Made by a program: the position numbers and the translations under genes
The notes under the pieces: model-generated
Seen by the model: only the letters and a program-made list of their open reading frames with translations
What the model was told of the DNA's origin: nothing
Database searches by the model: none
Origin: a virus
Virus genome (UHGV): UHGV-0098759
Strand: one strand, 5' to 3'
Length of the DNA stretch: 35,139 nt
Part shown: in pieces, positions 1 through 35,139 of the stretch
Layout of the letters: every line of letters begins with the position of its first letter
Position numbering within the stretch: the stretch's first letter is position 1

Positions 1-97
1 CGATTTTTGTCGCATGGTGCAAGTTAAATAGGCGAGTAATCTCCTGTTTAGGTTTCCCTAATATCATGTACCCATGATAACACGAGGGGGTACAACA

Positions 98-370
98 ATG
101 AACATCGGTAAAGCAATCATCAACTACGCAGCACGTCGCAACATGGACATTACCTTGATTGACGATGAGACCGTGGCGTTCTGGGAAGCGGATAACGATT
201 GTGAATGGATGTTCTCCTACATGATTGGTAATGATGGTTTCCTCCACTTTAAAGGGAATGTGTATCTGCCGCAGGATATTAAAGAAGAATTACCAGCGTG
301 CATCGATACAGACAAGAAGCTGAAAGAAGTAATCAACTTTATCGCTAAAGAGTTTATCAGCAAGAAGTAA
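98..370 (+). CDS. hypothetical small early protein (track ORF 74..370; ATG at 98 preferred)
   Basis: ATG at 98 is preceded by GAGGGGG at a 7-nt spacing; ORF is open to TAA at 368-370; no recognisable domain. Confidence 0.45.
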   Translation: MNIGKAIINYAARRNMDITLIDDETVAFWEADNDCEWMFSYMIGNDGFLHFKGNVYLPQDIKEELPACIDTDKKLKEVINFIAKEFISKK

Positions 371-807
371 TGTCTAATTTGGCGGGTACTATTCCCGCCG
401 ATTTAAACGGAATACAGACAATGTTCAATATCATGATTCGTAAATTTGGTGAGATGACTTTCGAGAAAGCTGGTGTTGCTCGTACCGAAGAAGAAGCAAT
501 GGCTTTAGTTCTGGTAGCACTGAGATCATCAACTGATATTATCGACGCTGAATATGTAGCCGCAGAAGGTGAGATTAACGAGATTAAAGCGGTGGCTAAG
601 GAATTAGGTGTTAAAGGTTTCCGTAAGCTGAGACTATCCCGCGAGTCATATGTAATTGGTAAGCAAGGACAATACCTAGATGAGAATACCGTGATTGTTC
701 TACTGAATAAGATCACCCGCTATGGTTTCCAGATTGAGCAATATAAAACGTGTTTTGAATTATACGAAAAAGGTTTGCTGGATACTCTGACCATCGTTCG
801 CGCTTAA
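370..807 (+). CDS. hypothetical protein (alternative start at ATG 421, downstream of the 381-399 stem-loop)
   Basis: ORF in the track; ATG at 370 overlaps the upstream stop (TAATG); a conserved stem-loop lies inside the first 17 codons, so a start at 421 is also plausible. Confidence 0.45.
   Translation: MSNLAGTIPADLNGIQTMFNIMIRKFGEMTFEKAGVARTEEEAMALVLVALRSSTDIIDAEYVAAEGEINEIKAVAKELGVKGFRKLRLSRESYVIGKQGQYLDENTVIVLLNKITRYGFQIEQYKTCFELYEKGLLDTLTIVRA
381..399 (+). promoter_or_regulatory. conserved intergenic stem-loop, copy 1 (GGCGGG-TACTATT-CCCGCC) within the motif TCTAATTTGG...
   Basis: Perfect 6-bp stem; second copy at 822-840 has compensatory base changes; followed by TTTAAACGGA and an ATG. 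Confidence 0.5.
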
Positions 808-821
808 TTAATTTCTAATTT

Positions 822-847
822 GGTGGGTGTAATTCCCACCGCTTTTT
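822..847 (+). terminator. conserved stem-loop, copy 2 (GGTGGG-TGTAATT-CCCACC) plus T-run; intrinsic terminator or processing site
   Basis: Same TCTAATTTGG-hairpin-TTTAAA(C/T)GGA architecture as 371-420; stem covaries (C to T paired with G to A); followed by GCTTTTT. Confidence 0.5.
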
Positions 848-863
848 AAATGGAGAATCAAAC

Positions 864-944
864 ATGTTAGCTTTTATCTCATTCGTGGGAGGTAGTCTCA
901 CAACTATTATTAGTCTTTCTTATCTTGTCGTTAGTATGGGGTGA
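864..944 (+). CDS. possible 26-aa hydrophobic peptide (MLAFISFVGGSLTTIISLSYLVVSMG)
   Basis: ATG at 864 with GGAGA 7 nt upstream; below the ORF-track size cutoff; hydrophobic throughout. Confidence 0.25.
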   Translation: MLAFISFVGGSLTTIISLSYLVVSMG

Positions 945-947
945 GCA

Positions 948-1073
948 ATGAAACAATTTCATGATGGCATTTCATCTAAGACATTCAAGAAAGAATATAG
1001 CGGATTGTGTATTAACTGGATTGATTTGATTGGTGCGGTTGTGTTTGGTCTGGTAATTAGCATCAATTTTTAA
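948..1073 (+). CDS. possible 41-aa small protein with C-terminal hydrophobic helix
   Basis: ATG at 948 preceded by GGGGTGAG; stop TAA at 1071-1073; below the track cutoff. Confidence 0.25.
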   Translation: MKQFHDGISSKTFKKEYSGLCINWIDLIGAVVFGLVISINF

Positions 1074-1090
1074 CGATATAAATATATCGT
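1073..1090 (+). promoter_or_regulatory. perfect 18-bp palindrome ACGATATA-AA-TATATCGT; candidate operator upstream of the 1119 gene
   Basis: Exact inverted repeat read directly; lies about 30 bp upstream of the RBS of the secreted-protein gene. Confidence 0.35.
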
Positions 1091-1118
1091 AATTCAAACA
1101 ACAAGAGGAAATTCTACT

Positions 1119-1538
1119 ATGAAAAAGATTATCGCTGGTATCGTTCTTGCTCTGGGTTTGGTTGGTGCTGCAAATGCTAATACCTATACCTATTATGTGT
1201 GCAATTCCTACTTCGAATATAAAGGAGATGATACACGCTACCTGAGTGATGGCGACCGTTATTATCATGCGCCGTCTGGCAAATACCGTGGTTTTATCGG
1301 TGTAAAGGTTCGAGTGAATGATGATAATAGTCAATTTGCTTTCAACGATCCGGTATTTGATAAAACAATCAAAAGCCCGAAACTGAAAGAAGATAAGAAC
1401 GAGAAAGAAGAATATTATGGTTCCGAAGATGGTAAGTCTTACATCAAATATCTGCATTCTGTAGATGGCGCTCCTATATTTGATGTTAAAAAAGGTGATA
1501 CATCTTATACCCTGATTAGCTGCCGTGAAATTCTTTAA
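1119..1538 (+). CDS. secreted or periplasmic protein with N-terminal signal peptide
   Basis: RBS AGAGGAAA before ATG 1119; N-terminus MKKIIAGIVLALGLVGAANA is a classic Sec signal with an AxA cleavage site; no domain recognised. Confidence 0.6.
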   Translation: MKKIIAGIVLALGLVGAANANTYTYYVCNSYFEYKGDDTRYLSDGDRYYHAPSGKYRGFIGVKVRVNDDNSQFAFNDPVFDKTIKSPKLKEDKNEKEEYYGSEDGKSYIKYLHSVDGAPIFDVKKGDTSYTLISCREIL

Positions 1539-1552
1539 TCTTTAATCACCTA

Positions 1553-1592
1553 GCCCCTATCGTTATAATACGCGGTAGGGGCGTTTTTGTTT
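1553..1592 (+). terminator. hairpin plus T-run downstream of the 1119..1538 gene
   Basis: Stem GCCCCTA/TAGGGGC with a large loop containing TTATAAT, followed by GTTTTTGTTT; could alternatively be a recombinase-proximal site. Confidence 0.35.
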
Positions 1593-1601
1593 GGAAATGG
1601 T

Positions 1602-3281
1602 ATGAAAACTAAACTGTATTCGTATATTCGCTTCTCGTCTATGCGTCAGAATGATGGTTCGAGTTATGAACGACAAATCAGGATGGCTAGAGAGATTGCG
1701 GTAAAGTATGACCTTGAACTGGTAAATGATTATCAGGATCTGGGTGTATCTGCGTTTAAGGGTGCTAACTCCAAAACAGGGGCGCTATCTCGTTTCCTTG
1801 ATGCAATAGGTAGATCCGTTCCTGTTGGTAGCTGGCTATTCATCGAAAACTTGGACCGTTTATCCCGTGCCGATATTGTCAGTGCGCAGGAGTTATTCCT
1901 TTCAATCATCCGTAGGGGGATAACCATTGTTACTGGCATGGATAACAAGATCTACTCGCTGGATACTGTTACCGCTAACCCGATGGACCTGATGTTCTCC
2001 ATCCTTTTATTCATCCGTGGTAATGAGGAAAGCCAGACTAAGCGCAATCGTACTAACTCAAGCGCACTGATTAAGATTAAAGCTCATCAAGAAAATCCAC
2101 AAAATCCGGCTGTTGCAATCGAGGAAATTGGAAAGAATATGTGGTGGACTGATACCACATCTGGTTATGTGCTTCCTCATCCGGTCTTCTTCCCTATTGT
2201 TCAGGAAGTTGTGGAATTACGCAGGAATGGACGGTCAACCGCCGAGATACTGGATCACCTTAACGCGACATACACACCACCACCAGCCGCAAGTCACAAG
2301 AGGCATTCAAACTGGTCACGGGCAATGATTGAAAGGTTGTTCCATACCCGCGCTTTGATTGGTATCAAGGAAATCTCTGTAGATGGCGTTAAGTATGAGT
2401 TAAAGGATTATTATCCTCGTGTGCTAGATGACGCTGAGTTTTATCACCTTAAGAAAAGCATTGGTGTTAGAGCATGTAACTTTGGAGACAAAGAAGAAGT
2501 TAAACCTATTCCCTTGCTTAGTGGTGTTGGTCTATTGAAATGTGAACATTGCGGTTCCGCTATGGTTAAGGTGAAAGGAACAAACAGACGGCCTAACCAA
2601 TATCGTTATTCATGCGATGCAATGCGCTCTAGTCGTATTGAATGTGTGCATACAAACTGGAGTTTTCGCGGCGACCAATTAGAGAAAGCTGTATTGCAAT
2701 TGCTGGCTGATAAAATCTGGATTGCTGAAGATAAGGCTAATCCGGTTCCGGCTTTGAAAGTACAGATTGATGAAATATCACGCAAGATTGATAACCTGAT
2801 TACCCTTTCTGCTATGACAGGAGCAACGAAGGAGCTAGCCGATCAGATTACTACCCTCAATAGCGAGCGTGAAACACTCTACAATCAAATTAAGATGGCA
2901 GAAGAGGAAATGTATTCTGTTGACTCTCAAGGCTGGGAGAAGCTCGCAGAATTTGATTTAGAAGATGTTTACAACGAGGATCGCATTAAGGTCCGGTTTA
3001 AGATTAAGCAAGCTCTAAAACGGATCGGGTGTAGCAGGATTGACAAGTACAAAAACTTGTTTGTATTGGAATACATCGATGGCAAGACCCAGAGAGTTGT
3101 AATAGAAAATTCAAGAGGACCGAGGAAAGGCCGGATCTTCATTGATTTGAAGACTATCAATGATAGGCAGATTCTGGAGAGTAACGGGCTTGTTCTGCAT
3201 CCATGTTTAGACATGCTGACAGATAAGAACTGGAAACCAGAAGAAGAAATACCAGGTCCATTACAGGAATTTGGAATTTAA
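1602..3281 (+). CDS. large serine recombinase (integrase-type)
   Basis: N-terminal YIRFSSMRQ matches the serine-recombinase catalytic motif; C-terminal Cys-rich zinc-ribbon (CEHCGS...YRYSC...IECVH) and coiled-coil region; track ORF starts at TTG 1587, first in-frame ATG is 1602. Confidence 0.8.
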   Translation: MKTKLYSYIRFSSMRQNDGSSYERQIRMAREIAVKYDLELVNDYQDLGVSAFKGANSKTGALSRFLDAIGRSVPVGSWLFIENLDRLSRADIVSAQELFLSIIRRGITIVTGMDNKIYSLDTVTANPMDLMFSILLFIRGNEESQTKRNRTNSSALIKIKAHQENPQNPAVAIEEIGKNMWWTDTTSGYVLPHPVFFPIVQEVVELRRNGRSTAEILDHLNATYTPPPAASHKRHSNWSRAMIERLFHTRALIGIKEISVDGVKYELKDYYPRVLDDAEFYHLKKSIGVRACNFGDKEEVKPIPLLSGVGLLKCEHCGSAMVKVKGTNRRPNQYRYSCDAMRSSRIECVHTNWSFRGDQLEKAVLQLLADKIWIAEDKANPVPALKVQIDEISRKIDNLITLSAMTGATKELADQITTLNSERETLYNQIKMAEEEMYSVDSQGWEKLAEFDLEDVYNEDRIKVRFKIKQALKRIGCSRIDKYKNLFVLEYIDGKTQRVVIENSRGPRKGRIFIDLKTINDRQILESNGLVLHPCLDMLTDKNWKPEEEIPGPLQEFGI

Positions 3282-3285
3282 GCTA

Positions 3286-3543
3286 ATGAAGATGATTAAG
3301 ATTTTAGGTTTGATTTTATCTATGAATTCTTGCCTGGCATTGGCAACCGTAGACCAAGAAATGCGTAGACCGCTAACCTATAGAGAAGATGCTTTCATTG
3401 ATGGAGCACATAAAACATTGAAATTGCTATGTCAAAAGACCACCAGTAATTACGGTGAATACAGAAAATGTTATGAGGAATCACTAGACATTTATTCTGA
3501 TGAGGTGAGAAAGATTTTCATAGAACAAGAAAATAAATCATAG
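3286..3543 (+). CDS. small secreted protein with signal peptide
   Basis: ATG at 3286 with GGAA upstream; N-terminus MKMIKILGLILSMNSCLALA is signal-peptide-like; track ORF begins at TTG 3271, overlapping the recombinase stop. Confidence 0.5.
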   Translation: MKMIKILGLILSMNSCLALATVDQEMRRPLTYREDAFIDGAHKTLKLLCQKTTSNYGEYRKCYEESLDIYSDEVRKIFIEQENKS

Positions 3544-3579
3544 GCGGCCTAAATCGCCGTATAACGAACCAAACGCTTT

Positions 3580-3607
3580 AAGGGGTAATTCGTACCCCTT
3601 TTTAATT
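3580..3607 (+). terminator. intrinsic terminator (AAGGGGTA-ATTCG-TACCCCTT followed by TTTAATTT)
   Basis: 8-bp perfect stem with T-rich tail, at the end of the plus-strand gene block. Confidence 0.6.
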
Positions 3608-3777
3608 TAATTGCGTTAGAGAGTCTCTAATGGGCTTAAATCAAGCTCTAGGTCTTCCGGTTCTTTCATTACTTCAACCAGAGACGGCTTCGTCAAAAAC
3701 GACTTTATCGTCTGCGGTATATTTGTCTATAATGAAAAAATGGTCAGAAATATAGCTAACGTCGCCAGCATATTCTA

Positions 3778-3812
3778 ACAAAAAAGCGCCCACTAGAGGC
3801 GCTTTAATTTTA
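3778..3812. terminator. bidirectional terminator hairpin (AAGCGCC-CACTAGA-GGCGCTT flanked by A-run and T-run)
   Basis: Perfect 7-bp stem with A6 upstream and T-rich downstream, at the convergence of the plus-strand block and the minus-strand late and lysis genes. Confidence 0.6.
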
Positions 3813-4163
3813 TCCATTCCATCGTGATTTTTTCGATCTGGAATCGATATGCGTAAATGTTTTATATTTTCCTAAGCCGTATTGAGTAGGATATTTCCCA
3901 TCAAGATAAGCATGAACAATATCAGGTGAGACACCCTTGATAACAATGTCAGCCGCGCGGCCTCGAACGTGATAGCTATTGGCTGCCCCGCCTACATTCT
4001 TGTTATGAGTCGGGCAACGGTTGCCACTGTTAATAATAACTGGTTTCCCGAAGTGTTCTCGTACATCCTCAAGAATTACCAGTAATTCAGCATCGATAGT
4101 ATCATAATCACATTTTCCGCATCTACATTTAAATTCCTTGCGAGAAAAATGCTTACTTAACAT
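3810..4163 (-). CDS. endolysin, M15-family zinc peptidase-like
   Basis: Motifs FSRKEFKCRCG, SYHVRGRAADI and a C-terminal His (THID) match the small M15 peptidase fold used by phage endolysins; RBS AAGGGGG. Confidence 0.7.
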   Translation of the reverse strand: MLSKHFSRKEFKCRCGKCDYDTIDAELLVILEDVREHFGKPVIINSGNRCPTHNKNVGGAANSYHVRGRAADIVIKGVSPDIVHAYLDGKYPTQYGLGKYKTFTHIDSRSKKSRWNG

Positions 4164-4172
4164 ATTACCCCC

Positions 4173-4520
4173 TTAGATCATTTCGAAGATATAACCAATA
4201 AAGCGCATACCCTTGATATAATAAGGAGCAGTGCCTACACACACCGCGCGTGCATCACCCAGACAGTTAAAGCTATAAGGATTAACTACATCGACTTCTT
4301 GCCCGACACGAAAACGATACTTAGGACGTTTAGCCAATGTAGCGACACAAAACACGGTCCCTTTTTCATGATCGCGGATACATTCTTTATATTGTTTATG
4401 TTTAACTCTCTTCGCCTCAAAATCATAGGTCATTGATTCTGGGCTAATGCCATTAATAAAAATACCGGAAAGCTGATCGACCGGATAAGTAGGAAATTCA
4501 GTGAAAATATTTTTAGCCAT
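4173..4520 (-). CDS. hypothetical protein
   Basis: ORF with GGAGG RBS; no recognisable motif. Confidence 0.5.
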   Translation of the reverse strand: MAKNIFTEFPTYPVDQLSGIFINGISPESMTYDFEAKRVKHKQYKECIRDHEKGTVFCVATLAKRPKYRFRVGQEVDVVNPYSFNCLGDARAVCVGTAPYYIKGMRFIGYIFEMI

Positions 4521-4558
4521 GTTATACCTCCATAGGATTCTATGAGGGTATTTATTGA

Positions 4559-5242
4559 TTAAACGTATTTCATGCGCGATTTAATGTGCTTATTGATGTT
4601 TTCAAGCATCATTGCTTCATTGCTTTCCCACGATCCTAGCGTCGAATAACGAGTAGAAATTTTATCCGACTTAACGGCAACAATTCGCTTACTCTGTTTC
4701 TGGATGCGTTTCTCTAAGCGACGTTTTGCCACCGCCGATCCATTCTTAGCGCGTTTGGTTCGGGATTTCTTAGGCTTGTACTTCTTCATGATAAAAGTCC
4801 CTTCCTTGTTCTCTACCTTGATGAAGTTGCCGTTTTCGATGTTACGCATCATCTTACCGCCTTTGATGGCCTTAATGTTCCCGTGGGCGTCTAAGACCTT
4901 ACCGTTAGCGATTGGCACTAGCTTATTGATTTTGCCACCATCGAAATAGTGTTTCAGATAGTCGTCCTGACTACCGATCTTCTTGTCCTTATCCCTTGCG
5001 CCCTTGATGAAGATTTGGTGTCTCGTCCCTGATCGGTTCTTGTAGTTGGTATTACCTACAGCTTGCTGAGTCCATCGAGTAGGTCTATCAACATTCTTGT
5101 TAATCTTCTTCTGGAGTGCTCTGGAAGCAAAGATCGCCCCTTCCCCTATCGCCTTTTCGAATGTATCGGTTGCTTTATCAGTCCATTGGCGTAACGCTTT
5201 CTTAGTCCTTAGAGCGTTTCGTTTATTGGTACTGGTTGCCAT
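4559..5242 (-). CDS. hypothetical strongly basic protein
   Basis: ORF with RBS AGGGGG; Lys/Arg-rich throughout; function not recognised. Confidence 0.5.
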   Translation of the reverse strand: MATSTNKRNALRTKKALRQWTDKATDTFEKAIGEGAIFASRALQKKINKNVDRPTRWTQQAVGNTNYKNRSGTRHQIFIKGARDKDKKIGSQDDYLKHYFDGGKINKLVPIANGKVLDAHGNIKAIKGGKMMRNIENGNFIKVENKEGTFIMKKYKPKKSRTKRAKNGSAVAKRRLEKRIQKQSKRIVAVKSDKISTRYSTLGSWESNEAMMLENINKHIKSRMKYV

Positions 5243-5432
5243 GTTAGCCCCCTAATAACGAAAAGACCCCCGCCAGTGTCCTTAGCAATTGTTCATCCAC
5301 GGTCATAGCCGGGAGTTCAAGCCCAAAGGACGTTAGCAGAGGTCTAATAGCTACGTTATAAGTGAGGGCGACAATCAAGAGATAACCAAAATATTTCTTA
5401 AGTTTATTCTTCATATATTCACCCCTTTATTA

Positions 5433-5711
5433 TTATTTTTGTTTGAGTATGTCGAGAACTTGGTCAAATTTGGCGTCCATCGCAACCACTTTCTTCTCTA
5501 TACCGTGTAGTGTTTGTTCCATTTGGTAAACACGTTCAGCAATCTGAGTATGGTTATTCTGCATCGTCTCAAACTTCTGGTTTAACAATGCGTCGCTGGA
5601 TTCCAATTTAGATAACCTATTTTCAGTTGCTAATTGATTTCGGTGAAGTCTCCAAAGACCACCACAAATTAAGGCGATAACACCGATACCGCCATATATA
5701 ATTTCAGTCAT
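5433..5711 (-). CDS. membrane-anchored coiled-coil protein (holin- or i-spanin-like)
   Basis: N-terminal hydrophobic helix (IIYGGIGVIALICGGLW) followed by a coiled-coil-like segment; RBS GGGGG; lies between J and the lysis region. Confidence 0.45.
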   Translation of the reverse strand: MTEIIYGGIGVIALICGGLWRLHRNQLATENRLSKLESSDALLNQKFETMQNNHTQIAERVYQMEQTLHGIEKKVVAMDAKFDQVLDILKQK

Positions 5712-5816
5712 TACGCCCCCGATATTTTTATATAGTTTAATGGCAAAATTATTTAGATAAAAATAATCCCGCCTAACTCAAAAGAATTAAGCGGGATTTA
5801 TTATTAAAATTAAATT

Positions 5817-8800
5817 TTAAGAAACAGTAATACCAGTAGTGGCTTTTTTAGTTACCATTACTGTTAGATCGCTGATATATGCACTTGGGTTATAGTTGTT
5901 AACACCATCACAAATAACTTGGAATGTTAACGTTACAGCACCTTTACCCGCTGGCATGTCAATAACGCCTGTGTACATGCTGCCAGAAGTAGCCGTGCGA
6001 TCATATAGAACAGAGCCATTTTTCTTAACGATTAATCGGCAAGTGTCCCAATGATCACTACTTTCGCCACGACGAACAGACCCGTTATGGTGAATAGCTG
6101 GAATCACAATTTGGCGATCAAACTTATGATCATCTTCCACCCTTACCGTAACAGTGCCATCAGGCCAGTTTTGTTGACGATGAGGGAATTTCTTACCAAT
6201 CACCTTAACGAAATCACCCTTAACCTGAGTAGCTTCAAGCATACCCTTAATAACACAGCTAGAGTTAATCGTGACGTTGTTCAGAGTACCAGAATCAGCC
6301 GTGATATTACCTTTAACGGTAGCATTCATGAACGTAGCGGACCCGTTCTTGTTGATATGCCATCCGGTAGATCCGTTCCAGTTGGAAGACTGGATATAGT
6401 TACCAATTTTGGCGTTATCAATTGCACCGTTTACGATCTTGGCGTTAGTGATTGCCCCGTCCTGAATCTTCGCGCTGTTAATTGCAGCATTTCCGATCTT
6501 AGCGGTAGTAATCGCCGCATCATTAATCTGGGCTGTGCCAATTGCAGCATTACGAATCATCGCATTATCGAGATAAACCTTGTTACCTTCGATACCAAAC
6601 GGGCAAACATCGGTCCCGTTCTGCGGAGCTACAGCAATTTTATCAGCCGTAAAGATGATTTTAGTCGGTTGTGCCGGATCGTTGGTTGCGCTCATGTGAA
6701 TACCAGCCACGCGACCATCTGCATTAACTGCCAGATTGTATTTGCTGTTAATGGTTCCTTTCAAAGCATCGATTTTTACATCTGCTTCCTGATTCACACC
6801 AGCAATCTTGCCATCCATTTCTACCCGAACTTGATCAATCTTACTTGCGCTTGCTGCCTCACTGGTAGCAATAGCTTGTTTCAGGGTAGTAGCAGATGCG
6901 CTAACTTCTTTGGTGATATCGCCTTTCAGTTCAGCTTTAACCTGATCAATCTTAGTTGCACTGGCTTGATCACCAGAAGTAATCAGACTCTTTAAGGTAT
7001 CGGCTGAGGCTTGCACCGTCTGCCCTGTTTCGGTAGTGATTTGCTTATGCATTGCATCAATTTTAGCATCGGCATTAGCGCCAGCTTGAGCAATAGCATC
7101 AGCGATGGTTTCATCTAAGCGATCTTGTAAACCAATCAGGTCTTCCAGTGCTTCTTTGTCCTGGTCGTCCCAACTAATCGTAGACTTCATAGACATGAAA
7201 TAAGGTTCGGACCAGACAGCATCATCCATACCGAAAATATCGTAGTGAGCACCACGGATATAATAATCACCGTCAGCAATATCAAAGGAAGTATGGCTAA
7301 CACTATTCGTGCTTACTGCCCTTGCATCGGAGAAAGTGTTATCGGTTGCATACTGGATGATTGACCCTGCATAGTCATGTTCTACGTCATCTGCCCAGCT
7401 AACAAACGCAGTATTAAAGCCACCACGCGCACTAAAACCTTTCATTGGCTTATGCTGTGGGTTGATAGCCACTAAACGCGCTGGGGCGCTCTCTGAGTTG
7501 TTATAGCCCTTAGCTGATACTTCTACCGTCAGTTGACGCGAAAGGCCGTTAAACTGGTTCATATCAAGCGTATAAGTCCATGATTCAGGATCGCGGGTAC
7601 GGTACTGAATAGACTTACCAGCCTTGTTAGTCACCTTGATAATGTATGCTTCAAACAGGTCACTAAACTTGTTAGTTTCCCCGTTGATCTCAACATCTAA
7701 TTGTTGCTGATTTTCCCATTCGATAATCAGATCATTACCTTCGAAAGTTCCTGGCGTGCTACCCTGATTTTTGATTCGAATAACCGGAGTCGGCAATTCA
7801 TATGTAACAGTTGGATTCTGGTTAATCAGTTCTACCCAATCGGATCGAGCGATGATACCGAAAGCACAAACTCGGTAATCATAAGAACGATCTTTTGCCA
7901 GTGCATTGACACTGAAAATTTGCTGTGAAGTCTGTCCCAGCTTAATCCAGTTAGGTGATCCGCTTACACGGTAATCAATCTGAAAACCATAACGGTTAAA
8001 ATCTTCCGGCGCATCCCATGTCAAAGTAACGTTTTTACCGTAAATCGTCTCGCCAGTTGCCTTAATTCTGAAATTAGTAGGCTTCTGTACTGTCATTGAA
8101 TCCGGTAAACCACTTGGTCTATTGTCTGGAGTTGCCGCATAGTTCAGGTCAGTATAAACCTGAGAATTATATTCTGTGGCGGTGATAGTCATCATCCCAG
8201 CAATACCAGAATCAATCGAGCGATCAATTGCAGTAATACGCCATAAGGAATTATTCAGCTTCAATTCATCATAGGTTACGCTGATAACGTCCCATACTTC
8301 GGCAGTGAATGCGTCAGTAGTCATAAAGCTGATAACCTGAGTGATACGAGATTTATTTCGTTCAATACTCGCAAGTTTATCAATCTGGTCTTTAGACTTA
8401 ACGAAACGATATTCTACATCCTTAGCAATAATTCGACCATCTGCGCGAACAGTAGCATCGTTTTCAGCATCAGCCGGATAACGTAGCATTTGCTCTGAAT
8501 AGTCGATTGATGGTTCCTGATACATTGCGTTAATGGTATTGAAATAACCGTTAGTGCCACCTGTTTTCAGTGATACCTTACCCATCATGATATTGTCTTC
8601 ATTGAAGGTATGCTTAACAATATCAGGAGCATCCAGTTTCAGCGTAATACGTCCAAAGGATTCGAACATCACCCCGCCGAAAGTCTGCATAAGACTGGTC
8701 AAGTTCTCTTTAAAGCTGGCGTTCGGATCACATGCACCGTTTGAATGTAGGTCCATCTGGCGTACTTGTTTACGTACTTTCAGGAATGAATCAACGTTGA

Positions 8801-9563
8801 TGTTTTCAATTGGTACTGATAAACCATATTTTTCATTTGTTAGGTAGTGGAAAATCTGGTCCACGCCGTTAGTGCTAGCCTCAATAGCATTGGTTTCAAG
8901 GTTACGAATCTTTAACCCGCAAACGTCTACTGCTACCTGGCTATTTGGCTGGAGAATATCAACACCAGCAGCAAGAGATTTGTCATCACGACGTAACACA
9001 ATACACATGGTTGCAATGCCGTTACCCTTGAAAGCGTCGGTCCAGTCTGAGCCTAAATGACGTTTTGCCAGCGACAAAGCGGTGTTAGGATTCTTGCCCG
9101 TGCGGAACTCGACTTCTAATACTTTACGATATTCTTCTTTAATGTTGCCCTTATCGAGAATACCATCACGGATCGTCATGTTCTTACCAACAAGAACATT
9201 TTTATTATCAATAAAGAGTGCTTTGTAATGGTCGATTTCACCCTCGGCTACAGAGAAGATTTGCACTAGCTTATTGTTTTCTTGCTTAGAAACTGCTTTG
9301 TAAACACAGTTTGTGCCAGTGCGGGTAGTACCGAAAACGACTGGTATCACCGCTTTCGGATCGTTTGATGTTCCTAGTGTCACCGCATTATCTGGGCTTT
9401 GTACTTTAGGTGTTTTTGGTGCGCCTACAGTGGAAGCGATCAAGGTCATTGCACCAGCAGCCATACCGATAGCGACTGCGGTCATAACAGAAAATGTTGC
9501 AGCAGCAGCCATCCCAGCAGACGCACCAGCAATAACCGCGCCTACCAATATTTCAAATCCCAT
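5817..9563 (-). CDS. central tail fibre / host-specificity protein, lambda J-like
   Basis: 1248 aa; the C-terminal ~150 aa (...DHKFDRQIVIP...VIDMPAGKGAVTLTF...) aligns by eye with the lambda J receptor-binding C-terminus; sits after M/L/K-like genes; start overlaps the K-like stop (TAATG). Confidence 0.85.
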   Translation of the reverse strand: MGFEILVGAVIAGASAGMAAAATFSVMTAVAIGMAAGAMTLIASTVGAPKTPKVQSPDNAVTLGTSNDPKAVIPVVFGTTRTGTNCVYKAVSKQENNKLVQIFSVAEGEIDHYKALFIDNKNVLVGKNMTIRDGILDKGNIKEEYRKVLEVEFRTGKNPNTALSLAKRHLGSDWTDAFKGNGIATMCIVLRRDDKSLAAGVDILQPNSQVAVDVCGLKIRNLETNAIEASTNGVDQIFHYLTNEKYGLSVPIENINVDSFLKVRKQVRQMDLHSNGACDPNASFKENLTSLMQTFGGVMFESFGRITLKLDAPDIVKHTFNEDNIMMGKVSLKTGGTNGYFNTINAMYQEPSIDYSEQMLRYPADAENDATVRADGRIIAKDVEYRFVKSKDQIDKLASIERNKSRITQVISFMTTDAFTAEVWDVISVTYDELKLNNSLWRITAIDRSIDSGIAGMMTITATEYNSQVYTDLNYAATPDNRPSGLPDSMTVQKPTNFRIKATGETIYGKNVTLTWDAPEDFNRYGFQIDYRVSGSPNWIKLGQTSQQIFSVNALAKDRSYDYRVCAFGIIARSDWVELINQNPTVTYELPTPVIRIKNQGSTPGTFEGNDLIIEWENQQQLDVEINGETNKFSDLFEAYIIKVTNKAGKSIQYRTRDPESWTYTLDMNQFNGLSRQLTVEVSAKGYNNSESAPARLVAINPQHKPMKGFSARGGFNTAFVSWADDVEHDYAGSIIQYATDNTFSDARAVSTNSVSHTSFDIADGDYYIRGAHYDIFGMDDAVWSEPYFMSMKSTISWDDQDKEALEDLIGLQDRLDETIADAIAQAGANADAKIDAMHKQITTETGQTVQASADTLKSLITSGDQASATKIDQVKAELKGDITKEVSASATTLKQAIATSEAASASKIDQVRVEMDGKIAGVNQEADVKIDALKGTINSKYNLAVNADGRVAGIHMSATNDPAQPTKIIFTADKIAVAPQNGTDVCPFGIEGNKVYLDNAMIRNAAIGTAQINDAAITTAKIGNAAINSAKIQDGAITNAKIVNGAIDNAKIGNYIQSSNWNGSTGWHINKNGSATFMNATVKGNITADSGTLNNVTINSSCVIKGMLEATQVKGDFVKVIGKKFPHRQQNWPDGTVTVRVEDDHKFDRQIVIPAIHHNGSVRRGESSDHWDTCRLIVKKNGSVLYDRTATSGSMYTGVIDMPAGKGAVTLTFQVICDGVNNYNPSAYISDLTVMVTKKATTGITVS

Positions 9564-9982
9564 TATTCACCCCCGAATCTATAAACTTGTTCATAGTCAA
9601 TGTCTGAAACAGGAATGGTCATCCAGATACCATCTTCTTCAACGAGGCCATAACCGGAATAATGAGGAACTACGGAATAATAATTACGGTTTCCTAATTT
9701 GTGGGCTGTGACCAGTAAATCGCCGTCCTGTAAATCATCAGTGACTAATTTGAAATGTTTCTTAATTGGTTGAAGGATATTTGAATACCCGCTTAATTCT
9801 TTGCAGATTTTCAAGCCTTCTTCTTTAGTTGAATATTTTTTATAAAGAGAATTATATAGATCAGTGCCAGCGAGAATATCGATGATCTTACATGCAATTA
9901 AATTGCAATCATTCTCACCCTGAACGAACTCCTGACCTATTAAAGAATTGATGTAATCGGTGATAAGCCTAGTTTTTAGCAT
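9563..9982 (-). CDS. tail tip assembly protein, lambda K-like (possible NlpC/P60-type Cys)
   Basis: Position between the L-like and J-like genes; GGAGG RBS before ATG 9982 (track ORF extends to 10138 but overlaps the upstream gene); Cys in ENDCNLIACK. Confidence 0.55.
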   Translation of the reverse strand: MLKTRLITDYINSLIGQEFVQGENDCNLIACKIIDILAGTDLYNSLYKKYSTKEEGLKICKELSGYSNILQPIKKHFKLVTDDLQDGDLLVTAHKLGNRNYYSVVPHYSGYGLVEEDGIWMTIPVSDIDYEQVYRFGGE

Positions 9983-10028
9983 GTTGAATACCTCCATGCT
10001 GTTATTTACTAGGCTTAGGGAGAAGGGA

Positions 10029-10682
10029 TTATTTCTTCGATGAATGCCACCTGCTTTCTGATTGCCAGCGACCCGCCCTTGAGAAGAATAGATCGTTCTC
10101 GTTTCCAACATAGGAACGGTGGATACCATCGGAGGCATGACTACGAGCGTTTTTATCTAGAACTTCCCAGATACTATTAAGCTGAAATTCTGATTCGTTT
10201 TTACACTCATCATCTTCATGTTCGATGTTAATCCCGATGGAATCGACTACCCCACGGAAAACAGGGTAAGTGGTTTCAACTTTGCCCGTGTTGGGGTTAA
10301 GGAAAACCATCTCGATTTTCACATCTGATTTATCGAATTGCTTGTTACGAATCAGGGTAATGTATTCTTCGCGAACGTTAGAAACAGTTACGTTGATCCC
10401 GTTGTTGTTGATCTCCTTCTCTTCGGTATTCGATGAGATTTGAAGAAAATCACCCGTTGCGAGATATGTAAAACCGTTATAGTCCAAATCGAAATACCCA
10501 TCTGTAAGCCGTAGAACGTCCCCTGACGCTGTTATCACTTCGATAATGTGAAACATCGATCCAGTGGAGAAAAGCTGCGGTAGCGTCAATCTAGACACAT
10601 TCTGACCTGTCTGGTCGTTGTAGACCTCGATGAAGTCCAGATTAGTGCATAGTTTGCTGAATGATTCCTGAATAGTTGCCAT
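10029..10682 (-). CDS. minor tail protein, lambda L-like
   Basis: Synteny; start MATIQ at 10682 overlaps the upstream stop (TAATG). Confidence 0.5.
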   Translation of the reverse strand: MATIQESFSKLCTNLDFIEVYNDQTGQNVSRLTLPQLFSTGSMFHIIEVITASGDVLRLTDGYFDLDYNGFTYLATGDFLQISSNTEEKEINNNGINVTVSNVREEYITLIRNKQFDKSDVKIEMVFLNPNTGKVETTYPVFRGVVDSIGINIEHEDDECKNESEFQLNSIWEVLDKNARSHASDGIHRSYVGNENDLFFSRAGRWQSESRWHSSKK

Positions 10683-11242
10683 TATACATTCTCCACTAAT
10701 TCGAATTTCATCTTGCCAATCTGGGCGATCTTCCAATCGATATTTTCAGTTTTGAGAACAAATTCACCTTCTACGTTCTGATACTTGATCACCTCACCCG
10801 CTAGGACGTTCTGACGCAAGTTAGGGAAGAGTTTCATTTCACCACCTGATTTCACATCTTCGGTGATCGTGTAGATTTTCTTGTGGTTCTCAAACTGGAT
10901 GATAGTTCCTGCTTTCAGTGTTCCGGTGAAGTTGGAGATTCTCACCTTACGCCCACCGCGAGCAGTACCAGCAGCAGCCGTAACCATCTGGCGTACATCA
11001 CCTGTATATTTTGAAAAGTAAGACAGTGGCACACTAAAAGGACGACCAAAAAGGTGACGTGCTACAAATTCTTTTACTTCGTTAATATCCTGAGCCATGA
11101 AATTAGCTGTAAATTCTGCTTCATAAAAATGAATACCAGTAAAGCGACGCTGGAACTTACCAGAAATAGATTGCGCCTTGAAGAAAGGTTGTTTTGATTT
11201 AAGAGTAAAATCTGTGATTTTAATATTCTTGGATTTGAACAT
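10682..11242 (-). CDS. distal tail protein, lambda M-like position
   Basis: Immediately downstream of the tape measure gene; ATG at 11242 preferred; track ORF starts at GTG 11278 inside the hairpin. Confidence 0.45.
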   Translation of the reverse strand: MFKSKNIKITDFTLKSKQPFFKAQSISGKFQRRFTGIHFYEAEFTANFMAQDINEVKEFVARHLFGRPFSVPLSYFSKYTGDVRQMVTAAAGTARGGRKVRISNFTGTLKAGTIIQFENHKKIYTITEDVKSGGEMKLFPNLRQNVLAGEVIKYQNVEGEFVLKTENIDWKIAQIGKMKFELVENV

Positions 11243-11249
11243 AGAAAAA

Positions 11250-11291
11250 GCCCCCATAGTTTTATGATTATTTATCACTATGGGGGCTTTT
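11250..11291 (-). terminator. strong stem-loop (11-bp stem GCCCCCATAGT/ACTATGGGGGC) plus U-run between tape measure and the next tail gene
   Basis: Perfect 11-bp stem with T/A-rich flanks; the 3' arm contains the GGGGG Shine-Dalgarno of the downstream gene. Confidence 0.55.
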
Positions 11292-11293
11292 AA

Positions 11294-13726
11294 TTACATC
11301 TTACGACGCTGAACGTCTTCTATCGCCTGAGCAACAAACTTAGCGTGACGTTTGATAGCATCCATAACCATCTTGTCTGAGCTATTAACGTTGCCGTTAA
11401 TGTTCAAAGGCGCATTAACTTCAATCGGCTGAGAGTTACCACCGCCTGATTTTTGAGCAGATAAGAAGTCTTTCAAATCACCGTTAGTACGCTGATCAAC
11501 TACTCGTTCACCCTTATCAAGCAACCATGTACCCTCACGAGGGATGTTATCAATACCATCATGAGCCATACCGCTAACGTTAGTAGACTTGATGTTTGCG
11601 ATGTTCCCCATGTTCTGAGAAACAGCCAATGCAGCAGCAGCAATTTTTTGACCTGTGGTGACGTTGGTCGGATCGTTCCATGCATCGGTAGCAGCCGTCC
11701 ACATGTTCACCGTCGCTTGTCCAATAGAGAATGCCTTATGAGCATTGAAAGCCATCTGCATAGCCTTTGTGTTTTCCTGCCCGAAGAGAGTCATTGCAGC
11801 AGCAAAACCGCCATACATATCATCGGCTATTGACTGGCGAGCATCAGCATATTTCTTTTCAATTGCAGCCATCCGTTTTTGATGGTTTTCATTGAGTTTT
11901 TCTAATGCTTCCATCCGTTTAGCCGGATCGGTGATCCCATCAATCTTGAGTAGTTTATCGGTCTTATAATCTTGTTCGGCTTCCGATTTCTCTTTATCGA
12001 TTGCATTAAATTTAGCAAACGGATTATTTGAGTCTTGATAATCAAATCCGCTGGTTAATTGATTGGTTTTAAAACCATCCATTCCCTGTAAAGCATTGCC
12101 AATTTGACTATAATTCTGATTGGTATCATTCACACGACGCATATATTCATCGTAGGAGATAGCCTTACCATCAAGTAACCGTTTATGGCTTTCTAACTCA
12201 TTGTCCCTGATTTGTTGCAATTGTGTTAAAGCATTCAGCGCATCAACAGGATCAGCACCTAAGACCATTTTGTATACGTTTTCAGTATTCTGATCGATTA
12301 AGGATTGGCGTTTCGCGGCTGCGTCTTGTTGAGAGATTAAGCCCAGATCTAAAGCAGTATCCAAATCTTTCAAGCTGGCTTCTAACTGCTTGTTTTGAGA
12401 AGCAATAGACGCTGCAACTTGCCCTTGCAATTTAACATCAAGTGCATTCAGACGCTTGATTGCATCCTCACGTTCTTTCTGTGCTTTTTCTGCGGCTTCC
12501 TTAGCCTTTTTAGCTGCCTCTTCCGCTTTCTTGCGTGCTTCTTCCTCGGCTTTCTTCTCGTTGCCAGATTTACCCAATGATTCTGGTCTTACTGGTTTAT
12601 TTGGTAGAGTTAAATCAGTGTTAGGATCTGCCTTGCGTGTCAGATGTTCACCAGCATCTACGACAATCAGAGCACCATTTTTCTTATAAGACCCACCAAA
12701 ACGTTTCTTAAATCCTTCTACATCAAAGCCAGCAGTACGAGGATCGACACCAGCACCACGGATCGCGGCCTTTTCCCAATCTGCTAGATTATTCCAACGC
12801 TTTTCTTTATTGTACTTGTCAATAATCTTTTGAGCGTCTTTATGGTTGGCGTTAAGAATACCACCAGTTGCGGTCTTGCCTTCTTTATTCAGTCGATCTA
12901 ATGCCCTGAATAGAGAACTCTTTTCCCAATCAATATTAAACCAGTCAAATAACCAGTTTAAGCTATCAACCAAAGGACCAGAAATGGTCATGCCGACACC
13001 TTTCAGGTTATTTTCCAGCTTATTGATATTTTGAGAAAATTTATCATATTTTTTAGCGTTTTCTTCGGTGACGTTAACAGATTGATTCTGAATAGCGATC
13101 ATCGCCTCTTGAGCACTATTATATTTCTCAAGCTGGCTGGTCATATGACTTGAATCACTGGCTAAAGATTCCATCATGAACTTGATTTCAGCCATTGATT
13201 TTCCGGCTTTCTTCATGTCATAGAACACTTGGATCGCCGCTTTCATACCACCTTGCGGATCAGTCATGAAGTGAGCATAGTTTTCTAACTTAAGGCCAAC
13301 CGATTCTAAGTCATCAGCAATACCACCACCGTTAGCCCATGCATCACCCATCTTATCTAAGGTGTCTTTGTTGATATCACCGAATTTTTCAACTGTTAGG
13401 CCAGTACCAGAAAATTCCTTTTCCAGTCTTTGAAGGGATTCAATCGAGAGTCCGGTCGCCTTAGATACTTCTGAATATTGTTTAACGTATTCCGCGCCAG
13501 CTTTAGCGGCTGCAACCACTGCGGTCGCAACTAAGCCGATACCACCAGCAGCCAAACCAGCAGAGCCAGCGATCCCACGAAGAGATCCAGTCAGACCAGA
13601 TAAGCCACCACCAAAATCAATACCACTTGCCTTTTCAGACAAACTATCGAGAAGGTCGGCGGCTTCATTGGTACTTCTCCTTAGACCTTTATTATCCCCT
13701 TCTATTGTTACTATATGTTTTGTCAT
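11294..13726 (-). CDS. tail tape measure protein
   Basis: 810 aa, extended coiled-coil and low-complexity composition; follows G/T-like chaperone ORFs; ATG at 13726. Confidence 0.8.
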   Translation of the reverse strand: MTKHIVTIEGDNKGLRRSTNEAADLLDSLSEKASGIDFGGGLSGLTGSLRGIAGSAGLAAGGIGLVATAVVAAAKAGAEYVKQYSEVSKATGLSIESLQRLEKEFSGTGLTVEKFGDINKDTLDKMGDAWANGGGIADDLESVGLKLENYAHFMTDPQGGMKAAIQVFYDMKKAGKSMAEIKFMMESLASDSSHMTSQLEKYNSAQEAMIAIQNQSVNVTEENAKKYDKFSQNINKLENNLKGVGMTISGPLVDSLNWLFDWFNIDWEKSSLFRALDRLNKEGKTATGGILNANHKDAQKIIDKYNKEKRWNNLADWEKAAIRGAGVDPRTAGFDVEGFKKRFGGSYKKNGALIVVDAGEHLTRKADPNTDLTLPNKPVRPESLGKSGNEKKAEEEARKKAEEAAKKAKEAAEKAQKEREDAIKRLNALDVKLQGQVAASIASQNKQLEASLKDLDTALDLGLISQQDAAAKRQSLIDQNTENVYKMVLGADPVDALNALTQLQQIRDNELESHKRLLDGKAISYDEYMRRVNDTNQNYSQIGNALQGMDGFKTNQLTSGFDYQDSNNPFAKFNAIDKEKSEAEQDYKTDKLLKIDGITDPAKRMEALEKLNENHQKRMAAIEKKYADARQSIADDMYGGFAAAMTLFGQENTKAMQMAFNAHKAFSIGQATVNMWTAATDAWNDPTNVTTGQKIAAAALAVSQNMGNIANIKSTNVSGMAHDGIDNIPREGTWLLDKGERVVDQRTNGDLKDFLSAQKSGGGNSQPIEVNAPLNINGNVNSSDKMVMDAIKRHAKFVAQAIEDVQRRKM

Positions 13727-13729
13727 AAA

Positions 13730-14128
13730 TTACCCCAATTGACCGCTCTTGAGCTTTTGTAATAATGAAGCGTCGAAATAACTATCAACCAAAGCAGAGT
13801 TACGTTCTTCCTCTTTCTTACGAGCAATTTTTTTTATTTCTTCTTGCGTTTTAAATTGCTTGTCGTCCTTAATCATTCGGAATTGGTTAACATTGATTTT
13901 ATTCAACCATTCACGAGTCATGTTAGGAGATGTAACGTGCATGTAATACATCGACTGTGCATGTCGCGCATCTTGATATAGGGGGCTTTGTGGTTCAAGA
14001 TATGTATCGAATATATGCAACGCCCAAAATAGCGTAATTGGCATATTATCCATCTCATCTTTACTCAAGCCCCGACGCATCATTTGCCGAAAATAAAAAT
14101 TCAAGAGCGGGTTTACTTTACCTCGTTT
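13730..14128 (-). CDS. tail assembly chaperone T-like frame, probably expressed as a G-T fusion by -1 frameshift
   Basis: This frame is open from 14128, has no SD-preceded ATG (track start is TTG 14104), and is -1 relative to the G frame; G GTA AAG lies just before the G stop. Confidence 0.45.
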   Translation of the reverse strand, partial: KRGKVNPLLNFYFRQMMRRGLSKDEMDNMPITLFWALHIFDTYLEPQSPLYQDARHAQSMYYMHVTSPNMTREWLNKINVNQFRMIKDDKQFKTQEEIKKIARKKEEERNSALVDSYFDASLLQKLKSGQLG

Positions 14129-14421
14129 TCAATTACCGCCGCATCTTTCATCAATGATGCTTGAGCAACTAAGCCGATTAATTCGCTGCGGACGCTAGTA
14201 TACAGTGCCTTAACTTGTTCAATAGATTCAAATACTGGCTTACCGTCTTCATCTTCAATACAACGAAGAATAGAGCGTTCATCGCGGTCTTTTTTATCAG
14301 TATTGAAAACATGTTCATTAAATTCTTGCACCGACATAGGGCGAGCATAGAACGTAAATCCGCCGAGGGTTAAAGATTCACGTTTCGGAGAAAGAGCTTT
14401 CAGCATTTCATTCAGATTCAT
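14113..14421 (-). CDS. tail assembly chaperone, lambda G-like
   Basis: 102-aa acidic protein directly upstream of the T-like frame and tape measure; RBS GAGGA. Confidence 0.5.
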   Translation of the reverse strand: MNLNEMLKALSPKRESLTLGGFTFYARPMSVQEFNEHVFNTDKKDRDERSILRCIEDEDGKPVFESIEQVKALYTSVRSELIGLVAQASLMKDAAVIENEVK

Positions 14422-14466
14422 TATTGTTTCCTCATTAATAGTGATTACGCTGTATTTATTTAGAAT

Positions 14467-14973
14467 TTAAGAGATTTTCAAAGTCTGCTTAGTGCCAGTT
14501 TTCTTAATATTTGTTAGGAAAGCAGCCGGAGGATTGCTTAACCAATAGTAATGAAAACCACTTTGCATACTGTTATAAGGAACAGTGACAGCAGCACCAC
14601 CCAAATTAACGGTTATATTCCCCGCTCTACCGTTCTGGAGATATACAGCCATAGTAGGAGTACCGCCATTGAATTGACCAACGATAACGCCAACCAGACG
14701 CCCTACGCCCACGTTTTCGGGGTTCTCCATAGATCCTTTGCTTTGCATACCGGAAACAGGATAGTTTGAAGCAGTTACACCCCAGTTATTACCCAATGAA
14801 GTAGACCACGATGCAGTAGCTACAACCGTATCCATACCACGACCAGCCATTGCCGACATATTACGCGGAGCCGGAACTTTTAAAGCTGTTAATGCTTCTT
14901 TCATCCATCGCTTACCCGTCACCGATACAGCAGATGACCCGATCCAGCCAGGAACTTTAACGACATTTGCCAT
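14467..14973 (-). CDS. hypothetical Gly/Ser/Ala-rich tail-region protein
   Basis: ORF with GGAG RBS; lies between the tail-tube-like gene and the G chaperone. Confidence 0.45.
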   Translation of the reverse strand: MANVVKVPGWIGSSAVSVTGKRWMKEALTALKVPAPRNMSAMAGRGMDTVVATASWSTSLGNNWGVTASNYPVSGMQSKGSMENPENVGVGRLVGVIVGQFNGGTPTMAVYLQNGRAGNITVNLGGAAVTVPYNSMQSGFHYYWLSNPPAAFLTNIKKTGTKQTLKIS

Positions 14974-14993
14974 TTTGATTACTCCAATAAAAA

Positions 14994-15020
14994 AGCCCCA
15001 CCATTAAGGCAGGGCTTAAA
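14994..15020 (-). terminator. intrinsic terminator after the tail-tube extension (AGCCCUGCC-loop-GGUGGGGCU, then U6)
   Basis: Stem contains G-U wobbles only when read on the minus-strand RNA; homologous in sequence to the terminator at 20926-20955. Confidence 0.55.
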
Positions 15021-15021
15021 A

Positions 15022-15147
15022 TTAATTCTTAGCCTTGCGGCCTCGTTTTGCTGTGGCTTTCGCCGTAACTTCTTCTACTTCTGGAATCACCACCGCTTCA
15101 TGTTCCGGCAGTGGTTCCGGTTCTGGTAAAGGAAGTTCTTCGTTAGT
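15022..15147 (-). CDS. in-frame post-TGA extension of the tail-tube protein (38 codons; ...EVEEVTAKATAKRGRKAKN)
   Basis: TGA at 15148-15150 is followed by 38 sense codons in frame ending at TAA 15022-15024; no ATG inside; homologous to the capsid extension. Confidence 0.5.
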   Translation of the reverse strand, partial: TNEELPLPEPEPLPEHEAVVIPEVEEVTAKATAKRGRKAKN

Positions 15148-15621
15148 TCATCCGGCAGTGAAGATTTGCTGTTTCAGCGGAGCACCATCAACAGCAAAGG
15201 TAAACTCTTTCGTTACCACTTCTTCATCGCCACCGTTCATAGCAACTTTAGAGATGAAGCCGTTGAAAGCTGTGCGAATACCAGTCTGTTTTGCTGCATC
15301 TACATAGTATTCAATCTTAATCTGAATTCGAGTACCGTCTTCGGCAGCTTTAATGAGCTTCTCGTGTACCGCATCACCAGGAATGTAGTTAACGGTCAGA
15401 GTCAGATCAGGAACGTTCAGTTTACCTACCAGCTTACGGTTATACTGAGAAGAGAAGGATTTAACTTCTACAGTGCCGCGCTCGATACCAGTTTCAGGAA
15501 AACCAGCACACTCTTTAATTTCTTCATAGCTTTCATGTGCAAGATTGGTGTTAGTGGTATCGGCGTGATAGAACATACTTACCAGACCACCAGTAAAAAT
15601 ATCTTTAAATTGCTGAGACAT
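15148..15621 (-). CDS. tail tube (major tail) protein-like, paralogue A
   Basis: 157 aa; canonical position upstream of the G/T chaperones; paralogous to the N-terminal 165 aa of the 19357..20190 product (shared DIFTG, LTLT.N, AED.T blocks); RBS AAGGGG; ends in TGA. Confidence 0.55.
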   Translation of the reverse strand: MSQQFKDIFTGGLVSMFYHADTTNTNLAHESYEEIKECAGFPETGIERGTVEVKSFSSQYNRKLVGKLNVPDLTLTVNYIPGDAVHEKLIKAAEDGTRIQIKIEYYVDAAKQTGIRTAFNGFISKVAMNGGDEEVVTKEFTFAVDGAPLKQQIFTAG

Positions 15622-15678
15622 AGAATTACCCCTTAATTAAAATTGTTTATAACGGGGGAACTAGTCCCCCGACTTTTA

Positions 15679-18600
15679 TTATTTAGTTGCTTTCAGTTCG
15701 GCAATTTCTTTCTGTAATGCTTCGATCTGTGTTTTATATTTGGCGTCCATTTCCTGCATAGCTTTAATAATCAAGGCATTAACAGCAGAGTTAGAAATAG
15801 TCTTGATTGCTTCCGGTTGTTCTGGATCTTCTGTGGATTGAATACCTACTGCTTCCGGCAATACTTTTTCCAGATCCTGAGCAATAATACCTACTTCGCG
15901 TTTAATCACCGTGTCATCGGAAAGAGATTTAACTTTATCGTAGGTGTAGACTTTCAGTGAGTTTACTTTCTCTAATGCACCGTCCTGTAATTCTTCCTTG
16001 TTAATCTTCAAACGGGAGTCAGAGCGAATGTAAACATCGTTAAAGCTACCGTTACGACCTGCGCTAAAATCACCCGCAGCGTTAAAGTCAAAGTTGGCGT
16101 CGTGAACGTTTAGGCGAGCTAAAGCATTGGTAATAGTACCACTAGGAACATGCACACCCATTGCCGCAATATGATATTTTCCCCAATGAGTCGCTTTCCA
16201 GATGTTATGAGCGGAATCGGTTGAGTTCGGACAGTCTACGAGGATTCCGGCAGAACGATCACGCCAGCTAGCCCAGCTACCACCAGCAACATTACCACGA
16301 ATCAAACCTTTATCAGACCCGCCGACAGTCCCCGCCTCAAGATGAATCATTTTATCAGCAAGTTTCCAAGTTTGACCTTGTTTCTGACCACGGAAGCGGA
16401 TAACACCAGCATCATCGCAGTACATCAAACCTAATTCTAAACCGTTCGGATCTCTAAACCATAAATGCTTATTACCACTGCGACGAAACTCAATATCAGC
16501 ACCGCCAACCTGTATATTGCTCGCAGTTTTTAATGTACCAGCAACAGAGAACAGGATAGGACCAGTTCCACCGTTTGTACGTTCGGTATACCAATGATAA
16601 CTAGTAGCATCCTTACATTCAAAAACCTGTTTGCGTTGCTCGTTACCCCATGTATGTAAGGTAAATTGAGACGCAGATCCACGATTAGCATCAAAGGCAA
16701 TCTCACCGGATTCTACACGCACGAAGCCTTTAAAACGTGCTGTGATATTGCCAGTACCCATAGCGCGTTCAGTGGTAAAGTGTGCACCCTGACTGTCTTC
16801 AATCTGTAGGATGTTATCGCGAGCGTTATTACTATCGCCCCAATGGTTAAACCGGAAGTAATCGCGGGATTGTCCAGCACCAGCATCAAATGTTAAATGT
16901 TGACCTTTGATGTAAGCGTTGCCAGAGAATCGAGCGGCCTTGCTTGCGCGTTCTAGAGTTAATACATCTTCGTTTCCATCACCACCTAATTGAACGTTAC
17001 CGGAAGTAAGATCGTAGATAAAAGGTCGATATGTATTCCAACCACCAAATCTATCATTTTCGGCAGTAGACAACAGATAAACTTTACCACCATCATTTCG
17101 CCAGAATGCACCATACTTACCGTAAATCATACGGAATGCATCAGCGTTAGCGGAATAATATTGACCATTGGTATATACAATTTTTGTTTTTCCTGTAGTC
17201 AAATTTACTTGTCCACTACCTTCCAAATCAAATGAGTTAGCACCAACATCATTACGCCACACAAAACCATCACTAGTACCATCCGCATGACCGATATAAC
17301 CACTACGTTGGTTTTTACCATCACGACGATCCCACCACGCCATATATGCAGCTTGACCAGTCTGTCGATGTAAAGTCATCGCATTACCACTACCGTGCAA
17401 TTCCATTTTACCAGTAATTACATATCCTTTATAATTACCCGGTATTGCACTATTAGAATCAATTCTAATAACTTCTGTAGAATCTGTAGCACCAGTAGCA
17501 AGACGATATACAGCACCCTGAACGGTTTCATGCCAAACCATTTCGTTATAGTTGCTACGGAATTTACGAATATATTTCCGTCCAGTACCTTTATCATTAC
17601 TTAGATGAACAATGTCATAGCTGTTTTGTGTGTTATCATCAAAACTTAACACACCACGTTTATTTTCAGTATTAAAAAGAGTTACGTTGCGACCACCGAT
17701 AACACCAACGGAAGGTTTAATTAACGTGGCTTCCGGCGTATCATAAACCGTCAAACTTACATAAACAGATTTCCCATATTCGACAATAACGTTATCGGTA
17801 TAACGCTGATATTTCACGTAGATATCATAGTTATCACCGGAAGTATTGACAGCAAATACCTCAAAATCTTTGTTTGTATTTCTACGGTATGCAATTACGT
17901 TAAGACCTTTAGGTCTATCGTTACCACTACGCAGAAGAATTTCTACTACGTCAACCTGATCATATGCCGTAACGTTGTAACCATTACCACCATGAATACG
18001 GAAAAACACACTACGCCCGTTTTGTGGAATTGTTGCGGTTGCCAATTTGAAATATGCAGATACGTTTTCGCTAGAATTGGGAACAGACATAACGACGTTT
18101 TTAACAAACATCTTATCAACTTCGGCTTTGGTGTATGCACCAATCTCGCCAGGAGTCGGCTTATCACCTTCGTGATACATCTTATAGCTAAAGTTCTTCT
18201 GTCCTTCTCTATCAAAACCATAGGTTTCAACACGAGATCCACCAGATGCATAACGGAAAGTAAATCCGCGACCGTGCGCTTTACCGGAAGAGTGAGGAAC
18301 GTTAAGAGTTAGATCCATGAGTCCATCTTGACCATTGGTACGGAAAGCACCAAAGTAGTTAAGATCTCGTGATGTCTGGTCTTCCAGATAGTTAGCTGTC
18401 TTGCTTAACAGATACCCACCATGCTTAGTATTGGTATTCTTCTTGATGTAAAGAGCATCATTGCTACCTTCAATACCATCAATTCGTTTGTTAGCGGCTG
18501 CAATTGCGGCATCAGTAGAAGATTTATTCTGGTCTACCTTGTTGTTAATTGCGGTATGGTTGCTATTAACAGTGCCAGTAAGATTGGTAATCTTAGTATC

Positions 18601-19281
18601 CGCGTCTTTCTTATTGTCGGAAACAGTCTTTTCGATCGCTGTCTTGTTAGCTGCAACCGTGCTAGTTAAGCTAGAAATTTTGTTATCTGCATCGGTTTTA
18701 TTTGCAGTAACAGTTTTAGTTAAGTTGCTAACGTTGGTGTTAGTGGTATTAACCTTGTTGTTAATCGCGGTGTTATTGTCAGTGACCGTTTTCGTTAAAG
18801 CTGCATGTTTGCTATCTGCATCAGATTTGTTTGCGGCAACGGTTCTTTCAATTGCGGTCTTATTCGCAGATACGGTCCCCGTAAGGTTATTGATCTTAGT
18901 GTCGGCATCGGTTTTATTTGCCGTAACTGTCTGGGTTAAGTTACTAACAGTGGTGTTGGTAGCATCAATGCGCTTATTGGTCGCTGTATCTTTCGTGGTA
19001 ATAGTCTGATTCAGTTCAGCTTTAGCACTAGCCAGATTATTAGCGGCCTCTTGTTTGTTGGAAGCAATAACACGGTCAGTGCTAGTTTTGTTATTGTCTA
19101 CTTTCGTGTTTAAAGCATTATGACTTTCTGGGGAAACGCTGATTTGAACTACTGCGTTATTTTTGTCTTTGGTGTAAATTACATGGTCTGCCATCTGAAT
19201 AGCGATTTCACCGACCTGTAATTGTTCCGGCGTTGGTTTTTTACCAGCCGTTTGTGTGCGTTTAAATTGGATTGATTGCAT
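15679..19281 (-). CDS. long tail fibre with heptad-like shaft repeats and C-terminal intramolecular-chaperone-like domain
   Basis: 1200 aa; N-terminal third has repeats of type TVTANKTDADTKINNLTGTV; C-terminus (...SDSRLKINKEEL...IEALQKEIAELKATK) resembles self-cleaving chaperone domains of phage fibres; KPTP.EIGA motif at N-terminus and internally. Confidence 0.75.
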   Translation of the reverse strand: MQSIQFKRTQTAGKKPTPEQLQVGEIAIQMADHVIYTKDKNNAVVQISVSPESHNALNTKVDNNKTSTDRVIASNKQEAANNLASAKAELNQTITTKDTATNKRIDATNTTVSNLTQTVTANKTDADTKINNLTGTVSANKTAIERTVAANKSDADSKHAALTKTVTDNNTAINNKVNTTNTNVSNLTKTVTANKTDADNKISSLTSTVAANKTAIEKTVSDNKKDADTKITNLTGTVNSNHTAINNKVDQNKSSTDAAIAAANKRIDGIEGSNDALYIKKNTNTKHGGYLLSKTANYLEDQTSRDLNYFGAFRTNGQDGLMDLTLNVPHSSGKAHGRGFTFRYASGGSRVETYGFDREGQKNFSYKMYHEGDKPTPGEIGAYTKAEVDKMFVKNVVMSVPNSSENVSAYFKLATATIPQNGRSVFFRIHGGNGYNVTAYDQVDVVEILLRSGNDRPKGLNVIAYRRNTNKDFEVFAVNTSGDNYDIYVKYQRYTDNVIVEYGKSVYVSLTVYDTPEATLIKPSVGVIGGRNVTLFNTENKRGVLSFDDNTQNSYDIVHLSNDKGTGRKYIRKFRSNYNEMVWHETVQGAVYRLATGATDSTEVIRIDSNSAIPGNYKGYVITGKMELHGSGNAMTLHRQTGQAAYMAWWDRRDGKNQRSGYIGHADGTSDGFVWRNDVGANSFDLEGSGQVNLTTGKTKIVYTNGQYYSANADAFRMIYGKYGAFWRNDGGKVYLLSTAENDRFGGWNTYRPFIYDLTSGNVQLGGDGNEDVLTLERASKAARFSGNAYIKGQHLTFDAGAGQSRDYFRFNHWGDSNNARDNILQIEDSQGAHFTTERAMGTGNITARFKGFVRVESGEIAFDANRGSASQFTLHTWGNEQRKQVFECKDATSYHWYTERTNGGTGPILFSVAGTLKTASNIQVGGADIEFRRSGNKHLWFRDPNGLELGLMYCDDAGVIRFRGQKQGQTWKLADKMIHLEAGTVGGSDKGLIRGNVAGGSWASWRDRSAGILVDCPNSTDSAHNIWKATHWGKYHIAAMGVHVPSGTITNALARLNVHDANFDFNAAGDFSAGRNGSFNDVYIRSDSRLKINKEELQDGALEKVNSLKVYTYDKVKSLSDDTVIKREVGIIAQDLEKVLPEAVGIQSTEDPEQPEAIKTISNSAVNALIIKAMQEMDAKYKTQIEALQKEIAELKATK

Positions 19282-19299
19282 CTAATCACCTCACATAAA

Positions 19300-19325
19300 A
19301 CAGGAATAAGGGAGGCGTTAACCTC
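19300..19325 (-). terminator. hairpin (GGGGAGG-UUAACG-CCUCCC) with U-rich tail between the 277-aa gene and the fibre gene
   Basis: Perfect 6-7-bp GC stem read on the minus strand, followed by UUAUUCCUGUUUUAU. Confidence 0.4.
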
Positions 19326-19356
19326 CCCGCGTCATGTTTTATTTAGGTAAGCAATC

Positions 19357-20190
19357 TTAATACTCACCGAAGTCGATTCTATCAGTCTTAGCCACTGCGC
19401 CAATTTCGCTAGGTGTCGGTTTCTCATTGGTGGAATATACCTTGATCCATTCAGAGCGACCGTTTTCCTGAATATTTCGGACACGTAAACGTGGTGCACC
19501 GGAAGTATTACAGGTTAATTGCCATGCGCCATGCTCATTAGCTTGAAGGTGAATTAATGATGTATCAGCACCATAAGGGTTAGTGCTAGCCGTTCCTTTG
19601 TAGGTTACGAAGCGGTTTCCTGTCAGAGATTCACTATCAATAGGTCCGGTGAATGGGCTAACGCCTGAGCCTACGCCATAATCCCCTTGTCGCAGAATTT
19701 TTCCCTCGGTCGCTATACCCCTTGCTAGAATCCCGCCATCTGGTTCAAGTTTAAATTCCAGTGTTACAGCTTTGTTATCACTACCACGGGTTTTATGTGA
19801 TGTGACGTAAGCATCGAATATACAAAAGTACCCTGTGTTAGCAGCACTATAGCCAGAGTTCACAACATAGAACATACGGAAGCGTAAAGGTGTTTTATCC
19901 TCTACCGCTTTCATCAACATTGCTTGATGTTCATCGTCAAGAACACGGTTTAATGTGAGTGTTGTCGGTTCCAGTCTACGATAACCAGCAAGTTTCCCCG
20001 TAGCGTCCTGATCGTACTCTTCCAGAGTTTCTATCTCTGTGGATTCGGTTAGCGTAGGGAATGCTGCGATGTTCTCCATAGAACTAAAGCTAGGATCGAA
20101 AAAGTCGACCTGATTGTCTATCTGGTTAGAGATCGACACTTCAACATGTGATCCAGTGAAAATATCTAAGTTATCTTGTGTAATATTCAT
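19357..20190 (-). CDS. tail-tube-like protein, paralogue B, with C-terminal fibre-repeat domain
   Basis: N-terminal ~165 aa paralogous to the 15148..15621 product; C-terminus ends with KPTPSEIGAVAKTD, the same motif found in the adjacent fibre; RBS AAGGGG. Confidence 0.5.
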   Translation of the reverse strand: MNITQDNLDIFTGSHVEVSISNQIDNQVDFFDPSFSSMENIAAFPTLTESTEIETLEEYDQDATGKLAGYRRLEPTTLTLNRVLDDEHQAMLMKAVEDKTPLRFRMFYVVNSGYSAANTGYFCIFDAYVTSHKTRGSDNKAVTLEFKLEPDGGILARGIATEGKILRQGDYGVGSGVSPFTGPIDSESLTGNRFVTYKGTASTNPYGADTSLIHLQANEHGAWQLTCNTSGAPRLRVRNIQENGRSEWIKVYSTNEKPTPSEIGAVAKTDRIDFGEY

Positions 20191-20199
20191 TATTACCCC

Positions 20200-20622
20200 T
20201 TAAAAACGCGCTAGATAAGAAAATTTAAGGCTAAGTGTCCCAACGATACCCCCATCACTAGAATCATCGTCATAATCGGTATTAGAAGCTACTGGAGTGA
20301 TATCTGAAATAGAGAAGCCCAAATCTTTAAATCGTGGGTTATCCGGCTGAATCTGGATTATCTGGCAAATACCCTCATGGATTTTTGTTTCATGAATCTG
20401 AGAATATAATTGCATTTCGATAACGCATTCAGCTTGCATTGCATTACCACCACGGACCCTAGTGTAAGTCTCATTCATGCCAGTAATCCAACAAACCACG
20501 TCATCACTAAAACCTTGCTGAGTTTGTTCTACGTTTAAAGCCAGACCTAAATCTTGTTCGATAATATCTTGCAAGGCGCGTTTGATTTTCAGTCTAGGCA
20601 TATTATTAACGGTAGCGAGCAT
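20200..20622 (-). CDS. head-tail joining or tail completion protein (hypothetical)
   Basis: Position between the capsid and tail genes; ATG at 20622 with RBS AGGGGG preferred over the track start at 20670, which overlaps the upstream ORF by 65 nt. Confidence 0.45.
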   Translation of the reverse strand: MLATVNNMPRLKIKRALQDIIEQDLGLALNVEQTQQGFSDDVVCWITGMNETYTRVRGGNAMQAECVIEMQLYSQIHETKIHEGICQIIQIQPDNPRFKDLGFSISDITPVASNTDYDDDSSDGGIVGTLSLKFSYLARF

Positions 20623-20896
20623 GTGTACCCCCTGCCAGAGTAATAAAGCAATCAGTGGTATTATCACCATTGCGCTTAACGTATTGAACTTTGAAACGCT
20701 GATTTTCTACAGTGACAATATCACCCTGCTTTAAGTCTCCCTCACGACAAAATAGAAATTCTGTCTCTGTCATTACCCCTGATTCGTCGGTAGTAGTAAT
20801 TTCATGATAAGCACGAATTGATTTACCACCTTCCACCGAAAATACAGGAGCACTCTTAAACATTCTTGATAATTGTGATTCTGATAATTTGAACAT
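20606..20896 (-). CDS. head-tail connector or head completion protein (hypothetical)
   Basis: 96 aa immediately after the capsid gene; RBS AAAGGGGG. Confidence 0.45.
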   Translation of the reverse strand: MFKLSESQLSRMFKSAPVFSVEGGKSIRAYHEITTTDESGVMTETEFLFCREGDLKQGDIVTVENQRFKVQYVKRNGDNTTDCFITLAGGTHARYR

Positions 20897-20925
20897 AGTT
20901 ACCCCCTTTATGGAGTATTTACATA

Positions 20926-20955
20926 CAAAAAAGCCCCGCCAATAACGGCAGGGCT
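20926..20955 (-). terminator. intrinsic terminator after the capsid extension (AGCCCUGCC-GUUAUU-GGCGGGGCU, then U6)
   Basis: 9-bp stem with one G-U wobble formed only on the minus-strand RNA, followed by a T6 run. Confidence 0.6.
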
Positions 20956-20960
20956 AATTA

Positions 20961-21089
20961 TTATTCTTTAGTTTTACGCTGTTTTTTAGCTGTGGCTTTC
21001 GCCTTAACCGTCTGGGATTCTTCTTCCGGTTCAGGAATCAGATTTTCTTCCCCCAAATCGGGGGAAGGTTCAGATGGTTCTACAGGAGT
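20961..21089 (-). CDS. in-frame post-TGA extension of the major capsid protein (43 codons; ...IPEPEEESQTVKAKATAKKQRKTKE)
   Basis: TGA at 21090-21092 is followed by 43 sense codons in frame ending at TAA 20961-20963; no ATG inside; Pro/Glu-rich linker then basic AKATAKK tail. Confidence 0.5.
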   Translation of the reverse strand, partial: TPVEPSEPSPDLGEENLIPEPEEESQTVKAKATAKKQRKTKE

Positions 21090-23090
21090 TCATTCAGCGG
21101 AGATGTGAAGAACTTTCAGGGCTTCCGGCTGAGTAACAACATAATCCAGGTCTACCCAGATTCGCGGAACGATAGCAGACTGTGCGCGGTAGGTAGTGTC
21201 GTCCATATCCAGTTCCAGACCGCCCCACTCACCAATGGTGATACCGTCGAACGCGCCCAGAACGATGTGGTCTGCCGGGATAACACCAGAAGTAACTACT
21301 TCGTAACCAGCCAGTTTGCCGTTTTCGATGATATAACCGGAAACGCCGTTATCTTTCAGGGTAGATTCCAGTTCAGCAGCAGTTGCACCGCTCATCGCAA
21401 ACTTGATCGCCTGAGCAGGAACGCCAGCGTCGGTCAGTGCTGCAATTTCTTTCAGGAAGTCTTTGTAAGAGAAAGCGGCTTTCTTAGTAACGCGACCCGC
21501 GTCTACCAGTTGCTTAACCAGACCAGCCGGACCACGAGCATTTTCTTTATCAGACAGAATCAGTTGTTCCAGTTTGATCCGAACAGATTTGTTAATGTGA
21601 TCGGTGATCAGGGTAGCAATATTCGGAACAGTTTTCAGAGACTGACGGCTGATCGGGTTGCCACCAGCAAAAGTTTTCGGAGCCATTTTCACGTTTGCAA
21701 ATTCAGCTTTGCTTTCCGGTGCAGCACCGTTTTCATCAACGAAACCGAAAGCATCAACGCTGGAAGTAGTCATTTTCGGTACAGCAATCGGAGCATTCAG
21801 ACCAGACAGAACAGTCACACCGAGGCGGCCTAAAACACTCTGAGGCAACAGCATTTCAACATAGGATTCGGTCAGCAGTTTTTCGTCAGTTACAGCGGTC
21901 AGAGTAGCTTTGGTGTTACCTTCGGAAGCAGCACGCAGAGCAGCAGCCGGAACGAATACAGAGCCACCGCGAGCAGCACGACCACGCTGCATTGCAGCAC
22001 CAGCAGCCATAGCGGAATATTCAGCTTCGTTAGCACCCAGAGCAGCACCATCTACCAGAGAGCGAATTACGTTGTTCAGGTCAAAAGTTTTTTCCATTTT
22101 AGAGTCCTTAATTTGTTCGTTATTACGTTGAGCATTGGTAATGTTATTTAGTGCCTTAGTGCGGAATGCTTCCGGCGTCATGTCTTTAACTGCCAATGCG
22201 CGTTCTAATTCTTCGTCGTTAATATTTAGCTCGCGAGCGATCTCGCGAATTTCTAATTCGTCTTCTTCGGAACGTTCAGCCACTTCTTCGATTTTTTCTT
22301 CTTCAACCGGAGCGGCTTCACGTTCTTCTTTTACTTCTTCTTCCCGAACAGTTGAACTATCATCATCAACACTTTCAGGATGTTCAGCGTCTTTTCCGTC
22401 TTCGAGATTTTCATTTTCTTTATTCTCTTCAACTTGGCGCTCTTGAGTTTCTTCAACTTCCGGTTCTTTAATTTCTTCTACCGGAGTTTCTTCAACCTGA
22501 GCGGGTTCTTGTTCTTCTTTGATTTCTTCGATTTGTTCTTTAGTCATATCGCGTTTAGCCTCCAAATTAACTGTGATAGTATTTAGAGAGCGATTTAAAC
22601 CGACCGTATCGTCTGCGGGAACGGTGACAAATGAGAGTTCATAGGGTGCCCACTTAGTAACAATCAATTGTCCTTTGGTGTAGTCGATGTGATATTCTTT
22701 AATGTCATAACCGACAGAAATTTTTTCCATCGTACCTTCAATGACTTTATTACGAATATCATTAGCCAAAGTGCCATGCTTGGAGAATTTAACCAGAGCA
22801 CGACCTACGTTATCCGCATCGATTCGAGCGTTACAAACGACACCAATGTGATTATCGAAATTATGATTGAACAGCAACGGAGCGTTATTATTCAGACGAG
22901 ACAGATCAACCGCTTCCGGTGTATGTACCAGAATTTCATCTAATACCACCATTTCTTGATTTTGCTCATCCCAGAATTGGCGCTGATAAGGCTGTTCACT
23001 GGAGAAAGCAATTTCAAATTCGTATTGATCATTCTGCCCTTCGTTAATAACTCCACCGTAACCGTTAAGATCGCGGCGAAATTTAAGCAT
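21090..23090 (-). CDS. fused prohead protease - scaffold-like linker - major capsid protein (HK97-fold)
   Basis: N-terminal ~190 aa carry prohead-protease motifs (PLLFNHNF, SVGY, ELSFVTVPAD); acidic Glu/Lys/Pro-rich middle; C-terminal ~330 aa capsid-like; RBS AAGGTGA; ends in TGA. Confidence 0.8.
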   Translation of the reverse strand: MLKFRRDLNGYGGVINEGQNDQYEFEIAFSSEQPYQRQFWDEQNQEMVVLDEILVHTPEAVDLSRLNNNAPLLFNHNFDNHIGVVCNARIDADNVGRALVKFSKHGTLANDIRNKVIEGTMEKISVGYDIKEYHIDYTKGQLIVTKWAPYELSFVTVPADDTVGLNRSLNTITVNLEAKRDMTKEQIEEIKEEQEPAQVEETPVEEIKEPEVEETQERQVEENKENENLEDGKDAEHPESVDDDSSTVREEEVKEEREAAPVEEEKIEEVAERSEEDELEIREIARELNINDEELERALAVKDMTPEAFRTKALNNITNAQRNNEQIKDSKMEKTFDLNNVIRSLVDGAALGANEAEYSAMAAGAAMQRGRAARGGSVFVPAAALRAASEGNTKATLTAVTDEKLLTESYVEMLLPQSVLGRLGVTVLSGLNAPIAVPKMTTSSVDAFGFVDENGAAPESKAEFANVKMAPKTFAGGNPISRQSLKTVPNIATLITDHINKSVRIKLEQLILSDKENARGPAGLVKQLVDAGRVTKKAAFSYKDFLKEIAALTDAGVPAQAIKFAMSGATAAELESTLKDNGVSGYIIENGKLAGYEVVTSGVIPADHIVLGAFDGITIGEWGGLELDMDDTTYRAQSAIVPRIWVDLDYVVTQPEALKVLHISAE

Positions 23091-23135
23091 TTAATCACCT
23101 TTAATTAATTGGGGGCATTGCGCCCCCGTTGGTTA

Positions 23136-24647
23136 TTAGGGATCGGCTGGGGAATTTTTTTCTTCACCCTCGCCATTAACGATAATATTTAGTGCGCTCT
23201 TTTCGGCTTGAATCTCTGAGAATACTTTTTCAGGATCATCACCACGTTCAAGAATAACGGCAGTACGTGATTTAAGTCCTTTATCAATTAAAGCAATATC
23301 AGCGTTTACGTCTTTAATAACATCGACAGACTCGAAACGTGGCCTGATAATAGTAGTGTTATCGATAATATGTGGAATTGCAGTAATACGAATCGGAACA
23401 ATACCACGCGCAGAATAATGACGCAGATACGCTTCGAAAATTGGCAACACCACTGTTTCAATCAATTTGTTTTGCAGCGATTTAACACGGTTACGTTGAA
23501 GCAATTCGCCGAAACGCGCGGCTGAGTAGTTGATTTGTGAACAATCTCCTGTTAAGCCCTGTTTGAACACGCCTAAGCCCATTGATACGCTAGTAAACAT
23601 CGCATCATTGAAGGAATTGAAATCATCGCCTGATTGAGTAGCTTGGATTGATTTAATCGTTGCCCCTTCCGGCAATTCCTGAATAGTACCCGGTGCAAAA
23701 TCCTGTACTACTTCCGGCGCTTGATATTGTTCATCCTCTTCACCAGTATCAAAATCGTCACCAGAATCTTTCGGACGTTCGATAAAGCCCATAGAGCTAG
23801 CTGCAATACGTTTCTGGATGATCGCGGTTTCGCGGAATGCGTCTTGATGCGCAATATCCTTGATCACTGGCAGGAAGTCAGTCACACCACGCAGAGATTC
23901 GGCCGCAAGTGGTTGATAATAATGGCATACTTGCGAAGCATCTACGCGATAGTTATCACCTGTGTAAGTCTGAGTCAGTAGGTTGATTTTACGAAACCAA
24001 AATGCAACAGGGCGCATTGTTTCTACGTCATACTCGATCCCCTGATAGATAGCGCGTTCTTTGCTTACTTCACGGTTGAGCGTCCAGTCGCACTTATCAG
24101 CAGACAGGATAGAAACATTTAACTCATTGTTTTCTTTGGTTAAAACTATGAAGCACTCACCACCCATAACGCGCTCACGTTCAGCCATTACCAGCAATTC
24201 ACGGAAGTTAAAGCGACCGTTACGAGAGAAGCGTTTAGCATTCTGCGCCCACTTCCAGAAAGCATTCTCGATCTGCTTATTCAGTGCGCTATCAAGTTTG
24301 CCATTTGATTTAACAACTGACGGCTTCGGATCTAGACCAGTACCAACCACCATATCGGTGATGTATTGCGTGTAGCGACTGCCTACGGAAGTGTTTAAGG
24401 CCAGAGTACGACCCTGATCATAAAGGCGCTTACCGTTCGATTTGAGAGCCTTATTGAAGGTTCCTGTGATAGTATCTTGTTGAAGCGATCCATCAATGCG
24501 ATCACCAACCAGTCCTAAACTACGTTTAGATATGTCTTTCTGGTATCTTTCTATAGATTTGTCGATGAAAATTTTTGGTTGTTGCTGGCGGTGATTAGTT
24601 TTAACTGGAGTTTCTACCGCCTTTTTGCGTCGAAAAAGATTAAACAT
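23136..24647 (-). CDS. portal protein, lambda B-like
   Basis: 503 aa, directly downstream of the large terminase region and upstream of the protease-capsid gene; RBS AAGGGG. Confidence 0.8.
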   Translation of the reverse strand: MFNLFRRKKAVETPVKTNHRQQQPKIFIDKSIERYQKDISKRSLGLVGDRIDGSLQQDTITGTFNKALKSNGKRLYDQGRTLALNTSVGSRYTQYITDMVVGTGLDPKPSVVKSNGKLDSALNKQIENAFWKWAQNAKRFSRNGRFNFRELLVMAERERVMGGECFIVLTKENNELNVSILSADKCDWTLNREVSKERAIYQGIEYDVETMRPVAFWFRKINLLTQTYTGDNYRVDASQVCHYYQPLAAESLRGVTDFLPVIKDIAHQDAFRETAIIQKRIAASSMGFIERPKDSGDDFDTGEEDEQYQAPEVVQDFAPGTIQELPEGATIKSIQATQSGDDFNSFNDAMFTSVSMGLGVFKQGLTGDCSQINYSAARFGELLQRNRVKSLQNKLIETVVLPIFEAYLRHYSARGIVPIRITAIPHIIDNTTIIRPRFESVDVIKDVNADIALIDKGLKSRTAVILERGDDPEKVFSEIQAEKSALNIIVNGEGEEKNSPADP

Positions 24648-24657
24648 GATTTACCCC

Positions 24658-25152
24658 TTATCGCGTAAGACGTAATTTGATATTTTTAATCGGGCTAATT
24701 CCCTGTTTACGTCGTTCGGCTTGAATTAGTTTAGATAACTGACGTTCATAATCAGTCTTTAATTGCTGGAGAACACCTAATGACTCATAGGCGAAAGTAT
24801 TCCCTTTCACGGTCATTGCAGATAATGCGGCTTCGTCTCCAGATAGCCTGGCGAAAATAACTTGCTCTATGGTGGCGATAGTTTCCCGCAGATATTCTTT
24901 TTTGGATTGTTTGGCGAATACTGGTAAAACAGTTAATTCCTGCATTGATACCAGTTCATTTTCCAAAGTGGTTACGATGGTATATTTACCTTCGGCAAAA
25001 TCTAAGGTTTTAATCTCATGATTAGCCGGAGTGTCATCAACCTGATAAATGATACCTTTACTATTTCCTACCTGAATTGTTACACCCTCTTCATTCGCCA
25101 GCGTGATTTTTTCGCCTTTACGAATTACTAAGGGAATTAGTTCTAAACTCAT
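24658..25152 (-). CDS. head-associated protein (hypothetical), between terminase and portal
   Basis: ORF with RBS AAGGGG; occupies the position of lambda W but is much larger. Confidence 0.45.
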   Translation of the reverse strand: MSLELIPLVIRKGEKITLANEEGVTIQVGNSKGIIYQVDDTPANHEIKTLDFAEGKYTIVTTLENELVSMQELTVLPVFAKQSKKEYLRETIATIEQVIFARLSGDEAALSAMTVKGNTFAYESLGVLQQLKTDYERQLSKLIQAERRKQGISPIKNIKLRLTR

Positions 25153-25200
25153 AATTACCCCTTATTTAATTGTTATTGGATTAACAATATTTAGGAGCAA

Positions 25201-25218
25201 GCCGCCCCGAAGGACGGC
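25201..25218 (-). other. RNA hairpin with UUCG tetraloop on the minus-strand transcript, between terL and the next gene
   Basis: Minus-strand reading GCCGUCC-UUCG-GGGCGGC pairs with a G-U wobble; the plus-strand reading has a C-A mismatch; no U-run follows. Confidence 0.4.
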
Positions 25219-25223
25219 ATCAA

Positions 25224-27137
25224 TTAAAAGTTATTTACCCACCCACCACGACGCACAGGACGCGCCATAGGACGACGATTAGGTTTGTGATGAGTGATTG
25301 GCTTAGTTTCTTCGATTTGCTCGTTAGAATGTGATTTAGGAGCTTCTACGGTTGCTTCTGGTTCACGATTCAGCTTTTCTTTCATTGCAATGAGCTTATC
25401 CCATGACATTTTTGAAAGAACATAGCGAGAAGCCGCATAGCTATAAACCAGACAGTCGAGCGCCTCGTTTCGTGTCGCACCTGGATTTTTTACCCAACGT
25501 GTTCCAGTAACAGTACGCTTGATGGATTCACTCAAAAGCTGATCGAGATAATCATCAGGAACGGTTTCTGATATCTCTAAACCAATATGAGGGTTTTCTT
25601 TCAAGTTGCGTGTTAATAGCTCACGAATAGCCGTTTTACCCACGTTAACGCCCAACATAAGCAATTCATGACCACCCGTGGTAGTTGGTTTCACCGGAAT
25701 GATTGGAGCAGTACCAGATGAACTACCTTTGATTGCGTGTAAGTTCTTCCACTTACCACCGCAAATACGGTATCCGGCTTGAGTGAATCGACCGTTCGAT
25801 GTATCAAGGAAGCTGGCGAGCATAGGAACACGATCACCCGATACAGTAGTAAATTTGGTTTTATGGAAGTTGATTAATCTGTCCCATACAGGAGATTCAT
25901 ATCGTTCACAGTTATGGTCGTAAAAGCTGCGATGATCCAGAATATAAATCTTATCCTTTGCCACGCCCATGATCGTAGTTTCTGCGCGATCTAATTGCTG
26001 GTCAGTACCCGCACACAAGAAAATCACGTCATCAGGGATATTCTCGATAGAAACATCTGTTTTGAGTTGTTCCAGTTCATTTGCTTCTACTGCCGTGTCC
26101 TGATCGTCGTATACCTTACCTAACACTGTGTTATAAAATGATTGTAAATCAAAGGATTGCCACGCATGACTAAAATCAACCACACAAGCGCGGATACTAC
26201 TGAAAGGTGAATACAGACGGCTGATCCAGAATCCTGCTACTTCACTTTCACGGGTTGCTCTCCACTCGCCTTGCGCTACTGCCCTGATTCGTTCCCCTTC
26301 TGTCCATGATTGCTTACAGTGGGGGCAAATATAACGAGCGGTATCAGGATCGGGTAAGTTCTTACCATCGATGTTACGCCATTCAAATTGAACGTTTTCC
26401 CACTCGATCACCTGGTGTTCCCCGCAATGAGGACACGGAACAAAAAACATACGCATATCACTTGATAACCATTGCTGGTTAATGATTCCCAGCTTATTGG
26501 TTGGGGTACTAGAAACAATCAATCGAGCTTCATCACCAAAGGTAGTTAAACGGTTTGCAGTTAGTGCCACCGGACAACCTTCTTCGGTGATTGTTGCTGC
26601 GTCGCATTCGTCTACAATCCCTAACTTGGCAGTACGCCCACGCAAACTTGAAGGACTGGTCAAAGAAACCATGTAAAGGAAATGGTTTGTTTTTAGCTGA
26701 ATCTGGTTATTGTTGTTTACCGCATTACGATCATTCTTATCTGTTACCACTTCCTGTAATGCCGGACATGCTTCAATAGAAGGACGGATCTTAGTATTCA
26801 AGTACATAGCCACTTCTTTAGCGGTACTTTGCCCGATAATGATATTGCACGGATCGTTTGCCATCTGGTTAAACATGATCCCTGACATGATGGTCGTCTT
26901 TCCGATCTGCGCACTCGTACAAAAAACGTACTTCTTTTTCTTCTCAAGGAAAGGAGCATCAATCATGCCTTTCTGAAATGACAGTAATTTAACTTTATCC
27001 CCAGCACGAGGACCATCGACTAGCGTTAGATTCGCTTCGCACCATTCAGAAGGAAGGAGTTTAGGCGGTGGCGTAATATATTTGGCTGCATTTCTGAGAA
27101 TCTTTTTTAATTTGGCCTTATTAGAAATCAGTTTCAT
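25224..27137 (-). CDS. terminase large subunit, lambda A-like
   Basis: 637 aa; CPHCGEHQ and [14 protein letters not shown] motifs match the corresponding lambda large-terminase segments as recalled; RBS GAGGG. Confidence 0.9.
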
Positions 27138-27225
27138 GTAATTACCCTCATTACGAAATATGAAGGTATTTATTAAATTGTTGATATTTTGATAAATACG
27201 GGTATTAAGATTTAAGGGGGGGTGT

Positions 27226-27312
27226 ATGCTAATTAATCAGCAAGAAAGAGATGAATTAGAATTAGCCTTGTCTTGTCTTGTCTTGTCTTGTCTTGTCTTG
27301 TACCGATCATGA
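27226..27312 (+). CDS. 29-codon leader ORF with strong RBS that reads through the (CTTGT)7 repeat and stops at TGA
   Basis: ATG at 27226 preceded by AAGGGGGGG; frame is +1 out of register with the long downstream ORF; the repeat tract lies inside it. Confidence 0.35.
27267..27301 (+). repeat. perfect pentanucleotide tandem repeat (CTTGT)x7
   Basis: Read directly: cttgt repeated seven times from 27267 to 27301, at the 5' end of the 191-aa ORF. Confidence 0.95.
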
Positions 27313-27853
27313 ATATCGTTTGCCAGTAAAACATAAGCACTTAAAGACCGACTACACAACATCTGGCTTTAGTCGTGAGGAAGCTAAACAGATTTTAATC
27401 GAGTTGTATCGTGATAATGGGTATACCGATATTCATAACTTCTTTAAGAAGCATCGCACATCACAGACAGAGTTTCAGCGAGTCCGTGAGTGGTTTGATT
27501 TTGACATTAAGCGATTCTATCGAGTAGATGACGGTCCTATCTATCGGTTGCAGTGGACACCGATCAGGGAAGTGCTTAAACAGAAGAGATTGAATCATGC
27601 CATTACACGCTATCGTAACGTGGCTTTTAAGAAAGACTATGGTGATACAAGAGAACTATTCGTTGAACTCGCTAACGTGAAGTACAGCCACTATTACAAC
27701 GATCCTAAGTCCTTCTTTGAAGTGCTTCGCAAGGTTGATATAAGTCGGGGTACATATTATTCACGGTTGAAGAAGTACGGGATTAAGGTTGAGTTCTTTA
27801 TGTCAGTTGACGATGGAGAACTTTTTCCTATAAAATCTAAGTCCTCTAAATAA
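27278..27853 (+). CDS. tandem-HTH protein with two resolvase-type HTH-like modules; start codon uncertain
   Basis: Track ORF starts at TTG within the repeat; no in-frame ATG for about 175 codons; C-terminal module (GTYYSRLKKYGIKVEFFMSVDDGELFPI) is paralogous to the 86-aa and 60-aa proteins. Confidence 0.5.
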   Translation: MSCLVLSCTDHEYRLPVKHKHLKTDYTTSGFSREEAKQILIELYRDNGYTDIHNFFKKHRTSQTEFQRVREWFDFDIKRFYRVDDGPIYRLQWTPIREVLKQKRLNHAITRYRNVAFKKDYGDTRELFVELANVKYSHYYNDPKSFFEVLRKVDISRGTYYSRLKKYGIKVEFFMSVDDGELFPIKSKSSK

Positions 27854-27882
27854 AGGTGAACATTCACTTTAATTTGGAGAAA

Positions 27883-28116
27883 ATGACTATGACTACTAAA
27901 GCTACTCGCGGTCGTCCTGCCCGTTTTAATCGTGAACAACTGGCATACATTTGCTACGAGTTTTACAAAGCTGGCAAGGGTAAAGAAAGCAGAGAGAAAG
28001 TATTAAACGATCTGGGCATCTCCACCGCCCAGTTTTATAAAAGTATGAAGAAACTTAATGTCGAGTTCTTTATACGTGTAGACGGTGGAGAGGTTGTACC
28101 AATCAACGGAGTTTGA
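27883..28116 (+). CDS. small resolvase-type HTH DNA-binding protein (paralogue)
   Basis: ATG at 27883 with GGAGA RBS; TRGRPARF...GISTAQFYKSMKKLNVEFFIRVDGGEVVPI resembles the resolvase C-terminal HTH; track ORF begins at GTG 27856. Confidence 0.55.
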   Translation: MTMTTKATRGRPARFNREQLAYICYEFYKAGKGKESREKVLNDLGISTAQFYKSMKKLNVEFFIRVDGGEVVPINGV

Positions 28117-28125
28117 TTCTCATTG

Positions 28126-28150
28126 CCACTCTTCGGAGTGGCTTTTTTAT
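28126..28150 (+). terminator. intrinsic terminator with UUCG tetraloop (GCCACUC-UUCG-GAGUGGC, then U6)
   Basis: Perfect 7-bp stem, UUCG loop and T6 run immediately after the 86-aa gene. Confidence 0.7.
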
Positions 28151-28164
28151 ACCTATAGAAAACA

Positions 28165-28194
28165 AAAAGCCCCTGAAATTCAGGGGCAAAAATT
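28165..28194. promoter_or_regulatory. palindrome GCCCCTGAA-A-TTCAGGGGC containing one copy of the TTCAGGGGCAAAAAT iteron
   Basis: Perfect 9-bp inverted repeat whose right arm is identical to the iteron unit of the 30541-30716 array; lies between convergent genes. Confidence 0.5.
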
Positions 28195-28195
28195 A

Positions 28196-29038
28196 TTACA
28201 GTCCGAAGTGTTCCAGTGATCCAGCATTCTGACGAATCAGCAAAGCAGTATTATTGACGATTGCTCGTGAGTTATTCGGCTGTGGCAATTTCAAAGTTGC
28301 GGCCTTTTCTTCTTCAAGCAATCCGAGTTTTACGAGATGCGGGATAGCATCAGCAGTGAACTCGATCTGACCGTGTGCCGACATACGAGCGAACATATAG
28401 CCAGGAGGAAGCAGATCATAGCCTTTAGGCTTACCAGAATCATCCAGACGACGCTCAAGAACACCAGCAGCACATAAACCTTTCAGAATCATTTGTACCT
28501 TCGTAGAGCCTCGTTTTTCGCCTAATAAGCGGCTAAGACTGTGTGTGTCGATAGCTTTACGAACATGCAATTCAACCAGACGTTTGTTTTCGCGGGTTTT
28601 CTCTAATGCCAGTTCGATCCAATCGGTTTCTTCAAAGTGTTCATATGGATTAACCGGAACATTAGCTTTACCTTCTTTCATCAAACGCCATTCTTTAGCA
28701 ATTTTGAAGCGAAGCGGTGCATCGTATCCCATAACCAGAGTATTACAGAGATCTTCATCCAGTTCATACATCGGTTTATTACGATTCAGAGAATCTTTAT
28801 AAGTCGTTTCTTTATAAAAACCGATGGGCGCAAAATTGCGCTCATCTCCTCCGACCAGTTTGCTACCCTTTTCAAGTGAATCAACCATATTACGAAAATC
28901 ACGCATAACATCTTTATGATTCTTTCCGGTTAATTCCGCGATCTGCAAAGTAGACATGGTCAGCGGTTTGGTGTTATCAACAACCAGAGACACGGAAGCA
29001 GGTTTAATAGCAGTATTCATAGTAGTAACAGTATTCAT
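28196..29038 (-). CDS. Rha-family phage regulatory (antirepressor-like) protein
   Basis: N-terminal segment LTMSTLQIAELTGKNHKDVMRDFRNMV matches the conserved Rha N-terminal domain pattern as recalled; RBS AAGGGGG. Confidence 0.65.
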   Translation of the reverse strand: MNTVTTMNTAIKPASVSLVVDNTKPLTMSTLQIAELTGKNHKDVMRDFRNMVDSLEKGSKLVGGDERNFAPIGFYKETTYKDSLNRNKPMYELDEDLCNTLVMGYDAPLRFKIAKEWRLMKEGKANVPVNPYEHFEETDWIELALEKTRENKRLVELHVRKAIDTHSLSRLLGEKRGSTKVQMILKGLCAAGVLERRLDDSGKPKGYDLLPPGYMFARMSAHGQIEFTADAIPHLVKLGLLEEEKAATLKLPQPNNSRAIVNNTALLIRQNAGSLEHFGL

Positions 29039-29127
29039 AGTAAAATCCCCCTTAAACGGTTTAGTGATGATCCTCCTAGTTCCGGCATCACTACCGGAAC
29101 AATTTTATTTATAAAGAAATTTTTATC

Positions 29128-29274
29128 TCATTTAGATTCAGCAATCGCGCGATCAATTTCTTCTTGAATGCGACGCTGGCGTTCATGGAAGTCAACCATT
29201 GAGAAATTCAGGTTTGGGGTCCACGGTTTGCGGTTCGGGTTTTTGCGTCCATCAATTTTCTTAGTAGCGTTCAT
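29128..29274 (-). CDS. possible 48-aa basic small protein
   Basis: ATG at 29274, stop TGA at 29128-29130; below the track cutoff; weak RBS; sits between the promoter and the Rha gene. Confidence 0.25.
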   Translation of the reverse strand: MNATKKIDGRKNPNRKPWTPNLNFSMVDFHERQRRIQEEIDRAIAESK

Positions 29275-29332
29275 AATTAACATTCCATTTACAAATCTAG
29301 GTCAAATAGATTCATAGTTGTCAAGTGCGATA

Positions 29333-29361
29333 ATCATAAAAAAGTTAGAAATTTTTGTCAA
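29333..29361 (-). promoter_or_regulatory. near-consensus sigma70-type promoter on the minus strand (TTGACA-N17-TATGAT)
   Basis: Minus-strand -35 TTGACA (plus 29356-29361) and -10 TATGAT (plus 29333-29338) with a 17-nt spacer, upstream of the Rha gene. Confidence 0.55.
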
Positions 29362-29396
29362 TACCCCTTGACAAGACACCAAAGGGTTGACCTAAC

Positions 29397-29864
29397 TTAC
29401 AGCATATCTAAGCCTTCGTCGTAACCGTAGAAGCCATTCTGAGAAGAAAAACAGATTGGTGCGTAGTCGTCGTCATCTTCGTCTTGTTCATCTTCTTCTG
29501 GGGCTTCCTGAGCGGTTTCTTTACCGTAGTTAAACATTGCTTCATCCAGTTCATAGACAGTAACGAAGCTACCCAGATCAATGTCACCGGAACGGACTTG
29601 AAACGGCAGATCATCACGAACAATAATTGCTGGTAGATTCTGGTACTTTAAGCGTTCTTCATCGGTGAAGACGTTAACAACAATGGTCGGCTTCTTATTA
29701 CGGCAAAACGCATACCATGCACTAGAGAAATGGGATTCATCAGAGTTGAAAAGGATGTTATAACCACGTTCACGGAACATCTTCATTAACTTGTCATTGT
29801 GGAAGCTATCAGAATCCAGACCCAGAAGGATAAAAGGAGTAGTGGTAGTCATTTTATGGTTCAT
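29397..29864 (-). CDS. hypothetical protein with strongly acidic C-terminal tail
   Basis: ORF with GAGGA RBS; C-terminus EAPEEDEQDEDDDDYAP is highly acidic; no domain recognised. Confidence 0.5.
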   Translation of the reverse strand: MNHKMTTTTPFILLGLDSDSFHNDKLMKMFRERGYNILFNSDESHFSSAWYAFCRNKKPTIVVNVFTDEERLKYQNLPAIIVRDDLPFQVRSGDIDLGSFVTVYELDEAMFNYGKETAQEAPEEDEQDEDDDDYAPICFSSQNGFYGYDEGLDML

Positions 29865-29988
29865 AGTGGAAATCCTCTAAAAGAAAGTGAATCAATCTAA
29901 TATTATTTATAAAGAGAAAATTCTTGTTATTATGAAAAGAGTGATCTGGTAGAGTCCAAAACTGGTCTGTACTTGAAAGGTGATTGGA

Positions 29989-30399
29989 TTCAGTCGGGCT
30001 AAAGCCCTCCTTCATAGATTTTGATTAAATCATCACCAAAACGAAGAAGTATCTTTAGAATATAAGAATCTTTCTTTTGAAGAAATAATAATCAGGAAGA
30101 AATTTAGCAACCGAAGGTTGCAATCCCGAAGGGATACCAATACCTTTCTAGAAAGTGATTGTTACTCACTTCGTTCGTTTACTAGAATCAGTTAGTAACT
30201 AGTTTAAAATCCCTTTCAAGAAAATCCTTTCAGAAGTGATTCTCGATGCCACGCAGTGGCGTCGCAGACGTTTGAGAGTGAGCGAAGCGAGCGAGCAAAC
30301 TAGTTAATTCCTTCTAAGACCATCTAGTATCATCTAGTTTAAATTAGTGTTACTAGAAGTAATTGGTTAGCGCTTCGCGCAGTCGGGCTACGCCCTCCT
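29989..30399. repeat. pair of 20-bp direct repeats (CAGTCGGGCTA[A]AGCCCTCCT and CAGTCGGGCTACGCCCTCCT) bracketing about 370 bp of ORF-free sequence
   Basis: Read directly at 29989-30009 and 30380-30399; the interval holds two adjacent GAA-loop hairpins (30106-30136) and short internal repeats (ACTAGTTTAAA, TTACTAGAA). Confidence 0.5.
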
Positions 30400-30540
30400 A
30401 ATATCTTTTTGGTTATTTGTTGTTTTTGGTTTTACACATGAGCGTAGCGAATGTGTTATATAATATCTATGCACGCCCAATTCCCCGTTTTTGCCCTCAC
30501 TAACTTAATGTTTTATAAAGAGTTTTTCTTACCAATCCTT

Positions 30541-30716
30541 TTCGGGGGCAAATTTCAGGGGCAAAAATTAGATTTTCAGGGGCAATTATTGGCATTTCAG
30601 GGGCAAAAATGAGGGGCAAAATCACTGTTTCCCAGAATTTCAGGGGCAAAAATAGTGGGTTTCAGGGGCAAAAATGGGATGTGAAATCTAGGGGATTTTG
30701 GTTCAGGGGCAATTTT
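30541..30716 (+). repeat. iteron array: about 8 direct copies of TTCAGGGGCAA(A/T)(A/T)AT at roughly 21-bp spacing
   Basis: Copies start at about 30541, 30554, 30575, 30596, 30612 (partial), 30639, 30661 and 30702; an inverted partial copy lies near 30485-30498. Confidence 0.8.
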
Positions 30717-30753
30717 CATAGTGTAGGGCTAGTGTAGGTTTGAAAGTCCTTTG

Positions 30754-30782
30754 TTGACACTGTGTAGGAACAGTGGTATAAT
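30754..30782 (+). promoter_or_regulatory. perfect-consensus sigma70 promoter with extended -10 (TTGACA-N17-TGgTATAAT)
   Basis: TTGACA at 30754-30759, 17-nt spacer, TATAAT at 30777-30782 preceded by TGG; directly downstream of the iterons and upstream of an AT-rich tract. Confidence 0.65.
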
Positions 30783-31233
30783 TGACAATTCGAGATAAAT
30801 ATGTTATAATATTTGTATTGAAAGTAAAAATTTACCGATTTTCCTTCCTATTGTTATTATCCTGTTAAATTGTTATATGTCTGTTAAGGTTTGGATCTGA
30901 GAGAAAATCCTGTAACAAATCTTTACAATTCATAGCTCAATTAATACTCACCGCTTTAGCAAAAAGTGCTATGCATTTTTCTAAATTGATTAAATATACA
31001 TCAATTTGGTTAAATCGCGTTCTTCGCTTTAGCAATTCGTGCTGTGGTTTAACACATTTAACACGCCTGATAACATCTGAATAACATTTTAACATATCTC
31101 TGTTATAAATACATATATAAGAGATAAATGTGAGGGGTTGAAAAATTAAAAAACAATCCCCGTATAAATAACAATGAGCGGTTAACGCTCTTTTTTTTAA
31201 GAAATAATTAATCCAGATTTAGGAGGATTCAAG

Positions 31234-31416
31234 ATGGCACGACCTGTTAAGTTCACTCGTGAAATCGTTTTAGAAATGGCAAAGCGTTATTTTGAACTGA
31301 CGCCTGATGTAGTGATTGGTGAATGGTTTAAAGGTGAAGGTATTGATCAATCAACCTTCCACAAACTCTTAAAGAAGTATGACATTAAAGTAAAGATAAC
31401 CGCAGAGGTTTACTGA
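31234..31416 (+). CDS. small resolvase-type HTH DNA-binding protein (paralogue)
   Basis: Strong RBS AGGAGG before ATG 31234; MARPVKFTRE...GIDQSTFHKLLKKYDIKV is paralogous to the 27883..28116 product. Confidence 0.6.
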   Translation: MARPVKFTREIVLEMAKRYFELTPDVVIGEWFKGEGIDQSTFHKLLKKYDIKVKITAEVY

Positions 31417-31455
31417 TACTTTGACTGAGAATTATATGATGGCTTTAAAAATAAA

Positions 31456-31490
31456 AAAGCCCCCTTGCGGCAACAAGGAGGCTTTTGCGA
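31456..31490 (+). terminator. stem-loop (GCCCCCTTG-CGGCAA-CAAGGAGGC) plus T-run after the 60-aa gene
   Basis: 9-bp stem with one mismatch, followed by TTTTGCG. Confidence 0.4.
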
Positions 31491-31528
31491 TGAACAATTA
31501 AAACTAACTTTCCACAGGAGTATTTATA

Positions 31529-32470
31529 ATGTTATTTTCCGCTAACTTTTTCACTAACGAAGTAACCAACGCTAAAGCAGTTATCAAATTTGGCACCGAA
31601 GCAAACAAGAAGATTCAGCCGAAAGTTGTTGCTCATGTTTCCTTTGCGCAGCAGAAATCCGCTTTCGCTGGCTTTAAAGCACATCGTGAAGCACTGATCG
31701 CGGCTGGCTTTGGTGTTGACGGTAAACTGCCTAACGGCATTCGTAAAGCAATCGACCGCGTTAAACCAGCTAAAGACGTTGCAGTAGACCACATCGTTAC
31801 CTTTACCGTTAAGAACTCTTCTGAACTGTTCCACCTGGTTATTGCTGGTGATACTGCTATCGTTTCCGCTCCTAACATGGATTTTCAGGATACCGCTGAT
31901 TGCCAGATCACCTTCGGTCGTCGTAAAGAAGTTACCGGAAAAGCTAAACTGAACTTCACTAAATCCGGCAATCCTTACTTTGCTGTATTCTTTAACAGCC
32001 ACGCTACCGAAAAAGAAGTTGTAGAACTGGTTGCTTATGAAGGTGAAGAGAAAGAACGTATTGAATCTTGCGAAGCATTTCTGGAACTGGAAGCACAGGT
32101 TAATGCTGTTTCTCCTGTTGTAGAAGATCGCTTTGCTGCACTGGAAGCACAGATCGCAGAACTGAAAGCTGCACTGGAAGAAAAAGACCAGATTATCGAA
32201 GCCCAGAAAGCTGAAATTGAAGAACTGAAAGCTAAAGAAGTTGCTCCGGTGGCAGTAGTTGAAAATGCGGCTGATGAGGCCGCAAATGATGAAGTAGAAG
32301 TGAAAATCGATGTGATGCGTGATCCGATGGCTGCACTGCAATTGCTTCGTTCTTTTAAGGGCAAATCTCATTTTTCTAGTGATGCGGTAGACGAGGAAGA
32401 AGAACAGAAACGCAATGCTGCAATGCTTCATGATGAAATGTACGGTACTAACTTTTCTTACTGCCAATAA
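31529..32470 (+). CDS. hypothetical protein with C-terminal coiled coil and acidic tail
   Basis: RBS AGGAG; codon choice visibly differs from neighbouring genes (CGT/CTG/GAA/AAA/GGT-rich); segment AALEAQIAELKAALEEKDQIIEAQKAEIEELKAKE; no domain recognised. Confidence 0.6.
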   Translation: MLFSANFFTNEVTNAKAVIKFGTEANKKIQPKVVAHVSFAQQKSAFAGFKAHREALIAAGFGVDGKLPNGIRKAIDRVKPAKDVAVDHIVTFTVKNSSELFHLVIAGDTAIVSAPNMDFQDTADCQITFGRRKEVTGKAKLNFTKSGNPYFAVFFNSHATEKEVVELVAYEGEEKERIESCEAFLELEAQVNAVSPVVEDRFAALEAQIAELKAALEEKDQIIEAQKAEIEELKAKEVAPVAVVENAADEAANDEVEVKIDVMRDPMAALQLLRSFKGKSHFSSDAVDEEEEQKRNAAMLHDEMYGTNFSYCQ

Positions 32471-32474
32471 AAAA

Positions 32475-32495
32475 GGGACTCCGAAGAGTCCCTAG
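32475..32495 (+). terminator. hairpin GGGACUC-CGAA-GAGUCCC downstream of the 313-aa gene
   Basis: Perfect 7-bp stem; weak U-tract, so it may be a stability element rather than a terminator. Confidence 0.4.
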
Positions 32496-32574
32496 TAAGT
32501 TTAGGTTAGGTTTGCACAACAAAGATGAGGTTATAATGAACATAATGCTACATTATTCTTTAAAGCCAGAAAAA

Positions 32575-32600
32575 TAACCGCCCCGAAGGGCGGGAGGATT
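32575..32600 (-). terminator. minus-strand terminator (CCGCCC-UUCG-GGGCGG followed by UUAUUUUUCU)
   Basis: Perfect 6-bp stem with a UUCG loop on the minus-strand reading, followed by a U-rich tract, downstream of the small membrane-protein ORFs. Confidence 0.5.
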
Positions 32601-32751
32601 AATACTCAATCTATACTTGTTATGTTTTTGTGTTGTATAGATCACTGACTATGAAAACACTGTACTGGAGTGTGTTTTATGGCTTTTAATCGGGAATCCT
32701 CAAAGAAGATCCCCTGTTAATAACCATAAGGAGAAAAGGCAGATTACACTA

Positions 32752-32925
32752 TTATTTAGTATCCTTTTTACAGCAACTAAAAAGAATAAACTGGATTAAG
32801 CATACCCAGCCGTAAGGCGTACCGATTAGAAATTTGAAAAACACCACCAGCGATATAAAAATCAATTTAATGCCAGCGACGATAGTCAAAAACAGCAGAG
32901 TAGCAAAGTAGACAAAAAGATCCAT
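32752..32925 (-). CDS. possible 57-aa membrane protein with two hydrophobic helices
   Basis: ATG at 32925 with RBS AGAGGA at 7 nt; hydrophobic segments FVYFATLLFLTIVAGIKLIFISLVVFF and GWVCLIQFILF; below the track cutoff. Confidence 0.4.
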   Translation of the reverse strand: MDLFVYFATLLFLTIVAGIKLIFISLVVFFKFLIGTPYGWVCLIQFILFSCCKKDTK

Positions 32926-32978
32926 AGATAATCCTCTTTGAAAACGACCATCATCTATAGTTCAATTCATCGATTTAA

Positions 32979-33080
32979 TTAATGATACTTGAAAGCGTTA
33001 CACACAGTAGAAATGCCAATGTGAGCAAGTGAATATACGATAGTTAATCCTACAGCCAGATAAATCAAAAATTCAACCAT
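32979..33080 (-). CDS. possible 33-aa hydrophobic peptide
   Basis: ATG at 33080 with RBS GAGGA at 7 nt; sequence MVEFLIYLAVGLTIVYSLAHIGISTVCNAFKYH. Confidence 0.35.
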   Translation of the reverse strand: MVEFLIYLAVGLTIVYSLAHIGISTVCNAFKYH

Positions 33081-33180
33081 AGGTAAATCCTCAAATAAGA
33101 AAAAGGTTAGCGGGGGATGTTCTCCCCCGTAGACGTTGACCAGCTCAACATCCTTCACGTATATATTTAGTATCTAATTT

Positions 33181-33735
33181 TTAAGACACATCAAATTCAT
33201 CGTCTTCTTCTGGTTCTTGTTCCGGTTCATCCATTAATGCTAATTCTTCTTCCTCGTCTTCTCCCAAATCTGCATTTTCGAACAAGTCCCCTACTTCATT
33301 TAAACGACGTTCGATGATCTCCCTTAGCTTATTCTTCAATGTTTTCTGATCAGTGGCGGATTCTAAAATTTCTAGGGCATCGATCGTACAAATCTGCAAA
33401 ATAGTCTGTTTCACTTTCCCGCAGTATTCCGCTAGTTCCTGTTCTACATAACCGACAGGAATCAGGAGATTCATTTTTTCCTGGTTCTCTCGTTCGGCTG
33501 CATCTGCCAAAGCACGTTCACGGCGTAATTTCTCTACGTCGATTTGTTCTTTGATAGAAGTTTGTTTAAGCGGGTTGATAATATTTTTCAAGACCCATTC
33601 TGTTCCTTCTTTGGCTGGCACGCGGCGGGTATTGGTGTTAAATGGCAATCCCCTTTCTAACCATCGCTTACCGCCACCATTCAATGTATAGCCATATAAA
33701 CGGGAAATTTCTGTAAGGGTTAATTCTTCTTTCAT
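33181..33735 (-). CDS. putative terminase small subunit (Nu1-like HTH) or HTH DNA-binding protein
   Basis: N-terminal HTH pattern (LTEISRLYGYT...W...GLPF) and GGGK segment resemble the lambda Nu1 N-terminus; coiled middle; very acidic C-terminus; RBS GGAGG. Confidence 0.4.
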   Translation of the reverse strand: MKEELTLTEISRLYGYTLNGGGKRWLERGLPFNTNTRRVPAKEGTEWVLKNIINPLKQTSIKEQIDVEKLRRERALADAAERENQEKMNLLIPVGYVEQELAEYCGKVKQTILQICTIDALEILESATDQKTLKNKLREIIERRLNEVGDLFENADLGEDEEEELALMDEPEQEPEEDDEFDVS

Positions 33736-33854
33736 TGGTTATCCTCCATTAAATTTGCGTAATTTTATTTATTGGTTTTACGCACAATCTAAGCGCCTAA
33801 ATCGCATTCTAACGAAGGGAAAGATCCAGTAATGGTAAGGGTTAGGAAGTGGGT

Positions 33855-33900
33855 TAATAGTCGCGTAGCGACCGCGCCATAAGTGAAGTGATCACGTTTT
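33855..33900. other. GC-rich island with imperfect dyad symmetry (GTCGCGTAGCGAC, GCGACCGCGCC, GTGATCAC) upstream of the terS-like gene; candidate cos or packaging site
   Basis: Local GC-rich symmetric motif in an AT-rich divergent intergenic region; shares GCGACC with the lambda cohesive end as recalled. Confidence 0.2.
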
Positions 33901-34093
33901 AGAATCTCACACGCACATCAAATACCGGGGTGCCGAAAACTCCCTTTATTTCATCCGTGGAACAGTACCTTTTTAATTTGTCAAGCATTAATTTCTTAAT
34001 TTAATTACTAAATCTCATCCCAATAATTGAAAAAATATCAAAAATCAATAAAGTAAGCATCTAAAAGTCAGTCCATACCAAAAGAGGTATAAA

Positions 34094-34888
34094 ATGAAAA
34101 ACATTATCGCTGCTATCGTTCTTTCTGCTACTGCATTCGGTGCTAATGCTGCATCCTTCGATTGCACTAAAGCTACTACCAAATCAGAGAAGTTTATTTG
34201 TGCTAATGAGTCAATCTCCGCACTGGACTCTAAACTTCATGAAGTATATGTTAAGGCTGTTAAGATTGATCCGTCGCTTAAACAAGAGCAACGCAACTGG
34301 AATAAAACTGTTCGTGATACAATGATCAATATCGGGCAGATTCAGCCACTGGAGGCTGTATACAACGCTCAAATCCAAAACTTGATGGATGTATTATCTA
34401 AAGAAGAAACCGCGTCAGAAAGCGATTCAGAGACTTCTGCGAAGGTTGAAGAAGAACAACCGAAGGCAGTAGAAACTCTAAAAACCAAAGAGAAACAAGT
34501 TGTTCTGGAAAAGTCCCCAAATAGCAACTTCGTATATATTTGTCCGAAAGTAGTTAAGATAACCACAATTGACGGACTGAGTGTAGAAGATCGTGATATA
34601 GTGAAAGAAAACACAAAAATTGTAATCGATAAAAACAAAGACAAGGCAAAACTTCTAATTTCTGGAACGATGCACCCCCCAGTTGTAGTGGAAATGAATA
34701 TTGACGCTGATGGATTCATGTCAAAAACTACAAAAACTGGTGTAGAGTTATACGCACAACACGGAAAAACATATTCCGGTGATAAGATGGTTGATGATGT
34801 AAGAACACTGGACTATCATCATATTTATGTTGACAACCGTACCGGAAAGGAAATCGAATGGAAATATTCTTGTGTAGAGAAAAAATGA
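34094..34888 (+). CDS. secreted protein with LprI-like (lysozyme-inhibitor-like) N-terminal domain
   Basis: Signal peptide MKNIIAAIVLSATAFGANA, then SFDCTKATTKSEKFICANESISALDSKLHEVY matching the LprI-type pattern as recalled; signal peptide resembles that of the 1119..1538 product. Confidence 0.55.
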   Translation: MKNIIAAIVLSATAFGANAASFDCTKATTKSEKFICANESISALDSKLHEVYVKAVKIDPSLKQEQRNWNKTVRDTMINIGQIQPLEAVYNAQIQNLMDVLSKEETASESDSETSAKVEEEQPKAVETLKTKEKQVVLEKSPNSNFVYICPKVVKITTIDGLSVEDRDIVKENTKIVIDKNKDKAKLLISGTMHPPVVVEMNIDADGFMSKTTKTGVELYAQHGKTYSGDKMVDDVRTLDYHHIYVDNRTGKEIEWKYSCVEKK

Positions 34889-35020
34889 TAGAGGCGACAT
34901 AATACAATCAGAGATAGTTAAACGCCTGAATATTACTAGTTAGTTCCTAAGTTCATTTCTTATGGTGTTAATTGCGACTCAGTTGCTATAGAATTCTTCT
35001 AATTCATTGATTCTATAGCC

Positions 35021-35052
35021 CTGTCCTTGTGATGGGGCTTTTTATTGCAAAA
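35021..35052 (+). terminator. intrinsic terminator (AGCCCT...GGGGCT followed by TTTTTATT)
   Basis: Stem-loop of the same AGCCCUG...GGGGCU type as the late-operon terminators, followed by a T-run, downstream of the 264-aa gene. Confidence 0.45.
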
Positions 35053-35139
35053 TTTTTAGTTATTTTGGGTTGACTACATTCGGGTTGCCAATTCGCCTGG
35101 CTAACTCTTGCTGAGTGATTTCTGACTGTAAAAAAGCAT

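Follow-up and report, generated by a model that had tools for sequence, protein, structure and literature searches.

A prophage of Escherichia coli carries a gene whose reading frame is set by a run of CTTGT units that differs in length between near-identical copies of the element, and on comparative grounds this arrangement looks like an on/off switch of the slipped-strand type, which is rare in E. coli. The gene encodes a probable DNA-binding protein. The true start of the gene, the rule by which unit number sets the frame, the variation in unit number, and the natural occurrence of both ON (in-frame) and OFF (out-of-frame) alleles are established. Judged by the assemblies compared here, the repeat genuinely varies in length and sets the frame, and it is not an artefact or a peculiarity of one dead gene.

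The DNA analysed (35,139 nucleotides, here called the window) is a 35-kb E. coli prophage, of which a 100% identical contig exists in IMG/VR, and matching chromosomal prophages were present in 54 of 5,426 complete E. coli genomes. The element in strain 24AR0357 splits the hicB gene and has genes for a large serine recombinase, lysis, tail, head, a gpA-type large terminase and a Rha-family regulator, with no recognisable repressor or replication genes among its contents. The nearest sequenced phages are distant, with the best terminase and capsid matches being 43–46% identical. Some copies of the prophage bear lesions. Strains PI7 and GCA_009910525 share an insertion of ~106 bp with duplicated CTAG flanks (110 bp in total; L001 2812–2920, corresponding to ~27020–27023 of the window) within the large terminase gene, which is annotated as a pseudogene; the insertion ends in terminal inverted repeats (GGAAGGTGCGAATAAG / CTTATTCGCACCTTCC) and looks like an IS5-type miniature element (MITE). 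The portal gene, a single 1512-nt frame in the window (23136–24647), is annotated as two coding sequences in 24AR0357 (657 and 888 nt; L015 27697–29321), which suggests another inactivating change in that prophage copy. The window also holds a tandem repeat with a 60-nt period (6419–6555; 2.3 copies, 74% matches) in the gene for a 1248-aa tail-tip protein.

The CTTGT tract is a perfect (CTTGT)7 on the plus strand at 27267–27301 (7.0 copies, 100% matches in TRF). Its period-5 run of 35 nt did not arise by chance, as the longest such run in 300 simulated windows of the same composition was 17 nt. Upstream of the tract, an ATG at 27226 stands 3 nt behind a Shine-Dalgarno-like AAGGGGGGG (27214–27222, plus strand) and opens a frame that passes through the repeat to a TGA at 27310–27312, so that the 7-unit allele encodes a truncated product of 28 aa (27226–27312, plus strand). 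The long frame, which ends at 27853, is in the +1 register relative to this ATG; its earliest possible start is a TTG at 27278 inside the repeat, and its sole in-frame ATG lies near codon 175. The first-pass annotation had described exactly this arrangement, and both the frame calculation and the list of open reading frames confirmed its coordinates, including the stretch of ~175 codons devoid of an in-frame ATG. Its remark that the long frame has no Shine-Dalgarno sequence of its own also stood, for none precedes TTG 27278 or a further candidate start, TTG 27320. Beyond the tract, the remainder of the gene (27302–27853, plus strand) comprises 183 codons and a stop in the +1 frame and is intact in every allele seen.

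We then rebuilt the locus with 1–14 CTTGT units and recomputed its reading frames. ATG 27226 was joined to the long frame at 2, 5, 8, 11 and 14 units, and all other unit numbers within this range gave peptides of 18–42 aa. The element that sets the frame is a perfect repeat of a unit not divisible by three, positioned inside the frame and 3′ of the authentic start; unit numbers that leave a remainder of 2 after division by 3 turn the gene ON, and the seven units of the window leave it OFF. The expectation that gaining one unit or losing two would fuse the ATG to the long frame was borne out by this computation, in which 8 and 5 units are in frame, and both of these alleles exist in public assemblies.

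Other small changes occur nearby. A second micro-repeat, (GAATTA)2, lies just 5′ of the tract (27253–27264, plus strand), and strain HCP5S3_I4 is missing one of its units, which leaves an in-frame protein of 198 aa. Several strains have an extra TGT codon after two CTTGT units (201 aa). With such changes in relatives including L026 and L003, the 5′ region of the gene is a general indel hotspot. The G run of the ribosome-binding site is G7 in the window's lineage and G6 in a second lineage with an expanded tract, and the same site reads GGGGGTT or GGAGGG in most unexpanded relatives and GGGGGG in one (L016), making it a second short mutable run directly before ATG 27226.

The assignment of the start codon comes from the homologues. 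Using the 8-unit, in-frame construct as the query, protein searches found 36 homologues from prophages of E. coli, Salmonella and Proteus, all annotated as hypothetical. Because ~30 of these are full length (~200 aa), span the whole 8-unit construct and have the same N terminus, conservation identifies ATG 27226 as the authentic start. Within the N-terminal segment, conservation across the family reaches at least 90% at D9, E10, L13, A14 and S16, and one homologue (P0036) lacks the N-terminal helix. At the site of the tract the homologues read LALSCT, encoded by GCC TTG TCT TGT ACC, which contains two CTTGT units; some have degenerate versions of this pair, such as CTTTTCTTGT or CTTGTCTTGTTGT. 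The window allele corresponds to the ancestral pair plus five further units (25 bp), which shift the frame. All 12 of the unexpanded relatives that we examined have the 2-unit or a degenerate form, as do most relatives overall, with 52 of the 54 complete E. coli genomes that carry the locus being <99% identical to the window. The family is tiny: a profile search of 1.84 billion representative proteins gave 15 hits which, some weakly matching repeat-HTH proteins aside, were either fragments or proteins of Enterobacterales prophages. In public annotation, OFF alleles appear as a truncated protein of 177 aa or 191 aa that begins at an internal TTG, and this masks the true start as well as the switch.

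Two prophage lineages, ~92% identical to each other in this gene, have expanded tracts, and within each we could compare unit numbers among nearly identical DNAs. In the window's lineage, seven units (OFF) were found in the complete genome of PI7 and in GCA_009910525 (each with 0 point differences and the 110-bp terminase-gene insertion), in GCA_053667825 (0 differences over 3.5 kb), in GCA_030511005 (0 differences over 2.9 kb), in an ENA metagenome scaffold (0 differences over 3.6 kb) and in the identical IMG/VR contig (L008). 24AR0357, with 0 mismatches over 7 kb, has six units (OFF), and GCA_012739335.1 (L023), the 8-unit DNA of which was found via the neighbouring 75-aa gene, has eight (ON), with 0 mismatches over 1.7 kb. 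In the second lineage, an IMG/VR contig with nine units and a metagenome contig with seven differ by 1 SNP over 8.8 kb. With only 0–1 point differences over 1.7–8.8 kb separating prophages of differing unit number, the tract changes faster than point mutations build up over several kilobases. The 7-unit allele accounted for seven of the nine DNA-verified assemblies of the window's lineage, and a 7-unit tract was found in seven assemblies besides the window (a complete chromosome, three drafts, two metagenome contigs and the IMG/VR contig).

Exact look-ups of the proteins predicted for synthetic alleles, among ~15 billion proteins, extended this series. The 5-unit ON protein was found on 1 contig of the window's lineage and 10 of the second, and the 8-unit ON protein on 2 and 1, respectively. 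The 191-aa OFF product (6 or 7 units) was found on 63 and 11 contigs, the 177-aa product (any OFF allele) on 31 and 6, and the 196-aa product (9 or 10 units) on 1 contig of the second lineage and none of the window's. In the same ~15 billion proteins, the 2-unit and 11-unit ON proteins had no exact match in either lineage, nor did the 14-unit ON protein, queried with the sequence of the window's lineage. For the window's lineage, OFF products on 63 and 31 contigs thus compare with ON proteins on 3. ON alleles make up 11 of 23–29 contigs of the second lineage, a share that equals or slightly exceeds the one-third that free drift would give. Among the short peptides of OFF alleles, the 32-aa peptide of the 6-unit allele was found, on a 58-kb contig separate from the 4.9-Mb 24AR0357 chromosome; the 28-aa peptide had no match, probably because it is too short for gene calling. 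In all alleles the CTTGT tract is perfectly pure, and no allele has another disabling mutation, the downstream frame being otherwise intact. An invariant unit number, which the first-pass annotation had named as speaking against its proposal of a possible phase switch, is therefore not what the relatives present: near-identical prophages have 5, 6, 7, 8 or 9 units, and as far as comparative data reach they support the phase-switch interpretation.

Outside this gene, a scan of representative bacterial genomes for (CTTGT)4 or longer (L028–L107) found >120 loci in unrelated taxa, including several per genome in Desulfomonile and Brachyspira assemblies, so CTTGT is possibly a recurrent mutable unit elsewhere; none of the loci in these representative genomes was in a relative of the gene studied here.

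The encoded protein belongs to no described family that we could identify: Pfam, PHROG, NCBIfam and PADLOC gave no family match, a sequence search of the PDB found no solved relative, and neither the DNA of the locus nor the protein of a homologue matched any of 50,697 phage records. We therefore turned to an AlphaFold model of a close homologue (P0002, pLDDT 75). The model has an N-terminal helix (residues 5–16), a low-confidence linker (residues 16–29, pLDDT <50) and two modules, the first of three helices and a beta hairpin (residues 42–99, ~27374–27547) and the second of three helices and a beta strand or hairpin (residues 134–186, ~27650–27826). The LSCLV pentapeptides encoded by the repeat map to the disordered linker of the model and, because they fall there, the in-frame insertions of the 5- and 8-unit alleles would be tolerable. 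Weak profile hits (E 2e-4 to 8e-4) were to proteins built of tandem HTH_23/HTH_28 units, and the modules are probably winged-helix, DNA-binding modules, as predicted from the model. The first-pass annotation had called this an HTH gene. The weak tandem hits and the two modules would fit that label; Pfam had no hit and Foldseek returned nothing significant. 'Probable DNA-binding protein' is a reasonable description, and 'HTH regulator' is unproven. A role as the small terminase subunit was considered and rejected, as the PHROG small-terminase match of this prophage is to a different gene (33181–33735). That match (PHROG 57, E 6e-11) marks the sole small-terminase-like gene, and 6 kb separate it from the large terminase gene (25224–27137); the repeat gene, Rha, an iteron-like region and others occupy this interval, an unusual order for a gpA-type packaging module.

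The gene shares its upstream DNA with the late genes. The large terminase gene, on the minus strand with its start at 27137, heads the structural/late operon, and the 88 bp between it and the repeat gene (27138–27225) form a divergent control region. This region is almost invariant, with nearly all alignment columns identical in seven prophages; the coding DNA of the same seven differs by up to ~18%. It contains a 12-nt inverted repeat (GTATTTATTAAA at 27166–27177 and TTTGATAAATAC at 27188–27199) and, by eye, a TTGATA-16 nt-TATTAA arrangement, at which a strict promoter scan made no call. Two 8-nt direct repeats, TTGATATT TTGATAAA, occupy 27181–27196, and a third copy is present in strain BS74R-D (L004); possible roles are a binding site or a promoter element.

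Downstream, a 75-aa gene (27889–28116, plus strand; WP_075631287.1) encodes a single-module paralogue of the C-terminal module, with 40% identity to P0002 over 40 aa (BLASTP, E 3e-8). It is followed by a terminator-like hairpin that was identified in a scan, GCCACTCTTCGGAGTGGC (28125–28142), and then a T run, TTTTTTATAC (together 28125–28150, plus strand), and the hairpin closes a compact two-gene plus-strand unit made up of the repeat gene and the 75-aa gene. Such a layout, in which the unit and the late operon diverge across the control region, would be expected for a regulator that shares a control region with its target. In strain ETEC1738 (L027) the 200-aa gene has been cleanly deleted between two ATTAAG microhomologies (window 27210–27778), which leaves the 75-aa paralogue in place, directly behind the conserved control region. 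Because the ETEC1738 prophage is without it, the gene is dispensable for prophage carriage. Elsewhere in the window, the iteron-like TTCAGGGGCAAA occurs in eight same-orientation copies at 30541–30713, in a 1.37-kb stretch that has no annotated gene (29865–31233), and a further copy at 28179–28190 forms a palindromic 'terminator' directly after the Rha gene. There are 11 matches to TTCAGGGGCAAA, compared with 3 expected by chance, and the copies could be a replication origin or an array of regulator-binding sites.

We consider it probable, though well short of certain, that this prophage gene is switched by strand slippage within its 5′ coding region, which sets the frame. In this model, the ancestral GCC TTG TCT TGT ACC, with its two CTTGT units, would have expanded to 5–9 units in two prophage lineages, after which replication slippage of the 5-nt unit would displace the downstream frame. 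With 5 or 8 units, cells would make the protein at full length, its linker extended by one or two LSCLV pentapeptides (ON), and with 6, 7 or 9 units translation would end after 28–37 codons (OFF). We infer that unit changes are frequent and reversible enough for a heritable stochastic switch. OFF alleles presumably yield little or no functional protein, because the internal TTG codons have no ribosome-binding site, and a polar effect of the OFF state may reduce expression of the 75-aa paralogue downstream as well. Because the tract is short (5–9 units), switching would probably be slow, and the dominance of the 7-unit allele in the window's lineage likewise suggests a modest switching rate. 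The protein would presumably act on DNA, with the divergent control region as one candidate target, and the switch may alter prophage behaviour.

A more elaborate version of this model, which we hold to be rather unlikely, is that the tract is a heritable coin-flip on the prophage's own regulator, in which a tandem winged-helix protein would bind the control region or the TTCAGGGGCAAA iterons and lysogens would alternate between a locked (OFF) and a phage-producing (ON) state. If this reading were true, a phage contingency locus would be hedging dormancy against transmission, which would explain the accumulation of OFF alleles in sequenced lysogens. A role for the protein as a repressor of the late genes is disfavoured, in that OFF lysogens are common and viable.

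Returning to the frame switch itself, a possible but doubtful alternative is neutral decay, in which a chance expansion would have killed a dispensable gene in a domesticating prophage, the tract would have drifted in length, and in-frame alleles would be unselected by-products. Several observations fit such a history: the 7-unit OFF allele that dominates the window's lineage could be a dead allele that has spread clonally, ETEC1738 has lost the gene by deletion, some carriers of OFF alleles are damaged elsewhere (the terminase MITE of PI7, the split portal gene of 24AR0357), most relatives keep a stable 2-unit form, and repeat-based switches are rare in E. coli. However, decay does not readily account for ON alleles of two lengths in both lineages, for a second-lineage ON fraction that is not below the free-drift value, or for tracts that are perfectly pure in all alleles within a frame that is intact everywhere else, and the expansion is exactly at the site that the model marks as an insertion-tolerant linker. 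The dN/dS of 0.10 between the two expanded lineages also speaks against decay, an argument weakened because the first 98 nt are identical between them and the low ratio may come from recombination with unexpanded relatives.

It is also conceivable, though we judge it very improbable, that translation of OFF alleles begins at TTG 27278 or TTG 27320, or resumes by re-initiation after the short frame, and gives a protein shortened at its N terminus, such that repeat number would set the isoform rather than the presence of the protein. The NCBI pipeline calls a 177-aa protein from TTG 27320 in 6- and 7-unit genomes, the stop of the short frame is 7 nt 5′ of this TTG at 7 units and overlaps it at 6 and 9 units, and homologue P0036 does naturally without the N-terminal helix. 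Nevertheless, the annotated start is merely the choice of a gene caller, neither TTG has the Shine-Dalgarno sequence that precedes ATG 27226, and the shortened protein would lose the conserved N terminus. Finally, a sequencing or assembly artefact, which the first-pass annotation had kept in mind and for which nothing speaks beyond the general tendency of repeats to be miscounted, is effectively refuted, because the 35-nt tract is far below read size and seven independent assemblies from different technologies agree on 7 units. The same holds for a programmed ribosomal frameshift that would bring the 7-unit allele into frame, because the junction (27302–27312) has no known slippery motif and at 6 and 9 units the shift would have to go the opposite way from that at 7 units.

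A slipped-strand frame switch at this locus would resemble the contingency loci of Haemophilus, Neisseria, Campylobacter and Moraxella (tetra- and pentanucleotide tracts; lic, mod, opa), in which a slipped-strand 5′ repeat likewise sets the frame and alleles likewise differ between otherwise identical strains. Switches based on repeat length typify such host-adapted pathogens with small genomes; in E. coli they are very rare. Whereas those four genera each have such loci in large number, with tracts that are longer and lie mainly within surface or restriction-modification genes, the CTTGT locus stands alone in E. coli, is carried by a prophage, has a short tract and concerns a protein that acts inside the cell. 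Among phages, a gene with a heritable stochastic expression state also brings to mind Mu gin, P1 cin, diversity-generating retroelements and P22 gtr. The invertible segments of Mu and P1, the retroelements, and the Dam/OxyR control of P22 gtr operate by inversion, retro-mutagenesis or methylation and act on tail fibres or O-antigen modification, and to our knowledge none of them is a repeat-length frame switch.

A phage precedent for the mechanism is nonetheless provided by neuO, an O-acetyltransferase gene carried as cargo by the CUS-3 prophage of E. coli K1 and described as phase-variable; neuO was OFF in 65.6% of 64 genomes (PMC13001214). Like the CTTGT locus, neuO is in an E. coli prophage and has a perfect repeat with a unit that is not a multiple of three in its 5′ coding region, makes the full-length protein at only every third unit number, translates and tolerates its in-frame units, and has ON as well as OFF alleles in public genomes, where OFF alleles outnumber ON. 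The neuO unit is 7 nt (AAGACTC) and present in 3–53 copies, compared with 5 nt (CTTGT) and 5–9 copies here; neuO specifies a capsule-modifying enzyme of known phenotype, whereas the present gene specifies a probable DNA-binding protein and adjoins a terminase-led late operon; and switching is a measured property of neuO and a proposed one of the CTTGT locus. With no acetyltransferase or other Pfam domain in the protein and a different repeat unit, there is no homology between the two, and the likeness is one of mechanism. By this analogy the CTTGT locus would work like neuO but is unrelated to it. The earlier expectation that such an architecture would be unusual in a phage regulatory gene consequently needs qualifying: neuO is a precedent in a phage, and the expectation holds for DNA-binding and regulatory genes, for which our literature search found no repeat-length frame switch in a phage; a search for CTTGT repeats likewise returned nothing relevant.

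If the preferred reading is correct, the natural series of alleles with 5, 6, 7, 8 and 9 units in sequenced strains makes the rate of switching, expression and any effect on prophage induction directly testable. As neuO is the textbook example from an E. coli prophage, the CTTGT locus would be a second, unrelated case, and the first that we could find in a probable DNA-binding gene set against a phage late operon instead of in a surface-modification gene.

Follow-up and report, generated by a model that had tools for sequence, protein, structure and literature searches.

Small predicted helix-turn-helix proteins and a repeat-associated gene pair in an Escherichia coli prophage lineage

CopR of pIP501, CopG of pMV158 and lambda Cro are small repressors encoded before rep or early genes, and Cro-type proteins covary with immunity type. 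Lambdoid O proteins with their ori iterons, like the Rep_3 initiators, combine a swappable N-terminal specificity domain with short direct repeats to which it is matched. The basic N-terminal stretch and helix-turn-helix (HTH) of IS3-family OrfA (HTH_Tnp_1, Pfam accession PF01527) provide a further point of reference, as does the C-terminal domain of Hin and gamma-delta resolvase (HTH_7, PF02796). Finally, the CTCTT pentamer in Neisseria opa genes is a slipped-strand contingency locus.

We analysed a locus that can be compared with each of these systems in the virus genome UHGV-0098759, a prophage sequence of 35,139 nucleotides (the window). A first-pass annotation had described a family of small resolvase-type HTH proteins clustered beside an iteron array, and had proposed them as the iteron-binding regulators or replication initiators of the phage. 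Of 5,426 complete E. coli genomes, 58 carry this prophage lineage, of which INPHARED contains no cultured member; a literature search returned nothing on it. The prophage encodes a 564-aa serine integrase as a separate gene (1587-3281), and no repressor or replication gene is recognisable in it. The C-X-iteron cassette described below is therefore the best lead to its replication or immunity.

Three paralogous genes

The three genes are here called A, B and C, and the gene downstream of C is called X. Features of the three genes and their immediate surroundings are as follows.

27226..27853, plus strand: gene A, two-module HTH protein, ~200 aa if intact, frameshifted in the window
27267..27301, unstranded: tract of seven CTTGT pentanucleotides, (CTTGT)7, within the 5' coding part of A
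27338..27565, plus strand: A module 1, a degenerate copy with neither the RP arm nor the G-I-S turn
27590..27850, plus strand: A module 2, of the two A copies the one nearest B
27889..28116, plus strand: gene B, single-module HTH protein of 75 aa; RGRP arm at the N terminus, beta-hairpin motif at the C terminus
28125-28150: terminator of B itself
28169..28193, unstranded: palindrome GCCCCTGAA/TTCAGGGGC with a minus-strand T-run, the intrinsic terminator of the Rha gene
31234..31416, plus strand: gene C, 60-aa single-module HTH protein, always immediately upstream of X

A, B and C are true paralogs. In local BLOSUM62 alignments scored against 2000 shuffles, the C-terminal half of A matched B with z = 11.9 (0/2000 shuffles as good), and C matched both A (z = 5.9) and B (z = 5.4). 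The N-terminal half of A matched its C-terminal half with z = 5.3, and a family profile matched two stretches of P0028, a 203-aa homologue of A. The first-pass annotation was thus right that three small ORFs are related beyond chance (z from 5.3 to 11.9) and that one protein is internally duplicated. A is a tandem duplication and probably serves as the single-chain counterpart of a dimer. Median pairwise dN/dS values (0.14 for A, 0.19 for B and 0.14 for C) indicate purifying selection, so all three are real coding genes. The product of 77 to 86 aa annotated from 27883 is likewise a real gene, B, but its start is most likely the ATG at 27889, which gives 75 aa and agrees with P0006 and with the RefSeq annotation.

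The motif attributed to the family is shared essentially as described, except that its VD(D/G)GE..PI hairpin is limited to A and B; C, which carries an ARP arm, ends instead in a single beta-like strand, IKVKITAEVY. As in IS3-family OrfA and the domains HTH_Tnp_1, HTH_23 and HTH_28, a basic N-terminal stretch (R-P-x-K-F-T-R-E) precedes the predicted helix 1, and the segment x-G-I-S/D-x-S-T-F/Y-x-K-x-L-K-K-Y corresponds to the predicted helix 2-turn-helix 3. Unlike OrfA, the three proteins have no transposase partner, and A and B carry the extra C-terminal motif VEFF..VDGGE..PI.

An HTH fold is supported at moderate strength by an AF2 model and by distant profile matches. The model, made for C alone among the three, has helices at residues 9-21, 28-35 and 39-48 with a pLDDT of 73.5; Foldseek comparison of this model with PDB and BFVD returned no match at E<0.6. 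Beyond its own family, the profile matches tandem-repeat proteins that Pfam assigns to HTH_Tnp_1, HTH_23, HTH_28 or HTH_7, the HTH_Tnp_1 domain itself being tandemly repeated in such matches. Kinship with transposase-type HTH domains is thus suggested transitively, through these tandem-repeat proteins. All curated models stayed below threshold for A, B and C. The best Pfam match of C is HTH_Tnp_1 at 12.3 bits (E 0.2), far below the cut-off of 24.1, and neither A nor B matches that model. Scans of A, B, C, X and their neighbours with Pfam, PHROGs, NCBIfam and PADLOC gave nothing significant for these proteins, and a PDB sequence search with the HTH profile gave nothing significant either.

The label 'resolvase-type' is not borne out by the curated model. 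None of the three proteins matches HTH_7 even at E<=1, and, unlike the C-terminal domain of Hin or gamma-delta resolvase, they are standalone ORFs of 60-200 aa, without a fused serine-recombinase catalytic domain.

The repeat array and its matching protein

The region upstream of C contains a repeat array, promoters and a structured leader, and C is followed by X.

30144..30360, unstranded: CTAG-box repeats, approximately YTTCTAGAARGTGATT
30245..30540, unstranded: type-specific non-coding segment with G+C-rich mini-hairpins, swapped along with the iterons
30483-30496: inverted partial iteron copy
30541..30716, plus strand: type-1 iteron array, seven matches to TTCAGGGGCAAAAAT with <=3 mismatches, plus partial copies
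30754..30810, plus strand: two overlapping sigma-70 promoters with the perfect consensus TTGACA-17-TATAAT (12/12) and a TG extension
30811..31198, plus strand: structured leader of ~400 nt, with a terminator hairpin and T8 (31176-31198) directly 5' of the C ribosome-binding site
31455..31486, unstranded: bidirectional terminator-like hairpin between C and X
31529..32470, plus strand: gene X, 313 aa, just downstream of C

Spacings between the type-1 iterons are 13, 21, 21, 43, 22 and 41 nt. Most iteron types that we read consist of a specific, G+C-rich core followed by an A/T run, and no sub-motif common to all types was found. CTAG occurs seven times in 500 nt here, compared with 0.9 on average, and CTAG boxes are conserved in divergent relatives whatever their iteron type. 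Because they are kept regardless of iteron type, they are candidate sites for a conserved DNA-binding protein. A hairpin and T-run precede C in the divergent prophage-type cassettes that were aligned or read (the window, L032, L036 and IMG/VR loci); for L030, L034 and L035, hairpins at the corresponding position were identified by visual inspection alone. An Rfam search of 27000-35139 returned nothing credible.

Linkage between these genes and the array is real and conserved, as proposed, but in the window only C adjoins the array, 520 nt downstream of it; A and B lie 2.4-3.2 kb away, with three genes intervening. Adjacent C and X genes occur in E. coli, Salmonella-like and Edwardsiella-like prophages, in a T4-like phage contig (L030) and in one further contig. 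Type-specific repeats were read upstream of C-X in each case but one, the 1.1-kb contig L034, in which no repeats are evident in the 360 nt available. The Edwardsiella-like locus L035 has the order iterons-A-B-leader-C-X on a single strand, with A and B starting directly after the array. Among the related elements compared, A and B are confined to the prophage lineage of the window. Searches by tblastn and blastn returned no match for B, C, X or the T4-like C and X in 50,697 phage records, and none for C and X in 72,556 plasmids (PLSDB). An analogy between the L030 cassette and T4 oriE with repEA and repEB was considered and rejected: repEA and repEB, ORFs of 45-50 aa, run antisense to gene 5, and the L030 cassette lies between gene 3 and gene 2 homologues.

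X consists of a type-specific N-domain of ~170 aa, followed by a coiled coil, an acidic linker and a tail. We compared 30 related loci that carry five iteron types, all at the same position. X N-domains share at least 75% identity when the iteron type is the same and at most 30% when it differs. X is thus the iteron-specific partner, as its N-domain tracks the repeat type perfectly. P0070 encodes a natural chimera in which a type-3 N-domain is joined to a type-1 tail, and L036 combines type-1 iterons and a type-1 X N-domain with a C protein that is only ~50% identical.

A, B and C behave differently: their identity is as high as 98-100% across iteron types and as low as 51-55% inside a single type. 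Their invariance with iteron type, set against the covariation of the X N-domain across the 30 loci, contradicts the proposal that these proteins are the iteron-binding regulators or replication initiators.

With lambdoid O and Rep_3 initiators the X system shares a swappable N-terminal domain matched to short direct repeats, repeats in helical phase (21-22 nt) and a C-terminal part common to types. It differs from them in having iterons outside the gene, no family match and no match in the 72,556 plasmids. Pfam returned no match for X, and the best NCBIfam match, RepM, was found for the T4-like X only, at 18.5 bits against a cut-off of 250; in Pfam, NCBIfam and the PLSDB tblastn search, X thus did not group with Rep_3 or RepM-type plasmid initiators. 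A PDB sequence search with the X profile gave coiled-coil noise only, the T4-like X N-domain, used as query in a homologue search, matched nothing but itself, and the AF2 model of the X N-domain has a pLDDT of 37.

Proposed roles and alternatives

We favour, at roughly 55%, a reading in which one lineage-specific family, comprising the small tri-helical HTH proteins A, B and C, takes part in prophage early control without reading the iterons. Their build would be of the transposase/resolvase style: three helices behind a basic arm at the N terminus, followed by one or two beta strands at the C terminus. All three would belong to the prophage early control module, and the array would be read by the N-terminal domain of X. 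C would be the constant partner gene of X, in the order promoter, leader, terminator, C, terminator, X, and is most likely a small DNA-binding regulator or co-factor of the C-X operon, comparable to a Cop- or Cro-like protein. Its target would be a feature that every variant shares, and not the type-specific repeats. Genes A and B, extra paralogs present in this prophage lineage only, would have the same general role as C. The three HTH genes are thus probably ordinary accessory regulators, with DNA binding, a regulatory role and targets all inferred.

Like CopR, CopG and Cro, C is a predicted DNA-binding protein in the 60-90 aa range and the first gene in the operon of an iteron- or origin-related protein. 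Unlike them, it shows no sequence relationship to these repressors, and, where Cro-type proteins covary with immunity type, C covaries with nothing tested. C alleles follow neither promoter/leader type nor X-tail type, and because identical C proteins occur across different promoter/leader and X-tail types, a classical operator of C in the promoter is not obvious. As a candidate C operator, the conserved leader box TTTAGCAAnnnGTGCT has two matches compared with 1.1 expected, which is not a significant enrichment, and none of the three proteins could be assigned a binding site.

A wider and less likely reading is that the repeats-promoter-terminator-C-X cassette, which temperate enterobacterial prophages have in common with at least one T4-like phage, is an undescribed modular DNA-recognition system that swaps specificity among at least 5-6 repeat types, each paired with its own X N-domain variant. 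It might serve as an origin or as an immunity or exclusion determinant, with C as a universal, type-independent co-factor and A and B as lineage-specific duplicates. No relatives of the X N-domain variants were detected in the curated family libraries and solved structures that were searched.

A role for C, and perhaps B, at the iterons themselves, as an X co-factor indifferent to repeat type, is rather unlikely; the RP or RGRP arm would then bind X or the A/T tract and aid X assembly. The universal C-X linkage would fit such a role, as would the AT-hook-like RGRP in B, the ARP arm in C, the core-then-A/T-run layout of most iteron types read, and the independence of C from promoter, leader and tail type. 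The idea is built purely by inference, the iteron types have no shared sub-motif, and X tails are not tracked by C variants.

The proposal that A, B and/or C are themselves sequence-specific iteron-binding regulators or replication initiators is now very improbable, and judged by sequence comparison it is already refuted at the level of specificity. The proteins are HTH-like, C lies within 520 nt of the array, A and B begin right after the array in L035, and an exact copy of an iteron 15-mer adjoins B. However, C proteins are identical in pairs of loci that have a type-1 and a type-2 array (L004/L006 and L012/L013), the same B alleles are found with types 1, 2 and 3, and the recognition helices of A are unchanged across types 1-3 in the A sequences read. 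The lone 15-mer beside B (28179-28193) is one arm of the Rha intrinsic-terminator hairpin; loci with type-2 and type-3 iterons keep this hairpin and its 15-mer.

As small, basic HTH proteins of a temperate element with a serine integrase, A, B and C might also be recombination directionality factors (excisionases) for the large serine recombinase. This is very unlikely: their genes lie 24-30 kb from the integrase on the prophage map, C is linked to X throughout, and C-like and X-like genes occur in the T4-like contig L030, where no integrase is among the genes called in the 13.6 kb read and where the phage would be expected to be lytic. A packaging role, as a small terminase or cos-binding HTH protein, is the least credible alternative, as A and B adjoin terL but lie on the opposite strand, a separate 184-aa ORF (33181-33735) carries the terminase small subunit similarity instead (PHROG 57, 6e-11) and has an L035 counterpart with faint Phage_Nu1 matches, A and B are away from terL in L035, and C-like genes are far from the terminase genes in the T4-like phage.

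Taken alone, these HTH paralogs are ordinary. They form an unannotated family of small phage proteins predicted to bind DNA, and an annotation as iteron-binding or replication proteins should be avoided. For experiments on the array, the partner of interest is X, an uncharacterised protein of 313 aa, for which the natural specificity swaps provide ready-made matched and mismatched pairs for binding experiments.

The pentanucleotide tract in gene A

In 24 of 26 IMG/VR relatives, A is an intact ORF of ~200 aa that starts MLINQQ.... The corresponding start in the window is the ATG at 27226, which has a strong GGGGGGG Shine-Dalgarno sequence. This frame is shifted by +1 by the (CTTGT)7 tract and stops at a TGA at 27310-27312, and the body of A is open from a TTG at 27278 (191 aa) or from a TTG at 27320 (the RefSeq start, 177 aa). 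The 191-aa product originally annotated from 27278, which contains no in-frame ATG, is thus an artefact of the frameshift.

Slippage of the tract has probably put A out of frame in the window. There are seven copies of CTTGT in the window, six in the 99.9%-identical prophage of strain 24AR0357 and nine in L027; the other relatives have two copies or a degenerate tract. As in opa genes, a pentanucleotide tract in the 5' coding region differs in copy number between near-identical strains (seven compared with six) and sets the reading frame, the arrangement expected of a contingency gene. Unlike in opa, most relatives have two copies, and the three expanded alleles, with 6, 7 and 9 copies, are all out of frame and thus all OFF.

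The A, B and C genes and their fold

In essence, the window is a single complete prophage of 35.1 kb. It matches E. coli PI7 (NZ_CP074033.1, 753142-788280) at 100% identity and was inserted in hicB by a large serine recombinase (564 aa), which it encodes. Relatives of this prophage were found in 58 of 5,426 complete E. coli genomes. A long structural operon lies on the minus strand, and the three small genes A, B and C fall within a short 'early' stretch that runs from terL to the right end. No repressor or replication gene is recognisable in the prophage, and deposited phages include no relative of it. The region, which also holds X (the gene just downstream of C), had no match among the deposited phage or plasmid collections searched. 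RefSeq treats terL (25111-27137) as a frameshifted pseudogene in PI7; the annotation of strain 24AR0357 lists this 637-aa ORF as intact.

Genes of the A/B/C family and their surroundings
25224-27137, minus strand: large terminase gene terL, lambda-gpA-type
27267-27301: perfect (CTTGT)7 tract in the 5' coding part of A
27278-27853, plus strand: A as first read, 191 aa
27856/27889-28116, plus strand: B
31234-31416, plus strand: C

The first-pass annotation described these genes as a paralogous resolvase-type HTH family with an internal duplication in A. Local alignments, scored against 2000 shuffles, gave z values of 11.9 (C-terminal half of A with B), 5.9 (A with C), 5.4 (B with C) and 5.3 (one half of A with the other). 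An alignment of 24 module sequences has near-invariant R, F, R-E, I and K-K positions, and the module profile matches two stretches of one 203-aa A homologue. The paralogy and the duplication are thus real, with the coordinates of A and B corrected here. All three genes are under purifying selection (median dN/dS 0.14, 0.19 and 0.14 for A, B and C; 250-290 pairs).

Assignment to a known HTH class is less firm. No Pfam cut-off was reached (best 12-14 bits versus cut-offs of 24-28; sub-threshold scores to HTH_Tnp_1 and UPF0175 for C and to Phage_g100 for B), and PHROGs, NCBIfam and PADLOC gave no match for the HTH proteins. A word-indexed homologue search returned no more than 27 clusters; every one is 'hypothetical', and their sources are Escherichia, Salmonella and Edwardsiella. 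An exhaustive profile search matched 34 proteins; those outside the family consist of five to seven tandem repeats (...F/I-C-K-E-x-G-I-S-x-x-T-Y-Y-x-x-L-K-K-Y-G-I...) with Pfam assignments to HTH_Tnp_1, HTH_23, HTH_28 and HTH_7, a single repeat scoring only 10-22 bits and significance coming from the summed repeats. An AF2 model of C from the family alignment has helices at residues 9-21, 28-35 and 39-48 (mean pLDDT 73.5), and Foldseek found no significant match in PDB or BFVD. The predicted helices and the tandem-repeat matches make a transposase/resolvase-style HTH the most likely fold, plausible rather than proven, and the data establish membership in neither HTH_7 nor HTH_Tnp_1. The family is new but of the ordinary small-HTH kind.

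A pentanucleotide tract in A

The 191-aa ORF of A contains no in-frame ATG. In 24 of 26 related IMG/VR loci, A is intact as an ORF of ~200 aa with the N-terminus MLINQQ(E/Q)..., and its start corresponds to ATG 27226 of the window, with a Shine-Dalgarno sequence (GGGGGGG) in front. In the window, (CTTGT)7 throws this ATG out of frame, with a predicted stop at TGA 27310-27312 (28 codons). The RefSeq product has 177 aa and starts at TTG 27320. Six CTTGT copies occur in the prophage of strain 24AR0357 (L029), which is 99.9% identical, and nine in an IMG/VR locus of a different sub-lineage (L027); in the remaining relatives read, the tract is either two copies long or degenerate. Every expanded allele (6, 7 and 9 copies) is out of frame, which implies that repeat slippage has inactivated or much reduced A in the window. 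The tract may serve phase variation or reflect slippage-driven inactivation. Fragments of A are common among database homologues (P0002-P0005, P0008, P0010 and P0022 are truncated), and A is split in the Edwardsiella-like relative L035 too. A promoter-like site (10/12) lies at 27807-27836, inside the 3' end of A and just upstream of B; judged from this site, B could be expressed even with A out of frame.

Repeat arrays and protein X

We compared 26 IMG/VR loci fetched through C and four divergent loci reached via distant family members. Different repeat arrays occupy the same position upstream of C.

Repeats upstream of C
Type 1: TTCAGGGGCAAAAAT; window, 12 IMG/VR loci and the Salmonella-like L036
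Type 2: (TA)GTGTAGGT(TT); 12 loci
Type 3: CGGGGAT...; L019 and L020
Type 4: CTAGGGAT(A/G); L032
Type 5: TTC(A/G)RATGC(T/C)A...; L035
T4-like phage contig L030: TAGCGATTAC

Elements around C in the window
30100-30460: run of G+C-rich mini-hairpins (GCAACCGAAGGTTGC, TCCCGAAGGGA, GAGCGAAGCGAGC, GCGCTTCGCGC)
30144-30360: cluster of partly palindromic CTAG boxes, about YTTCTAGAARGTGATT
30541-30716: type-1 array, seven matches to TTCAGGGGCAAAAAT with at most 3 mismatches
30754-30810: two overlapping perfect sigma-70 promoters (12/12 consensus) with TG extensions
31176-31198: terminator at the leader end, just before C
31529-32470, plus strand: X, comprising an N-domain of ~170 aa, a coiled coil, an acidic linker and a short tail

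All-ORF clustering showed that A, B and C are common to all iteron types. The ORF directly 3' of C, by contrast, forms clusters that equal iteron type exactly (13/13 for type 1, 12/12 for type 2). Over their first 170 residues, X proteins of one iteron type share 75-100% identity (median 99%), those of different types 16-30%. For A, B and C, within-type and between-type identities fully overlap (between-type maxima 98, 100 and 100%; within-type minima 51, 55 and 53%). C is identical in L004 and L006, and in L012 and L013, despite their type-1 versus type-2 arrays, and L036 combines type-1 repeats with a type-1 X N-domain though its C is ~50% identical to that of the window. In L022 and L013, the array stands with the 'wrong' promoter/leader type and X still matches. 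The promoter, leader and gene C between the iterons and the X N-domain recombine freely, yet the two ends always stay matched, the pattern expected if X reads the repeats. P0070 (340 aa), a chimera that arose naturally, joins a type-3 X N-domain to a coiled coil and tail of type 1, confirming the N-domain as the exchangeable specificity module.

The proposal that A, B and C are iteron-binding regulators or replication initiators is therefore not supported: they are up to 98-100% identical across iteron types, versus at most 30% for the X N-domain. From these comparisons, we reassign the putative iteron-binding/initiator role to X. More interesting than the HTH family itself are the modular pairing of iterons with X and the conservation of the C-X cassette.

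Repeats of the type-1 array are spaced by 13, 21, 21, 43, 22 and 41 nt. The whole window holds nine matches to TTCAGGGGCAAAAAT versus 1.7 expected: the array, a copy at 28179 and one elsewhere, which is probably due to chance. The exact 15-mer at 28179, beside B, belongs to the Rha terminator hairpin, of which it forms one arm. Of the 14 loci with type-2 or type-3 arrays, 10 keep it, which makes it uninformative about B.

C lies directly upstream of X without exception: this holds for the E. coli-type prophages, for the Salmonella-like L036 and the Edwardsiella-like L035, for L032, for the short unassigned contig L034 and for L030, a T4-like 168-kb contig with the cassette inserted between homologues of T4 genes 3 and 2. 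The L030 insert (4894-6625) comprises the TAGCGATTAC repeats, a promoter, a C-like 64-aa gene, an X-like 204-aa gene and an 80-aa coiled-coil gene; the gene 3/gene 2 junction of T4 itself measures 106 nt. A promoter and a hairpin/T-run precede C in the prophage-type cassettes aligned or read (window, IMG/VR loci, L032, L036); at the equivalent place in L030, L034 and L035, hairpins were seen by eye only. In the window, the twin promoters are followed by a structured leader of ~400 nt (fold z=-4.3), and a second terminator separates C from X. Rfam has no match for 30754-31198; the leader could be a non-coding RNA or an attenuator. CTAG density at the box cluster is 7 per 500 nt versus an average of 0.9, and the boxes are kept in the divergent L032 (10889-11143) and L036 (10901-11171), whatever the iteron type. 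Several mini-hairpins read on the minus strand as UUCG-type loops, and from about 30245 on the run is swapped along with iteron type.

Possible roles of X and of the HTH proteins

X has no significant match in family libraries, a PDB sequence search, or phage or plasmid collections. Its N-domain has many predicted strands, the AF2 model of this domain reaches a pLDDT of just 37, and the sole hint is a sub-threshold score of the T4-like X to RepM (18.5 bits, cut-off 250). X could be an origin-binding initiator or else a regulator or immunity protein. In favour of an origin, the repeats are phased by 21-22 nt, G+C-rich mini-hairpins, A+T-rich DNA and a strong promoter adjoin the array, the prophage has no other replication gene, and the cassette occurs in a T4-like phage, in which, as it is presumably lytic, an immunity repressor would serve no purpose. 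Against an origin, the cassette was found on no plasmid searched, and the prophage lacks a recognisable repressor too. Type-2 X proteins (P0058, P0062, L021:6297-7322) have a variable C-terminal (AY)n run, from AYAYAA to AYAYAYAYAYAA. X tails mostly end in -AA, an ending that, by resemblance, may recall C-terminal ClpXP degrons.

A and B are limited to the prophage lineage. An excisionase role is unlikely because C-X is present in the T4-like contig L030, with no integrase among the genes called in the stretch read. In L035, A and B sit between array and leader and share their strand with C and X, so adjacency to terL in E. coli is not conserved; this and a separate TerS-like ORF (33181-33735; PHROG 57, 6e-11; L035 counterpart with faint Nu1 matches) argue against a packaging role for A and B. 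C alleles track neither iteron type nor promoter/leader type nor X-tail type, so all variants must share the target of C. Candidates are the CTAG boxes at 30144-30360, the A/T tract that most iteron types have after their core, and X. On the favoured reading, A, B and C are conserved accessory DNA-binding regulators or co-factors of this module, and C would be a Cop/Cro-like partner of X.

At its prophage end, L035 carries one gene (10543-12174) with reverse-transcriptase and TIR domains, probably a defence gene.

Follow-up and report, generated by a model that had tools for sequence, protein, structure and literature searches.

The divergent early control region of a temperate Escherichia coli phage: a candidate iteron-type origin joined to early promoters

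The gene-free stretch 29865-31233 (1.37 kb) within the 35,139 nt of viral DNA analysed here, which in their entirety we call the window, serves a 35-kb temperate E. coli phage as its divergent early control region. We read this region, with a probability of roughly 0.5, as an iteron-type replication origin that is joined to early promoters and has the product of the downstream gene p313 as a new initiator-like binding protein. Its core, approximately 30236-30716, is most likely the replication origin of the phage. The combination of hairpins, a T-rich tract, phased repeats and a partner gene fits the layout of an iteron origin, and the comparison of relatives supports, at the level of sequence, a specific protein-DNA partnership between p313 and the repeat array.

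The prophage and its gene-free region

The window is a complete prophage (35.1 kb) integrated in E. coli hicB. It encodes a serine integrase together with lambda-type head and terminase genes; PHROGs and Pfam (GpA_ATPase and GpA_nuclease) assign the terminase to the lambda GpA type. The terminus of a 36-kb Logan contig was considered as a cos end and discarded, as the contig end runs into the attachment region. Prophages of this family are present in 63 of 5426 complete E. coli genomes (~1%); the family is unstudied and its early genes are all without recognised function. A phage collection contained no isolate of the family, with the best match to the large terminase being 43% identical. Comparison of prophage proteins with PHROGs and Pfam brought up no recognisable replication gene, and neither a helicase nor a helicase loader nor a primase was recognisable among the proteins tested. 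A tRNA scan found none. The prophage also has no recognisable CI-like repressor, and this role must therefore fall to some protein of unrecognised type.

The gene-free region is retained in every relative and, as the earlier note had it, contains no open reading frame of 60 aa or more, the longest comprising 53 aa. Searches of the phage collection for near and distant DNA similarity found no phage sharing the core, the array, the promoters or the leader. The sole DNA matches in the phage collection were about 80 nt (30011-30097) to intergenic DNA of Krischvirus and an exact 26-nt match to Veterinaerplatzvirus; a search of a plasmid collection gave no match. Relatives, in which the note had proposed a motif search, share the architecture, with repeat sequences that switch among at least four types, namely A (TTCAGGGGCAA), B (GTGTAGG), C (CGGGGA) and D (CCTCCTAC). 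The features of the region and of the adjoining genes are the following (window coordinates; strand):

29397-29864, minus: p155, first gene of the leftward early operon
29865-29990, minus: region upstream of p155 with Shine-Dalgarno site, AT-rich stretch and weak promoter-like sites
29991-30011, plus: hairpin motif CAGTC-GGGC-loop-GCCC-TCCT, first copy (left direct repeat)
30012-30100, plus: promoter-like cassette containing CCAAAACGAAGAAGTATCTTTAGAAT, resembling an intergenic element of Krischvirus T4-like phages
30107-30135, plus: two adjacent hairpins with C-GAA-G loops, each with CCGAAGG
30136-30245, no strand: CTAG-rich segment with repeated CCTTTC-AGAAGTGATT motifs, common to A-type and B-type relatives
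30246-30296, plus: hairpins GATGCCAC-GCA-GTGGCGTC and CGTC-GCA-GACG and a GCGAAGC mini-hairpin; start of the type-specific DNA module
30297-30368, no strand: second CTAG-rich segment, four CTAG in 72 nt
30369-30399, minus: two adjacent hairpins, GCGC-GAA-GCGC and GGGC-GTA-GCCC, the second being the right direct repeat
30400-30470, plus: T-rich tract (49% T, 27% GC) with hairpin ACACAT-GAGCGTAGCGA-ATGTGT; candidate unwinding element
30483-30496, minus: inverted partial repeat copy, 86-92% complementary over 13-14 nt
30541-30716, plus: type A repeat array, six exact and two degenerate copies of TTCAGGGGCAA in ~21-bp phase
30717-30745, plus: two copies of (T)AGTGTAGG, the unit of the B-type array
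30754-30810, plus: two overlapping perfect sigma-70 promoters, each with an extended -10 TG
30811-31175, plus: AT-rich leader with internal repeats, which swaps as one module with promoter and p60
31176-31198, plus: terminator-like hairpin GAGCGGTTAACGCTC followed by T8, just 5' of the p60 ribosome-binding site
31234-31416, plus: p60, small HTH-like protein of 60 aa
31455-31486, both directions: strong terminator-like hairpin with a 14-bp stem, between p60 and p313
31529-32470, plus: p313, candidate repeat-binding protein of 313 aa (co-variation with the array)

On the left flank, p155 combines an alpha/beta domain with an acidic tail that is conserved (DDDDYAPIcFSS..GLDML). Its model shows a generic alpha/beta fold. 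An assignment as a Toprim-like protein was dropped, the DxD motif not being conserved. A 41-nt insertion upstream of p155 (29937-29977) is found only in the window and in the relatives L060 and L070.

The repeat array and its partner protein

The array at 30541-30716 had been described as about eight copies at two-turn spacing. Six of these are exact (starts at 30554, 30575, 30596, 30639, 30661 and 30702) and two are degenerate, starting at 30541 (one mismatch) and 30609 (two mismatches). The exact copies are 21, 21, 43, 22 and 41 bp apart, that is, at multiples of ~21 bp, so the spacing holds for them; it fails for the degenerate copies, which are out of step by 13 bp. Over the whole window there are 25 matches to the repeat with at most two mismatches, compared with 8.0 +/- 2.7 in shuffled sequence, where 25 was reached in none of 100 shuffles, and clustering is confined to the gene-free region. 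The single exact copy outside it, at 28179, lies within the terminator of the Rha gene. The repeat pair in this terminator (28167-28189) was considered as a second binding site and rejected, as the terminator is also found in B-type relatives and is missing from some A-type relatives. The inverted partial copy, previously placed at 30485-30498, is indeed present at the corrected position 30483-30496 and is only weakly conserved in relatives. A third GTGTAGG, in addition to the two B-type units next to the array, is located at 30762 in the spacer of the first promoter. Copy number differs between relatives, whose arrays comprise 8 to 18 phased direct repeats. A scan of genome contigs for two adjacent repeats returned only single, apparently chance matches in unrelated organisms.

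The array type and the type of the N-domain encoded by the large downstream gene agree without exception in the 35 rows open to scoring (24 of type A, the window among them, 10 of type B and one of type C, with some contigs represented twice). In L080, an N-domain 46% identical to that of the window goes along with a related repeat core, GAGGGGCAAAAA. The array-type-specific DNA module also covers the T-rich tract and the hairpins from ~30236 onward. The identities of the TerS-like protein, Rha, p86, p191 and p155 do not track the array type. The same is true of p60, even though its gene lies between array and p313: all four combinations of p60 allele with A and B arrays occur, and the module of promoter, leader and p60 reassorts freely relative to the array type. 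Of the HTH proteins of the phage, which the earlier note had suggested as repeat binders, the nearest one is p60, a paralog of p86 and of both halves of p191, and this independence of its allele leaves it without support. Even if the region should be purely regulatory, the strict pairing of p313 with an array from which a freely exchanged cassette separates it provides clear comparative evidence for a protein-DNA partnership open to direct test. One genome, UTME-9, carries both an A-type and a B-type prophage, and another, BS74R-D, gave two matches to the A-type N-domain, of which only one could be placed; the cases are too few to judge immunity.

The N-domain of p313 (~170 aa) is basic, with a pI of 9.5; it is accompanied by a coiled coil resembling a leucine zipper and by a C-terminal half that is acidic (pI 4.3). 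Across the family, basic N-domains are seen in types A and B and acidic C-terminal halves throughout, and the homolog P0090 carries a DNA-binding ORF6N domain at the position of the N-domain. A HMMER search of 1.8 billion representative proteins returned only 12 matches, all from p313's own family. p313 has no match in Pfam, PHROGs or PDB sequences, no fold match and no NTPase motif. If the core is the origin, p313 would represent a new class of origin-binding protein, and the natural swaps between types A, B, C and D would provide a ready-made experiment on how this protein reads DNA.

Hairpins, T-rich tract and promoter cassette

The two 20-bp direct repeats pointed out earlier are present at 29991-30011 and 30380-30399 and share an exact 11-nt core, CAGTCGGGCTA, followed by GCCCTCCT after one indel. 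Changes in the stem of the left copy are compensatory (TGGCTAAAGCCA in L055, GGCTTCGCC in L054). The adjoining promoter-like cassette (30012-30100) is inverted in L055 and offers a TAGAAT with a poor -35 hexamer; its Krischvirus counterpart precedes a gene, from which two hairpins separate it. T4-type PeSLs consist of a consensus sigma-70 promoter and a stem-loop with G/C tracts (PMC2839356). An assignment of the cassette to this class was rejected, given that its TAGAAT is not accompanied by an acceptable -35 hexamer and hence does not make a consensus sigma-70 promoter.

The paired GAA-loop hairpins seen before (30107-30121 and 30123-30135) turned out to be part of a larger cluster. C-GNA-G hairpins with stems of at least 4 bp number six in 30107-30395 versus four in the other 34.8 kb, both strands considered. 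The triloop motifs of the cluster are GCGAAGC, GCGTAGC and CCGAAGG, distributed over both strands; four of the 14 GCGNAGC heptamers of the window fall within 167 bp, and CCGAAGG occurs twice, at 30111 and 30126. Such mini-hairpins are thus clustered, each cluster on a defined strand. The earlier note had tied its reading of 29990-30400 to conservation of structure, and the stems are indeed retained through compensatory changes, while the loops vary only at N and on the strand that carries GNA. At 30107-30135, L062 and L077 have GCA instead of GAA. At 30246-30296, L080 has the compensatory variant GATGTCCC-GTA-GGGACGTC and B-type relatives have ACGCC-GTA-GGCGT. At 30369-30399, TAC and TTC on the plus strand of B-type relatives correspond to GTA and GAA on the minus strand, and L080 has GGCC-TAC-GGCC. 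The second CTAG-rich segment contains AAACTAGTTA in inverted orientation relative to 30196-30205. In the T-rich tract, the loop core of the hairpin is retained in L080; in B-type relatives, where the tract is less AT-rich, the stem is wholly replaced (CTTTCT..AGAAAG) and the loop core is GAACGTAGTGA. When 29985-30470 was folded as single strands, the z-scores were -4.1 (plus strand) and -4.7 (minus strand). The covariation in the hairpin stems is compatible with action as DNA or as RNA alike.

To the right of the array, the promoter previously noted as perfect (TTGACA-N17-TATAAT, 30754-30782) matches the consensus in 12 of 12 positions and has the upstream TG. A second, equally perfect promoter (30782-30810, 12 of 12), which had been missed, overlaps the first and is the better conserved of the two in relatives. 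The array overlaps neither of them. The distance from the last repeat to the -35 hexamer is 42 bp in the window versus ~200 bp in the other cassette type. The p60 cassette includes a palindrome, CACTGT-N6-ACAGTG, in the spacer of the first promoter, and in the other cassette type a palindrome, TTGACAnnTGTCAA, over the -35 hexamer. The AT-rich stretch in front of the gene at 31234 was also correctly recognised (30817-31175, 29% GC versus ~41% for the window); it ends in the terminator-like hairpin, whose counterpart in the other leader type is AGAGCGAAAAGCTCTTTTT.

The origin model, its alternatives and known systems

In its features the core partly resembles classical iteron origins. It offers several direct repeats in helical phase, AT-rich DNA on either side of them (27% GC on the left, 29% GC in the leader on the right) and, judged from the 35 rows and from the related N-domain and repeat of L080, an adjacent gene with apparently repeat-matched specificity. 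The initiator is not homologous to a known Rep or O family, and host-factor sites were not found, that is, the region contains no DnaA box (at most one mismatch to TTATCCACA), no IHF consensus (WATCAANNNNTTR) and no GATC cluster. We infer protein binding, DNA unwinding, priming and replication at the core, and the steps could be as follows. The basic N-domain of p313 would bind the phased direct repeats and form an oligomeric complex, with oligomerisation mediated by the coiled coil. This complex, aided by transcription from the two adjoining very strong promoters, would open the T-rich tract, and in the exposed single strands the clusters of stable GNA-loop mini-hairpins, on the plus strand at 30107-30293 and on the minus strand at 30370-30395, would offer host enzymes a place to enter or to prime. 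A strand started at one cluster would be extended outward and would leave the other one behind. As no helicase, loader or primase is recognisable, all steps after binding would rely on host proteins, which counts against the model, as does the lower AT content of the T-rich tract in B-type relatives. p60, the promoters and the terminator-bearing AT-rich leader of 360 nt would constitute a separate exchangeable cassette that gates p313 expression. Only tentatively do we go further and propose a new kind of origin, in which a p313 family without known fold and with at least four interchangeable specificities binds the array, back-to-back mini-hairpin signals of the host-primase type are arranged in an IncQ-like leading-strand layout, and a phage-encoded helicase, loader and primase are absent.

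The earlier note had offered an origin or a multi-site operator. These were the right hypotheses, and the match of array and N-domain is in line with them; DnaA boxes, IHF sites or a known Rep fold did not come to light. The main alternative, possible though less likely, is a role purely in transcriptional control, with p313 as a repressor, an anti-repressor-like factor or an autoregulator acting on a multi-site operator, the types as immunity or regulatory specificities, and the origin elsewhere or unrelated. The operon of p313 itself is driven by the two perfect promoters, and the array is immediately 5' of them. Repressors and their operators likewise co-vary in temperate phages, which counts against an origin, and phage immunity regions, too, typically show a DNA-binding protein co-varying with its sites. 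A coiled coil plus an acidic half is found in many activators, and ORF6N is common in antirepressor-like regulators; acidic half, leucine zipper and ORF6N-bearing relative would thus equally suit a transcription factor. The lack of DnaA and IHF sites in the region points the same way, and without a recognisable CI-like repressor its role is open to another protein. On the other hand, promoters that already conform to the consensus do not need an activator, and the array is clear of them by a gap that varies between 42 and ~200 bp across cassette types; because a classical operator is expected at a fixed position, this variable distance counts for an origin. In addition, the immunity-like cassette of promoter, palindromes (e.g., TTGACAnnTGTCAA) and p60 swaps independently of the array, and 8 to 18 phased repeats, a T-rich tract and strand-specific mini-hairpins have no obvious role in an operator.

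It appears improbable that the hairpins act in RNA instead of DNA, the left half (29990-30470) specifying at least one structured non-coding RNA and the leader (30790-31198) a terminated regulatory RNA of high abundance, the latter similar to RNA-based phage immunity or attenuation. The leader does fold better as RNA than shuffled sequence (z = -4.57), has internal repeats, retains the motif CTTTAGCAATTCGTGCT in both leader types and ends in a terminator just before p60, with a second strong terminator 5' of p313. Stems in the left half show compensatory changes, and the promoter-like cassette precedes the plus-strand hairpins much as its Krischvirus counterpart precedes a gene with two hairpins between. 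Yet Rfam matches within 29000-32000 remained far under threshold, none reaching the gathering score, the phage offers no antisense target for the leader motif, the left half is not followed by a terminator, and the cassette has a poor -35 and the opposite direction in L055. The small structured RNA considered by the earlier note is conceivable, but the loops are of the DNA kind, C-G-closed GNA triloops being the hallmark of stable DNA mini-hairpins (PMC13037366). One cluster keeps its GNA loops on the plus strand and the other on the minus strand, a pattern for which one transcript could not account. An RNA function of the leader can coexist with the origin model. That the array is a partition centromere, or a cosB- or pac-like site at which the small terminase recognises DNA for packaging, is highly improbable. 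Points in favour are the terminase of lambda GpA type and the binding of repeated sites by lambda-type small terminases; plasmid partition loci also have direct-repeat arrays upstream of an operon. Nevertheless, the Nu1-like candidate small terminase p184 does not track the array (89-99% identity to the window's protein in B-type and 89-94% in A-type relatives), and the array is 2.5 kb away from the p184 gene and 3.4 kb from terL, so that, other than in lambda cosB, the repeats are neither matched to nor adjacent to the small terminase gene. As for a parC-like centromere, which requires a partition NTPase in addition to an array and its binding protein, no such NTPase was found among the tested proteins, and the phage integrates by a serine recombinase. 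Barely credible is the view, also raised in the earlier note, of the bracketed segment as the remnant of a mobile element with the repeats as target-site duplication. Two similar 20-nt sequences do surround ~370 bp, and small hairpin units differ in number elsewhere in the phage family. No relative, however, has an empty site bounded by the repeats, the only deletion observed, that of 29926-30153 in L007, ends elsewhere, and the segment is nearly invariant in A-type relatives, more so than the flanking genes. The repeats themselves are two copies of one hairpin motif with compensating stems that vary independently in relatives, the right one being replaced by different hairpins in B-type relatives.

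Comparison with known systems returns us to the reading as an iteron-type origin. In lambda and its lambdoid relatives, phased direct repeats in oriλ lie beside an AT-rich tract, and a strong early promoter nearby activates the origin. The O protein of lambda (~300 aa) has a type-specific N-terminal half that matches the repeats and a C-terminal half that is more widely shared, and lambda depends on host replication enzymes. The prophage would be analogous in its phased repeats by an AT-rich tract, a ~300-aa protein with a type-specific N-terminal half, a nearby early promoter and the use of host enzymes. The oriλ repeats, however, are inside the O gene, whereas those of the prophage reside in non-coding DNA upstream of the p313 gene; p313 resembles O in neither sequence nor fold, and a counterpart of the loader P is not recognisable. 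In the origins of staphylococcal pathogenicity islands (SaPIs), repeats flank an AT-rich tract and match the adjacent island-specific Rep, and specificity types are swapped between relatives. The AT-rich tract by the repeats, the match of repeat type to a neighbouring protein and the swaps among relatives would be shared by analogy, but SaPI Rep is a helicase with an accompanying primase, whereas p313 lacks an NTPase motif and a known fold. With phage immunity regions, the prophage shares the joint exchange of a DNA-binding protein and its sites as well as divergent strong early promoters. In contrast to immunity operators, its array of up to 18 direct copies is located off the promoters, and promoter-overlapping palindromes and a small HTH protein belong to a separate cassette that assorts independently of the array.

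In the IncQ plasmid RSF1010, oriV brings together an origin bound by the initiator and a pair of single-strand initiation hairpins, one on each strand (PMC8567376), and ssiA contains a CCGAAGG mini-hairpin (PMC13037366). The likeness of oriV, with its RepC-bound iterons and ssiA/ssiB, to the prophage consists in repeats plus hairpin signals on complementary strands, CCGAAGG being common to both. The two differ in that RSF1010 encodes the helicase RepA, the primase RepB' and RepC, none of which has a homolog among the tested prophage proteins, such that host primase would have to serve in place of RepB', and in that the ssi sites are two nearly identical 40-nt inverted repeats, whereas the prophage hairpins are many and short and do not form a long inverted pair. 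Finally, GCGNAGC and C-GNA-G DNA mini-hairpins have been reported at the priming sites of G4, St-1 and alpha3 (PMC13037366), and clusters of these very stable structures are what the prophage shares with them. While the G4-type signals are complementary-strand origins of single-stranded DNA phages, the prophage hairpins, with their putative priming function, would extend such signals to a double-stranded temperate phage.

The prophage and the layout of its control region

The window is identical to the chromosome of E. coli PI7 over the 3.5 kb tested (100% identity), where it forms a complete prophage interrupting the hicB antitoxin gene. It also encodes an endolysin-like protein, a Rha-family protein and a set of small proteins without family assignment, while no replication protein, CI-type repressor or partition protein was recognisable among its genes. 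Related prophages are present in 63 of 5426 complete E. coli genomes; there is no close sequenced phage isolate, the best match of the large terminase being 43% identical.

Features of the window
1587-3281, large serine recombinase
3810-27137, minus strand, tail, head, portal and lambda GpA-type large terminase genes
29397-29864, minus strand, p155 (genes flanking the control region are named by length in amino acids)
29865-31233, gene-free control region
30541-30716, repeat array
30754-30782 and 30782-30810, two overlapping perfect sigma-70 promoters, both with extended -10
31176-31198, hairpin plus T8, terminator-like
31234-31416, plus strand, p60
31529-32470, plus strand, p313

The large terminase ORF is intact in the window (25224-27137, minus strand, 637 aa, residues 5-636 aligning to the terminase family profile), whereas the RefSeq annotation of PI7 (NZ_CP074033.1, 778252-780278) has it as a frameshifted pseudogene. 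A Nu1-like small-terminase candidate (33181-33735, minus strand) lies 6 kb away from it, with the control region in between; the 358 bp upstream of this candidate (33736-34093) contain the hairpin GTCGCGTAGCGAC and may be the location of a cos site.

All elements of the control region described in an earlier note were found in the window, with additions and corrections. The array comprises six exact copies of TTCAGGGGCAA, whose spacings are multiples of roughly 21 bp, and two degenerate copies lying 13 bp out of step. The perfect promoter reported earlier is present, but there are two, and the second is the better conserved in relatives. The AT-rich tract, also seen before, has 29% GC and ends at the terminator-like site. 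The AT-rich leader of 360 nt, fed by two consensus promoters, has a terminator before p60 and forms a better fold than shuffled sequence does (z = -4.57); p60 and p313 are separated by a second, stronger terminator-like hairpin. An alternative type of this right cassette (promoters, leader and p60) follows the same logic: it has a promoter with the -35 hexamer inside the palindrome TTGACAnnTGTCAA, two terminators (internal and terminal) and a divergent p60. The leader motif CTTTAGCAATTCGTGCT occurs in both cassette types, and no antisense target for it was found in the phage. From its anatomy, we infer that the right cassette is an early switch gating p313, possibly with a terminated leader RNA. 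A 26-nt stretch (30950-30975) exactly matches Veterinaerplatzvirus T145P1, a borderline hit (E = 7e-3), and includes the leader motif CGCTTTAGCAAAAAGTGCT; this motif recurs at 31025 and is conserved in both cassette types.

Exchangeable blocks and hairpins

Loci of relatives were gathered in four ways, by scanning for a pattern of two adjacent repeats and via homologs of p155, the large terminase and the p313 homolog P0083. A gene-free region of ~1.0-1.4 kb between a p155 homolog and a small HTH gene is kept in all of them. The control region is a mosaic of exchangeable blocks: a left block (29991 to about 30235) common to relatives that are unlike elsewhere, a type-specific block (about 30236 to the array end) with hairpins, T-rich tract and array, and the right cassette in at least two very different forms, with a third promoter variant in locus L070. 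The array itself falls into distinct types, the window being type A. As a whole, the feature described in the earlier note is real and non-random.

Repeat types of the array
Type A, TTCAGGGGCAA, 6-9 copies
A variant, GAGGGGCAAAAA
Type B, (A)GTGTAGG(T)TT, 6-10 copies
Type C, CGGGGA, 13-18 copies in two clusters
Type D, CCTCCTAC (reverse complement of a B-like core), about 9 copies

Between p86 and Rha, a bidirectional terminator (28167-28189; AAGCCCCTGAA-A-TTCAGGGGCAAAAAT) holds an exact copy of the 15-nt repeat unit. We rejected it as a second functional, co-varying repeat site because A-type and B-type relatives have the same terminator; the A-type repeat may have derived from its hairpin arm.

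Left of the array, two direct repeats had been taken as possible brackets of an inserted-element remnant. The repeats exist, but we rejected this reading: they are two copies of one variable hairpin motif, no empty site was found, and the sole deletion has other end points. The paired GAA-loop hairpins noted between them are part of a dense cluster: within 30107-30395 there are six C-GNA-G hairpins whose stems measure at least 4 bp, versus four in the other 34.8 kb (both strands), and 4 of the window's 14 GCGNAGC heptamers fall within 167 bp. Stems differ between types yet remain paired.

Stem counterparts
GATGCCAC-GCA-GTGGCGTC (type A), GATGTCCC-GTA-GGGACGTC (L080), ACGCC-GTA-GGCGT (type B)
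GGGC-TAC-GCCC, GGCC-TAC-GGCC, CGGC-TAC-GCCG
ACACAT-GAGCGTAGCGA-ATGTGT, CTTTCT-TGAACGTAGTGAG-AGAAAG (loop core kept)

Loop changes are limited to the N of GNA on the GNA-carrying strand, be it GAA/GCA on the plus strand at 30107 or plus-strand TAC/TTC at 30370, which the minus strand reads as GTA/GAA. Of the two clusters, the left one (30107-30293) is on the plus strand and the right one (30370-30395) on the minus strand, and with this polarity a strand primed on either template would grow outward. Folded as DNA, 29985-30470 gives z = -4.1 and -4.7 for the two strands. C-GNA-G and GCGNAGC are very stable DNA mini-hairpins that, according to a recent review, recur at the replication-initiation sites of phages G4, St-1 and alpha3 and, as CCGAAGG, in RSF1010 ssiA (PMC13037366); at RSF1010 oriV, RepC binding goes together with a pair of single-strand initiation hairpins, one on each strand (PMC8567376).

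Other small elements were seen in and near this region. Window 30011-30097 is about 77-80% identical to an unannotated intergenic element of Krischvirus (RB49/JSE-like T4 phages) with ~four copies per genome; the match is JSE (EU863408.1) 65487-65568, equivalent to L039 1501-1582. One JSE copy immediately precedes gene 3 and, like the element in the window, has two small hairpins after it; in L055 the element is inverted. It was rejected as a PeSL since it has no sigma-70 -35 hexamer and falls outside the published definition. Between p86 and Rha, relatives carry 0 to about 8 small hairpin units of ~20 nt, GAGTCCAAATCTGGACT and GATGCCCTCAAAACTGAGGGGATG among them (noted in L059, L061, L067, L070, L073 and L076), and a similar unit forms a 41-nt insertion (29937-29977) that the window shares with L060 and L070 alone; these units resemble miniature mobile or expandable hairpin repeats.

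Pairing of array type and p313 N-domain

In each of the 35 scorable rows, some contigs having been fetched twice, the array is of the same type as the N-domain encoded by the first large gene that follows p60: 24 A arrays (window included) go with MLFSANFF..., 10 B arrays with MKNSKRITFN... and one C array with MKQNNFSITVY.... One relative with an N-domain sharing 46% identity with that of the window has a related repeat core. Alleles of p60, physically located between array and p313, combine with A and B arrays in all four possible ways, so linkage alone does not account for the pairing and selection for matched pairs does. Among the relatives compared, alleles of the TerS-like protein, Rha, p86, p191 and p155 bear no relation to array type. 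The N-domains are basic in types A and B (pI 9.5-9.8) and near neutral in C (pI 7.7), in one member an ORF6N DNA-binding domain takes their place, and every type continues with a leucine-zipper-like coiled coil and an acidic C-terminal half. These family features and the co-variation suggest that p313 would bind the array through its N-domain. Comparison of p313 with Pfam, PHROGs and PDB sequences yielded no match, and its only relatives among 1.8 billion representative proteins are 12 members of its own family.

Many family members end in -AA (YAYAA, RRAA, LKAA, DFAA, RKAA; L055-L077, L060, P0083, P0087, P0090), resembling ssrA-type ClpX degrons; window p313 ends in FSYCQ. The complete genome of E. 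coli UTME-9 (NZ_CP157110.1) harbors A-type and B-type members together (2806354 and 3413984). BS74R-D (NZ_CP063332.1) has two matches to the A-type N-domain, one copy being inserted in ycdX, not hicB, so that at least two attachment sites are in use within the family.

A small HTH-like domain (..S..TFY..LKKY.IKVEFF..VDDGE..PI) is common to p60, p86 and both halves of p191 (within 27278-27853, 27856-28116 and 31234-31416), giving the phage four copies of an unclassified DNA-binding module. The p155 family, confined to E. coli and Shigella, has a generic three-layer alpha/beta domain without P-loop and an acidic tail kept by all homologs, DDDDYAPIcFSS..GFYGYDEGLDML, that recalls the SSB C-terminal tip DDDIPF.

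Origin or operator

Replication origin and multi-site operator, the two readings offered earlier, are the right ones to weigh. We give an origin with coupled regulation a probability of about one half. The phage must have an origin and nothing else in it looks like one, and the layout combines phased repeats, a T-rich tract and strand-specific priming-type hairpins. A purely regulatory array is less likely: regulators likewise co-vary with their sites and the acidic zipper half of p313 would fit a transcription factor, but the array-to-promoter distance varies from 42 to about 200 bp and the unit in which the array is exchanged differs from the promoter-operator-HTH cassette, both of which favor the origin. 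The pairing of N-domain and repeat also speaks for it, as it resembles that of lambda O with its origin and of SaPI Rep with its origin. Counting against the origin, neither DnaA nor IHF sites were found, nor any known initiator fold, helicase, loader or primase. Two further roles were rejected, that of a packaging site because the array does not co-vary with the Nu1-like protein, and that of a partition centromere because there is no NTPase.

What comparison of relatives contributes to these readings is a specific protein-DNA partnership that can be tested, together with a set of candidate signals for single-strand priming. The region is best classed as an origin and control region of the iteron type whose binding protein is non-homologous.
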